A stretch of 32,556 nt of DNA from an uncultured virus (IMG/VR IMGVR_UViG_3300050343_000142) (taxonomy: Duplodnaviria > Heunggongvirae > Uroviricota > Caudoviricetes). The position numbers and the translations under genes were made by a program. Shown piece after piece: positions 1 to 32,556 of the stretch. Positions within the stretch are counted from its first letter, which is position 1. Each line of letters begins with the position of its first letter. The notes beneath the pieces were generated by a model that saw nothing but the letters and a program-made list of their open reading frames with translations, was not told the origin of the DNA and did no database searches. Location of the stretch: IMG/VR virus record IMGVR_UViG_3300050343_000142; one strand, 5' to 3'.

Positions 1-64
1 TTTAAAGAATCAATGTGACCATCATCCTGCCTTAGTACTATCTGATTGCTACGGCTGTTTCTAA
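1..64 (+). CDS. 3' end of small membrane protein (full copy at 31666..31914)
   Basis: Mirror of the C-terminus of the 31666..31914 ORF. Confidence 0.6.
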   Translation, partial: LKNQCDHHPALVLSDCYGCF

Positions 65-148
65 TACAGCACAACTGCTCATCAAGTTTGACTTGGTGGG
101 CAGCATGGTGTGTTAGTCCAACATACCACTAAAAGAAAGGAGATGCAT

Positions 149-340
149 ATGCAATGTATCAAAACGGTTCCGTCTTCTAAGACGAAGGAGGAACAGTGTA
201 CATATCCACCTTATGTCCAGAGTCAAACGGATAAGAGGGAGGTCTTGTGTAGGTTCCATTTGATGGATAAAGTCGTAAGACATGCACATGAAAAGAAGCA
301 AACAGTTGAACAGACTGTAGCTGATTTAAACATAAGCTAA
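149..340 (+). CDS. Hypothetical protein, possible Zn-binding (Cys/His)
   Basis: ACTAAAAGAAAGGAG leader before ATG 149. Confidence 0.7.
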   Translation: MQCIKTVPSSKTKEEQCTYPPYVQSQTDKREVLCRFHLMDKVVRHAHEKKQTVEQTVADLNIS

Positions 341-361
341 AACTGAAAGAGAGGAAGCTAT

Positions 362-424
362 ATGGATGCTAAAGATATAGTGCGTAATCCAAACGCATTA
401 GAAGCTATGTACGATATTAGCTAA
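362..424 (+). CDS. 20-aa microprotein MDAKDIVRNPNALEAMYDIS
   Basis: GAGGAAG SD before ATG; stop overlaps the conserved hairpin as in neighbouring genes. Confidence 0.5.
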   Translation: MDAKDIVRNPNALEAMYDIS

Positions 425-495
425 TAGCTCGGAGCCTATTGAAAGGTAGGCTCTAAGGTATTAACACAAGGTTAATCCAATACTAAAGGAGAGAC

Positions 496-810
496 ATGAA
501 TCTAATCATGAGACTAATACATGCAGTACCACTGTATGTTTTCATGGTCATTGAAAACTATCGTTTCTATGGCGTGAATTATGTTACCAGTTTGACACAC
601 TGGTGGCGTGTAGAGGTATATACAATTACGGACTACAAGAAGTATGTGTTGTGTGAGCACATCAAGGAGTTCAGTAGTTGGTATGGACCTAAGCGTAGAT
701 ACAACCATACTAAACATTCTTTAAAGAAGTTAGAGAGTGTTCTGGATGAAGTTGAACAAGAAAATAGAAGGCAACAATTTCTTGAACTAGATACAAATTA
801 TCCACGCTAA
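496..810 (+). CDS. Hypothetical protein
   Basis: TACTAAAGGAG leader; 104-aa ORF ending at hairpin. Confidence 0.75.
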   Translation: MNLIMRLIHAVPLYVFMVIENYRFYGVNYVTSLTHWWRVEVYTITDYKKYVLCEHIKEFSSWYGPKRRYNHTKHSLKKLESVLDEVEQENRRQQFLELDTNYPR

Positions 811-880
811 TAGCTCGGAGTTCATTTATGAGGTGAACTCTAGGGTATTAACAATGATACCACTAAAAAAAGGAGACTAT

Positions 881-1081
881 ATGAAGAAGAGTCTATTCAA
901 GAAAATCACTTATCTAATTGAGTGTTTTTATAGTTTAGCAAAAGGTAGATACACTGCTGACATTGAAGCATTGAATATTGCTATGGATGTTTATGGAAAG
1001 TATCTATTTGTGAACCTAGGTGAATTCGAGGGAGCACCTAAGTTAATGTTGTTCACAGCAAACTGTTGTCCCGACTGTTAA
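881..1081 (+). CDS. Hypothetical protein ending CCPDC
   Basis: ACTAAAAAAAGGAG leader places the start at ATG 881. Confidence 0.7.
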   Translation: MKKSLFKKITYLIECFYSLAKGRYTADIEALNIAMDVYGKYLFVNLGEFEGAPKLMLFTANCCPDC

Positions 1082-1154
1082 TAACTCGGAGCTCATTGTA
1101 ATGATGGGCTCTAGGGTATTGACACAAGGTTAGTACTAAAAGAAGGAGGGCTAA

Positions 1155-1334
1155 ATGCCTAGAATAAAAGATACTGCCAAAGTTATATTGTCAGACGAGA
1201 CAAGGGACGAGATGGTATATACGTGGAATGCATTCAACTTGGATGTTACCAAAGAAAGAAAACGAGAGCTTATGGGTCTTGTTTGGATACCAGCTTATGT
1301 CAATTGTTTCTTTAAGGAAATGATAGATAGCTAA
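1155..1334 (+). CDS. Hypothetical 59-aa protein
   Basis: TACTAAAAGAAGGAGG leader; open frame to TAA in hairpin. Confidence 0.7.
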   Translation: MPRIKDTAKVILSDETRDEMVYTWNAFNLDVTKERKRELMGLVWIPAYVNCFFKEMIDS

Positions 1335-1406
1335 TAGCTCGGAGCTCATTCACGTGGGCTCTAGGGTGTTAGTAATTCGACTAACCCACTAAAAGAAGGA
1401 GACTAT

Positions 1407-1565
1407 ATGAAGAAGATATTTGTAATCGAGCAAATTGTCAAAGAACAATATAAGGTCGAAGCAAATAATGAGGAAGAAGCTACCTCTAAACTTCAAGATA
1501 TGACTGCTGAACCATTCTTACAGGAAGGTATCAGTTTGAGAATTCTTGAGACTAGAACTAAGTAA
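1407..1565 (+). CDS. 52-aa protein with VEANNEEEA motif (DpnD/PcfM-like small phage protein)
   Basis: ACTAAAAGAAGGAG leader; family resemblance from motif recall only. Confidence 0.65.
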   Translation: MKKIFVIEQIVKEQYKVEANNEEEATSKLQDMTAEPFLQEGISLRILETRTK

Positions 1566-1580
1566 AAGAAAGGAGGCTTT

Positions 1581-1706
1581 ATGTTATGTAGTCATTGTGG
1601 TAAATCCATGAAGAATACAAAAGTAAAGTTTAGAAAGTTCATGAGGCAAGGTGTAGTAGGTATGGCTCCTACTTGCAATGATTGTTATATGTCATGGGCA
1701 ATATAG
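1581..1706 (+). CDS. 41-aa zinc-ribbon microprotein (CSHC...CNDC)
   Basis: AGAAAGGAGG SD; two CxxC motifs. Confidence 0.65.
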   Translation: MLCSHCGKSMKNTKVKFRKFMRQGVVGMAPTCNDCYMSWAI

Positions 1707-1862
1707 CTTAAACAGCTCGGACCTACTAGATATAGTGGGTCTAGGGTGTTTAACACCAACATTATAAATATTGAGTTGACGTAGCAGTATTAATAATGTA
1801 CAGTAAAAACTACAGATTGAGCGTCAACCTCAATCCGTATAACCAATAAAAAAGGAGATAAA

Positions 1863-3863
1863 TTGAAAGTAGAAAATCTATCGTTTAACGAGATGATTGT
1901 TCAATTTGTAGCTATGTTGGAGGAACTACCAAGTCAAATGCATGAGCAATCATGTAACTGGCTTACTGGTGGAGATGCCGACTTTGAGTACGATGACATG
2001 GATGACCTTGTCAATAATCACTTCGATAGTGAGGATGAGTTGTACTACTACCTTTACGAAAGATTCGTAGATGTAGCAGTTGCTCGCCATAGTTCTCAAA
2101 ACGTTTCACGACGTAGAGCTACGTTCAATGCAAGTGATGAGCATGCCTCATTCAACCATAGTTACTATTCTCACAGGAGAATGTATATTGTGGAAGCATT
2201 GGAGAATGCTAGATATGAAGTAGAAGCAACGGAGAATACTCTTCGTGTACGTTTCTTCGAGTATGTGCCAACTAGACCTGATATGAAGAACTGGTTGTTC
2301 TTATCATATGATGGTGAGGAACGCAGATATGGAAACATAGCTAGTCACTGGAAGATAGAAATGTTCAAGCGTAAGCTTGTTGCTACTGCTGGTATGAGAG
2401 AGAGTTCAAGAACTAGAAAGTTCTGTCCTCACTGTCGTGCAGTATGTAACCCTACGACTGACATGTTCACTATCAACCAGGGTAGAAGTCGACCAATTAA
2501 AGTATGTGTGTTATGCACAATATACTTTTATGACTTCTATGAATTGAGCACTGGCACTTTCCACTATGTAGGTAACGAAGATGACTTAGATACTGTTGAC
2601 TATTCAGCAGAACTAATCACTAGAGTTACTGACTTACGTAACTTCAAACGTTACGACTTAGTGGACTGGATAAAAGACCGAGTTGGTGTGGTACCATTCA
2701 TTCCTAATTACAATTATGAAGACTACCACTCTGAACTAAATTGGTCCTTTTGGCAGACTACTGACCAAGGTACTGTAGCTATACCTAATAATAGATATGG
2801 CACTACAGTACAGAGGGATGTAACCCATGAGTCCAAAGAGTATGCTCGTAAGGGTATACCGATTGGAATGGAATTGGAAGTTCAATATAGGGACTTACAA
2901 GACCAACTAACTGGTGGAATACGTAAACTATTACATCCATTGCATAAGGATTTTCCTTATAACAATGAGAGATTACGTAGTACAAACAATCAGTTAGCTA
3001 TTGGGTCATACGACGTATCGACTGGTAGACATGGTCTGGAGTTCAAGTTCCAACCTATGTCACATCAGTTCGTTGCAAAACTACCCGATGACTTCTTTGA
3101 GACTTTGGTCTCAGAGTTCAGAGGATACAATGCAAAACGTTGTGGTATTCATATGAATATCCCCAAGAGTGTACTAAGTACAGGTCAGTACTGGTTCTTT
3201 ATCGCTTGGCACAATATGAGACTATGGGAATACACTCACGCAAGTGAAGATGGTTACCATAACATATTGGGTGACATCTATCAGAGAGTAGATGCAGAAT
3301 ATGCTAAGTGGTTAAGTCTTACTGAAGTGTCAATACCAGAGTCTGGATACGACTTTGAATGTCGCTGTGGTAATCATGATGGTGAGTCTCAAGTAGTTAC
3401 TATTGCTTGTAGCACATCAAGATACCTAGCAAGGCGAACTTCAAGTCCTGACAGAGCGTGCTGGATTAACATAGAGAATGCTGACAGAGTGGAAGTTAGA
3501 GCGTTTGCTTCAAATACATTGAAGTCCAGACTGCTCAAGAACTACCAGTTCTTAGATGCTTTCATGACTTATGCTGACGCAGTAACACTCAGTTACAAAA
3601 CTAATCAAATGCAAAATATCAATGGTGGTATACAGAAGGAGCTTGAAGCTGCTTTTGAACCAGACGATTTAGGTATTGTTTTGAATCACTTAAACAATCA
3701 ATACCTGTTTGTATCTTGGTTAGATGCAACTGGTTATTGCCATCAGTATCCAGAACTCACGGAATACTTGGACTCGAAAGGGTACAGAGCCAGAGCCAAT
3801 GAGGCTATGGAATCTAGTGCTTCGTTCAAAGAACAAGTAGACCATGTAGTTAACTGGTCATAA
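1863..3863 (+). CDS. Putative amidoligase (COOH-NH2 ligase/Amidoligase_2-like) with long N-terminal region containing CxxC pairs
   Basis: Motifs GMELEV, GLEFKFQPM, CGIHMNI, RVEVRAF; adjacent to a class II glutamine amidotransferase. Confidence 0.75.
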   Translation: MKVENLSFNEMIVQFVAMLEELPSQMHEQSCNWLTGGDADFEYDDMDDLVNNHFDSEDELYYYLYERFVDVAVARHSSQNVSRRRATFNASDEHASFNHSYYSHRRMYIVEALENARYEVEATENTLRVRFFEYVPTRPDMKNWLFLSYDGEERRYGNIASHWKIEMFKRKLVATAGMRESSRTRKFCPHCRAVCNPTTDMFTINQGRSRPIKVCVLCTIYFYDFYELSTGTFHYVGNEDDLDTVDYSAELITRVTDLRNFKRYDLVDWIKDRVGVVPFIPNYNYEDYHSELNWSFWQTTDQGTVAIPNNRYGTTVQRDVTHESKEYARKGIPIGMELEVQYRDLQDQLTGGIRKLLHPLHKDFPYNNERLRSTNNQLAIGSYDVSTGRHGLEFKFQPMSHQFVAKLPDDFFETLVSEFRGYNAKRCGIHMNIPKSVLSTGQYWFFIAWHNMRLWEYTHASEDGYHNILGDIYQRVDAEYAKWLSLTEVSIPESGYDFECRCGNHDGESQVVTIACSTSRYLARRTSSPDRACWINIENADRVEVRAFASNTLKSRLLKNYQFLDAFMTYADAVTLSYKTNQMQNINGGIQKELEAAFEPDDLGIVLNHLNNQYLFVSWLDATGYCHQYPELTEYLDSKGYRARANEAMESSASFKEQVDHVVNWS

Positions 3864-3972
3864 GTAGATAGCTAGAGCCCATCTGAAATATGGTGGGCTC
3901 GATGGTATCTATATAGGAAAGGATACTAGGTGAAGTTCATACCTAAAAGTTGAACAATAAGGAGGTACACAA

Positions 3973-5034
3973 TTGTGTATTATAGCTAGTGTTCCAGCAG
4001 GAGCACAAGTAACCAAAGACCAACTATCAGAGATGTGGACACGCAACCCTGATGGTGGTGGTATTGCATATTTCGTCGATGGCGAAATCAAAGTAGAGAA
4101 AGATATGGAACGTGAAAGTTTTATTGACACTGTACTTGAGACGCAGAAGAAATATGGTAATCGAGACATATTAGTACATATGAGAATAGCAACTCATGGT
4201 GCTGTATGCATCGACAATACTCACCCGTTTGAGGTCAACAAGAACACAGTCATGGCACATAATGGTATATTGCCAGAAGCATTTATACCACCAGCTAAGT
4301 CTGCGTTATCTGACACTCGATTCTTCATAGATTACTTTATGAAGTACATTCCAGTGCAGAAATTGGATGACCCTTACTTCCAAGACATGGTTGACGAAAT
4401 GATTAACCAAGGTTACGGAAATAAGTTGGTGTTCTTAACATCTGCTAAGACTAAGTATGACACTTATATCATAGGTGAAAAGCTTGGTGTATGGGATGGA
4501 GGTGTGTGGTTTAGTAACAGCTCTTACGAGAGTAGGAAGTTTGTTAGCTACAACTACCATCGAGGAACAACTCAAACGATAGATGGCGTAACTATCTCAG
4601 ATAATTGCGAAATCTTACCAATAGTTGATGACGTCGACTTAGTAGAAGAAGGCGAAATCAATGACTGGTTGGTTTACCATTCAGACCTGTGGCTACCATT
4701 CCAAGAAGTTGGAGTGCTTGACCACAAGGAAATGAAAGATTCGTTCTGTGTCGAAATGACATGGGACGGTCTTCGTTGTTCTGAGTGTGGTAAGACTGTA
4801 GCTGGTATCTATGAAAGAATGTGCAACTCAGATTGTAAATCAATCGAGCATGTAATTGATTGGGTATATGACAACATCGAAGCATCTGACGAGATGATTG
4901 ATGCAGCTTTGTATTCAGGAATGCTCTACCAAGGTGGAGAACCTGTTACAGACGGTCAGCCTACTTTGTTTGACATGTCTACTAAGACTAAGAAAAAGTC
5001 TAAGAAGAATAAATCAAACAAAAAGTCTAAGTAG
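3973..5034 (+). CDS. Class II (Ntn) glutamine amidotransferase
   Basis: N-terminal Cys (MCIIA), NPDGGG, HMRIATHG, HPF, HNG, SDT motifs. Confidence 0.9.
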   Translation: MCIIASVPAGAQVTKDQLSEMWTRNPDGGGIAYFVDGEIKVEKDMERESFIDTVLETQKKYGNRDILVHMRIATHGAVCIDNTHPFEVNKNTVMAHNGILPEAFIPPAKSALSDTRFFIDYFMKYIPVQKLDDPYFQDMVDEMINQGYGNKLVFLTSAKTKYDTYIIGEKLGVWDGGVWFSNSSYESRKFVSYNYHRGTTQTIDGVTISDNCEILPIVDDVDLVEEGEINDWLVYHSDLWLPFQEVGVLDHKEMKDSFCVEMTWDGLRCSECGKTVAGIYERMCNSDCKSIEHVIDWVYDNIEASDEMIDAALYSGMLYQGGEPVTDGQPTLFDMSTKTKKKSKKNKSNKKSK

Positions 5035-5138
5035 TACTTAGCTTATCGGGGTATCAAGTTTCATGCTTGGTGCCCCGTCAGGTAAGTAAAACGCTTACCC
5101 ATGTAGAAATACATGCCAATACTAAAAGGAGAAAGACT

Positions 5139-5720
5139 ATGAACAAACCAATACCAAAGTTCCTTCATGAAGACCTGAAGAAGCTTATTGGAAAAAGGAA
5201 TCCAACACAAGATGACGTTAGCAAGTTACTTGAGTTGGTGTTCACAACTAAATATCGTTGGACAGAACGTGTTATGCAATACCAAAATGTTCACTATGAG
5301 GCAGAAACTCATGTATCTTTAGAGGATATGCTAGAAGATAGTGGTGAGCTAAGCGACTTAATTGAAGCTTGGCAACGAGGTGATGTAGAAGAATGCACCG
5401 CCATTATTGGTAATGCAGTTGACGTAGCTGAGGACGACTTACATGACAATCGTTGGGACCATTCAGATGAGGTAGATAGAGACTACCTTGATGAAGAGTT
5501 TGAAGATACGATTGACTCAGATGTGGATACGTTCGTAACTACTAGACAACAAGGTACATCCTGGATGGGCGAGCGACTCAGAGACTATCATAGTCATGAG
5601 GGTCAACAGCACTTCTTTACATGGAAAAACATCGTCAATTGGTTCGCCAATAGACGAAGTACTCCTATGAACACGGCTGCTCATGTAAGATACACGAGAC
5701 AGGATGAGGAGACGAACTAA
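5139..5720 (+). CDS. Acidic hypothetical protein
   Basis: TACTAAAAGGAG leader places the start at ATG 5139. Confidence 0.75.
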   Translation: MNKPIPKFLHEDLKKLIGKRNPTQDDVSKLLELVFTTKYRWTERVMQYQNVHYEAETHVSLEDMLEDSGELSDLIEAWQRGDVEECTAIIGNAVDVAEDDLHDNRWDHSDEVDRDYLDEEFEDTIDSDVDTFVTTRQQGTSWMGERLRDYHSHEGQQHFFTWKNIVNWFANRRSTPMNTAAHVRYTRQDEETN

Positions 5721-5834
5721 AGCTAGCTAGTAGCTAACCTCCCTCTACTTAATTGTGGGGGGAGACAGGTGCTAGCACCCGTTAAGTACTACGACGTTAC
5801 TGTAGTGCACATACTAAAAAAAGGAGATACACTT

Positions 5835-6884
5835 ATGTGTAGAGAAGAATGCTATTCTGTAGTTCCCGAACTGCAGTCTTATAGCCATAAGCCAGAAGTC
5901 AAGTACATTGATACTCGATTCATGACCCTAGGTGGTTATGACCCAGGTAATCATACTGTATTTGTTGGTCATCATGCCGATAAAACAGAAGAGTACTTGA
6001 AATCTGCTGTCGATGCTACTGATGGATTCATTCCGATGGGAGTGGAAATAGAAGTAGAACACACATCAGAAACCGACCACGGTATGAGTAGAGGTGAATC
6101 TACAGAGGAAGCTCTGATAGAATTACATGACTACTCACCACACTATATTGACGAGTCAGACTCAAGACTTAGACAATTAATAATTGCTAAGACTGACAGC
6201 TCACTTAGTCATGGTGTGGAGTTCGTAACACAACCTATGACTGTTAGAGCTCATAAGTTGATGAACTGGGAAGCATTGCAGAGTAAAGGCTTTTATGCCT
6301 GGAATGCGAGTACTGCAGGAATGCATGTACATCTTCCTAAGTCATACTTTACGACTACTCAGTTGTGGTTGTTCTTAAAGTTATATCAAAACCTCTGGAC
6401 GTCAGAGAAAGATTACTTTAACTGGCTAGCTGGTAGAGCAGAAAACAGTTGGGCTAAAAGGCAAATGCCTTTCAGAAACTCAGCTGATAACAATCTACTA
6501 GCAGTTGCTTCTACAAAGTGGGACGATAGACGAGACAGATATTCTGCCTTGAACTTCCTCAATGCCTATACAATTGAGTTAAGGTTCTTTCGTTCTAACA
6601 TGAACATCGATGGACTATTAAGTAGACTTGAATTCGTTCAAGCATCTTATGACTTCGTTTGTGTTCTAAGTAGACTCAACAAGAAAGATATGTTCGATGC
6701 TATAAACTTCGGACTATCAAAGCAGTTACATCTGTTTATGATTGGTAACAAATCAGAGTATCCAATCATCTCAGAGAGATTGCTTAATACAAATAAGTTC
6801 GGTGTTACATCTGACTTCGTTAACGAAGACATGGTGATACCATCGTTAATCAATGGGTTAAACCAAGTAAGGAAAGGAGCGTAG
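5835..6884 (+). CDS. Putative amidoligase (Amidoligase_2-like), second paralogue
   Basis: GVEIEVE, DSSLSHGVEFVTQP, AGMHVH, RYSALN, TIELRFF; start at ATG 5835 after AAAGGAG. Confidence 0.85.
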   Translation: MCREECYSVVPELQSYSHKPEVKYIDTRFMTLGGYDPGNHTVFVGHHADKTEEYLKSAVDATDGFIPMGVEIEVEHTSETDHGMSRGESTEEALIELHDYSPHYIDESDSRLRQLIIAKTDSSLSHGVEFVTQPMTVRAHKLMNWEALQSKGFYAWNASTAGMHVHLPKSYFTTTQLWLFLKLYQNLWTSEKDYFNWLAGRAENSWAKRQMPFRNSADNNLLAVASTKWDDRRDRYSALNFLNAYTIELRFFRSNMNIDGLLSRLEFVQASYDFVCVLSRLNKKDMFDAINFGLSKQLHLFMIGNKSEYPIISERLLNTNKFGVTSDFVNEDMVIPSLINGLNQVRKGA

Positions 6885-7030
6885 TGGATACAATACTAAC
6901 TGCTACAATCTGGTTCTTCCTCACTATCGGCTTGGCAGGTGCAATTGCATTCTACCTATCCAAAGACGTCGACATGAGCGACGATTATAGGACTATCTAT
7001 AATTGGTACTCTGACGACGACGAGGAGTAA
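6884..7030 (+). CDS. 48-aa single-pass membrane protein with acidic tail
   Basis: AAAGGAG SD; GTG overlaps upstream TAG; hydrophobic stretch then DDDEE. Confidence 0.65.
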   Translation: MDTILTATIWFFLTIGLAGAIAFYLSKDVDMSDDYRTIYNWYSDDDEE

Positions 7031-7035
7031 CCTAA

Positions 7036-7078
7036 AGCCTGGATGGTCGCATGGAGGGTTCGACTCCCTCCACAGGCT
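7036..7078 (+). ncRNA. Minimal tRNA-like element (acceptor-like stem plus T-arm)
   Basis: AGCCTG/CAGGCT stem with GAGGG-TTCGACT-CCCTC; no D stem or anticodon arm. Confidence 0.55.
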
Positions 7079-7311
7079 CTTTAACCAATAAATTCCAAAC
7101 GTAAAGTTATGGTGGCAGTTTGTTAGGCTGTACATGACTTTAAGTACATGTCTTATAACGGGGGAGAGGTCTGTCCAAACTGGATTTCAACTTTCACCAT
7201 TTTTCACCATCATCCACCATATTTCAGCTTGCTTCCTATCTTGACGTCCAATATCTGAAGGTTATATATTTAGTTAAATAGTCCTAAGATGGAACTAAAG
7301 ATATTATCCGA

Positions 7312-7381
7312 AAATCCCGTGTTTTTTTATCACTCATCAATAGGGTAAATCCCGTAAAAATAAAGCACACATCAATAGGGT
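7312..7381. repeat. Two imperfect 35-bp tandem repeats
   Basis: AAATCCCGT-n14-CATCAATAGGGT twice. Confidence 0.75.
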
Positions 7382-7706
7382 TTGATGACGAGATTTCTCT
7401 TCCACGCTTCCCTGGGAGAGTAAACGGCTTCTCTTGTTAATAAATCTAATAAGGGAACGCACGAATTGGGAGAGGTGCGTCCAAAATGAAATTCGACCTC
7501 GTTTTTGACATCAAACCACTACATATAGTATGTTTTCCGTGATGTCGAAACTCGCTCCGAACCTGCCATTCTGTGTTTCCACAATGTATTAAGATGTAGA
7601 TAAATCTATTAAGAGATAGCGAAGCGTCCTGCAGAAGACGGCGATTCTGGGTACATCAAGTCAATGTTTATAGGCTTTTAAAAGGAATCTCAGATGGGTT
7701 ACTGCG

Positions 7707-8060
7707 TTAGCGTATGTACCAATCTCCACTTTCAATAACAGGATAACCACGATTAAACTGAAAAACATAAGCAATTGCAGTCGTGTCGTCCTCTAAATAA
7801 ATTTCTTCATCCATATAAAGATAAGGAACACCCTCAATGGTATCTAATGCTTTCTTGGTTAAATCGTCTATTTCCCATAATTCTCCCTGTATTTCTTGAA
7901 TACCCTCTTTACACAGAGCTGGGAACATTCCGACATCAACCAATGTATATAAAGGTTTTGTCTTAATATCTTTAATATATTTAGCGTCTAAGTTGTCGGA
8001 TAACATAAAAGAACGGCTATCGCCTTTTCTCAATGTTCCATATACAAATATCTTAATCAT
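7707..8060 (-). CDS. Gamma-glutamylcyclotransferase (AIG2/GGACT family)
   Basis: IFVYGTLRKG, FPAL, GELWEI, LDTIEG motifs. Confidence 0.92.
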   Translation of the reverse strand: MIKIFVYGTLRKGDSRSFMLSDNLDAKYIKDIKTKPLYTLVDVGMFPALCKEGIQEIQGELWEIDDLTKKALDTIEGVPYLYMDEEIYLEDDTTAIAYVFQFNRGYPVIESGDWYIR

Positions 8061-8185
8061 TCAGTTTCCTTTCAAAGTAAGACACAAAGTCGTCATTTAA
8101 ACTCCATATCTTAATAATCCTTACAACGTTGTCCAAGTACCTATATACTTTTCTCGTCATAGCTATTCTAATTTTCTCAATCATG

Positions 8186-8262
8186 TGGACGTGGAGGGAA
8201 TCGAACCCTCGTTACCTAATACAATGTACACCATACAAGTTTAAGTCTATCCATTCACGCCC
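8186..8262 (-). ncRNA. tmRNA-like tRNA domain without an mRNA-like domain (77 nt)
   Basis: Acceptor GGGCGTG/CACGTCC with G3-U70 and A73; stemless D-loop AATGGATAGAC; T-arm GAGGG-TTCGATT-CCCTC. Confidence 0.65.
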
Positions 8263-8267
8263 TAGTT

Positions 8268-8831
8268 TTACTTAACAAAGACTCCTGTTCGTAAAAACTC
8301 TTGTCTTTCTGCGTTAAAATCCCACTTAGGTTTGTGTTCTTGCTCTCGTTCCCATGACAACTTATTAGCTGATATCCTATCATATTCACGAAAAGCTAAT
8401 TCAAAGTTATCAATAGTAGACAAAGTCATATTTCTAAAGTCTCTATTTTTCCAATAACGTAAACTTTCTCCGACAGTATGGTCTTTTTTCATCATCGCTT
8501 TAGATAAATCAACGATACTGCACTTTCTTTTAACAATAGCTTCGTTAATGTAAGTTGGGTCAAGTAAAAATTCTAAGTCATCAGTAGTAATGAAGTTAGG
8601 ATATTTATCGGGTGCAAGTCTTTGATAATCACGTAAAGCATCGCTAATTGCTTTATAAGTTTGATACTTAGGAATTCTTTTTTTGGACTTCACACTACGG
8701 ATATAGCCACTTTTAACACCAATAGACTTTTCAAATCTACCAATAAGTATTCCATGTTCTACGTCTACAAACTTTTGAAAGACAGACCACAGTCTATCTC
8801 TTTTGATAATTCTTGTTCTCCTCAACATCAT
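8268..8831 (-). CDS. Putative DNA-binding protein, possibly two XRE-like HTH domains
   Basis: GGAGG SD; two helical segments resembling HTH domains (weak). Confidence 0.5.
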   Translation of the reverse strand: MMLRRTRIIKRDRLWSVFQKFVDVEHGILIGRFEKSIGVKSGYIRSVKSKKRIPKYQTYKAISDALRDYQRLAPDKYPNFITTDDLEFLLDPTYINEAIVKRKCSIVDLSKAMMKKDHTVGESLRYWKNRDFRNMTLSTIDNFELAFREYDRISANKLSWEREQEHKPKWDFNAERQEFLRTGVFVK

Positions 8832-8849
8832 CCCCTCCAAAATTTTCTA

Positions 8850-8916
8850 AAAACGGACGGATAGAAAATTCCTAGGAAGAAAGGAGGCAAAAAACCTAGG
8901 CGAAACCTACCCGTCC
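8850..8916 (-). ncRNA. Stem-loop displaying an anti-SD loop UUUUUUGCCUCCUUUCUU
   Basis: GGACGGGTAG/CTATCCGTCC outer stem (G-U pair on minus strand), CCTAGG/CCTAGG inner stem, followed by a U-tract. Confidence 0.55.
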
Positions 8917-8954
8917 TAAACCTATGGCTTAATTTTACCAACAACATCTGAAAT

Positions 8955-9182
8955 CTACTGTATTTCATCCGTCTGTTCTTTCTTAAATCTCAAGTTATCG
9001 ACAACAACGTTGATTTTACTAGCTATTCTCTCAGCTATTTTACTTTGGACTTCTAAGTTCCACAGTTCTTCCTCAGCATTATATTGTTCAATATCTTTCC
9101 TAATAGAATCAACGAGAAGTTGATTAATTTCCACAACCAACTCCTCAACTTTTTGATTCGCCACCTTTTTCTCCTCTTTCAT
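8955..9182 (-). CDS. Hypothetical coiled-coil protein
   Basis: Operon position; overlapping start/stop. Confidence 0.7.
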   Translation of the reverse strand: MKEEKKVANQKVEELVVEINQLLVDSIRKDIEQYNAEEELWNLEVQSKIAERIASKINVVVDNLRFKKEQTDEIQ

Positions 9183-9427
9183 CTAAATTTTTTCTGTTTC
9201 CACAAAGGTACTAACTTATTGTCATGTCCAACATGCCAATCATCACACCAAGGGCAATCATACGCTTTTGCTTTAGCCTGCCGACGTCTTGGGTTGTTGT
9301 TCATCGTAATAGCTATTTCTTGTGCTTTGCTTTGCGACAATGCTTTTTTTCGACGACACCCATAACATTTCGGACATTGACATTTGCTCCCGTTGACCTC
9401 GTACCAACATACCTTATTCGTCTTCAC
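9179..9427 (-). CDS. Small Zn-binding protein (YDCPWCDDWH)
   Basis: Cys/His motifs; operon coupling. Confidence 0.7.
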   Translation of the reverse strand: MKTNKVCWYEVNGSKCQCPKCYGCRRKKALSQSKAQEIAITMNNNPRRRQAKAKAYDCPWCDDWHVGHDNKLVPLWKQKKFR

Positions 9428-9875
9428 TTGCAGTAGTAGGAACTGTTTTTTCGAGTTGTTTGTCTAAAAAGTATTCAGACTTACCCTCAAACTGTGACCA
9501 TAGATGTAATCCTACACCAATAGCCATAGCACATCTTTTAATTGCGTCGGATACTGCGTCTTTTAATCTCGCACCATCAGTTCTCCAATTAGTAGGGTTC
9601 TCGACATCGCCTGCTTCCTCTACAGTTACAATGTTACCGTCAATTTCAACAGTTAAAGCAAGTACACAACCTGTAATGATTGATTTGTAGTTGCCGTCTT
9701 TGTCTTTGACGTCCTCTCGTATAATTTCTTTTACCTCTTGTGAATAAGCACCGAGTACACTAAGTAGTCGTTGTCTTATAACAGAGTGTTGTATGTAGTC
9801 GCCAAATTTACCTTTAGGAGCTTTATGTATAAACTCCTTTGGAAATGGTCTTGATAGTTCGTGTAATTGTTCCAC
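9414..9875 (-). CDS. Rad52/Rad22-like single-strand annealing protein
   Basis: LSRPFP, YI..RQRL..VLG, KDAVSDAIKRCAMAIGVGLHLW. Confidence 0.85.
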   Translation of the reverse strand: MEQLHELSRPFPKEFIHKAPKGKFGDYIQHSVIRQRLLSVLGAYSQEVKEIIREDVKDKDGNYKSIITGCVLALTVEIDGNIVTVEEAGDVENPTNWRTDGARLKDAVSDAIKRCAMAIGVGLHLWSQFEGKSEYFLDKQLEKTVPTTASEDE

Positions 9876-9901
9876 TTTTTCCTCCTGTTAGTTAATTAAT
9901 T

Positions 9902-10873
9902 CTATTTCTCGTTAGCCCAATTGTCAAGTTCGCTTGCAGTTCTCATCTTTTGTTGCAATGTACTTAACTCATTAGGGGATAGTCTAGGCGATACTTTATC
10001 TAAAGACGCCCAATGTTTCGCTAATGATGTCGGAGTTGCTTTGAAGCCAAAGTTAAGCAAATGGTTTTTTGCTCTAATTGGAATATCATTCAAGTCAACA
10101 TCAATATCATTAAGTTCTTTTACTGCTTTGTTTAACTGACCTCTAGCCATTGAAGTAAGTTGGTTCATATCATAACCTAAAGCAATACAGATTGTTTTAA
10201 AAATCTGTTTATGTCTTTGTCCCATGTCCTCGACAATAACTTCCCAATCATTCAAAACTAATTCATTTCCAACTTCATTTACTGCAACTTCGTTGCTAAT
10301 AATCTTGTCTTCTCTTGTCTTGTCTTCTCTTGTCTTGTCTACGTCGGACGGGCTATGGACATCCTTTGGACGTCCTGTGGACACGTTCTTATCAAATTTA
10401 TTAAGGTTGATGACCTCGTATTCAATAGGTTTTTCGGGGCTTTGTTCTATTTCAGCCTCGCTAGTCCACTCTCTTGTGTCGCCATTACTCTTAGCAAATT
10501 TATTAGCAGACGTTTTTGAGTTTGCTCTTTGCCTAGATTGACGTTTTCTCTCTGCGTCCTTTTGTCTGATTTCAATAAGAGCACCTGTGTATTCAACCCA
10601 ATCATGAATTGTTAACTTACCGTCATTTTCATCAATCCAACCATGTTTAATTAATGCTTTGGTAAAGTCTTCTGGCTCTCCCTCCCATTGTGCAGAAAAA
10701 GGCACAAAGTCTTTGTATCGTGTAATGTCGCCGTTCTCAGCATAATCTACTGCCCACCACCAAAATAGGTGCAAATGCCCTATTGCTTGTGGGATAGTTA
10801 TACCAAGTTCATTGGCTACTAATTTTAATTTAGGGTGTTGCCCTAACGCTTGTTCTGATTTAATCCAAGCCAT
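9902..10873 (-). CDS. Phage replication initiator (replisome organiser-like)
   Basis: MAWIK..HPK..GHLHLFWWWA, IHDWVEY, DAERKRQSR, DKTRED linker repeats. Confidence 0.75.
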   Translation of the reverse strand: MAWIKSEQALGQHPKLKLVANELGITIPQAIGHLHLFWWWAVDYAENGDITRYKDFVPFSAQWEGEPEDFTKALIKHGWIDENDGKLTIHDWVEYTGALIEIRQKDAERKRQSRQRANSKTSANKFAKSNGDTREWTSEAEIEQSPEKPIEYEVINLNKFDKNVSTGRPKDVHSPSDVDKTREDKTREDKIISNEVAVNEVGNELVLNDWEVIVEDMGQRHKQIFKTICIALGYDMNQLTSMARGQLNKAVKELNDIDVDLNDIPIRAKNHLLNFGFKATPTSLAKHWASLDKVSPRLSPNELSTLQQKMRTASELDNWANEK

Positions 10874-11294
10874 TCTTTATCTCCTGTTCTTTGTTGGTAT
10901 TCCACATGTCTTGTAGTTTATCAACTATGTCGTTTAATGTCGATAATCTACATAAAAATAGTCCGTCGCCACTTCCGTGGGGCATAGCTATCATGCTAAA
11001 AGGTTTGTCGTCAATCCCTTTTCCTATAGCATAATCATAACTTTGCGATTCTGCAAGTTCAAACTTTTTTACAATGTCAGCTACTTGCTTACCCGACTTC
11101 ACTTCAAATCTTACAGGACTATTCCAATGTTCTTCATCACTTGATTTAGTTAATTCGTTGTCGGGTACTCCAAGTAATTTCTTTGCTCTATCCTGTGAGG
11201 CTCTACCCTCAACACGATTAGTTTGATTTTGTTCTTGTACAAGTTTTTTCTTTAACTCATTAAGTCTTGTTTGTATCTCATCATCAAACGTCAT
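10860..11294 (-). CDS. PD-(D/E)xK nuclease-like protein
   Basis: FEVKSG motif; resolvase-like size. Confidence 0.45.
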   Translation of the reverse strand: MTFDDEIQTRLNELKKKLVQEQNQTNRVEGRASQDRAKKLLGVPDNELTKSSDEEHWNSPVRFEVKSGKQVADIVKKFELAESQSYDYAIGKGIDDKPFSMIAMPHGSGDGLFLCRLSTLNDIVDKLQDMWNTNKEQEIKNGLD

Positions 11295-11673
11295 AGGTTC
11301 TACGACCCTCTAGTAAAGCGAAAAATGTTTTTTCGTCCATACAATAAACTACAGGCTCTCCATCAGCTGAACGTCTTTGCTGACCTTTTTGTTTCTTTAA
11401 CTTCTTCCAAGCAACTACTACAGGGTACTTACCTGCTTTTCTTTTTGCTTTGGCAACTGTTTGATGTAAGTTAAGTGCTTGTCTATTCTTTGCTTCCATG
11501 ACCCAACGTTCGCTAGGTAACATGTAATCAACTCTGAAAAACTCGACATCTCCCTCGTCTTTGTTACCACCCTCAGCTAAACGTCTTGCTTTGTGGTGCC
11601 CATTATATTTATTAATAAGATTGACTTGTAGTGTTTCAAATGTTGTGCCCTGTTTCTTAGGTTTGTTAACCAT
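11284..11673 (-). CDS. Holliday junction resolvase-like PD-(D/E)xK nuclease
   Basis: KKQGTTFE, DEGDV, VMEAKN, PVVVAWK. Confidence 0.75.
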   Translation of the reverse strand: MVNKPKKQGTTFETLQVNLINKYNGHHKARRLAEGGNKDEGDVEFFRVDYMLPSERWVMEAKNRQALNLHQTVAKAKRKAGKYPVVVAWKKLKKQKGQQRRSADGEPVVYCMDEKTFFALLEGRRTYDV

Positions 11674-12131
11674 TATTTTCTCCTGTTCAAAGCCTCCAAC
11701 TTAAACAAAGTAAAAGACTCGTCTTCTTTCTTAGGCTTTTCTAGTTCTAACCAAACTAAATATTGTGGTGTGTATTCATAAGTATGAGTTATAAATCTAA
11801 CTACTTGTTCTACAGTAGTTAATATTTCTGCGTCTGAGAGTGCTTTAGCAAACTCTCCAACTTCAATCCAATCTGATTTGAACTGTTTAGTTCTTTCAGT
11901 AAGAATATGTTCTTGTTCTTGCTTTGCTAATGTTTCAAAGTAGTCCTCTGTTGCACTCATCAAAGCGTTTGTAATAAAAGCACCGAAGTCCATATCTGTA
12001 TTGTCGTCCATATCGTGTTGGGGACAAGCAGGGTGGCACTCCATGTTAGGTGGTGCAGAACATATTGGGCATGTTTCTAGTCTGTTGTCATCAAACCCAC
12101 TTGGGTCTATTGGATACATACTCATACACAA
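11673..12131 (-). CDS. Hypothetical protein with Cys-rich N-terminus
   Basis: CPIC..CHPAC; coupled to downstream gene. Confidence 0.7.
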   Translation of the reverse strand: MCMSMYPIDPSGFDDNRLETCPICSAPPNMECHPACPQHDMDDNTDMDFGAFITNALMSATEDYFETLAKQEQEHILTERTKQFKSDWIEVGEFAKALSDAEILTTVEQVVRFITHTYEYTPQYLVWLELEKPKKEDESFTLFKLEALNRRK

Positions 12132-12166
12132 ATTCTACTTCAATATATAAAGTTAGGTTGTATTAA

Positions 12167-12874
12167 CTAAAAAGGATTTTCTGAATCCTGTAATTCTTTA
12201 CCTGATACTGAGACCCCTTCAATCTTTTCGACATCACTAACAGTTCTATAGAGCGAATCATCTAGTTCTTCCCACTCTTGTTTTATTATTCTGCCGTCTT
12301 CGTTGAAAGTAGCACTACCCTTATCTCCATTTTCCATACTAAAAAATCTATAAATAATTTTCTTTACATCATATTCTCTAGCAATTTTTTCAATCATAGG
12401 ATAAGCAGGTGCCCATGCAGTATCAAAAGTATATTCTAAAGATTCTTTATCTCTATTAATCATTCGAGTTTCACAATCTCCCCACTTTGTGCCGTAGTTA
12501 TTTACGTTCCAATTGTACCAATCGTGAGCACCATACTTCTCATCTAGCTCTTCAAGTTCCTTACCTGTAAGTGTTTCCATTGTGTAACCCTCTCCAAGTA
12601 ATTCCTCATCATTCATGCTATAGAATGTTACTGCTCTCATTTGGTCTATCTTTACTGAGTTTCCGTCTAAGTCTTTAAAACGTCTTATATTTGTTTCTGT
12701 GCCGTCCAACATACGAATTTCGTCGGGCATTGGAATTAAGTTTGTAGCAATAAGGTGTCTTTCTTGCTGATTTCCGTCCTCATCAGTAAAAGTTGTTCTA
12801 ACTTTGTTTTGTATTTCATCTAACACAGTTGCGTCAGCTTCAATAGTTATCTTGTTCTCTACCCAATTAGGCAT
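12167..12874 (-). CDS. DUF1281/Api92-like ferredoxin-fold protein
   Basis: MPNWVENKI, WYNWNVNNYGTKW, FDTAWAP; GGAGGAG SD. Confidence 0.8.
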   Translation of the reverse strand: MPNWVENKITIEADATVLDEIQNKVRTTFTDEDGNQQERHLIATNLIPMPDEIRMLDGTETNIRRFKDLDGNSVKIDQMRAVTFYSMNDEELLGEGYTMETLTGKELEELDEKYGAHDWYNWNVNNYGTKWGDCETRMINRDKESLEYTFDTAWAPAYPMIEKIAREYDVKKIIYRFFSMENGDKGSATFNEDGRIIKQEWEELDDSLYRTVSDVEKIEGVSVSGKELQDSENPF

Positions 12875-13100
12875 AATCTCCTCCGTCCACACTCATACGA
12901 GCGTTATATTCTTGGTTATCTGTATATCTGTCGTGTTCGTCCATAGCCTCTACTGAGTAGGGACTATAACCATTTGCTTTTGTAAAAGACCATACATAAA
13001 TTTTATGCCACACTTTGTACATTTTCTTTTGAAACAATGTGTTTCTTTTGTCTAGCCTTTCTAAAGCAAGTAATGATTTGTTGTAAATGTATTTACTCAT
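12867..13100 (-). CDS. Hypothetical protein
   Basis: Operon coupling. Confidence 0.65.
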   Translation of the reverse strand: MSKYIYNKSLLALERLDKRNTLFQKKMYKVWHKIYVWSFTKANGYSPYSVEAMDEHDRYTDNQEYNARMSVDGGDYA

Positions 13101-13372
13101 TTGCTATCAGTTCCTTTAACGTAATTGCCCTGCTTTTTACTTGGGTCTATCCAACCTCTATTTCTACCATAACTGATAGGGGCGTGGTTGTAGCACCATG
13201 CTTTCTTGTTGTACATGCTTAGGGTTTTGTCGCAACCTTTCTTTTTACAGACACGACCTTTGTCATAGGTTTTGCTTTTGCGACTAGAGTAAGTTTTTGT
13301 TCCTGTTTGATACAAATTACTCATTATCACAACAATCACATGACGGTTGAGCGTAATCTTTTTCATCATCAT
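13097..13372 (-). CDS. Small Cys/His protein (GRVC..GC..LSMYN..CYNH); true start possibly 13324
   Basis: Operon coupling; metal-binding pattern. Confidence 0.65.
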   Translation of the reverse strand: MMMKKITLNRHVIVVIMSNLYQTGTKTYSSRKSKTYDKGRVCKKKGCDKTLSMYNKKAWCYNHAPISYGRNRGWIDPSKKQGNYVKGTDSK

Positions 13373-13565
13373 GTAGCCTAAATACTTTCATAGTTCTATC
13401 ATGACGTAGGCAATCTACTATCAATGAATTAGTTTCTAGTTCAATTCCAACTTGAAACTTAGCGTACTCTCTAGGAGAATGAATGTTATCCATATCTTCT
13501 ATTTCATTGAGGCACTCTCCACATGACATGTAAAAGTCAGCTTCGATAGGCATATTTTTCTGCAT
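13317..13565 (-). CDS. Hypothetical protein
   Basis: AGGAG SD; CGEC and CLRH motifs. Confidence 0.65.
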   Translation of the reverse strand: MQKNMPIEADFYMSCGECLNEIEDMDNIHSPREYAKFQVGIELETNSLIVDCLRHDRTMKVFRLHDDEKDYAQPSCDCCDNE

Positions 13566-13569
13566 ATTA

Positions 13570-13836
13570 TTACTCCTGTTCTCTGTTGTTAGTTAAGTCG
13601 TCAGCATACTTCGTTCCAAGTATTCTGTCAATTTCTGTCTGTTCTTTTATCATATCGTCTAAAAAAGAATTTTCTCTACGTTTTTCTTTCTCCCAAGCTC
13701 TGAGTTCAAATATAAATATTACTCTCTCATAAAGCTCTTTTAACTTATCTTTCACTTTTCCATTTCCTTTCCCAACTATCTGAATCTTCCCAACACCATT
13801 GACTTGATGACCAATCTCTCCATTGCGTCCTTCCAT
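13570..13836 (-). CDS. Hypothetical protein (start uncertain)
   Basis: Fills the operon between neighbouring genes. Confidence 0.5.
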   Translation of the reverse strand: MEGRNGEIGHQVNGVGKIQIVGKGNGKVKDKLKELYERVIFIFELRAWEKEKRRENSFLDDMIKEQTEIDRILGTKYADDLTNNREQE

Positions 13837-14281
13837 AAATGTCCTCGGCTAGTATTGAGGCAAATAGTATATTGTAATAAGGCGTATATTGAACTCTCGT
13901 TTGTTCAAATCCAATATTGTGTTTATATGTTTTACCATTAAATTCGTATGGTTTACCCCAACGGAGTATTACCCACTCATCCCACATCGGTAAGTCATAG
14001 GTTTCTGCAACCCAATCCCATGTCCATGGTACGAATTGCATGACACCTGTGTCTTTGTTGTCAGTTCTGTGAGCGTTTGATTTACCTCTTGACTCACACC
14101 AACCAATACGAATAGCAGTATCAATATTATTTTTGTCGAAGTGTTCGACATAAAGTTCTGAATATACCTGCATAGATTGAGGTACATGGTCATTACAATT
14201 TAAATGTTGTTCTATAATTTTAGATTCATCTACACCCATAGGTATAACAGACGCTAAAAAAATTATACATTCTGTAATCAT
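13745..14281 (-). CDS. Lytic transglycosylase (SLT/lysozyme-like) with hydrophobic N-terminus
   Basis: IGWCESRG catalytic Glu motif, GVMQF, TW. Confidence 0.75.
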   Translation of the reverse strand: MITECIIFLASVIPMGVDESKIIEQHLNCNDHVPQSMQVYSELYVEHFDKNNIDTAIRIGWCESRGKSNAHRTDNKDTGVMQFVPWTWDWVAETYDLPMWDEWVILRWGKPYEFNGKTYKHNIGFEQTRVQYTPYYNILFASILAEDIYGRTQWRDWSSSQWCWEDSDSWERKWKSER

Positions 14282-14361
14282 ATTAAACTCCTTAACTTAT
14301 TGGTTGTAAAAAAGGGTAAAGGAATCCCAAGCAAAAGTCAACCTTATAACTAATTATTTAC

Positions 14362-14607
14362 TTAGTACTGTAAATCGTCTATTAGTTCAGCAGTATCTTT
14401 GCCAAGTATGAGTTGTCTAGCATGTATTGAGGCTTGTGATTGTGTCTTACCACCTGTTTTGGTAACAAGCCACTTTCCTCTACCCGAAATCTTATAGATT
14501 TCAGCGTCATATTCAAGTAACAAAGGGTTGAATTTAACAACCACTTCATATTGGTCGAATAAAAACGACACATCTTCGACAGTATTTGTGTTAGTTTGTA
14601 CTCTCAT
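14362..14607 (-). CDS. Hypothetical protein, first gene of leftward operon
   Basis: ORF just downstream of predicted promoter. Confidence 0.6.
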   Translation of the reverse strand: MRVQTNTNTVEDVSFLFDQYEVVVKFNPLLLEYDAEIYKISGRGKWLVTKTGGKTQSQASIHARQLILGKDTAELIDDLQY

Positions 14608-14614
14608 CTACCTT

Positions 14615-14652
14615 AATTATACCATTATCAAATATTATTATAAGTATTTCAA
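14615..14652 (-). promoter_or_regulatory. Leftward sigma70-type promoter
   Basis: TTGAAA-17-GATAAT, plus TGGTATAAT extended -10. Confidence 0.55.
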
Positions 14653-14685
14653 TTTCATTCTTTTAAAAAAAGTGTATTGATAAAC

Positions 14686-14714
14686 TTGACAGATAAATCT
14701 ATTAAGACTATCTT
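14686..14714 (+). promoter_or_regulatory. Rightward sigma70-type promoter with operator-like motif in the spacer
   Basis: TTGACA-17-TATCTT. Confidence 0.7.
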
Positions 14715-14756
14715 GGTATTAATGATGTAACAAAGTCAGAGTGTAAATAGCACAAC

Positions 14757-15651
14757 CAACACTCACAACGGCGTAGAAACTTCAGAAGTGCTAAGGGATA
14801 ACACGGAAACCCTTAGGAATCTCACAGAGATAGTATTGGTTGCTATTCCTACGCAAGTGGGGGTAGCTTGAAAGATTTAGTAATGGTTGGTGGCTCATTA
14901 CCACCTAGACACGAAACAACTAATTGCAGACCACGTTAATTGAGTCTTTCAAGCTATCATAAGATAGTATTTCCTATATTAATTGTTATTACTCTGTTTG
15001 GGTGTGATTGCACGACTTAAATGCGTGGCATTGAAATAATATGCAAATCTCTGACGACCACATGCAAACAGGGTGGTAGCTTGAAGCTAATAGGGTTTTT
15101 ATGGTGTTTTGTTTTTACAGGTTTTTCATAGTCCTGTTCCTTTTATTAGGCACCACGATTTTACTTGTTGGCTTCAAGCTACTTCTATCGAGTAGCAAAA
15201 TACAACAAGCTATTGATTGTAAGTTTAAGGTTGGAAGTCTAGTGCAGAAATGTTAGCTAGAAATAAAGTGCATATAAACAGATTATTTCCAAGTTTGCAC
15301 CACTTACTGTTGTAGCAAAGTTATCTACAAATTAAATACAGTACCCTGTATTCACAATGTAGGTAGCTTGTAATACATTTCATATAAAGAAACTTATTGG
15401 ATAAGTTTTGATGTGTGTTACAAGCTATCTATAAGTGCAAAACGACTAAATATTGAAATATATTTGATACCCAATGGGGAGAGTTAGCACTAGTAAGTAG
15501 GTAGCTTATAGCACATGCCGATGTGAGAAAAGCACGCAAGTGTTCAATACGCAAGTGTTGATGAAAAGCAAAGCCGAGCGTGTGTTATAAGCTACACGTA
15601 CGTAGCCACGAATATGTTGTGAGTGTTGATGGGACAGTTGACGCTCACAAC
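14757..15651 (+). ncRNA. Large structured non-coding RNA or sRNA-array candidate
   Basis: 13-bp perfect closing helix 14757-14769/15616-15628; four 18-20-bp GGTAGCTT stems; no credible ORF. Confidence 0.7.
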
Positions 15652-15679
15652 TAAAAAAAATCAACAAATGGAGGAACAA

Positions 15680-15931
15680 ATGACAAATAAAACAGGATAT
15701 GAATATATCGTAACCGAACAAACATTAGACATAAGAAACTATACAGTAAAAAGTGATGTCCAACTTTCTCAATCAGAAATTTATGACGTCTTTTACGAAG
15801 TAGATTATGTTGACGGAAGTACTAATACTTTTGAGATTAATGGTAAAAAAGGAACTGTTACCTTTGATGGAACTGATTTCGGAGATGACGGACAGTTAGA
15901 TATTGAGGGCGACGAGAGGATAGATGAATAA
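15680..15931 (+). CDS. Acidic hypothetical protein
   Basis: GGAGG SD before ATG 15680. Confidence 0.7.
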   Translation: MTNKTGYEYIVTEQTLDIRNYTVKSDVQLSQSEIYDVFYEVDYVDGSTNTFEINGKKGTVTFDGTDFGDDGQLDIEGDERIDE

Positions 15932-16188
15932 TGAAAGTAAAAGACATGATAGCCATGCTTGAACTAGCCGATAAGGATAGTGAAGTAATGTTAGAAGTTC
16001 GAGATAAAGACATAAATCTTATTGGTTACTTTGAAGTGGGAAGTGATTGGGCAGAATATGGTGGTTATAGTCCCGATGAACTTGACTACTTTGAAAGTAT
16101 TAATGAGCCAAAAAGTAAAGCTAATGTTGAACTCACTATCAATAATGATGAGTGGGTAACACTTGGTATAGACATGGAGGAAAAATAA
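15931..16188 (+). CDS. Acidic hypothetical protein
   Basis: TAATG coupling. Confidence 0.7.
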   Translation: MKVKDMIAMLELADKDSEVMLEVRDKDINLIGYFEVGSDWAEYGGYSPDELDYFESINEPKSKANVELTINNDEWVTLGIDMEEK

Positions 16189-16370
16189 TGGAAGTATACG
16201 AATATAAATCAACCGACCCTAAACAAAAGTCAAATGATTTAGGTTTAACTATTTATTTCGACACCAATATAAGTAAAGATGAGGCTATAACGCAGACCTC
16301 GTTGTTACTAGACGGAATAGGTGCTGAATACACATTTGATATGTGGACGACACCAATGGAGAATGAGTAA
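16188..16370 (+). CDS. Acidic hypothetical protein
   Basis: GGAGG plus TAATG coupling. Confidence 0.65.
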   Translation: MEVYEYKSTDPKQKSNDLGLTIYFDTNISKDEAITQTSLLLDGIGAEYTFDMWTTPMENE

Positions 16371-16513
16371 TGGCAAAGAAATTTTATGCAAATATATCAA
16401 AAGATATAACTGTTTATGCTGATGATGAATCAGACGCACTATATGAAATAAGAAAGATTTATCAAAACTTTGGGGAAAACCTTGAAGTTGAGATATTTGA
16501 TGAGGAAGAATAA
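16370..16513 (+). CDS. 47-aa acidic microprotein
   Basis: TAATG coupling at both ends. Confidence 0.65.
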   Translation: MAKKFYANISKDITVYADDESDALYEIRKIYQNFGENLEVEIFDEEE

Positions 16514-16695
16514 TGCAAGTAGCAATGGAATGTCACGAAGATGGTGTGGAATTTGAATATAAATTAATTATTACGGGAATCTACATCGGCGACAAGAACG
16601 AAATTATAAACAAAGATAGTGTAATACGAATGCACGAGTTGTATGAAGCTGACTTTGAAATTGAAGAAGTAAAATTAGAAAGTGTAGGGAAGTAA
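16513..16695 (+). CDS. 60-aa acidic protein
   Basis: TAATG coupling. Confidence 0.65.
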   Translation: MQVAMECHEDGVEFEYKLIITGIYIGDKNEIINKDSVIRMHELYEADFEIEEVKLESVGK

Positions 16696-16817
16696 TGGCT
16701 AAACCAAAAACATATACAATGTTTGTATCATTTTCAGCTATGGATATGGAACAAGCAATAGAATACATCCACGACTTAGATGATAAAGATATTAGAAGTT
16801 GTTTGGAGGAAGAGTAA
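16695..16817 (+). CDS. 40-aa microprotein
   Basis: TAATG coupling at both ends. Confidence 0.6.
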   Translation: MAKPKTYTMFVSFSAMDMEQAIEYIHDLDDKDIRSCLEEE

Positions 16818-16933
16818 TGTATAAATTTGATGAGTGGTTAAGTGCTTGTCCTGTTCCTTATCATTTAGAAAAAGATAATGGGGATACTTTAAAATATAAT
16901 TTTGAAGTATGGAAGTTAGAGGAGAAAGAATAA
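16817..16933 (+). CDS. 38-aa microprotein
   Basis: GGAGG SD; TAATG coupling at both ends. Confidence 0.6.
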   Translation: MYKFDEWLSACPVPYHLEKDNGDTLKYNFEVWKLEEKE

Positions 16934-17112
16934 TGGTAGAACAACCAACAATATGGATAGAGGGAACTCTTACTATAAATGGTAAAGAGTATCCATTCGC
17001 AGTTGATAATGATATTGATAGTGGATTTGACCACGATAATTACAGTAGTCAAGCATACAATATTGTTAATGATTTGAATGGATTGGTTAACAGGTTAGAG
17101 GTGGAAGTGTGA
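16933..17112 (+). CDS. 59-aa acidic protein
   Basis: GAGGAG SD; TAATG coupling. Confidence 0.65.
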   Translation: MVEQPTIWIEGTLTINGKEYPFAVDNDIDSGFDHDNYSSQAYNIVNDLNGLVNRLEVEV

Positions 17113-17399
17113 AAGTTGATAAACCGACTGAACAAGTATATATCGTAACCTTTGAGGAAAGGTACGGAGAATTTGAGGAGTACTCATACTTAGGAGTATT
17201 AGGTGCTGATAAGATGTCAAGTCAAGAACTTGTAGAAGCTATGTGGTATGAAACCGACATGGAGGAGGATTTTGACGGACAATATGCAGACAATCCATAC
17301 TATTGGGTAGCAGGTAACGAGAAGTTAGTGAGAGTGGTAAGTAAGAAACCCATCAGCTCCGAACATCTCGACATCGTTAGCCAATATATAACTGTATAG
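17109..17399 (+). CDS. Acidic hypothetical protein
   Basis: GTGA overlap; GAGGTG SD. Confidence 0.7.
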   Translation: MKVDKPTEQVYIVTFEERYGEFEEYSYLGVLGADKMSSQELVEAMWYETDMEEDFDGQYADNPYYWVAGNEKLVRVVSKKPISSEHLDIVSQYITV

Positions 17400-17418
17400 A
17401 TAATATTGTAATTTTACC

Positions 17419-17447
17419 TATACATATAAATTTATTAAGGTTAGTAT
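17419..17447 (+). promoter_or_regulatory. Putative promoter with operator-like motif in the spacer
   Basis: TATACA-17-TAGTAT; same geometry as the promoter at 14686. Confidence 0.45.
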
Positions 17448-17483
17448 TTTACTAACTAATTAACTTAGAAAGAGAGTGAACTA

Positions 17484-17777
17484 ATGGAAGCAGTAGACAA
17501 TAAAACTATACAAAGTATTAGAGAGGGTAGAGGTAGCAAAATCTTTACTGATGAAAATATACAAACGTTAAGAGAAAATCCTAATCAATGGTTTTTAATA
17601 ACAAGTGTTGTAAACAATGACAACTATTTAAACATCATTAGGAGTTACAATTCCTCTGCAATTTACTTTAGGAACAAATTAAGAAAAGAATATGGTATGA
17701 CTATAGAAACTAAATGCAGTCAAAGTCGACATGACAAGTCTGCAAAACTATATGTCAGAATGAATGAGGAGGCATAA
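17484..17777 (+). CDS. Hypothetical protein
   Basis: 97-aa ORF, coupled downstream. Confidence 0.7.
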   Translation: MEAVDNKTIQSIREGRGSKIFTDENIQTLRENPNQWFLITSVVNNDNYLNIIRSYNSSAIYFRNKLRKEYGMTIETKCSQSRHDKSAKLYVRMNEEA

Positions 17778-18178
17778 TGGCTTATGAACCATGTGATTAC
17801 CCTATCGGTGTTAGTGAAATAGCTACTGTGTTGTCAGTCAAGCCGTCAACAGTTTCACAATGGGGAGTTCGTAAGAACTTACCCGATTGCGACGCAATAG
17901 TTAACGGAGGCAATACAAAGTTGTGGACACTAGAAACAATTTTAAATTGGGCTAGCTCAACAGGGCGTAACAACAGAAACTTAAATAACTGTAATGACGC
18001 TTTGCGTTTGGTTGTTTCAGACATGATGTCGGAAAAAGAAAATCAGATGGCGAGTGCAAGTTCTCGTTGGGATAAACTATCTGACGAGTGGAACACTTAC
18101 CGAGAGAGCATGGGTTTAGATACTTATCAGAAAGATAAGTTTAGAGATTTAGGCTCATACGAATCGGAGGAAGAATAA
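17777..18178 (+). CDS. Excisionase/AlpA/MerR-like HTH protein
   Basis: PIGVSEIATVLSVKPSTVSQW..LP..LW pattern. Confidence 0.7.
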   Translation: MAYEPCDYPIGVSEIATVLSVKPSTVSQWGVRKNLPDCDAIVNGGNTKLWTLETILNWASSTGRNNRNLNNCNDALRLVVSDMMSEKENQMASASSRWDKLSDEWNTYRESMGLDTYQKDKFRDLGSYESEEE

Positions 18179-18366
18179 TGAAAAAAATTAAAGTTCATTT
18201 CAATGGTTATCTAAGTTACTTGGCTACCGAGAAAAAGGGAGACATCAATCACTTAGACACATTAAAAGCAATGGAGAATGCTAGTGCAGACTTATCTACA
18301 CTACATCCAAAGTTTAATATTAAAATAACCGAAATGGAATCGGGCTACAACGGAGAAGAGGAGTAA
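18178..18366 (+). CDS. Hypothetical protein
   Basis: TAATG coupling. Confidence 0.65.
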   Translation: MKKIKVHFNGYLSYLATEKKGDINHLDTLKAMENASADLSTLHPKFNIKITEMESGYNGEEE

Positions 18367-18467
18367 TGAATAGAGCTGAAAGACGTGCCTCGAAGTCGAA
18401 AAAGAAGAGGCGATATACAGGTCTAAGTAAGAAACAAGTTCTTAGACCCGACACAATTGACAGATAA
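18366..18467 (+). CDS. 33-aa highly basic peptide (MNRAERRASKSKKKRR...)
   Basis: GAGGAG SD; TAATG coupling. Confidence 0.55.
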   Translation: MNRAERRASKSKKKRRYTGLSKKQVLRPDTIDR

Positions 18468-18527
18468 TCAACAAAGAAATTGGGGAAAATGAAAAACTTT
18501 TCCCCTATATAGTACCTAGGAGGTTAC

Positions 18528-18719
18528 ATGATAATAGACAACGGACATGATAGTGAGGGCAACTATGCACCTCATTGTTTGGAATGTCGAATGAACGGAT
18601 ATGACGCAACTTTAAAGTTCGCTGATATGTGTTCACGATGTCAAGACAATAAAGTAAAAAAATCTTTCCAATGGGAAAGAAGAAATGCAGTTGAAAACTA
18701 TATTGTTGACAATGCTTAA
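18528..18719 (+). CDS. Zinc-ribbon protein (CLEC..CSRC)
   Basis: AGGAGG SD; two CxxC motifs. Confidence 0.7.
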   Translation: MIIDNGHDSEGNYAPHCLECRMNGYDATLKFADMCSRCQDNKVKKSFQWERRNAVENYIVDNA

Positions 18720-18821
18720 TAAATTTACTAAGGTTGTCTTAATGAAACTATTAGGGCTAAAAAGAGAAAATCCCCTACTAAAAGGGGACTCTCTACTAAC
18801 CAACAAAGAAGGAGTTACATT

Positions 18822-19382
18822 ATGAACGGAAGTTCACAAGAATCCAACTATGAGAATACTTTAGCACAAGCATTGGAATTAACCCAAGCGTGTGCAAAGG
18901 AAATTGGCTACATAGCTGAATCAGACGGCGAATCAACAGATTCAATAACTTATTGGGAACAATATCCCGATGATATTCACGAGTTCATGACCCTTATGGA
19001 TAAGGTCGACCAAGTAGGTCGTGCAGTAAAACAAATAAAAGCTGACATGAAGTTGAAACTCGTAGAGGAGCTGGGCGACAAAGCAGTCAGAGTTGGTAAC
19101 AGAATAATTGTAGGTAAGACAAGTAAAACTTGGAAACCTTACGATAAACATAAAGTTATGGACTACGTTGGCGACGATTGGAAAATGGTTGTTAACCCTA
19201 CGTTTAGAACTACAGGAATAAAAGCACTTGCTACACAAAGAGGACAAGACCCAAAAGTAATTTTTGAGTCATTGTTTGAGCAAGTAGAAACAGATAATAT
19301 AACAATACTTCCCGATATGAAAGCACCAAAGTATTTACAAAAGCTAGATGACGGGGAAGTCAAAGAATTAGGAAAGGGATAA
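18822..19382 (+). CDS. Hypothetical phage protein
   Basis: AAGGAG SD; 186 aa. Confidence 0.75.
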   Translation: MNGSSQESNYENTLAQALELTQACAKEIGYIAESDGESTDSITYWEQYPDDIHEFMTLMDKVDQVGRAVKQIKADMKLKLVEELGDKAVRVGNRIIVGKTSKTWKPYDKHKVMDYVGDDWKMVVNPTFRTTGIKALATQRGQDPKVIFESLFEQVETDNITILPDMKAPKYLQKLDDGEVKELGKG

Positions 19383-19383
19383 T

Positions 19384-20370
19384 ATGCCTGCAAATATTGA
19401 AACAATGTTTAGTGCAGTAGAAACACCATGGCACAGAATTGGTGTGGTTACTGACTCAGCATTAACAAGTTCCGAGGCTATCGTTCAGTCGGGATTAGAT
19501 TGGAACGTTAGCGTCAGACCTTTAGTTACCTTTGGTAACGAGGGGCAAACAGAGGGTAAGTTTATTGACGTACCCGACAACTATGCAACTGTAAGAGATT
19601 CCGATGAATCCGTGCTAGGTGTGGTTGGTAAAAGATACGAGCCAATTCAAAACTTAGAATGCTTTAGTTTCTTAGACAATGTCTTAGATGACTATGACGC
19701 TAAGTATGAAACGGCAGGTGCTATTGACAACGGCAGAATTATTTTTGTTTTATTAAACTTAGGTAAAGATATTGTTGTTGGAGATGATGTAACAGTTCCG
19801 TACTTACTGTTGACTAACAGTCATGACGGCTCAACATCAATCAAAGCATTAACTACACCTATTAGAGTTGTTTGTCAAAATACTTTGACAATGGCTTTGG
19901 GTAACTACAAGAGTAGTTTCTCTTTTAGACATACCCAAAATGTTAGAGGTAGAATTGACCAAGCTAGAAACTCTTTGGAACTTTCTTACAAGTATGTAGA
20001 CGGATTCCAAGAGGAAGTCGAAAGACTTGTAGAACAACAAGTAACTGATGACCAATTTGCAAACTTGGTACAAACCATAATGCCTGTACCCGAACTTAAA
20101 GATGACGAAAGCAACATGCAAGTAGTTATTAAAGGTCGTCAAGCACATGAAAGTATTATGCAAAACTTTAGAAACCCCGAATTTTCAGAGCAATCTGAGA
20201 GTGCGTGGGCAGGAATGAACGCTATGAGTAATTATGAATTGTGGACTGCTCCTATAAGGAACGAGGAAAGAGATATGCGTATAGCCAAAAGAACTATACA
20301 GGGCAATCAAACTCCAAACACAAACATACTTCATAGACTACTAATTGGACAAAGGTATGAAAATATTTAA
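19384..20370 (+). CDS. DUF932 family phage/plasmid protein
   Basis: TPWHRIG, GLDWNV, YEPIQN, YETAG, NSHDGS, TPIRVVCQNTL. Confidence 0.92.
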   Translation: MPANIETMFSAVETPWHRIGVVTDSALTSSEAIVQSGLDWNVSVRPLVTFGNEGQTEGKFIDVPDNYATVRDSDESVLGVVGKRYEPIQNLECFSFLDNVLDDYDAKYETAGAIDNGRIIFVLLNLGKDIVVGDDVTVPYLLLTNSHDGSTSIKALTTPIRVVCQNTLTMALGNYKSSFSFRHTQNVRGRIDQARNSLELSYKYVDGFQEEVERLVEQQVTDDQFANLVQTIMPVPELKDDESNMQVVIKGRQAHESIMQNFRNPEFSEQSESAWAGMNAMSNYELWTAPIRNEERDMRIAKRTIQGNQTPNTNILHRLLIGQRYENI

Positions 20371-20920
20371 TCAATATATTGCTGACTGTGTAACCTGTGG
20401 TAAGCGAATTACCACAGATGAACACGGACAAAGTGCAGAACAACCACTTTACCTTAAAGCAGAGGGTGGCTACTCAGATATGTATGATAATTGGGCAGAC
20501 CACGAGGAGCAATCAATGAACTTAATTCCTTTTTGCCACAAATGTGGACATAGGATAATTAGGTTAATGGGTAAAGGTGTTGTTGAATATATTGACCCAT
20601 TGTCTACTACTTCACACGTAAGACCTTATAAGGCTTACAAAAGTAGGGATGATGTTAAAAGTTGGTGGCACTTTGGTTGGGATAATGTAGTCCTGCGAGG
20701 CTACATCTCAGCCATGTGGCACTATTTTCGTATAGGTGGCTTTAGATATTCGTGGGGTGCGTTCATGCATTTGTTTCATGGACAGAATTGGAGCTCTCTT
20801 AATAAATCTGTTAAGGACTTCTATCCTACCAATTATAAAGTATCATTTATAAGAGTACCAAAGAGATTTGGTCTCATGATACAACGTAAAATTCAAAAGG
20901 AGGGTTTTAAATGGTATTAA
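20345..20920 (+). CDS. Hypothetical protein with CxxC pairs
   Basis: CVTC, CHKC; operon position. Confidence 0.65.
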   Translation: MDKGMKIFNQYIADCVTCGKRITTDEHGQSAEQPLYLKAEGGYSDMYDNWADHEEQSMNLIPFCHKCGHRIIRLMGKGVVEYIDPLSTTSHVRPYKAYKSRDDVKSWWHFGWDNVVLRGYISAMWHYFRIGGFRYSWGAFMHLFHGQNWSSLNKSVKDFYPTNYKVSFIRVPKRFGLMIQRKIQKEGFKWY

Positions 20921-21423
20921 CATCCAAACAAGAATGGATAACTATGGTTAATTGGCTAAAATTAAGATTTGCGTCAATTAAATGGAACGACGCAGAAGTA
21001 AGAAGTTTGTACGAGGACTATAAGAATATAGACCCCGAACATATTTGGGGAGCAAGTCAACTTTGTTATCAGAACAACACAGAGTATATGTCATCAGCTA
21101 AGTTGATGTCGGTTGTTAAAGAGTTGCAGAGAGCCCCTAAAACTAACAAAGCCTTAACCATGGGCGAAGTAGTACAACTAAACAAAGGTGGTCTATTAGA
21201 CTATCTAAAGGCAAACAACTATGAATCATTTGCTCATGCAGTATATGATTTGAAGATGAAAAGATTGAGGAAAGGTGGAGCTATTAAATCCGAGACAACA
21301 CATTGGGATTTAGAAGCACCTTACGAAACTCAAAAAGAATTATGGTTACAAGAGTTCCCTACTGAGTGGACGATAGAATACTTAGAGAGACGCAGAGATA
21401 AAGCTATGCAAGGAGAAAAATAA
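20911..21423 (+). CDS. Hypothetical protein, possibly G39P-like helicase loader/inhibitor
   Basis: AAGGAGG SD; weak N-terminal resemblance; next to ssb. Confidence 0.5.
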   Translation: MVLTSKQEWITMVNWLKLRFASIKWNDAEVRSLYEDYKNIDPEHIWGASQLCYQNNTEYMSSAKLMSVVKELQRAPKTNKALTMGEVVQLNKGGLLDYLKANNYESFAHAVYDLKMKRLRKGGAIKSETTHWDLEAPYETQKELWLQEFPTEWTIEYLERRRDKAMQGEK

Positions 21424-21893
21424 TGGCTAGTAATAATACAATTACCTTAGTTGGTAACATATTAGAGCCCGAAGTTAGAAGTACCCAAACGGGTAAGACT
21501 CTAGTTAAGGCTCGAATGGTCGTCAAGACTTATGGCGACGCAGACGACATGTGGGTTAACATAACTGCATGGGAAAAATTGGGCGAAAACTTTGCTCAAA
21601 CTTTCCAAAGTCAAGCAAGCAAAAGTATCAGAGTTAGTGTTACAGGTAGACTCATGGAAGAAAAATGGGAAGACAAAAACACAGGACAAGAAAGAAAATC
21701 TTTCTCCGTAACTGCTGATTCTATTGCCGTGGTGTTGGATTACCAGACAGCTGGTGGCATTCAATATTCTGGCGAGGCAAAGCCCGAATCAACTTATGGT
21801 GGGGACAATGTTTCCATGGCTAAGGATATTCTTGGAGCTACAGAAAAGCCACAAGCAAGAACTGACTACGCACCTAACGAGGCACCCTTTTAA
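21423..21893 (+). CDS. ssb: Single-stranded DNA-binding protein
   Basis: ITLVGN..PEVR, WVNITAWEKLGEN, VTGRL..WEDK, C-terminal EAPF. Confidence 0.93.
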   Translation: MASNNTITLVGNILEPEVRSTQTGKTLVKARMVVKTYGDADDMWVNITAWEKLGENFAQTFQSQASKSIRVSVTGRLMEEKWEDKNTGQERKSFSVTADSIAVVLDYQTAGGIQYSGEAKPESTYGGDNVSMAKDILGATEKPQARTDYAPNEAPF

Positions 21894-21895
21894 TC

Positions 21896-22285
21896 ATGAG
21901 CCCAAGAAAAATTATTTCGCAAGAGCTAATTGATTGGGCTAGTGATGACGAATTGGTTGAAGGGGAGAACGTCGTGTCGTATACTCAATTGCCCATTGAA
22001 TTAGACAGTAAAGATGATTCTCTCCAACAACCGACCAACATAACTAACGAGCCAACAAATCAAATGGAAGTAGTGCAAAAACTTTTTGTATCAAACGGCA
22101 AAAATGGTGTATGTCATAGAGATTTTATGGACAACTATATTGCTCGTTTTGGTGCATTAATATGGACACTACGACATGAACAAAATTGGGTTATTGATAA
22201 AGAGTGGTGTCGAGATAAATCACATAATCACAAATCCAATCAGTATAAATATATATTTAAAGGAGTAGATAATGCAACTTATTGA
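21896..22285 (+). CDS. Putative winged-HTH protein
   Basis: ARFGALIWTLR..WVI pattern. Confidence 0.55.
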   Translation: MSPRKIISQELIDWASDDELVEGENVVSYTQLPIELDSKDDSLQQPTNITNEPTNQMEVVQKLFVSNGKNGVCHRDFMDNYIARFGALIWTLRHEQNWVIDKEWCRDKSHNHKSNQYKYIFKGVDNATY

Positions 22286-22514
22286 ACAATCTTTTGAGTA
22301 TGAGCACTTGACTGAGGAAGTCAAGAAATCAATGCTTGTTGAATACCTAAAAGACTTAGAGGCAAATCACTTTAGCTTAGCTTTAGTTGAGCCTAGTAAA
22401 TTACAAGAACCACAACCATATCAGCAATGGAAAGCACAGATTAGCCAAATAGAGAAACAAATCGTGCTTGTGAGGTCGAAATATGTAGATTTCTTCGGAG
22501 CTGAGGAGGAATAG
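22272..22514 (+). CDS. Hypothetical protein
   Basis: AAGGAG SD. Confidence 0.7.
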   Translation: MQLIEQSFEYEHLTEEVKKSMLVEYLKDLEANHFSLALVEPSKLQEPQPYQQWKAQISQIEKQIVLVRSKYVDFFGAEEE

Positions 22515-22636
22515 TGGGTGGTTGGTTACTTTGTGTTAGTTGTGATAACTATTCACATACACATAATGGTGGTGGATTGGTTAATAACGAACATTATTGT
22601 GAGCCATGCTATTCAGAACAGGAGTCTGTTTTATGA
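22514..22636 (+). CDS. 40-aa zinc-ribbon microprotein (CVSC..CEPC)
   Basis: GAGGAGG SD; TAGTG overlap. Confidence 0.55.
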   Translation: MGGWLLCVSCDNYSHTHNGGGLVNNEHYCEPCYSEQESVL

Positions 22637-22764
22637 GTAAAACGTACTATGTAAAATTTAATAATAAGGATTACCGAGAAAATCCTAATTTATTGATTGA
22701 ACTGCTAGAATATGAGCATAAGTTTCAAGAAATTATAGAGGATTATGATGAAAAGACTAAGTGA
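22633..22764 (+). CDS. 43-aa microprotein
   Basis: AGGAG SD; ATGA overlap. Confidence 0.5.
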   Translation: MSKTYYVKFNNKDYRENPNLLIELLEYEHKFQEIIEDYDEKTK

Positions 22765-23017
22765 ACTACAGATACAAGAGCTTGAATCCTTTGGTTATAT
22801 CGTAAGAAATAACGAATCTTTAGAAAATCAAGAGAAGAAAGCAAAGCAAGTTGCTAGAGAGCAACGACCTGTAAGCGTGAAAAAGTCAATAAATACAGTT
22901 GATGATGTCGAAGTTACGCCAGCTGGCAAAGATGCTGAGCATGTTGAACCTCTTGAACATCTTGAACAAGTTAAAAAGACTGATGATTACAGTTACTTAG
23001 ACGAGTTGGAAACATGA
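22745..23017 (+). CDS. Hypothetical protein
   Basis: GAGGA SD; ATGA overlap downstream. Confidence 0.65.
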   Translation: MMKRLSELQIQELESFGYIVRNNESLENQEKKAKQVAREQRPVSVKKSINTVDDVEVTPAGKDAEHVEPLEHLEQVKKTDDYSYLDELET

Positions 23018-23676
23018 GCGATAAAGAAACATTAATTAGAAAAATCAAACTTAGTGAGATTAAAACTGCTGACAAAAACCCTAAAGACCATGATGTTGGT
23101 GCTATATATCAAAGTATGAAACGCTTTGGATTTGTAGCGTTCCCTTTAGTAAACTCGACAACAGATAAGCTATTAGCAGGACATGGACGCTTAAAAACCT
23201 TACACATGATTAAAAGTGAGGGAGAGTTTGTACCTGCAAACATTGAAGTAACTGATGATGGAGATTGGTTAGTACCCTGCATATATTCAGCGACTATTGA
23301 GGATGAAGCTGAAGCACAGGCATATCTTCTTGCAGACAACAGATTAACTGAAATAGGTGGATACAATAATATGGATTTATTAGATTCATTACAGGAAGTT
23401 ATTAAGGAAACAGGGTCATTAGACGGCACAGGTTGGGACTTAGACTCAATTGAGGACATCATAGCTGATATGGAAAGGTCATCTTTTGAAGTAAAAGAGT
23501 ACGGAGATGATTCAGTTGAGGACGAAACATCAGTACAGGTATCCGTTGGTCGTTATAAGTTTAAAATAAATGCTGATGAATTTTATGAGTGGGAAGAAAC
23601 AGTTAAATCCCAAACTCAAACATCAGAAGTCAATGAAATAAATGATTGGATAAAAAATCAATTAGGCTTGACGTAG
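23014..23676 (+). CDS. ParB/Srx N-terminal domain protein
   Basis: NPKDH, SMKRFGF, LLAGHGRL, LLADNRL. Confidence 0.88.
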   Translation: MSDKETLIRKIKLSEIKTADKNPKDHDVGAIYQSMKRFGFVAFPLVNSTTDKLLAGHGRLKTLHMIKSEGEFVPANIEVTDDGDWLVPCIYSATIEDEAEAQAYLLADNRLTEIGGYNNMDLLDSLQEVIKETGSLDGTGWDLDSIEDIIADMERSSFEVKEYGDDSVEDETSVQVSVGRYKFKINADEFYEWEETVKSQTQTSEVNEINDWIKNQLGLT

Positions 23677-23695
23677 TCTAAAATCGTGCTATCCT
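23668..23695 (+). promoter_or_regulatory. Putative promoter for downstream ncRNA
   Basis: TTGACG-16-TATCCT with TGn extended -10. Confidence 0.55.
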
Positions 23696-23701
23696 TTATT
23701 A

Positions 23702-23990
23702 AGTAAAGAGGATGGATTTAACCATCTAGCCTCCTTTCTTTTAGTATGGGACGGCGAGGGTCTGGGCAACCAAACCCTCAATGTTTCCAAGACAATTACC
23801 ACTAAAACAGATGAATTAGAGAAATTAGTGGAAACACGTCGCAAGTCTGACAATGAGGTCGGACACAACTTCGGTTACTACAAATACCTTATATTTATTG
23901 CCTTAACAGGCTTATCTAAATAAGTGATGTCGTAATTTCAACGAAGGGCGAATCCTCTGGCGAAGCCATATCTTTTAAGCATTTTACCCT
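23702..23990 (+). ncRNA. Structured RNA candidate containing an anti-leader/anti-SD tract
   Basis: AGCCTCCTTTCTTTTAGTA at 23728-23746; hairpins capped by GCAA, GAAA and cUUCGg loops. Confidence 0.55.
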
Positions 23991-24650
23991 TTAAAACCTA
24001 ATGATTGTGGTACATACGCTAACGCAGTAACCCATCTGAGATTCCTTTTAAAAGCCTATAAACATTGACTTGATGTACCCAGAATCGCCGTCTTCTGCAG
24101 GACGCTTCGCTATCTCTTAATAGATTTATCTACATCTTAATGCATTGTGGAAACACAGAATGGCAGGTTCGGAGCGAGTTTCGACATCACGGAAAACATA
24201 CTATATGTAGTGGTTTGATGTCAAAAACGAGGTCGAATTTCATTTTGGACGCACCTCTCCCAATTCGTGCGTTCCCTTATTAGATTTATTAACAAGAGAA
24301 GCCGTTTACTCTCCCAGGGAAGCGTGGAAGAGAAATCTCGTCATCAAACCCTATTGATGTGTGCTTTATTTTTACGGGATTTACCCTATTGATGAGTGAT
24401 AAAAAAACACGGGATTTTCGGATAATATCTTTAGTTCCATCTTAGGACTATTTAACTAAATATATAACCTTCAGATATTGGACGTCAAGATAGGAAGCAA
24501 GCTGAAATATGGTGGATGATGGTGAAAAATGGTGAAAGTTGAAATCCAGTTTGGACAGACCTCTCCCCCGTTATAAGACATGTACTTAAAGTCATGTACA
24601 GCCTAACAAACTGCCACCATAACTTTACGTTTGGAATTTATTGGTTAAAG

Positions 24651-24693
24651 AGCCTGTGGAGGGAGTCGAACCCTCCATGCGACCATCCAGGCT
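24651..24693 (-). ncRNA. Minimal tRNA-like element (IR copy)
   Basis: Mirror of 7036..7078. Confidence 0.55.
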
Positions 24694-24698
24694 TTAGG

Positions 24699-24845
24699 TT
24701 ACTCCTCGTCGTCGTCAGAGTACCAATTATAGATAGTCCTATAATCGTCGCTCATGTCGACGTCTTTGGATAGGTAGAATGCAATTGCACCTGCCAAGCC
24801 GATAGTGAGGAAGAACCAGATTGTAGCAGTTAGTATTGTATCCAC
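24699..24845 (-). CDS. Small membrane protein (IR copy)
   Basis: Mirror of 6884..7030. Confidence 0.65.
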   Translation of the reverse strand: MDTILTATIWFFLTIGLAGAIAFYLSKDVDMSDDYRTIYNWYSDDDEE

Positions 24846-25894
24846 TACGCTCCTTTCCTTACTTGGTTTAACCCATTGATTAACGATGGTATCACCATGT
24901 CTTCGTTAACGAAGTCAGATGTAACACCGAACTTATTTGTATTAAGCAATCTCTCTGAGATGATTGGATACTCTGATTTGTTACCAATCATAAACAGATG
25001 TAACTGCTTTGATAGTCCGAAGTTTATAGCATCGAACATATCTTTCTTGTTGAGTCTACTTAGAACACAAACGAAGTCATAAGATGCTTGAACGAATTCA
25101 AGTCTACTTAATAGTCCATCGATGTTCATGTTAGAACGAAAGAACCTTAACTCAATTGTATAGGCATTGAGGAAGTTCAAGGCAGAATATCTGTCTCGTC
25201 TATCGTCCCACTTTGTAGAAGCAACTGCTAGTAGATTGTTATCAGCTGAGTTTCTGAAAGGCATTTGCCTTTTAGCCCAACTGTTTTCTGCTCTACCAGC
25301 TAGCCAGTTAAAGTAATCTTTCTCTGACGTCCAGAGGTTTTGATATAACTTTAAGAACAACCACAACTGAGTAGTCGTAAAGTATGACTTAGGAAGATGT
25401 ACATGCATTCCTGCAGTACTCGCATTCCAGGCATAAAAGCCTTTACTCTGCAATGCTTCCCAGTTCATCAACTTATGAGCTCTAACAGTCATAGGTTGTG
25501 TTACGAACTCCACACCATGACTAAGTGAGCTGTCAGTCTTAGCAATTATTAATTGTCTAAGTCTTGAGTCTGACTCGTCAATATAGTGTGGTGAGTAGTC
25601 ATGTAATTCTATCAGAGCTTCCTCTGTAGATTCACCTCTACTCATACCGTGGTCGGTTTCTGATGTGTGTTCTACTTCTATTTCCACTCCCATCGGAATG
25701 AATCCATCAGTAGCATCGACAGCAGATTTCAAGTACTCTTCTGTTTTATCGGCATGATGACCAACAAATACAGTATGATTACCTGGGTCATAACCACCTA
25801 GGGTCATGAATCGAGTATCAATGTACTTGACTTCTGGCTTATGGCTATAAGACTGCAGTTCGGGAACTACAGAATAGCATTCTTCTCTACACAT
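24845..25894 (-). CDS. Putative amidoligase (IR copy)
   Basis: Same protein as 5835..6884. Confidence 0.85.
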   Translation of the reverse strand: MCREECYSVVPELQSYSHKPEVKYIDTRFMTLGGYDPGNHTVFVGHHADKTEEYLKSAVDATDGFIPMGVEIEVEHTSETDHGMSRGESTEEALIELHDYSPHYIDESDSRLRQLIIAKTDSSLSHGVEFVTQPMTVRAHKLMNWEALQSKGFYAWNASTAGMHVHLPKSYFTTTQLWLFLKLYQNLWTSEKDYFNWLAGRAENSWAKRQMPFRNSADNNLLAVASTKWDDRRDRYSALNFLNAYTIELRFFRSNMNIDGLLSRLEFVQASYDFVCVLSRLNKKDMFDAINFGLSKQLHLFMIGNKSEYPIISERLLNTNKFGVTSDFVNEDMVIPSLINGLNQVRKGA

Positions 25895-26008
25895 AAGTGT
25901 ATCTCCTTTTTTTAGTATGTGCACTACAGTAACGTCGTAGTACTTAACGGGTGCTAGCACCTGTCTCCCCCCACAATTAAGTAGAGGGAGGTTAGCTACT
26001 AGCTAGCT

Positions 26009-26590
26009 TTAGTTCGTCTCCTCATCCTGTCTCGTGTATCTTACATGAGCAGCCGTGTTCATAGGAGTACTTCGTCTATTGGCGAACCAATTGACGATGT
26101 TTTTCCATGTAAAGAAGTGCTGTTGACCCTCATGACTATGATAGTCTCTGAGTCGCTCGCCCATCCATGATGAACCTTGTTGTCTAGTAGTTACGAACGT
26201 ATCCACATCTGAGTCAATCGTATCTTCAAACTCTTCATCAAGGTAGTCTCTATCTACCTCATCTGAATGGTCCCAACGATTGTCATGTAAGTCGTCCTCA
26301 GCTACGTCAACTGCATTACCAATAATGGCGGTGCATTCTTCTACATCACCTCGTTGCCAAGCATCAATTAAGTCGCTTAGCTCACCACTATCTTCTAGCA
26401 TATCCTCTAAAGATACATGAGTTTCTGCCTCATAGTGAACATTTTGGTATTGCATAACACGTTCTGTCCAACGATATTTAGTTGTGAACACCAACTCAAG
26501 TAACTTGCTAACGTCATCTTGTGTTGGATTCCTTTTTCCAATAAGCTTCTTCAGGTCTTCATGAAGGAACTTTGGTATTGGTTTGTTCAT
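26009..26590 (-). CDS. Acidic hypothetical protein (IR copy; E>D and T>S changes)
   Basis: Mirror of 5139..5720. Confidence 0.75.
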   Translation of the reverse strand: MNKPIPKFLHEDLKKLIGKRNPTQDDVSKLLELVFTTKYRWTERVMQYQNVHYEAETHVSLEDMLEDSGELSDLIDAWQRGDVEECTAIIGNAVDVAEDDLHDNRWDHSDEVDRDYLDEEFEDTIDSDVDTFVTTRQQGSSWMGERLRDYHSHEGQQHFFTWKNIVNWFANRRSTPMNTAAHVRYTRQDEETN

Positions 26591-26694
26591 AGTCTTTCTC
26601 CTTTTAGTATTGGCATGTATTTCTACATGGGTAAGCGTTTTACTTACCTGACGGGGCACCAAGCATGAAACTTGATACCCCGATAAGCTAAGTA

Positions 26695-27756
26695 CTACTT
26701 AGACTTTTTGTTTGATTTATTCTTCTTAGACTTTTTCTTAGTCTTAGTAGACATGTCAAACAAAGTAGGCTGACCGTCTGTAACAGGTTCTCCACCTTGG
26801 TAGAGCATTCCTGAATACAAAGCTGCATCAATCATCTCGTCAGATGCTTCGATGTTGTCATATACCCAATCAATTACATGCTCGATTGATTTACAATCTG
26901 AGTTGCACATTCTTTCATAGATACCAGCTACAGTCTTACCACACTCAGAACAACGAAGACCGTCCCATGTCATTTCGACACAGAACGAATCTTTCATTTC
27001 CTTGTGGTCAAGCACTCCAACTTCTTGGAATGGTAGCCACAGGTCTGAATGGTAAACCAACCAGTCATTGATTTCGCCTTCTTCTACTAAGTCGACGTCA
27101 TCAACTATTGGTAAGATTTCGCAATTATCTGAGATAGTTACGCCATCTATCGTTTGAGTTGTTCCTCGATGGTAGTTGTAGCTAACAAACTTCCTACTCT
27201 CGTAAGAGCTGTTACTAAACCACACACCTCCATCCCATACACCAAGCTTTTCACCTATGATATAAGTGTCATACTTAGTCTTAGCAGATGTTAAGAACAC
27301 CAACTTATTTCCGTAACCTTGGTTAATCATTTCGTCAACCATGTCTTGGAAGTAAGGGTCATCCAATTTCTGCACTGGAATGTACTTCATAAAGTAATCT
27401 ATGAAGAATCGAGTGTCAGATAACGCAGACTTAGCTGGTGGTATAAATGCTTCTGGCAATATACCATTATGTGCCATGACTGTGTTCTTGTTGACCTCAA
27501 ACGGGTGAGTATTGTCGATGCATACAGCACCATGAGTTGCTATTCTCATATGTACTAATATGTCTCGATTACCATATTTCTTCTGCGTCTCAAGTACAGT
27601 GTCAATAAAACTTTCACGTTCCATATCTTTCTCTACTTTGATTTCGCCATCGACGAAATATGCAATACCACCACCATCAGGGTTGCGTGTCCACATCTCT
27701 GATAGTTGGTCTTTGGTTACTTGTGCTCCTGCTGGAACACTAGCTATAATACACAA
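26695..27756 (-). CDS. Class II glutamine amidotransferase (IR copy)
   Basis: Same protein as 3973..5034. Confidence 0.9.
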   Translation of the reverse strand: MCIIASVPAGAQVTKDQLSEMWTRNPDGGGIAYFVDGEIKVEKDMERESFIDTVLETQKKYGNRDILVHMRIATHGAVCIDNTHPFEVNKNTVMAHNGILPEAFIPPAKSALSDTRFFIDYFMKYIPVQKLDDPYFQDMVDEMINQGYGNKLVFLTSAKTKYDTYIIGEKLGVWDGGVWFSNSSYESRKFVSYNYHRGTTQTIDGVTISDNCEILPIVDDVDLVEEGEINDWLVYHSDLWLPFQEVGVLDHKEMKDSFCVEMTWDGLRCSECGKTVAGIYERMCNSDCKSIEHVIDWVYDNIEASDEMIDAALYSGMLYQGGEPVTDGQPTLFDMSTKTKKKSKKNKSNKKSK

Positions 27757-27865
27757 TTGTGTACCTCCTTATTGTTCAACTTTTAGGTATGAACTTCACC
27801 TAGTATCCTTTCCTATATAGATACCATCGAGCCCACCATATTTCAGATGGGCTCTAGCTATCTAC

Positions 27866-29867
27866 TTATGACCAGTTAACTACATGGTCTACTTGTTCTT
27901 TGAACGAAGCACTAGATTCCATAGCCTCATTGGCTCTGGCTCTGTACCCTTTCGAGTCCAAGTATTCCGTGAGTTCTGGATACTGATGGCAATAACCAGT
28001 TGCATCTAACCAAGATACAAACAGGTATTGATTGTTTAAGTGATTCAAAACAATACCTAAATCGTCTGGTTCAAAAGCAGCTTCAAGCTCCTTCTGTATA
28101 CCACCATTGATATTTTGCATTTGATTAGTTTTGTAACTGAGTGTTACTGCGTCAGCATAAGTCATGAAAGCATCTAAGAACTGGTAGTTCTTGAGCAGTC
28201 TGGACTTCAATGTATTTGAAGCAAACGCTCTAACTTCCAGTCTGTCAGCATTCTCTATGTTAATCCAGCACGCTCTGTCAGGACTTGAAGTTCGCCTTGC
28301 TAGGTATCTTGATGTGCTACAAGCAATAGTAACTACTTGAGACTCACCATCATGATTACCACAGCGACATTCAAAGTCGTATCCAGACTCTGGTATTGAC
28401 ACTTCAGTAAGACTTAACCACTTAGCATATTCTGCATCTACTCTCTGATAGATGTCACCCAATATGTTATGGTAACCATCTTCACTTGCGTGAGTGTATT
28501 CCCATAGTCTCATATTGTGCCAAGCGATAAAGAACCAGTACTGACCTGTACTTAGTACACTCTTGGGGATATTCATATGAATACCACAACGTTTTGCATT
28601 GTATCCTCTGAACTCTGAGACCAAAGTCTCAAAGAAGTCATCGGGTAGTTTTGCAACGAACTGATGTGACATAGGTTGGAACTTGAACTCCAGACCATGT
28701 CTACCAGTCGATACGTCGTATGACCCAATAGCTAACTGATTGTTTGTACTACGTAATCTCTCATTGTTATAAGGAAAATCCTTATGCAATGGATGTAATA
28801 GTTTACGTATTCCACCAGTTAGTTGGTCTTGTAAGTCCCTATATTGAACTTCCAATTCCATTCCAATCGGTATACCCTTACGAGCATACTCTTTGGACTC
28901 ATGGGTTACATCCCTCTGTACTGTAGTGCCATATCTATTATTAGGTATAGCTACAGTACCTTGGTCAGTAGTCTGCCAAAAGGACCAATTTAGTTCAGCA
29001 GTGGTAGTCTTCATAATTGTAATTAGGAATGAATGGTACCACACCAACTCGGTCTTTTATCCAGTCCACTAAGTCGTAACGTTTGAAGTTACGTAAGTCA
29101 GTAACTCTAGTGATTAGTTCTGCTGAATAGTCAACAGTATCTAAGTCATCTTCGTTACCTACATAGTGGAAAGTGCCAGTGCTCAATTCATAGAAGTCAT
29201 AAAAGTATATTGTGCATAACACACATACTTTAATTGGTCGACTTCTACCCTGGTTGATAGTGAACATGTCAGTCGTAGGGTTACATACTGCACGACAGTG
29301 AGGACAGAACTTTCTAGTTCTTGAACTCTCTCTCATACCAGCAGTAGCAACAAGCTTACGCTTGAACATTTCTATCTTCCAGTGACTAGCTATGTTTCCA
29401 TATCTGCGTTCCTCACCATCATATGATAAGAACAACCAGTTCTTCATATCAGGTCTAGTTGGCACATACTCGAAGAAACGTACACGAAGAGTATTCTCCG
29501 TTGCTTCTACTTCATATCTAGCATTCTCCAATGCTTCCACAATATACATTCTCCTGTGAGAATAGTAACTATGGTTGAATGAGGCATGCTCATCACTTGC
29601 ATTGAACGTAGCTCTACGTCGTGAAACGTTTTGAGAACTATGGCGAGCAACTGCTACATCTACGAATCTTTCGTAAAGGTAGTAGTACAACTCATCCTCA
29701 CTATCGAAGTGATTATTGACAAGGTCATCCATGTCATCGTACTCAAAGTCGGCATCTCCACCAGTAAGCCAGTTACATGATTGCTCATGCATTTGACTTG
29801 GTAGTTCCTCCAACATAGCTACAAATTGAACAATCATCTCGTTAAACGATAGATTTTCTACTTTCAA
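27866..29867 (-). pseudogene. Frameshifted copy of the large amidoligase (or sequencing error)
   Basis: Extra C at 28999 relative to left arm splits the ORF into 290-aa and 393-aa pieces. Confidence 0.7.
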
Positions 29868-30023
29868 TTTATCTCCTTTTTTATTGGTTATACGGATTGA
29901 GGTTGACGCTCAATCTGTAGTTTTTACTGTACATTATTAATACTGCTACGTCAACTCAATATTTATAATGTTGGTGTTAAACACCCTAGACCCACTATAT
30001 CTAGTAGGTCCGAGCTGTTTAAG

Positions 30024-30149
30024 CTATATTGCCCATGACATATAACAATCATTGCAAGTAGGAGCCATACCTACTACACCGTGCCTCATGAACTTTCTAA
30101 ACTTTACTTTTGTATTCTTCATGGATTTACCACAATGACTACATAACAT
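30024..30149 (-). CDS. Zinc-ribbon microprotein (IR copy, Q>H)
   Basis: Mirror of 1581..1706. Confidence 0.65.
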   Translation of the reverse strand: MLCSHCGKSMKNTKVKFRKFMRHGVVGMAPTCNDCYMSWAI

Positions 30150-30164
30150 AAAGCCTCCTTTCTT

Positions 30165-30323
30165 TTACTTAGTTCTAGTCTCAAGAATTCTCAAACTGAT
30201 ACCTTCCTGTAAGAATGGTTCAGCAGTCATATCTTGAAGTTTAGAGGTAGCTTCTTCCTCATTATTTGCTTCGACCTTATATTGTTCTTTGACAATTTGC
30301 TCGATTACAAATATCTTCTTCAT
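30165..30323 (-). CDS. 52-aa protein (IR copy)
   Basis: Mirror of 1407..1565. Confidence 0.65.
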   Translation of the reverse strand: MKKIFVIEQIVKEQYKVEANNEEEATSKLQDMTAEPFLQEGISLRILETRTK

Positions 30324-30395
30324 ATAGTCTCCTTCTTTTAGTGGGTTAGTCGAATTACTAACACCCTAGAGCCCACGTGAATGAGCTCCGAGCTA

Positions 30396-30575
30396 TTAGC
30401 TATCTATCATTTCCTTAAAGAAACAATTGACATAAGCTGGTATCCAAACAAGACCCATAAGCTCTCGTTTTCTTTCTTTGGTAACATCCAAGTTGAATGC
30501 ATTCCACGTATATACCATCTCGTCCCTTGTCTCGTCTGACAATATAACTTTGGCAGTATCTTTTATTTTAGGCAT
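30396..30575 (-). CDS. 59-aa protein (IR copy, R>K)
   Basis: Mirror of 1155..1334. Confidence 0.7.
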   Translation of the reverse strand: MPKIKDTAKVILSDETRDEMVYTWNAFNLDVTKERKRELMGLVWIPAYVNCFFKEMIDS

Positions 30576-30648
30576 TTAGCCCTCCTTCTTTTAGTACTAA
30601 CCTTGTGTCAATACCCTAGAGCCCATCATTACAATGAGCTCCGAGTTA

Positions 30649-30849
30649 TTAACAGTCGGGACAACAGTTTGCTGTGAACAACATTAACTTAGGTGCTCCC
30701 TCGAATTCACCTAGGTTCACAAATAGATACTTTCCATAAACATCCATAGCAATATTCAATGCTTCAATGTCAGCAGTGTATCTACCTTTTGCTAAACTAT
30801 AAAAACACTCAATTAGATAAGTGATTTTCTTGAATAGACTCTTCTTCAT
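30649..30849 (-). CDS. Hypothetical protein (IR copy)
   Basis: Mirror of 881..1081. Confidence 0.7.
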   Translation of the reverse strand: MKKSLFKKITYLIECFYSLAKGRYTADIEALNIAMDVYGKYLFVNLGEFEGAPKLMLFTANCCPDC

Positions 30850-30919
30850 ATAGTCTCCTTTTTTTAGTGGTATCATTGTTAATACCCTAGAGTTCACCTC
30901 ATAAATGAACTCCGAGCTA

Positions 30920-31234
30920 TTAGCGTGGATAATTTGTATCTAGTTCAAGAAATTGTTGCCTTCTATTTTCTTGTTCAACTTCATCCAGAACACTCTCTAA
31001 CTTCTTTAAAGAATGTTTAGTATGGTTGTATCTACGCTTAGGTCCATACCAACTACTGAACTCCTTGATGTGCTCACACAACACATACTTCTTGTAGTCC
31101 GTAATTGTATATACCTCTACACGCCACCAGTGTGTCAAACTGGTAACATAATTCACGCCATAGAAACGATAGTTTTCAATGACCATGAAAACATACAGTG
31201 GTACTGCATGTATTAGTCTCATGATTAGATTCAT
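30920..31234 (-). CDS. Hypothetical protein (IR copy)
   Basis: Mirror of 496..810. Confidence 0.75.
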   Translation of the reverse strand: MNLIMRLIHAVPLYVFMVIENYRFYGVNYVTSLTHWWRVEVYTITDYKKYVLCEHIKEFSSWYGPKRRYNHTKHSLKKLESVLDEVEQENRRQQFLELDTNYPR

Positions 31235-31305
31235 GTCTCTCCTTTAGTATTGGATTAACCTTGTGTTAATACCTTAGAGCCTACCTTTCAATAGGCTCCG
31301 AGCTA

Positions 31306-31368
31306 TTAGCTAATATCGTACATAGCTTCTAATGCGTTTGGATTACGCACTATATCTTTAGCATCCAT
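31306..31368 (-). CDS. 20-aa microprotein (IR copy)
   Basis: Mirror of 362..424. Confidence 0.5.
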   Translation of the reverse strand: MDAKDIVRNPNALEAMYDIS

Positions 31369-31389
31369 ATAGCTTCCTCTCTTTCAGTT

Positions 31390-31581
31390 TTAGCTTATGT
31401 TTAAATCAGCTACAGTCTGTTCAACTGTTTGCTTCTTTTCATGTGCATGTCTTACGACTTTATCCATCAAATGGAATCTACACAAGACCTCCCTCTTATC
31501 CGTTTGACTCTGGACATAAGGTGGATATGTACACTGTTCCTCCTTCGTCTTAGAAGACGGAACCGTTTTGATACATTGCAT
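31390..31581 (-). CDS. Hypothetical protein (IR copy)
   Basis: Mirror of 149..340. Confidence 0.7.
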   Translation of the reverse strand: MQCIKTVPSSKTKEEQCTYPPYVQSQTDKREVLCRFHLMDKVVRHAHEKKQTVEQTVADLNIS

Positions 31582-31665
31582 ATGCATCTCCTTTCTTTTA
31601 GTGGTATGTTGGACTAACACACCATGCTGCCCACCAAGTCAAACTTGATGAGCAGTTGTGCTGTA

Positions 31666-31914
31666 TTAGAAACAGCCGTAGCAATCAGATAGTACTAAGG
31701 CAGGATGATGGTCACATTGATTCTTTAAAGTAGAATCTCCTATGTCTTCCATAGGTATGTAACCAACTTCTCTTTCACCAAAGCCAAGAGACTCTTCGAC
31801 AGTCTCAAGTCCAATCCAATATCTCCAGTTAGGAAATATATTGTTAAGCAACTCCCTACCTATAAACATATAAGTAAGTGTTGCAACGATTGCTGCTAGT
31901 AAATAGATATCCAT
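31666..31914 (-). CDS. Small membrane-anchored protein
   Basis: TACTAAAAAAAGGAGG leader before ATG 31914; hydrophobic N-terminus. Confidence 0.7.
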   Translation of the reverse strand: MDIYLLAAIVATLTYMFIGRELLNNIFPNWRYWIGLETVEESLGFGEREVGYIPMEDIGDSTLKNQCDHHPALVLSDCYGCF

Positions 31915-32374
31915 TGATATCCTCCTTTTTTTAGTAAACGGCATACCGTGTGTATACCTTCGGCTACTCCACCAAGAAGTAGCACAAGCTATACAACAAG
32001 CTATTGTTCATCGACAGGTCACTAGCTACTGGGTAGGAGGTCCCAAAGACTGAGCTGACTTAACAGCACTCGTCCCAGACTACCTAGTGATTATCTGTGG
32101 AGTTTTCGCCAGTACTGTCACTACTGGCTAGGTAAAACTGCCCTAAGCAGTCGCAGTACAAAGGAGTCGTACTCACTGCCTGTGGTTGATTATTAACCCG
32201 TGGCTCAACACACTCACCACGACAGGGCGTCAGTCTGTAATTAGACGCTTCACTTAGTAATGCATTACTGCATGTTTGGGATGTGACGTTTTCCCTCTCC
32301 AGATTCATAAAGTCTGGGATGACACAATCCTCTCACCTCAATACATGTCACCATGTATCTCGGTGTAGGACTCG

Positions 32375-32417
32375 TACCCGTATCAAGAGTCGAACTTGAT
32401 TAAAGACCGTCACGGGT
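32375..32417 (-). ncRNA. Minimal tRNA-like element
   Basis: ACCCGTG/TACGGGT acceptor-like stem, ACGGTC linker, TCAAG-TTCGACT-CTTGA T-arm. Confidence 0.55.
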
Positions 32418-32423
32418 GTATTA

Positions 32424-32468
32424 CTAAGTAATAGGTACAAATATCAAAGTAACTGTTACTTTGCTCAT
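32424..32468 (-). CDS. 14-aa leader-like peptide MSKVTVTLIFVPIT
   Basis: AGAAAGGAG SD five nt before ATG. Confidence 0.45.
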   Translation of the reverse strand: MSKVTVTLIFVPIT

Positions 32469-32556
32469 GTGTACTCCTTTCTCGTATATCTCACCATCCC
32501 CATCAAATAAGGGGGGGGTGGTCAAGTTATCGCTAGTGTAACTCAACTATAACGCT

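What the first reader, a model, noticed from the sequence alone, without database searches (positions are those of the whole stretch)
8186..8262. Miniature tmRNA mimic: Ala-identity tRNA-like domain with no tag reading frame
Seen (minus strand): GGGCGTG AATGGATAGA CTTAA...TTAGG TAAC GAGGG TTCGATT CCCTC CACGTCC A. It has G3-U70 and A73, a stemless D-loop with GG..GAC, and one irregular helix of about 30 nt closed by a short loop. Established: these are hallmarks of the tmRNA tRNA-like domain, which is charged by AlaRS and bound by SmpB; normal tmRNA has a large mRNA-like/pseudoknot domain at that helix. CCA is not encoded. Inference: an SmpB sponge or tag-less ribosome-rescue RNA that alters trans-translation during infection.
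Basis: partly seen in the sequence, partly recalled or inferred. Interest (0 to 1): 0.8.

Follow-up and report, generated by a model that had tools for sequence, protein, structure and literature searches.

The report
Phage tag-less mini-tmRNA gene
An uncultured marine phage carries a real 77-base gene for only the alanine-accepting, tRNA-like end of the bacterial ribosome-rescue RNA (tmRNA), a type already published for mycobacteriophage DS6A and thought to interfere with the host's rescue-and-tagging system.

Summary
Window 8262..8186 (minus strand) has a 7-bp acceptor stem with G3-U70, A73, a 5-bp T arm with a 7-nt loop, a 9-nt stemless D-loop analogue, and one 33-nt hairpin where tmRNA carries its pseudoknots and tag frame. 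CCA is not encoded. ARAGORN calls nothing. Rfam's tmRNA model aligns end to end, replacing 326 model positions with 34 nt (36.1 bits, E 3.7e-11, below the cut-off of 47). The published 'TLD only' tmRNA of mycobacteriophage DS6A gives the same alignment in the same tests (43.2 bits, missed by ARAGORN). Close homologues occur on 4 viral and 20 metagenome contigs in at least four gene neighbourhoods. They share an invariant frame and three different inner hairpins. Two further short families have different acceptor stems. All keep G3-U70 and A73. The element is the best-conserved stretch of its region. The function, competition for SmpB or tag-less rescue, is inferred from passages on DS6A-like RNAs; expression could not be shown. 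This is a new member of a known kind. This scan already holds 156 matching notes, of which the 8 shown describe phage tag-less mini-tmRNAs on other DNA.

The parts
8186..8262 (-). Mini-tmRNA (TLD-only) gene, 77 nt up to discriminator A73; CCA not encoded
   Evidence: Sequence; fold; global alignment to Rfam tmRNA RF00023, 36.1 bits, E 3.7e-11
8256..8262 (-). Acceptor stem, 5' strand (RNA positions 1-7), with G3 of the G3-U70 pair
   Evidence: Pair 3 is G-U in 14 of 14 aligned sequences while pairs 2, 4, 5, 6 and 7 covary
8247..8255 (-). Stemless D-loop analogue (RNA positions 8-16) with the GG dinucleotide
   Evidence: Unpaired in the fold; aligned to the tmRNA 5' consensus; invariant in family types A-C
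8214..8246 (-). Inner hairpin (RNA positions 17-49), in place of tmRNA helix 2, the pseudoknots and the tag frame. This is the variable part of the family
   Evidence: Fold. Relatives have three different hairpin sequences that all fold as one helix
8194..8210 (-). T arm (RNA positions 53-69): 5-bp stem, 7-nt loop UUCGAUU
   Evidence: 100% paired in 14 sequences, 2 of 5 pairs with double changes
8186..8193 (-). Acceptor stem 3' strand (U70 at window position 8191) and discriminator A73 (8186)
8268..8840 (-). Upstream ORF (190 aa, no family match). Its stop codon ends 5 nt before the RNA gene. Same strand
   Evidence: Conserved at this position in 4 of 12 representative loci, types A1, A3, B1 and B1b
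8053..8184 (-). Downstream small ORF (43 aa) whose ATG starts 2 nt after A73. Same strand
   Evidence: 81-100% identical copies lie just downstream of the element in 8 of 21 loci examined
7707..8060 (-). Gamma-glutamyl cyclotransferase-like gene (GGACT), next gene downstream
   Evidence: PHROG 2520 at 3.8e-15; Pfam PF06094 at 3.9e-18. Found near the element in 5 of 12 representative loci

Best explanation
This is a phage gene for a 'TLD-only' (tag-less) tmRNA. It encodes a 77-nt RNA that reproduces the tRNA-like domain of tmRNA: an acceptor stem with the alanine identity pair G3-U70, A73, a T arm and a stemless D-loop. A plain hairpin replaces the pseudoknots and the tag-coding region.

Shown:
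- the anatomy;
- its better fit to tmRNA than to tRNA;
- its conservation as an RNA across phage contigs;
- its equivalence, in the same tests, to the published DS6A 'TLD only' tmRNA.

Inferred:
- It is transcribed with the early/replication genes on the same strand.
- It is cut out by RNase P and a 3' endonuclease, then receives CCA from the host enzyme.
- It is charged with alanine by AlaRS and bound by host SmpB, and by EF-Tu when charged.
- With no resume codon or tag frame it cannot complete trans-translation. Its main effect would be to compete with host tmRNA for SmpB and stalled ribosomes, suppressing tagging and degradation of incomplete proteins during infection.
For: 1. tmRNA match. 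The tmRNA model aligns to both ends (model 1-374), replacing 326 model positions with 34 nt: 36.1 bits, E 3.7e-11, the only Rfam match in the window at E<=1.

2. Same behaviour as DS6A. Its published TLD-only tmRNA scores 43.2 bits with 312 model positions replaced by 20 nt, is not called by ARAGORN, and also lacks an encoded CCA.

3. tmRNA beats tRNA. In the nearest relative, G001, the tmRNA model gives 37.8 bits and the tRNA model 24.8.

4. Short relatives score the same way: 39.7, 42.1 and 45.8 bits, and 61.8 bits (above the cut-off) for a 79-nt form with encoded CCA.

5. Pairing in 14 distinct sequences (three A, seven B, one C, D, E and DS6A):
- 168 of 168 acceptor and T-arm cells pair.
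- 7 of 12 pairs show double changes.
- 0 of 500 shuffles reach these values.
- G3-U70 is kept in 14 of 14 while neighbouring pairs change.
The acceptor stem was not part of the search patterns.

6. Common shape. The 6 sequences folded (types A, B, C, D, E and DS6A) give closed acceptor and T arms. Types A-E also show the unpaired D-loop analogue and a single inner helix; the DS6A minimum-energy fold differs in the middle.

7. Conservation. Against L037 the 100-nt bin holding the element is 98% identical while the other bins span 53-98%, with 63% and 87% in the two adjacent bins.

8. Autonomy. The family sits in at least four unrelated gene neighbourhoods, always on the same strand as its neighbours, and no flanking protein is shared by all.

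9. Phage setting. The window carries a replication initiator, Erf/Rad52-type annealing protein, RusA, SSB and a ParB-like protein.

10. Literature (passages read):
- PMC4131195 lists 'Mycobacterium phage DS6A (TLD only)' and says a similar molecule, chargeable or not, strongly inhibits tmRNA, perhaps by titrating SmpB.
- PMC11915505 says the DS6A form inhibits endogenous tmRNA when expressed in E. coli.
Against: - Curated thresholds are not met. The score is 36.1 against 47 bits for tmRNA, and ARAGORN calls neither a tRNA nor a tmRNA.
- CCA is not encoded, so charging depends on 3' processing and CCA addition in an unknown host.
- The linker before the T arm reads UAAC where the tmRNA consensus has GGAC. 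Whether SmpB binding tolerates this is untested.
- Expression is not shown. Contigs from RNA libraries (X1 and X3, one study) cover the whole 3-kb stretch evenly, which DNA carry-over would also give.
- No dedicated promoter or terminator stands out: 9 promoter-like sites against 7.7 +/- 2.8 in shuffles.
- Within types B and C the inner-helix covariation is weak: 1 double and 4 one-sided changes, with 70 of 500 shuffles as good.
- The host and its tmRNA and SmpB are unknown, so matching of the mimic to its target could not be tested.
- The primary paper on the DS6A-like inhibition (Mao et al. 2009) is not held. I rely on how two later papers describe it.
Confidence: 0.6

Rival explanations
1. 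Productive tag-less rescue. The alanyl-mini-tmRNA with SmpB enters stalled ribosomes and accepts the nascent chain. The ribosome is then freed by drop-off with peptidyl-tRNA hydrolase or by a release factor. Phage and host ribosomes are recycled without marking the products for proteolysis. On this reading the RNA replaces tmRNA's rescue role and does not merely block it.
For: - The alanine identity set (G3-U70, A73) is kept in 14 of 14 sequences, including three independent acceptor stems. Pure SmpB titration would not obviously require this, since the passage in PMC4131195 says inhibition occurs 'whether or not chargeable'.
- Peptidyl transfer to a TLD-only tmRNA is cited in PMC3895274 (passage).
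- PMC11915505 (passage) argues that CDS-less mitochondrial tmRNAs still help with incomplete mRNAs.
Against: - The RNA has no codon-bearing single-stranded region to load into the mRNA channel. The inner region is one closed helix with a 3-6-nt tip.
- Nothing here or in the passages read shows a release step.
- The published effect is inhibition.
Confidence: 0.2
2. A tRNA-like processing or recombination module with no role in trans-translation. It would serve as an RNase P / RNase Z 'punctuation' site that splits the early polycistronic transcript. It may also serve as a conserved stretch at which related phages recombine.
For: - The element is wedged between a stop codon 5 nt upstream and a start codon 2 nt downstream. 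In type B1 the upstream ORF's stop codon lies inside the element.
- A mosaic boundary between the window and L003 falls inside the element: 100% identity downstream and 54-82% upstream as far as 8726.
Against: - Punctuation would need only a generic tRNA shape. It would not need the tmRNA-specific D-loop analogue or strict retention of G3-U70 and A73 across different acceptor stems.
- In other neighbourhoods the element sits 34-166 nt from its neighbours, so tight packing is not general.
Confidence: 0.1
3. A decoy or trigger for host defence proteins that recognise tmRNA or tRNA-like RNAs. Examples are nucleases that attack tRNA or tmRNA, or systems with SmpB-like domains. The mini RNA would soak these up.
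For: - PMC11090510 (passages) predicts SmpB-like RNA-binding domains in CoCoNuT restriction systems.
- PMC11662646 (passages) shows a phage anti-CRISPR that works through tRNA and tmRNA fragments.
- The hypervariable inner arm on a constant frame resembles an arms-race pattern.
Against: - No defence or anti-defence gene is linked to the element in any neighbourhood examined.
- This is purely by analogy.
Confidence: 0.07
4. A fragment of host ssrA carried as a phage attachment site (attP) for integration into the host tmRNA gene.
For: tmRNA genes are frequent integration sites (PMC11915505 abstract). The 3' half alone resembles a tmRNA 3' end.
Against: - The 5' acceptor strand and D-loop analogue are also present and close a complete 7-bp stem. 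An attP needs only the 3' part.
- No integrase family matched any of the 35 window ORFs scanned against PHROGs or the 30 scanned against Pfam, nor the 21 flanking ORFs from other contexts.
- The gene sits inside an early operon, in several different neighbourhoods.
Confidence: 0.03

Closest known systems
'TLD only' (CDS-less) tmRNA of Mycobacterium phage DS6A (PMC4131195 Table 2 and text; PMC11915505; original report Mao et al. 2009, RNA Biol 6:355, not held)
   Same: - Phage-encoded and about 80 nt.
- Complete tmRNA tRNA-like domain with G3-U70 and A73, and a short hairpin in place of the pseudoknots and tag frame.
- No encoded CCA.
- Global alignment to Rfam tmRNA with the centre deleted and a score below the cut-off (43.2 against 36.1 bits); missed by ARAGORN.
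   Different: - No sequence relationship beyond the TLD consensus. The acceptor stem, inner hairpin and G+C content all differ: 0.69 for DS6A against 0.45 here.
- The phage lineage and habitat differ: marine metagenomes and an unknown host, against an actinophage.
- The 3' linker is UAAC, not the GCAC of DS6A or the GGAC of the consensus.
- Here it belongs to a family with exchangeable inner arms.
Bacterial tmRNA (SsrA, Rfam RF00023)
   Same: The tRNA-like domain: 7-bp acceptor stem with G3-U70, A73, T arm with GUUCGAUUC, stemless D-loop analogue with GG, and a GAC motif at the base of helix 2.
   Different: Lacks the resume codon, tag reading frame and all pseudoknots, with 326 model positions replaced by 34 nt. 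Lacks an encoded CCA. Scores below the family cut-off.
CDS-less organellar tmRNAs (jakobid and other mitochondria; ~65-bp Mallomonadaceae plastid genes; PMC11915505 passage)
   Same: Natural tmRNAs reduced to little more than the tRNA-like domain, with no tag frame.
   Different: Those are the resident tmRNA of an organelle, co-occurring with SmpB. This one is an extra copy brought by a virus into a cell that presumably has its own full tmRNA.
Full-length phage tmRNAs (cluster C mycobacteriophages such as Bxz1, and Bacillus phage G; PMC4131195)
   Same: Phage-borne ssrA-type genes.
   Different: Those keep a tag frame. Among loci fetched here, one viral contig (L011) has a full 373-nt tmRNA at 106.7 bits. 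The window's gene is the stripped form.
tRNA-Ala / canonical tRNA (Rfam RF00005)
   Same: Acceptor-T minihelix with the alanine identity elements.
   Different: No D stem, no anticodon arm and no 7-nt anticodon loop. ARAGORN finds no tRNA. The tRNA model scores 24.8 bits, below its cut-off of 29, on the nearest relative.

Membership tests
tmRNA (RF00023), tRNA-like domain | 7-bp acceptor stem with G3-U70 and discriminator A73 (AlaRS identity) | tested here: met
   Read from the sequence and the fold. G-U at pair 3 in 14 of 14 aligned sequences.
tmRNA (RF00023), tRNA-like domain | T arm of 5 bp with a 7-nt T-loop, and a stemless D-loop analogue with GG followed by GAC at the base of helix 2 | tested here: met
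   Alignment to the model consensus; fold. The 3' partner motif reads UAAC where the consensus has GGAC.
tmRNA (RF00023), whole molecule | Rfam gathering score (47 bits) | tested here: not met
   36.1 bits; nothing at gathering threshold.
tmRNA (RF00023), whole molecule | mRNA-like domain with resume codon, tag reading frame and stop codon | tested here: not met
   ARAGORN finds no tmRNA or tag peptide. Only a 33-nt closed hairpin lies between the TLD halves.
tmRNA (RF00023), whole molecule | Pseudoknots PK1-PK4 | tested here: not met
   326 model positions are replaced by 34 nt.
tmRNA (RF00023), whole molecule | Encoded or added 3' CCA; aminoacylation with alanine; SmpB binding | not testable with these tools
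   CCA is not encoded, as A73 is followed by CAU. Charging and SmpB binding need biochemistry.
TLD-only (CDS-less) phage tmRNA, DS6A type | Both TLD halves contiguous, closed by a short hairpin, total length about 65-85 nt, on a phage genome | tested here: met
   77 nt. Phage gene content. DS6A gives the same alignment pattern.
TLD-only (CDS-less) phage tmRNA, DS6A type | Inhibits host tmRNA tagging when expressed | not testable with these tools
   Known only from passages in PMC4131195 and PMC11915505 that cite Mao et al. 2009.
TLD-only (CDS-less) phage tmRNA, DS6A type | Common descent with the DS6A gene | tested here: inconclusive
   In alignment A1 only TLD-consensus positions are shared. 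Acceptor pairs 4-6 and the inner hairpin differ. Independent origin from a different host tmRNA is equally possible.
Canonical tRNA (RF00005) | Cloverleaf with D stem and an anticodon arm (5 bp, 7-nt loop); passes tRNA detectors | tested here: not met
   ARAGORN finds 0 genes in the window. The fold has no D stem and a 3-nt tip. RF00005 scores 24.8 bits (below 29) on the G001 homologue. In the window the clan match left out scored lower than tmRNA.
Two-piece (permuted) tmRNA (RF04321) | Permuted order of acceptor halves with a separate coding piece | tested here: not met
   Only the T arm matches, at 8.6 bits and E 9. The halves are in standard order and close one stem.
ssrA-derived attP site | Only the 3' part of ssrA, next to an integrase gene | tested here: not met
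   The 5' half is present. No integrase appears among the ORFs scanned. The window is only part of a genome, so an integrase elsewhere is not excluded.

The most novel reading that the evidence does not exclude
The constant TLD frame with an exchangeable inner arm could be a modular phage RNA. The frame recruits AlaRS, SmpB and EF-Tu, while the arm carries a second, lineage-specific function such as host- or defence-specific recognition.

Three unrelated arm sequences sit on an identical frame, and a recombination boundary lies inside the gene.

Alternatively, the strict retention of alanine identity means the RNA performs a minimal, tag-free form of ribosome rescue (one alanine, then release). 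That would be a viral alternative to trans-translation, not a mere SmpB sponge.
Probability: 0.15. Interest if true: 0.7.

Novelty: new member of a known kind. Interest (0 to 1): 0.35.

Why it matters
The gene is missed by standard annotation. ARAGORN and Rfam at default thresholds both stay silent, here and on the published DS6A example.

In print the phage TLD-only tmRNA rests on one mycobacteriophage. This window adds a marine family found on 24 contigs, and two more short families turned up with the same search patterns. Stripping tmRNA down to its tRNA-like domain therefore looks like a recurrent phage strategy, not a curiosity.

If the inferred mechanism is right, these phages switch off or bypass the host's tagging of incomplete proteins during early infection. 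The strict retention of the alanine identity pair offers a clean experimental handle for telling an SmpB sponge from a tag-free rescuer.

It does not open a new category.

Tried and rejected
1. Rejected: ARAGORN is negative, there is no anticodon arm, and the tRNA model scores below the tmRNA model and below its own cut-off.

2. 3' end of a longer tmRNA. When only 251 nt were searched, cmscan gave a 5'-truncated alignment reaching upstream to 8350. The whole-window search replaced it with the compact global alignment at 8262-8183. The upstream stretch is a conserved ORF.

3. Cultured relatives and host.
- blastn of 3 kb against 50,697 phage records found no match.
- tblastn with the replication initiator and the DUF932 protein gave only distant hits (<60% identity) to phages of many hosts.
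- The genome-contig scan returned only 3 Oscillospiraceae MAG loci; these look like ordinary tmRNA 3' ends by eye, and the Rfam scan of the one tested (L061) listed no tmRNA at E<=0.001.
- The host stays unknown, so I could not compare the mimic with its host's tmRNA.

4. Own assembly. It is not held, so the nearest virus record, G001, was used.

5. Expression. Contigs from four RNA libraries were laid on 7000-10000. Two runs from one study cover the whole stretch, including the element (a 218-nt contig spans 8053-8270). Contigs show no ends or strand, and DNA carry-over is possible. No conclusion was drawn.

6. Dedicated promoter or terminator. Nothing exceeded the shuffled expectation.

7. 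Functional link to neighbours. No flanking protein is shared by all neighbourhoods. Most flanking ORFs have no Pfam family.

8. Significant covariation inside the inner helix of types B and C. All 14 pairs stay paired, but there is only 1 double change and 70 of 500 shuffles do as well.

9. Primary DS6A paper. Mao et al. 2009 is not held.

10. More recent print on phage TLD-only tmRNAs. A search for 'mini-tmRNA', 'TLD-only', 'CDS-less', 'tagless tmRNA', 'truncated tmRNA' and 'tmRNA-like' returned 9 papers. By their listed titles and abstract starts, none is about a marine phage form.

Full report
**What is there**

RNA position p equals 8263 minus the window coordinate. The parts are:

| RNA positions | Part |
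|---|---|
| 1-7 with 70-76 | seven-pair acceptor stem; third pair is G-U |
| 77 | unpaired A (tRNA position 73), followed by CAU, so CCA is not encoded |
| 8-16 | unpaired; contain GG and precede GAC |
| 17-49 | one irregular hairpin: 13 pairs, one bulge, 3-nt tip |
| 50-52 | linker AAC |
| 53-69 | T arm: 5 bp, loop UUCGAUU |

The minimum-energy fold gives exactly this shape (-24.3 kcal/mol, z -2.2, 6 of 200 shuffles as good).

**Detectors**

- ARAGORN finds no tRNA or tmRNA in the window.
- Rfam at gathering thresholds finds nothing.
- With E-value reporting, the only match in the whole window at E<=1 is tmRNA RF00023, aligned globally. Model positions 1-18 and 345-374 match the two ends, and the 326 positions between them are replaced by 34 nt. 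The score is 36.1 bits (cut-off 47), E 3.7e-11.
- A first search of only 251 nt produced a 5'-truncated alignment running upstream to 8350. The whole-window run shows this was an artefact of the short stretch.
- The permuted-tmRNA model matches only the T arm (8.6 bits).

**Setting**

The window is phage DNA. It carries a replication initiator, an Erf/Rad52-type annealing protein, RusA, SSB, a ParB-like protein, DUF932 and a GGACT-family protein.

The RNA gene lies on the same strand as its neighbours. It starts 5 nt after the stop codon of a 190-aa ORF and ends 2 nt before the ATG of a 43-aa ORF, which is followed by the GGACT gene. No promoter- or terminator-like site stands out from shuffled expectation. 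Co-transcription followed by processing is therefore the simplest reading, but it is an inference.

**Relatives**

An 18-base pattern and two degenerate patterns were used. They specified only the D-loop motif and the T arm, not the acceptor stem.

| Source | Loci returned | Same family | Other |
|---|---|---|---|
| viral contigs | 5 and 25 | 4 contigs | 1 chance match (L002); 1 type E (L013); 20 tRNAs, tmRNAs and others |
| metagenome contigs | 29 | 20 contigs | 2 type D; 7 other (tmRNAs and tRNAs where scanned) |
| genome contigs | 3 | 0 | 3 Oscillospiraceae MAG loci with a tmRNA-3'-end-like sequence |

Two viral contigs have the same lengths as two metagenome contigs and are probably the same records.

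The family has 11 distinct sequences. The frame is identical in all of them, comprising positions 1-21 and everything from the last three hairpin bases to A73. The inner hairpin comes in three unrelated versions:
- type A, as in the window, with 3 variants;
- type B, with 7 variants;
- type C, with 1 variant.

Two further short forms have different acceptor stems and an encoded CCA:
- type D, on 2 metagenome contigs (76 nt);
- type E, on 1 viral contig (64 nt).

The types folded (A, B, C, D, E) give the same three-part shape.

**Is it an RNA under selection?**

In an alignment of 14 distinct sequences (A, B, C, D, E and DS6A):
- all 168 acceptor and T-arm cells pair;
- 7 of 12 pairs carry changes on both sides;
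- 0 of 500 shuffles and none of six slid registers come close;
- pair 3 is G-U in 14 of 14, while pairs 2, 4, 5, 6 and 7 change.

Within types B and C the 14 inner-helix pairs stay 100% paired. That rests on 1 double and 4 one-sided changes, which is not significant (70 of 500 shuffles). The stronger argument for the helix is that three unrelated sequences all form it.

Against a type A relative (L037), the 100-nt bin holding the element is 98% identical, while the other bins span 53-98% and the two adjacent bins are 63% and 87%. Against L003 (type B1), everything from the 3' part of the element downstream is 100% identical, while the inner arm and the upstream gene are 54-82% identical. A mosaic boundary therefore lies inside the gene.

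The family occurs in at least four unrelated gene neighbourhoods, always co-directional, and no flanking protein is shared by all.

**tmRNA or tRNA?**

| Element | tmRNA model (bits) |
|---|---|
| window, type A | 36.1 |
| G001, type B1 | 37.8 |
| L036, type B4 | 39.7 |
| L006, type C | 42.1 |
| L013, type E | 45.8 |
| L043, type D | 61.8 (above the cut-off of 47) |
| DS6A | 43.2 |

On the nearest relative (G001, type B1) the tRNA model gives 24.8 bits, below its cut-off of 29, against 37.8 for tmRNA. Nothing in the inner tips resembles a 7-nt anticodon loop.

**Comparison with what is known**

Hudson, Lau and Williams 2014 (PMC4131195, passages read) list 'Mycobacterium phage DS6A (TLD only)' among phages with ssrA. 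They state that a similar molecule, chargeable or not, strongly inhibits tmRNA, perhaps by titrating SmpB, citing Mao et al. 2009.

The 2025 tmRNA database paper (PMC11915505, passages read) repeats that the DS6A form inhibits endogenous tmRNA in E. coli. It also describes CDS-less tmRNAs in mitochondria and ~65-bp forms in Mallomonadaceae plastids.

I fetched DS6A (accession recalled, confirmed by the record's own description) and ran the same tests:
- Rfam aligns tmRNA globally at 28478-28560, with 312 model positions replaced by 20 nt, at 43.2 bits, also below the cut-off.
- ARAGORN misses it.
- Its A73 is likewise followed by a non-CCA trailer.

The window's gene is therefore the same kind of object. 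No sequence relationship is visible beyond the TLD consensus.

Mao et al. 2009 itself is not held. [quoted passage not shown]

**How it most likely works**

Shown: the anatomy, the conservation and the kind.

Inferred:
- excision by RNase P and a 3' endonuclease;
- CCA addition;
- alanylation through G3-U70 and A73;
- binding by SmpB, and by EF-Tu when charged;
- competition with host tmRNA, so that tagging is suppressed.

The main rival is a productive, tag-free rescue. It is favoured by the strict retention of alanine identity, which a pure SmpB sponge would not obviously need. It is disfavoured by the lack of any single-stranded codon-bearing region.

The lesser rivals are a transcript-punctuation or recombination module, a decoy for defence proteins that recognise tmRNA-like RNAs, and an attP fragment. 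The evidence for and against each is listed in the rival explanations.

**Expression**

Contigs from RNA libraries of one study cover the entire 3-kb stretch, element included. Such contigs show neither ends nor strand, and DNA carry-over is possible. I draw no conclusion.

**Host**

The host is unknown. There are no close cultured phage relatives and no prophage copy among the genomes scanned.

**Earlier notes of this scan**

I had already reached the DS6A reading. A word search then returned 156 matching notes from at least 122 genomes. The 8 shown are phage tag-less mini-tmRNAs, and one describes a constant frame with a changing inner arm. A sequence look-up found no note on this family. 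The notes agree with my reading. I tested the frame-and-arm pattern here myself.

**Verdict**

It is a new, unannotated member of a known but thinly documented kind. Interest is moderate.

Noticed in passing
window 1-7721 and 24008-31729: A perfect inverted repeat of about 7.7 kb in two pieces (4,991 nt and 2,730 nt, both 100% complementary, offset by one base) brackets the 16.3-kb unique region. Relatives confirm the left junction, where the GGACT gene is followed by arm sequence. The one relative checked (G001) matches only the arm side of the right junction at 24007/24008. This could be a fold-back assembly artefact or a real inverted duplication.
   Followed up: partly
L003 3001-3008 and L056 (type B1 relatives): In type B1 the upstream 189-aa ORF ends with a TGA formed by positions 6-8 of the RNA gene. 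Cutting the RNA out at its 5' end would leave that mRNA without a stop codon, making it a substrate for the pathway the RNA is thought to target. PMC4131195 (passage) describes a comparable overlap of smpB and ssrA in Carsonella.
   Followed up: no
window 8053-8184 (-): The 43-aa ORF starts 2 nt after A73, and no Shine-Dalgarno-like sequence is visible upstream; the preceding bases are the CCUCC-containing acceptor/T-arm strand. After 3' cleavage of the RNA, the downstream mRNA would be nearly leaderless. The ORF is kept at 81-100% amino-acid identity in 8 of 21 loci examined.
   Followed up: no
L043 1493-1568 (-), L049, and L013 1489-1552 (+): Two other TLD-only tmRNA-like genes (76 and 64 nt, CCA encoded, different acceptor stems, both with G3-U70 and A73) turned up on unrelated metagenome and viral contigs. 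One scores 61.8 bits, above Rfam's tmRNA cut-off, despite being only 79 nt with its CCA.
   Followed up: partly
window 8185 and 8250 (loose ends of RNA-library contigs, run X3): Some contigs match the element and then diverge, either exactly at its 3' boundary or inside its 5' part. One appears to carry a different acceptor 5' strand that still has G at position 3 (table 7). This suggests further variants or neighbourhoods of the family in that sample.
   Followed up: no
L011 1633-2005 (-), viral contig of 216,910 bp: A large viral contig carries a full-length tmRNA (106.7 bits) among several tRNA genes, including a tRNA-Sec-like match at 49.5 bits.
   Followed up: no
window 7707-8060 (-) and L033 1889-2242: A GGACT (gamma-glutamyl cyclotransferase-like) gene lies 200-400 nt downstream of the mini-tmRNA in two otherwise different neighbourhoods, 5 of 12 representative loci in all. 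Identity to the window's protein is 40% in L033. It is absent from the other neighbourhoods, so no link is claimed.
   Followed up: partly

Follow-up and report, generated by a model that had tools for sequence, protein, structure and literature searches.

Where the early genes of this marine phage begin, 0.9 kb without genes consists of separately folding RNA cassettes in a row rather than one giant RNA, and it belongs to a family that is widespread in uncultured phages. The window, by which we mean the whole 32,556-nt stretch analysed (IMG/VR record IMGVR_UViG_3300050343_000142), carries four modules between positions 14757 and 15651. Each is formed by a clamp, a long stem of conserved sequence, that encloses a cargo, and other domains and linkers lie between them. 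The features of the region and its surroundings are as follows.

14686–14714 (+): sigma-70-like promoter TTGACA-17-TATCTT, 10 of 12 matches; candidate start of the rightward early transcript
14757–14769 (+): 5' arm of a perfect 13-bp complement (3' arm 15616–15628); in the centroid fold, not in the MFE fold
14771–14854 (+): leader domain closed by GCGTAG/CTACGC; −23.9 kcal/mol, z −1.9 (weak)
14842–14868 (+): alternative 11-bp hairpin with GCAA loop; −16.7 kcal/mol, z −4.6
14859–14961 (+): module 1, clamp with class-0 cargo
14985–15080 (+): domain closed by its own stem, ACUCUGUUUG/CAAACAGGGU; −35.5 kcal/mol, z −4.9 (strong)
15072–15186 (+): module 2, clamp with U-rich cargo; singleton cargo class, none like it elsewhere
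15214–15311 (+): linker-type element GUAAGU...ACUUAC, conserved in six other loci
15310–15351 (+): two small hairpins, read from the sequence and the MFE fold
15359–15432 (+): module 3, near-consensus arms (GUAGGUAGCUUGUAAUACAU / ..UGUGUGUUACAAGCUAUCUAU) with a small cargo; 98.7% identical to locus L099
15433–15496 (+): linker common to other arrays
15497–15600 (+): module 4, clamp with a cargo common to loci L022 and L089
15616–15651 (+): strong local hairpin just 5' of the first gene; −20.5 kcal/mol, z −6.4
15670–15931 (+): Shine-Dalgarno GGAGG (15670–15674) and first rightward gene (ATG 15680, 83 aa)

The original prediction that 14757–15651 contains no credible ORF was upheld. Two ORFs were computed within the array (15101–15256, plus strand, 51 aa; 15506–15721, minus strand, 71 aa), and in one relative that is 90–95% identical the first of these is hit by indels of −1, +3, −1 and −2. 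The plus strand of the region folds at −295.1 kcal/mol (z −8.9) and the minus strand at −242.9 kcal/mol (z −7.1), with 0 of 20 shuffles as stable in either case. The expected preference of G·U pairs for the plus strand was seen in the window and also across the family. The predicted TTGACA-17-TATCTT promoter is present, but promoter-like sites are no more numerous in the region than chance would give (7 found versus 6.8 expected from shuffles), and we therefore treat it as a lead only. Two terminator-like sites were found in 14300–16000, both belonging to one palindrome at 14526–14542, outside the array. The 83-aa product of the first rightward gene matched no known family.

The four stems, with their shared base GGTAGCTT/AAGCTAY, lie where they had been placed, each with 18–20 paired positions counted from the TAGCT core. 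All six exact matches to GTAGCTTRWA in the window fall within them, as do 8 of the 15 matches when one mismatch is allowed. In module 1, the cargo comprises a helix (P2), a 5-bp hairpin (P3) whose 7-nt loop reads CUCAUUA, and a single-stranded stretch that is invariant, ACGAAACAAC..GCAGACC. Just upstream, the alternative hairpin at 14842–14868 is made by GCUAUUCCUAC, a segment resembling a 3' arm, together with the 5' arm of module 1. This arrangement parallels the unpartnered 3' arm that opens 62 of 92 arrays.

Separate domains between the stems had also been proposed, and here the outcome was mixed: 14985–15080 is strong, but the leader domain is weak (and has no match among the other loci) and 15205–15315 folds no better than shuffles (z −0.15), though its sequence is conserved. 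The linker-type element within this last segment has matches of 83–94% in L099, L024, L028, L140, L079 and L060; a seven-sequence alignment including the window showed long invariant stretches and no covariation. In other phages the element sits exactly between two clamped modules. Of the two hairpins that follow it, UUGUAG..CUACAA resembles the remnant of an empty clamp, and AUACAG-UACC-CUGUAU has a C-rich turn; both recall hairpins with C-rich loops found upstream of arrays. Further on, 15412–15516 matches L145 at 86% and L120 at 83%.

Homologues, whose collection had been proposed together with the prediction, were reached through the DNA motif and not through synteny. They proved numerous, and their pairing covaries. 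A first motif scan of IMG/VR gave 13 stretches and a second at least 121 in phage contigs. A scan of 136 sources (the window and 135 loci) yielded 250 modules, 187 of them unique. The clamp consensus is 5'-GUAGGUAGCUUGUAGCACAUAG ... YUGUGUGUUACAAGCUAUCUAU-3', a 22-bp helix whose pairing spans positions 11–32 (185 unique modules). Inner positions 22–24 and 26–29, which the search patterns left free, form Watson-Crick or G·U pairs in 183–185 of these 185 modules while switching among GC, AT, TA and CG. More broadly, the non-wobble positions 12–14, 16–24 and 26–29 pair in 176–185 of 185. The outer 11 bp were partly fixed by the search patterns, a bias that is lessened, not removed, by 66 modules chosen by neither strict pattern, which have the same pairing and wobbles. 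Four wobbles are fixed (G·U at 11, 15 and 25; U·G at 30), on the gene-sense strand only, and all 250 modules form 1–7 extra pairs on one strand. In a two-module array the long clamps are present in the MFE structure. Units measure 60–148 nt between TAGCT cores (median 84 nt); the 3' flank consensus of the clamp is A-rich, and no U-tract follows the stem.

That each stem encloses an unrelated insert, as was noted for the window, holds for the family as a whole: the 187 unique modules carry inserts of 35–110 nt, structured, that fall into 93 sequence classes, several of them structured themselves, so that at least 93 kinds of cargo exist. Class 0, which includes module 1 of the window, has 12 unique homologues. 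In their alignment 97.8% of cells are paired, versus 33–49% when the partners are slid; both sides have changed in 11 of 30 pairs (a value reached by 1 of 500 shuffles), and the covariation score is 0.358 versus 0.129 (0 of 500 shuffles). A motif common to all cargos was sought, and there was no universal box, with modest enrichment of A-rich words only. Some cargos hold a T-arm-like GGTTCRAATCC hairpin.

Cargos are not tied to one clamp or one position. The same cargo is combined with differing inner-clamp variants; the cargo of the window's 14985–15080 domain is found within GGTAGCTT-type clamps of other phages (14999–15052 matches L087, L088 and L111 at 91–96%), and the module 4 cargo occupies a linker position in L044 and L057. 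Overall, 12 of 67 linkers carry cargos that are clamped elsewhere. One conserved linker consists of a hairpin with a GCCCUGUUG loop flanked by conserved single strands, AGUARGAG and YRACUGAAMG; across its 38 unique copies, all four stem pairs show compensatory changes and 96.4% of cells are paired. In contigs of close relatives from run X15, position 14957 is joined to 15525 and 15432 to 15549, and module content therefore differs even among close relatives.

Loci hold one to five modules in combinations that vary across phages, with a single orientation in all 59 multi-module loci. The modules are mostly intergenic (148 of 177) and lie on the strand of the neighbouring genes (downstream gene, 81 of 86; upstream gene, 77 of 90). 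Fourteen of 16 near-complete phage records have one array locus per genome, and a control with the reversed pattern gave 0; the array-bearing phages are roughly 40 kb in size. A Shine-Dalgarno sequence and start codon follow the last clamp within 40 nt in 40 of 81 arrays, and mini-hairpins GCUAU..AUAGC follow many last clamps, adjoining the ribosome-binding site. Of 65 non-last modules, 1 is separated from the next module by an ORF that reaches 40 aa or more and has a Shine-Dalgarno sequence.

Comparisons with databases set the family apart from described RNAs. Rfam 15 gave no match at gathering score for the whole window or 20 related loci (108 kb), in agreement with the earlier remark that the region was not recognised as GOLLD or ROOL; at relaxed E-values the hits were to miRNA, snoRNA and sRNA models, far below their gathering scores. 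ARAGORN detected no tRNA or tmRNA gene in the window or 24 loci. Keyword searches of the literature found no description of the family, and string searches for the arm sequences returned unrelated matches only, such as PCR primers. The region had no blastn match among 50,697 GenBank phages; the nearest record, G001, covers window positions 1–12673 and an inverted right arm, not the array. Nor was there a blastn match to the region in 15 loci related through the 178-aa protein encoded at 13745–14281, in which GTAGCTT/AAGCTAY matches are scattered and a gap of more than 350 nt occurs in one locus only.

The phage that carries the array is a common one in marine waters: 14 DNA runs, drawn from 10 coded studies, contain at least 95% of the words sampled from the stretch, and 6 of the 14 are marked as possible sources of this DNA. 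Among 185,579 species genomes there was a single match, in a contig of a MAG labelled Actinomycetota. This contig has no host flank, because it is a longer-than-unit-length copy of phage record G009 (99.5–99.9% identical at both ends). Relatives of the DUF932 protein are mostly from actinophages, a weak hint of an actinobacterial host. In RNA libraries, contigs of X15 show an array depth similar to that of the flanking genes, with DNA carry-over possible, and those of X16, X19 and X20 (depth 2–6) cover the flanking genes and not 14.6–15.65 kb; as these data are assembled contigs, neither presence nor absence of a transcript follows from the coverage.

The explanation we favour, with confidence that is evenly balanced, is that the array is an early-leader polycistron of clamped small RNAs, in which the clamp is at once a processing signal for a host double-strand RNase and an insulating signal. 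The region would form the 5' leader to the rightward early operon, transcribed within the early transcript from the promoter-like site at 14686–14714. The clamp would be the element by which all cassettes are recognised and processed, in all likelihood through cleavage by a host RNase III-type enzyme; at the least, it might protect the ends while the A-rich linkers are cut. Cargos would thereby be set free, or made stable, as separate small RNAs, leaving the downstream message with a defined, insulated 5' end. Because its sequence is shared, the clamp may also serve as a recombination handle through which phages could swap, gain and lose cassettes. That the cargos are trans-acting decoys or regulators for host takeover is a guess.

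On the gene strand, the 22-bp clamp is predicted to make a double-stranded RNA helix of about two turns, as expected of an RNase III-type processing site. A polycistronic precursor of several sRNAs cut by RNase III was one of two readings originally proposed; the anatomy fits such a precursor, and the cutting itself stays conjectural. Since a search of 21 phage records revealed no RNase III encoded by the phages themselves, a host enzyme is assumed. The sequence conservation of the clamp exceeds the needs of RNase III, and could equally point to a sequence-specific protein. A simple model in which the insert is cut out is insufficient, because it leaves the orphan 3' arms and the cargo-bearing linkers unexplained.

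A broader reading, which we put forward tentatively as possible but doubtful, takes the array as a universal RNA 'socket' of abundant marine phages: one sequence-conserved clamp with two mutually exclusive pairing registers, on which a large library of structured small RNAs, fast in exchange, is mounted for use against the host. The arms would alternate in the order a'-X-a-X-a'..., with complementary arms on either side of each cargo, be it 'insert' or 'linker'. The library RNAs might be aptamer-, decoy- or ribozyme-like, some mimicking tRNA arms, and might be brought to bear on host functions or defences during the opening minutes of infection. The clamp would then combine the roles of processing signal, folding chaperone and recombination handle.

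It is also conceivable, if unlikely, that the array forms a scaffold-plus-cargo ribonucleoprotein, in which the clamp and the purine-rich linker flanks bind a sequence-specific phage or host protein, cutting is secondary, and the variable cargo gives specificity as guide, decoy or aptamer. Such binding could account for a clamp conserved in sequence besides pairing, with fixed wobble positions, for the conserved single strands flanking the linker hairpin, and for invariant unpaired stretches within cargos, such as that of class 0. The protein partner that this reading calls for did not appear as a constant neighbour: the commonest downstream clusters (an AAA_5 ATPase and unknowns) occur in 20–35 of 93 loci at most and none beside the window's array, and the Nop domain (PF01798) was found in 0 of 21 records, with a control positive in four archaea. 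Structured cargos of 35–110 nt are unlike short guides, and the conserved class-0 stretch has no complement in the window besides the site itself.

We consider it distinctly improbable that the array is a purely cis-acting leader, in which early messages have their 5' ends insulated or stabilised by the clamps, or the next gene has its translation tuned by them, and in which the inserts are passengers with no role of their own. The placement of modules within operons on the gene strand, the half of arrays that end close before a Shine-Dalgarno sequence and start codon, and the mini-hairpins beside the ribosome-binding site are all as such a leader would have them. Passengers, however, would not be expected to be conserved between phages with compensatory changes and invariant loops, nor would as many as five cassettes follow one another directly, uninterrupted by genes, as do the four modules and other domains that fill 0.9 kb in the window.

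The other reading originally proposed, one new structured RNA of ~870 nt that the 13-bp helix would close, much as in GOLLD or ROOL, is disfavoured and now seems very unlikely. The 13-bp complement is indeed perfect, and the region as a whole is very stable; but the helix is missing from the MFE structure and appears only in the centroid fold, and the local hairpin at 15616–15651, which includes its 3' arm, competes with it. The closing arms have no homologue in other loci, the modules are found elsewhere alone or in differing numbers and combinations, and Rfam holds no match.

A DNA-level element, in the form of single-stranded DNA hairpins or recombination sites (integron attC-like, invertible segments or MITE-like repeats), is highly improbable: the arms are inverted repeats, module content varies among relatives and DNA hairpins tolerate G·T pairs too, but each genome has one locus rather than dispersed copies, no insert occurs in opposite orientation (0 minus-strand versus 412 plus-strand matches between different modules), wobble strand and gene strand coincide in 81 of 86 cases, and the non-coding inserts, like the linkers, have pairing that covaries as in RNA. 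A template array of a UG27-type reverse transcriptase or a TIGR-type guide array, both of them phage-borne arrays of repeated, sequence-diverse RNA units (bioRxiv 10.64898/2026.09.22.753630; PMC12045711), is hardly credible, and we exclude both because the 21 phage records (16 at least 90% complete) contain neither a Nop protein nor a reverse transcriptase (RVT_1, PF00078; control positive in three known genomes), the 40 window ORFs likewise lack RVT_1, and unit size and layout are unlike either system.

The family represents dozens of conserved small structured RNAs in one recognisable frame, which makes it easy to detect them, produce them and put them to the test. If the clamp does serve as a processing and insulating signal, nature would have its own counterpart to the RNA scaffolds and insulators engineered in synthetic biology; cargos acting as decoys or regulators would add a layer of RNA to the conflict of phage and host in uncultured marine systems. 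Should the socket reading be true, the array would be an RNA counterpart of accessory-gene cassettes.

Among known systems, identity with integron cassettes and their attC sites was rejected, as no integrase is present in the PHROG annotation of the complete record G013 or among the window ORFs and the inserts are non-coding. Invertible segments of the shufflon or Gin/Hin type were rejected on the orientation of the matches between modules.

The early polycistronic mRNA of phage T7 is processed by RNase III at the hairpins R0.3–R1.3, which are simple hairpins of ~50–60 nt between cistrons. Like these, the modules are look-alike sense-strand hairpins in non-coding positions of a phage early operon, where cutting by a host double-strand RNase may, by analogy, define message ends. 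Unlike them, they have a 22-bp clamp of conserved sequence and 35–110-nt cargos of at least 93 kinds, in tandem units without intervening genes. In bacterial rrn operons, leader-trailer processing stalks surround the 16S and 23S rRNAs; there, as by analogy in the array, a flanking helix of ~20 bp or more clamps a structured, stable RNA and releases it from a polycistronic precursor. The array differs in that its cargos are small and interchangeable and one clamp sequence serves all cargos in many phages.

UG27 arrays are ncRNA arrays of prophage reverse transcriptases, with units of ~135–167 nt that keep short motifs, contain an asymmetric internal loop and a pseudoknot, and need the reverse transcriptase and two accessory proteins (Li et al., bioRxiv 10.64898/2026.09.22.753630). 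They share with the present family phage-borne arrays of variable length, sequence-diverse structured units and the gain or loss of single units between relatives; the present arrays differ in a stem sequence that is strongly conserved and in the lack of a reverse transcriptase in the 21 phage records. TIGR arrays, which lie next to genes for Nop-domain Tas proteins, have in each unit two spacers of 8–12 nt with box C/D motifs flanking them (Faure et al. 2025, PMC12045711). They too are tandem stem-loop units in phage genomes, and their transcription is followed by processing to small RNAs; by comparison, the inserts here are 35–110 nt, structured and without a common motif or Nop-domain neighbour. 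Finally, the PeSL cassettes of T4-type phages pair a promoter with a terminator stem-loop, and small genes are flanked by them (Arbiol et al. 2010, PMC2839356). Unlike PeSLs, the clamp has an A-rich 3' flank without a U-tract, encloses non-coding RNA and pairs at long range across the cargo; like them, it would be a short conserved regulatory repeat of early or hyperplastic regions, in which shared sequence may mediate modular shuffling between phages.

Window positions 14608–15679 separate a block of leftward genes, extending up to 14607 on the minus strand, from the first rightward gene, and GC skew changes sign over the same interval.

Features of the array region
14686–14714: promoter-like site
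14757–14769 with 15616–15628: 13-bp complementary segments
14859–14961, plus strand: module 1, a stem-closed RNA unit
15072–15186, plus strand: module 2
15359–15432, plus strand: module 3
15497–15600, plus strand: module 4
15616–15651: local hairpin
15670 and 15680, plus strand: GGAGG and ATG of the first rightward gene

The four proposed stems with the shared base GGTAGCTT.../...AAGCTAY are present. GTAGCTTRWA occurs six times without mismatch in the 32.5-kb window, each time as an arm of one of these four hairpins. Folding of 14740–15660 gave −295.1 kcal/mol for the plus strand (z −8.9; 0/20 shuffles as good) and −242.9 kcal/mol for the minus strand (z −7.1). The 13-bp helix thought to close the array has a perfect complement, but the minimum free energy fold prefers the strong local hairpin at 15616–15651 (−20.5 kcal/mol, z −6.4). 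A promoter-like sequence is present at 14686–14714, but sites of this kind are no commoner here than in shuffles. The view that the region holds no credible ORF stood: the sole sense ORF (15101–15256, 51 aa) is out of frame in a 90–95% identical relative, with indels of −1, +3, −1 and −2, and judged by this broken frame is probably not coding. Its product would be a hydrophobic peptide starting within module 2 with AGGG ahead; a mechanical ORF of 71 aa lies on the minus strand at 15506–15721. The 10-mer CNCTCACAAC brackets the array in three copies, two direct and one inverted (14760–14769, 15616–15625 and 15642–15651), an arrangement that may represent a group of operators acting on the early promoter region or may underlie alternative pairings.

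The region is absent from GenBank phages, from the nearest phage record (G001) and from all 15 loci reached via a neighbouring protein. By contrast, an IMG/VR scan with the shared arms and a variable gap found 13 loci, and the longer consensus that these provided recovered at least 121 stretches in a second scan. When the window and 135 loci (L-numbers) were scanned for TAGCT...AGCTA with at least 13 pairs, 250 modules (187 unique) were found, and 148/177 modules were intergenic. The strict pattern matched 14 of 16 complete phage records, with one to three modules each, and the reversed-pattern control matched nothing; with one module locus per genome, dispersed repeats were rejected. In one phage (G013) the locus sits ~3 kb inside the rightward early/replication operon. 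Across 185,579 species genomes the longer consensus gave a single match, on a contig from an Actinomycetota-labelled MAG (G023:C36, locus L031). This 54-kb contig is a longer-than-unit-length copy of a 43.9-kb phage record (G009), and both its ends map at 99.5–99.9% to the same G009 region; a prophage with host flanks was thus rejected in favour of a phage concatemer binned into the MAG.

Two other observations concern the surroundings of the array. A 241-aa protein, with a domain like DUF1281_C, is encoded in the opposite direction at a distance of 2 kb (12167–12892, minus); in 18 further loci, members of its cluster are found immediately upstream of arrays and share the arrays' strand. The window also carries a 7.7-kb inverted repeat (1–7721 and 24008–31729; 100% complementary, with a one-base offset at 2730/28999). 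G001 is colinear through the left arrangement of this repeat, so the right arm may be an assembly artefact (a fold-back chimera) and not a genuine terminal repeat.

Across 185 unique modules, the conserved stem (the clamp) spans 22 positions, four of them wobble pairs.

Wobble pairs kept among 185 unique modules and, in brackets, among 66 modules outside both strict patterns
Position 11, G.U: 165/185 (49/66)
Position 15, G.U: 159/185 (44/66)
Position 25, G.U: 129/185 (31/66)
Position 30, U.G: 158/185 (56/66)

The 66 modules also share the outer sequence. Inner positions 22–24 and 26–29, which no search pattern constrained, are Watson-Crick or G.U in 183–185/185 modules while alternating between GC, AT, TA and CG. 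Covariation among homologues, which the original prediction called for, is thus seen in the inner clamp, and also in one cargo class and a linker described below. Because of its wobble pairs the clamp is strand-specific, and the preference of G-U pairs for the plus strand, first noted in the window, proved family-wide, with 1–7 extra pairs on one strand in 250/250 modules. As an independent check, the favoured strand was the one encoding the next gene in 81/86 cases and the previous gene in 77/90, and 59/59 multi-module loci had a single orientation.

The enclosed inserts (cargos) are unrelated, as had been supposed: sequence comparison sorted the 187 unique inserts into 93 classes, and no motif common to all 187 was found. 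Module 1 of the window belongs to the largest class (class 0, 12 unique members), module 2 is a singleton, module 3 matches locus L099 at 98.7%, and the cargo of module 4 is common to L022 and L089. One and the same cargo was seen within different inner-clamp variants. Contigs of close relatives from sequencing run X15 contain the joins 14957→15525 and 15432→15549; those strains therefore differ in module content. The class-0 consensus fold combines the clamp with two 5-bp elements, helix P2 and hairpin P3 (7-nt loop YUCAUWA), and with an unpaired stretch that does not vary, ACGAAACAAC..GCAGACC. Under this fold 97.8% of cells are paired, versus 33–49% with partners slid; 11/30 pairs changed on both sides, a figure reached by 1/500 shuffles, and the covariation score was 0.358 versus 0.129 ± 0.017. 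The P3 hairpin (14898–14914 in module 1, and its class-0 relatives) resembles an anticodon arm with anticodon CAU in shape, and L030 has a different hairpin in its place. Another cargo class, of 134–148 nt, carries a T-arm-like hairpin, GTAGGTTCAAATCCTAC.

Members of the T-arm-like cargo class
L044:3190–3323
L058:2807–2954
L066:3140–3287
L110:180–327

Of these, L044 was scanned with ARAGORN and relaxed Rfam, and neither found a tRNA or tmRNA there.

Modules are separated by a median of 47 nt. The commonest linker (38 unique copies) comprises AGUARGAG, a 4–6-bp hairpin with GCCCUGUUG in its loop, and YRACUGAAMG. All four of its stem pairs show compensatory change, 96.4% of cells are paired versus 24–50% when slid, and its covariation score was exceeded by 0/500 shuffles. 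The motif was seen across L018–L152 (e.g., L086:3088–3152) and, within clamps, as cargo in L031–L033; its paired flanks place AGUA opposite GAA, a candidate loop-E/bulged-G signature. The window domains other than the GGTAGCTT modules are likewise parts shared with other loci: 14999–15052 recurs in L087, L088 and L111, there within a GGTAGCTT-type clamp, and 15214–15311 has counterparts in six loci, three of which carry it precisely between two modules.

An unpartnered 3' arm (GCTAYYTAY) lies within 110 nt upstream of arrays in 62/92 unique cases, against a background of 0/606 windows, and no 5' arm was found in these 110 nt. Its window counterpart is GCUAUUCCUAC-GCAA-GUGGGGGUAGC at 14842–14868 (−16.7 kcal/mol, z −4.6). 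This orphan arm can pair with the 5' arm of the first module, giving a second, mutually exclusive folding register. Since 3' and 5' arms are complementary in either order, linkers are also bracketed by pairing partners, and 12/67 unique linkers have a cargo that is clamped elsewhere; in a two-module array the long clamps win thermodynamically. Downstream, 40/81 unique arrays have a Shine-Dalgarno sequence and start codon no more than 40 nt beyond the last clamp, often directly after it; in the window this gap measures 80 nt and contains the 15616–15651 hairpin. ATAGC follows many last 3' arms (e.g., L024, L030, L067 and L035), forming a 5-bp mini-hairpin, GCUAU..AUAGC, directly ahead of the ribosome-binding site; this hairpin would compete with outer clamp pairs.

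Taken together, these data demonstrate a 22-bp RNA clamp that is strand-specific, covaries and is conserved in sequence, and that encloses interchangeable structured cargos, in tandem in early leaders. No Rfam family matched the window or 20 related loci, in agreement with the original view that this is neither GOLLD nor ROOL, no tRNA genes were detected in the window or in 24 loci, and searches by arm sequence or keyword found no description of the clamp family in the literature covered. Terminators were rejected, the clamp flanks being A-rich and lacking a U-tract, as was invertible DNA (412 plus-strand versus 0 minus-strand cargo matches). A UG27 array was rejected on the absence of a reverse transcriptase from 21/21 phage records (16 of them ≥90% complete) and from 40 window ORFs, and TIGR on the absence of a Nop domain from 21/21 records; the TIGR unit layout is also unlike that of the clamped arrays.

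The window's phage is frequently found in DNA runs from seawater. Contigs from the X15 RNA library cover the whole stretch at similar depth, with DNA carry-over possible, and in assembled contigs from three low-depth RNA libraries only the flanking genes are covered. The array would be transcribed together with the early operon, and its clamps may act as processing and insulating signals, releasing separate small RNAs and giving the following message a defined 5' end, a reading to which we give an even chance. That the clamp is instead a handle for a sequence-specific protein seems unlikely, and a leader device acting purely in cis somewhat more so. Under the processing and insulating reading, the shared arms could double as handles for recombinational cassette exchange; the phage encodes a Rad52/Erf-type annealing protein (9414–9875). 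A bolder reading is that of a general RNA 'socket' into which small functional RNAs from a swappable library would be fitted.

The processing and insulating reading is suggested by the form of the clamp and by likeness to known systems. Two-turn double-stranded RNA, which the clamp would provide, is a classical RNase III substrate; none of the 21 phage records carries an RNase III gene. The clamp brackets RNAs as the rrn stalks do around stable RNAs, and the clamped array sits in an early operon, like the T7 sites. We would file the clamped arrays with phage early-transcript processing helices.

Follow-up and report, generated by a model that had tools for sequence, protein, structure and literature searches.

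Most of the known phage regulatory RNAs come from temperate coliphages, with a few Hfq-dependent cases besides. By analogy, the closest phage precedent for the locus described here is the c4 RNA of phages P1 and P7, which is about 77 nt long. In Gram-positive bacteria without Hfq, small RNAs with C/U-rich seeds (6C/B11 in Actinobacteria, RsaE/RoxS in Firmicutes) carry unpaired pyrimidine motifs beside hairpins, and these pair with the G-rich Shine-Dalgarno (SD) sequences of several mRNAs; to our knowledge, actinobacteria lack Hfq. RNAs of this kind are chromosomal, measure about 80–120 nt and have C-rich loop motifs of 4–6 nt. Phage T4 relies on proteins, the nuclease RegB and the repressor RegA, which shut off early mRNAs at the SD (GGAG) or at start regions. 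The c4 antisense RNA of the P1/P7 immI region is described as a structured RNA that pairs around the ribosome binding site on phage mRNA and blocks translation (PMC12197685). It is processed from the operon of its own target, has a single target (icd/ant) and belongs to temperate coliphages. A cis-acting counterpart is described in Staphylococcus aureus, where a UCCCC motif in the icaR 3'UTR pairs with the SD of the same mRNA (PMC3868564). No report of a phage RNA with a full anti-SD aimed at a shared leader was found in the open-access papers that were searched in full text.

The window analysed here is a stretch of 32,556 nucleotides from an uncultured tailed virus (Caudoviricetes; IMG/VR record IMGVR_UViG_3300050343_000142), and the locus under study is a predicted RNA gene at nt 23702–23976. 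Like c4, as that RNA is described, it would be a phage-encoded structured RNA with an exposed sequence complementary to a ribosome binding site region encoded elsewhere. Unlike c4, it has a predicted length of about 275 nt, its own predicted promoter, many predicted targets that share a leader, a full anti-SD in its seed and a probable marine actinobacterial host. It differs from 6C/B11 and RsaE/RoxS in being phage-encoded, in having a single tract of 19–25 nt with near-perfect matches to repeated leaders, and in giving no Rfam match to such families. With the icaR 3'UTR, as described, it shares an anti-SD in a non-coding part of an RNA, predicted here to occlude an SD; the icaR element acts within one mRNA, whereas no plus-strand gene lies downstream of the present locus, so that its action would be in trans. 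Judged from its sequence, the element is a candidate base-pairing translational repressor of a new variant, and a candidate new RNA family. If this is correct, a single RNA would be aimed at the leader common to an entire class of genes, in a marine phage that is abundant and uncultured. Class-wide translational shut-off would then be carried out by an RNA, a task for which T4 has the proteins RegA and RegB, and the locus would provide a natural anti-SD competitor RNA.

The phage and its inverted repeat

The window is phage DNA that encodes a replication initiator, an Erf-like protein, an SSB, a DUF932 protein and a protein with a ParB-like nuclease domain. The nearest record (G001) is 94–99.8% identical to the window over the shared part, and spans the left junction and the repeat described below without the locus at nt 23702–23976. 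Near-identical DNA occurs in seawater and viral-metagenome runs from 14 studies. No close DNA relatives of the window were found in the phage collection, and protein comparison with the same collection gave a best match of 40% identity for the ParB-like gene product, to Microbacterium phages. Scans of IMG/VR with the tract, the ParB-like protein and the conserved RNA core returned no matches, nor did a scan of genome contigs with the RNA core. G001 carries a WhiB-like gene, the G+C content is 38% and SD usage is strong; the host is therefore probably a marine actinobacterium. Marine WhiB phages of 33–36% G+C have been ascribed to 'Ca. Actinomarinales' (PMC7771536). Contigs from the RNA-library runs X15–X18, compared with nt 8000–26000, covered the whole phage evenly; such contigs carry no strand, end or level information, and DNA carry-over may contribute to them.

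A large inverted repeat (nt 1–7721 and 24008–31729) dominates the window. Its arms are 100% complementary, the sole difference being an additional base at nt 28999, in the right arm. The arms flank a unique segment of 16.3 kb with the replication genes. The match of G001 to the repeat continues to nt 32556, giving at least 8.5 kb per arm, and in that record the outer end of the arm is adjoined by structural genes, with capsid, portal, terminase and WhiB genes next to the repeat. The inner repeat boundary is a frequent break point of metagenome contigs. A repeat this large is unusual in a tailed phage and invites flip-flop isomers. Genes lying within it are referred to here as IR genes, and each is present as a mirror copy in the other arm.

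A conserved, predicted structured RNA behind the ParB-like gene

The element lies in unique DNA between the stop codon of the ParB-like gene (nt 23676) and the right repeat boundary (nt 24008), 262 bases inside that boundary, where the ParB-like gene (plus strand) and the right-arm IR genes (minus strand) converge on a gene-free stretch of 1.1 kb. An earlier reading made from the sequence only had described a TTGACG/extended −10 promoter and, behind it, a pyrimidine tract between a GATGG/CCATC hairpin and a GCAA-capped hairpin, and all of these parts are present as described (Table 1). In the promoter scan, TATCCT (nt 23690–23695) is preceded by TG and separated from TTGACG by a 16-nt spacer; TGnTAnnnT is the usual form of the −10 element in actinobacteria. 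The same reading had proposed a small RNA at nt 23702–23782. Comparison with relatives favours a plus-strand RNA gene, but not the size of about 80 nt, since this interval corresponds to the first quarter, counted from the 5' end, of a conserved predicted RNA about 275 nt long. Conservation runs to ...GGCGAAGCCAUAUCUUUU(UU) at nt 23976, beyond which the lineages diverge, and no U-run follows hairpin 2. The window holds one copy of the RNA, and a search with the covariance model found no paralogues.

Table 1. Positions of the RNA gene, its predicted parts and targets, and other elements (window positions unless another record is named)
Feature	Position	Strand	Remarks
−35 hexamer TTGACG	23668–23673	+	From promoter scan; TTGACA in relatives; overlaps last ParB-like codons and stop
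Extended −10, TGcTATCCT	23687–23695	+	TGnTAnnnT in all relatives
Predicted RNA gene, ~275 nt	23702–23976	+	Ends inferred: 5' from the −10, 3' from the U-run at which conservation ceases
Hairpin 1, GAUGG-AUUUAA-CCAUC	23711–23726	+	GATGG 23711–15, CCATC 22–26; 8 sequence variants, most still fold
Anti-leader/anti-SD tract AGCCUCCUUUCUUUUAGUA (DNA AGCCTCCTTTCTTTTAGTA)	23728–23746	+	Between hairpins 1 and 2
Hairpin 2	23748–23787	+	Outer GGGAC/GUUUC with G·U pairs, inner GAGGGU/ACCCUC; GNRA loop GCAA 23766–23769
Stem CCACU/AGUGG	23799–23831	+	Read by eye, outside consensus fold; closes purine-rich loop in which AUGAAU..GAGAAAUU is near-invariant
Conserved 3' multi-helix domain (covariance model R1)	23821–23976	+	Ends in small hairpin GGC-GAA-GCC and AUAUCUUUU
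Predicted target, leader of 63-aa IR gene	128–142	+	ACTAAAAGAAAGGAG; 0 mismatches, 15/15; mirror 31588–31602 (−)
Predicted target, leader and AUG of 20-codon IR ORF	342–364	+	20/24 identical to minus strand of tract region; mirror in right arm
Predicted target, leader of IR gene starting 1155	1134–1152	+	3 mismatches, −26.1 kcal/mol; mirror 30578–30596 (−)
Predicted target, leader of IR gene starting 1407	1388–1409	+	−19.0 kcal/mol
Predicted target, leader of small IR gene starting 1581	1560–1578	+	2 mismatches, 16 contiguous at 1563–1578, −26.1 kcal/mol; mirror 30152–30170 (−)
Long hairpin	8845–8925	−	GGACGG...CCTAGG-[UUUUUUGCCUCCUUUCUU]-CCTAGG...CCGTCC then GUUUUU; between two minus-strand genes
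tRNA-like mini-helix	24651–24693 (−); mirror near 7036–7078 (+)		7-bp acceptor-like stem and T-arm GAGGGUUCGACUCCCUC
WhiB-like transcription factor gene	L002 (G001) 9425–9754	−	Beside small terminase

Metagenome contigs were searched with the ParB-like protein, which gave 28 loci, 18 of them with a ParB identity of at least 86%. One of the 18 (L013) ends 40 nt past the gene, and the element is present in all 17 of the others, which reach it. Conservation in related phages had been suggested as a check on the proposed RNA, and both promoter and tract were found throughout these loci: 17/17 retain TTGACR and TGnTAnnnT, separated by a 16-nt spacer that is constant in length and variable in sequence, and 17/17 also carry GCCTCCTTTCTTT. 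Part of the constraint on TTGACR comes from the last ParB codons; the −10 lies past the stop codon and is still kept. The tract is invariant in the 12 aligned RNAs (12/12), while the columns of the 5' end and hairpin 1 beside it are only 37% identical, the sequence of hairpin 1 being wholly replaced with its stem mostly kept. The most conserved parts lie in the 3' domain (columns 121–157 and 205–241, at 93–94% identity), which has many invariant unpaired bases. With a covariance model, weaker copies of this domain were also detected behind the ParB-like gene of distant lineages of 62–66% ParB identity, with E-values that are rough (2.8e-5 in L023, 2.7e-4 in L022 and 0.055 in L025). L022 has a small hairpin followed by GCCUCCUUU, and its tract differs (GCCUCCUUUAUGUAGUAAU). 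Lineages at about 50% ParB identity (L026–L030) carry other DNA behind the gene. Where the tract is altered (lineages L014/15, L016/17/19, L021 and L022), the contigs stop near the repeat boundary, before the leader-bearing genes. The records behind L021, L022 and L024 are MDTE01068610.1, VMBT01000475.1 and Ga0181566_10000614, the last two being 25.7 kb and 28 kb long. Rfam 15 gave no gathering-level match in the window and none at E-values up to 10 inside nt 23702–23976, and ARAGORN reported no tRNA or tmRNA genes in the window. Whatever its function, the locus is classed, on its alignment and predicted fold, as a putative new structured RNA family that is absent from Rfam.

The consensus fold comprises 61 pairs; 96.1% of its cells are paired, and at 12 of the pairs both sides change. 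None of 500 shuffles matched the observed pairing or covariation, and slid controls reached 28–42% paired. The RNA of the window folds at z = −3.5. Both strands fold better than shuffles, and the strand was assessed from features that differ between the two. Of the cells that are not Watson-Crick in the plus reading, 58 are G·U and 10 are A·C, and in the minus-strand mirror the 58 become A·C mismatches; the structure was predicted on the plus strand, which leans this count towards plus. Positions in helix interiors that alternate between Watson-Crick and G·U pairs are more telling for the strand than the overall count, and such columns are 164/178 (CG 6, UG 6), 188/262 (UA 6, UG 6), 191/254 (GU 11, AU 1) and 73/80 (GC 5, GU 5). 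At columns 71/82, by contrast, 10 sequences favour the minus strand. Alifold energies are −89.9 for the plus strand and −73.7 for the minus strand, the loop of hairpin 2 is of the GNRA type on the plus strand only, and the conserved promoter and terminal U-run are plus-strand features. Because the promoter is conserved, the helices covary and G·U pairs are in excess, a plus-strand RNA is favoured, and at the level of sequence comparison it is well supported.

Relatives differ by 1-nt indels that interrupt the reading frames of both strands. Coding by a 31-aa ORF on the plus strand or a 59-aa ORF on the minus strand was rejected on the same ground, as such indels fall inside both. The AUGAAU in the loop at nt 23799–23831 was likewise dismissed as a coding start, the ORF behind it ranging from 2 to 27 codons in relatives.

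Complementarity to the IR leaders and its interpretation

The leaders of the small IR genes are near-identical (ACUAAAAGAAAGGAGnCUAnAUG). Among the start regions of the window, the ACUAAA...GGAG leader is limited to repeat genes, with one partial exception at nt 15680. The tract occurs with up to 3 mismatches in five places including itself, against 0.03 expected from 100 shuffles; since the repeat duplicates everything, these five amount to two distinct leaders and the tract. Sequence checks agree with the complementarity reported earlier, namely 15/15 bases at nt 128–142, 16/16 at nt 1563–1578 and near matches at nt 1134–1152 and about 1388. The matched leaders lie 22 kb and 6–8 kb from the tract. 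The further claim that the match extends beyond a generic anti-SD is supported by predicted duplex energies. The 21-nt tract has a median of −16.7 kcal/mol with 11 IR starts and −10.8 kcal/mol with 31 unique-region starts (Mann-Whitney p 2.7e-5), and its median gain over the bare 10-nt CCUCCUUUCU is −7.4 kcal/mol against −2.1 kcal/mol (p 8e-5), in tests that overstate independence, as the IR leaders are paralogous copies and related items are counted. Predicted pairing at the IR starts spans −26.1 to −9.3 kcal/mol, the weakest value belonging to the gene for a 666-aa protein; the earlier proposal that the RNA shuts off the entire class goes further than these values do. The longest contiguous matches are 16, 15, 11, 10, 10 and 10 nt in IR leaders and at most 8 nt in unique genes, and after a rough correction for accessibility 5 of the 6 best sites are IR leaders. 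Probes slid along the RNA revealed no second target region that stands out beyond the tract.

In local alignment, the element's minus strand agrees with the leaders at 20–22 of 23–25 positions over the span that begins with ACUAAA and includes GGAGnCUAnAUG, and the rest of the intergenic module is unmatched. The complementarity takes in the 3' arm of hairpin 1, which could pair with the CUAnAUG of the leaders' start region. Likeness limited to about 23–25 nt is what a seed would show, and the alignment suggests that the seed may have arisen as an inverted copy of the leader. Within the RNA, the centre of the tract (UUUCUUUUAG) is predicted to be unpaired in most homologues (single-sequence ensembles). 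The GCCUCC of the tract is often predicted to be paired, with partners that vary between the region of the G-rich 5' arm of hairpin 2, the purine-rich 5' end and the 3' end; no conserved intramolecular partner of the tract was found in consensus or single-sequence folds. Opening the tract is predicted to cost 6–9 kcal/mol. Pairing of the tract with CCACUAAAA (nt 23799–23807) was considered, and by eye that segment more plausibly pairs with the invariant AGUGG at nt 23827–23831.

The interpretation preferred here, for which confidence stands at about even, is that nt 23702–23976 (plus strand) specify a stand-alone antisense RNA that acts in trans and masks both SD and start codon in the leaders of the IR class. 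A host-type promoter, with its −35 in the last codons of the ParB-like gene, would drive a structured RNA ending at the U-run, the 5' part of which would display the pyrimidine tract (U)AGCCUCCUUUCUUUUAGUA between the variable hairpin 1 and the GNRA-capped hairpin 2. The tract and the 3' arm of hairpin 1 would then pair in trans with the leaders of the small repeat genes, with a loop-first contact at the tract centre that spreads into the SD, and the SD and start codon would be hidden so that 30S subunits could not bind. Since CCUCCUUUCU equals the usual 3' tail of 16S rRNA, the RNA would compete with the ribosome for one docking site, and about 7 kcal/mol would be gained from the leader-specific extension. 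One RNA could thereby turn down the whole gene class, whether to time its expression or to confer immunity against related phages, and the 3' domain may give stability or bind a helper. Tract and leader would be expected to covary under the antisense interpretation, with the L022 leaders reading ...ACUACAUAAAGGAGGC. The large conserved 3' domain is unexplained by a simple antisense role.

A more specific form of the antisense interpretation, which is tentative and less likely to be right than wrong, sees the RNA as a mimic of the 16S rRNA 3' tail: a hairpin followed by CCUCCUUUCU, with a leader-specific extension, set on a conserved 275-nt scaffold. Such an RNA would out-compete the host 30S subunit for one class of phage messages and, as a single RNA, time the shut-off of all repeat-encoded, presumably early, genes, its seed having been born by inverted copying of a leader including the start codon. 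Some plant microRNA genes arose from their own targets in a manner like the seed origin proposed here. A 16S-tail mimic could also exclude superinfecting related phages that use the same leader.

Three other explanations have to be weighed against an antisense RNA. It is rather unlikely, though it would account for the 3' domain, that the locus makes a structured plus-strand RNA with another main job, in which that domain is a core binding a protein, a ligand or the ribosome, the CU-rich tract serves inside the fold or binds some other recogniser of the 16S tail, and the leader match merely follows from the pairing of anti-SD with SD. The highest conservation does fall in the 3' domain (93–94% in columns 121–157 and 205–241), and the domain recurs in L023 and L024/L025, where the tract differs or is weak. 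GCCUCC is predicted to be paired in most homologues, and a GAGG or GGAGG in the loop of a covarying hairpin (columns 161–181), present in 11/12 sequences, could by eye pair with CCUCC. However, the tract match extends 7–9 nt past the anti-SD into ACUAAA, and on its other side into CUAnAUG, and is specific to IR leaders; the folds gave no consistent intramolecular partner for the tract, and Rfam supplied no family, nor is there a known fold, to which a different function might be attached. An improbable explanation places the function on the minus strand, where the tract would be one more IR-type leader with SD and AUG at the end of the leftward unit of the right arm, either as a live ribosome-loading site for a mini-ORF or as the relic of a lost gene. 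Its best argument is that the minus strand reads ACTAAAAGAAAGGAGGCTAGATG, a complete leader with the AUG at the spacing of real IR genes. The element is also downstream of minus-strand IR genes, an AUG or UUG stands 3–7 nt behind GGAGG in 7/9 lineage types, and a weak terminator-like hairpin follows on the minus strand.

The mini-ORF itself is not conserved, however. The 8-codon MVKSILFT of the window, for which the tract would be the ribosome binding site according to the alternative raised in the sequence-only reading, varies by lineage from M* and MI* to 5, 8, 10 or 22 codons, or has no start; the peptide is conserved neither in length nor in sequence and is absent in L018/L020, which argues against that alternative. 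A relic, for its part, would not keep at least 14 invariant bases beside a freely varying hairpin. Promoter and U-run are conserved on the plus strand, G·U pairs inside helices would read as A·C mismatches if the minus strand were the RNA (58 against 10), and the 250 nt upstream of the supposed leader are conserved as a structure and not as a gene. No conserved minus-strand promoter was seen, and the DNA to the right of nt 23976 varies between lineages. Very improbable is a buffer at the point of convergent transcription, in which the hairpins and U-rich tract are terminators or an RNA-stability element for the ParB-like operon (plus strand) and the repeat-arm genes (minus strand), and the likeness to leaders is incidental. 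The two transcription units do converge here, a U-rich run comes after hairpin 1, and the scan shows a minus-strand terminator-like site at nt 23726–23711. Yet hairpin 1 is weak (0 to −7 kcal/mol) and has UAGCCUCC between it and the U's, and terminators need neither a covarying structure of 275 nt nor a 19-nt match to another gene class. The more restricted proposal of an intrinsic terminator of the ParB-like operon was rejected, as the scan shows no plus-strand terminator at this place and the hairpins are separated from the ParB-like stop codon by the promoter.

Other elements of the window

The sequence-only reading had joined the tract RNA with an element near nt 8850 and a 'mini-tmRNA' into one RNA-based system of translational control. 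The first of these, a long hairpin, is conserved and has an anti-SD tract of its own, the second one in the window, but seems to act in cis. A 78-nt block of it is identical in G001 amid diverged flanks, and GCCUCCUUUCUU in the loop region precedes by about 40 nt the GGAGG of the gene that follows (start at nt 8831), the two being paired in the minimum-energy fold. From this folding model, the hairpin is probably a cis translational control or terminator element, and in that respect it is closer than the tract RNA to the icaR cis type as described (PMC3868564). The tRNA-like mini-helix lies in the gene-free inner end of the repeat (837 bp), and its reading as a mini-tmRNA was given up: ARAGORN found no such gene and Rfam no gathering-level match, only a sub-threshold trace consisting of a mascRNA-like hit of 19.2 bits and a 17-nt match to the T-arm of tmRNA (RF00023; nt 24659–24675, minus strand) at 14.1 bits, against a gathering score of 47 bits.

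Between divergent gene clusters, nt 14610–15620 form a gene-free stretch of 1 kb with at least five sets of the inverted motifs GGTAGCTTG...CAAGCTAYC. Contigs from the RNA runs show replaced segments at this place in relatives. The stretch could be an origin or iteron region, or could hold further RNAs.

Within the repeat, at nt 418–1760 and in the mirror copy, each small gene is followed by a common module that consists of the stop codon, a hairpin (CTCGGAGCnnn...nnnGCTCT), TA(A/G)GGT, about 20–30 nt, the ACTAAAAGAAGGAG leader and ATG. TA(A/G)GGT fits TAnnnT, and the modules may be units of terminator and promoter for monocistronic messages. Further inwards, nt 3973–8060 (and the mirror copy) encode a class-II glutamine amidotransferase-like protein of 353 aa and a 371-aa protein of PHROG 16683; a gamma-glutamyl cyclotransferase-like protein (nt 7707–8060, minus strand), just inside the unique part, is grouped with them. 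This gene set may represent a pathway for the modification of a small molecule or a macromolecule. On the strand that does not carry the repeat genes, a short way upstream of the gene for the 371-aa protein, AAGUAGAGGGAGGUUAGCUA at nt 5731–5760 (minus strand) and 25969–25998 (plus strand) shows strong complementarity to the tract (−25 kcal/mol).
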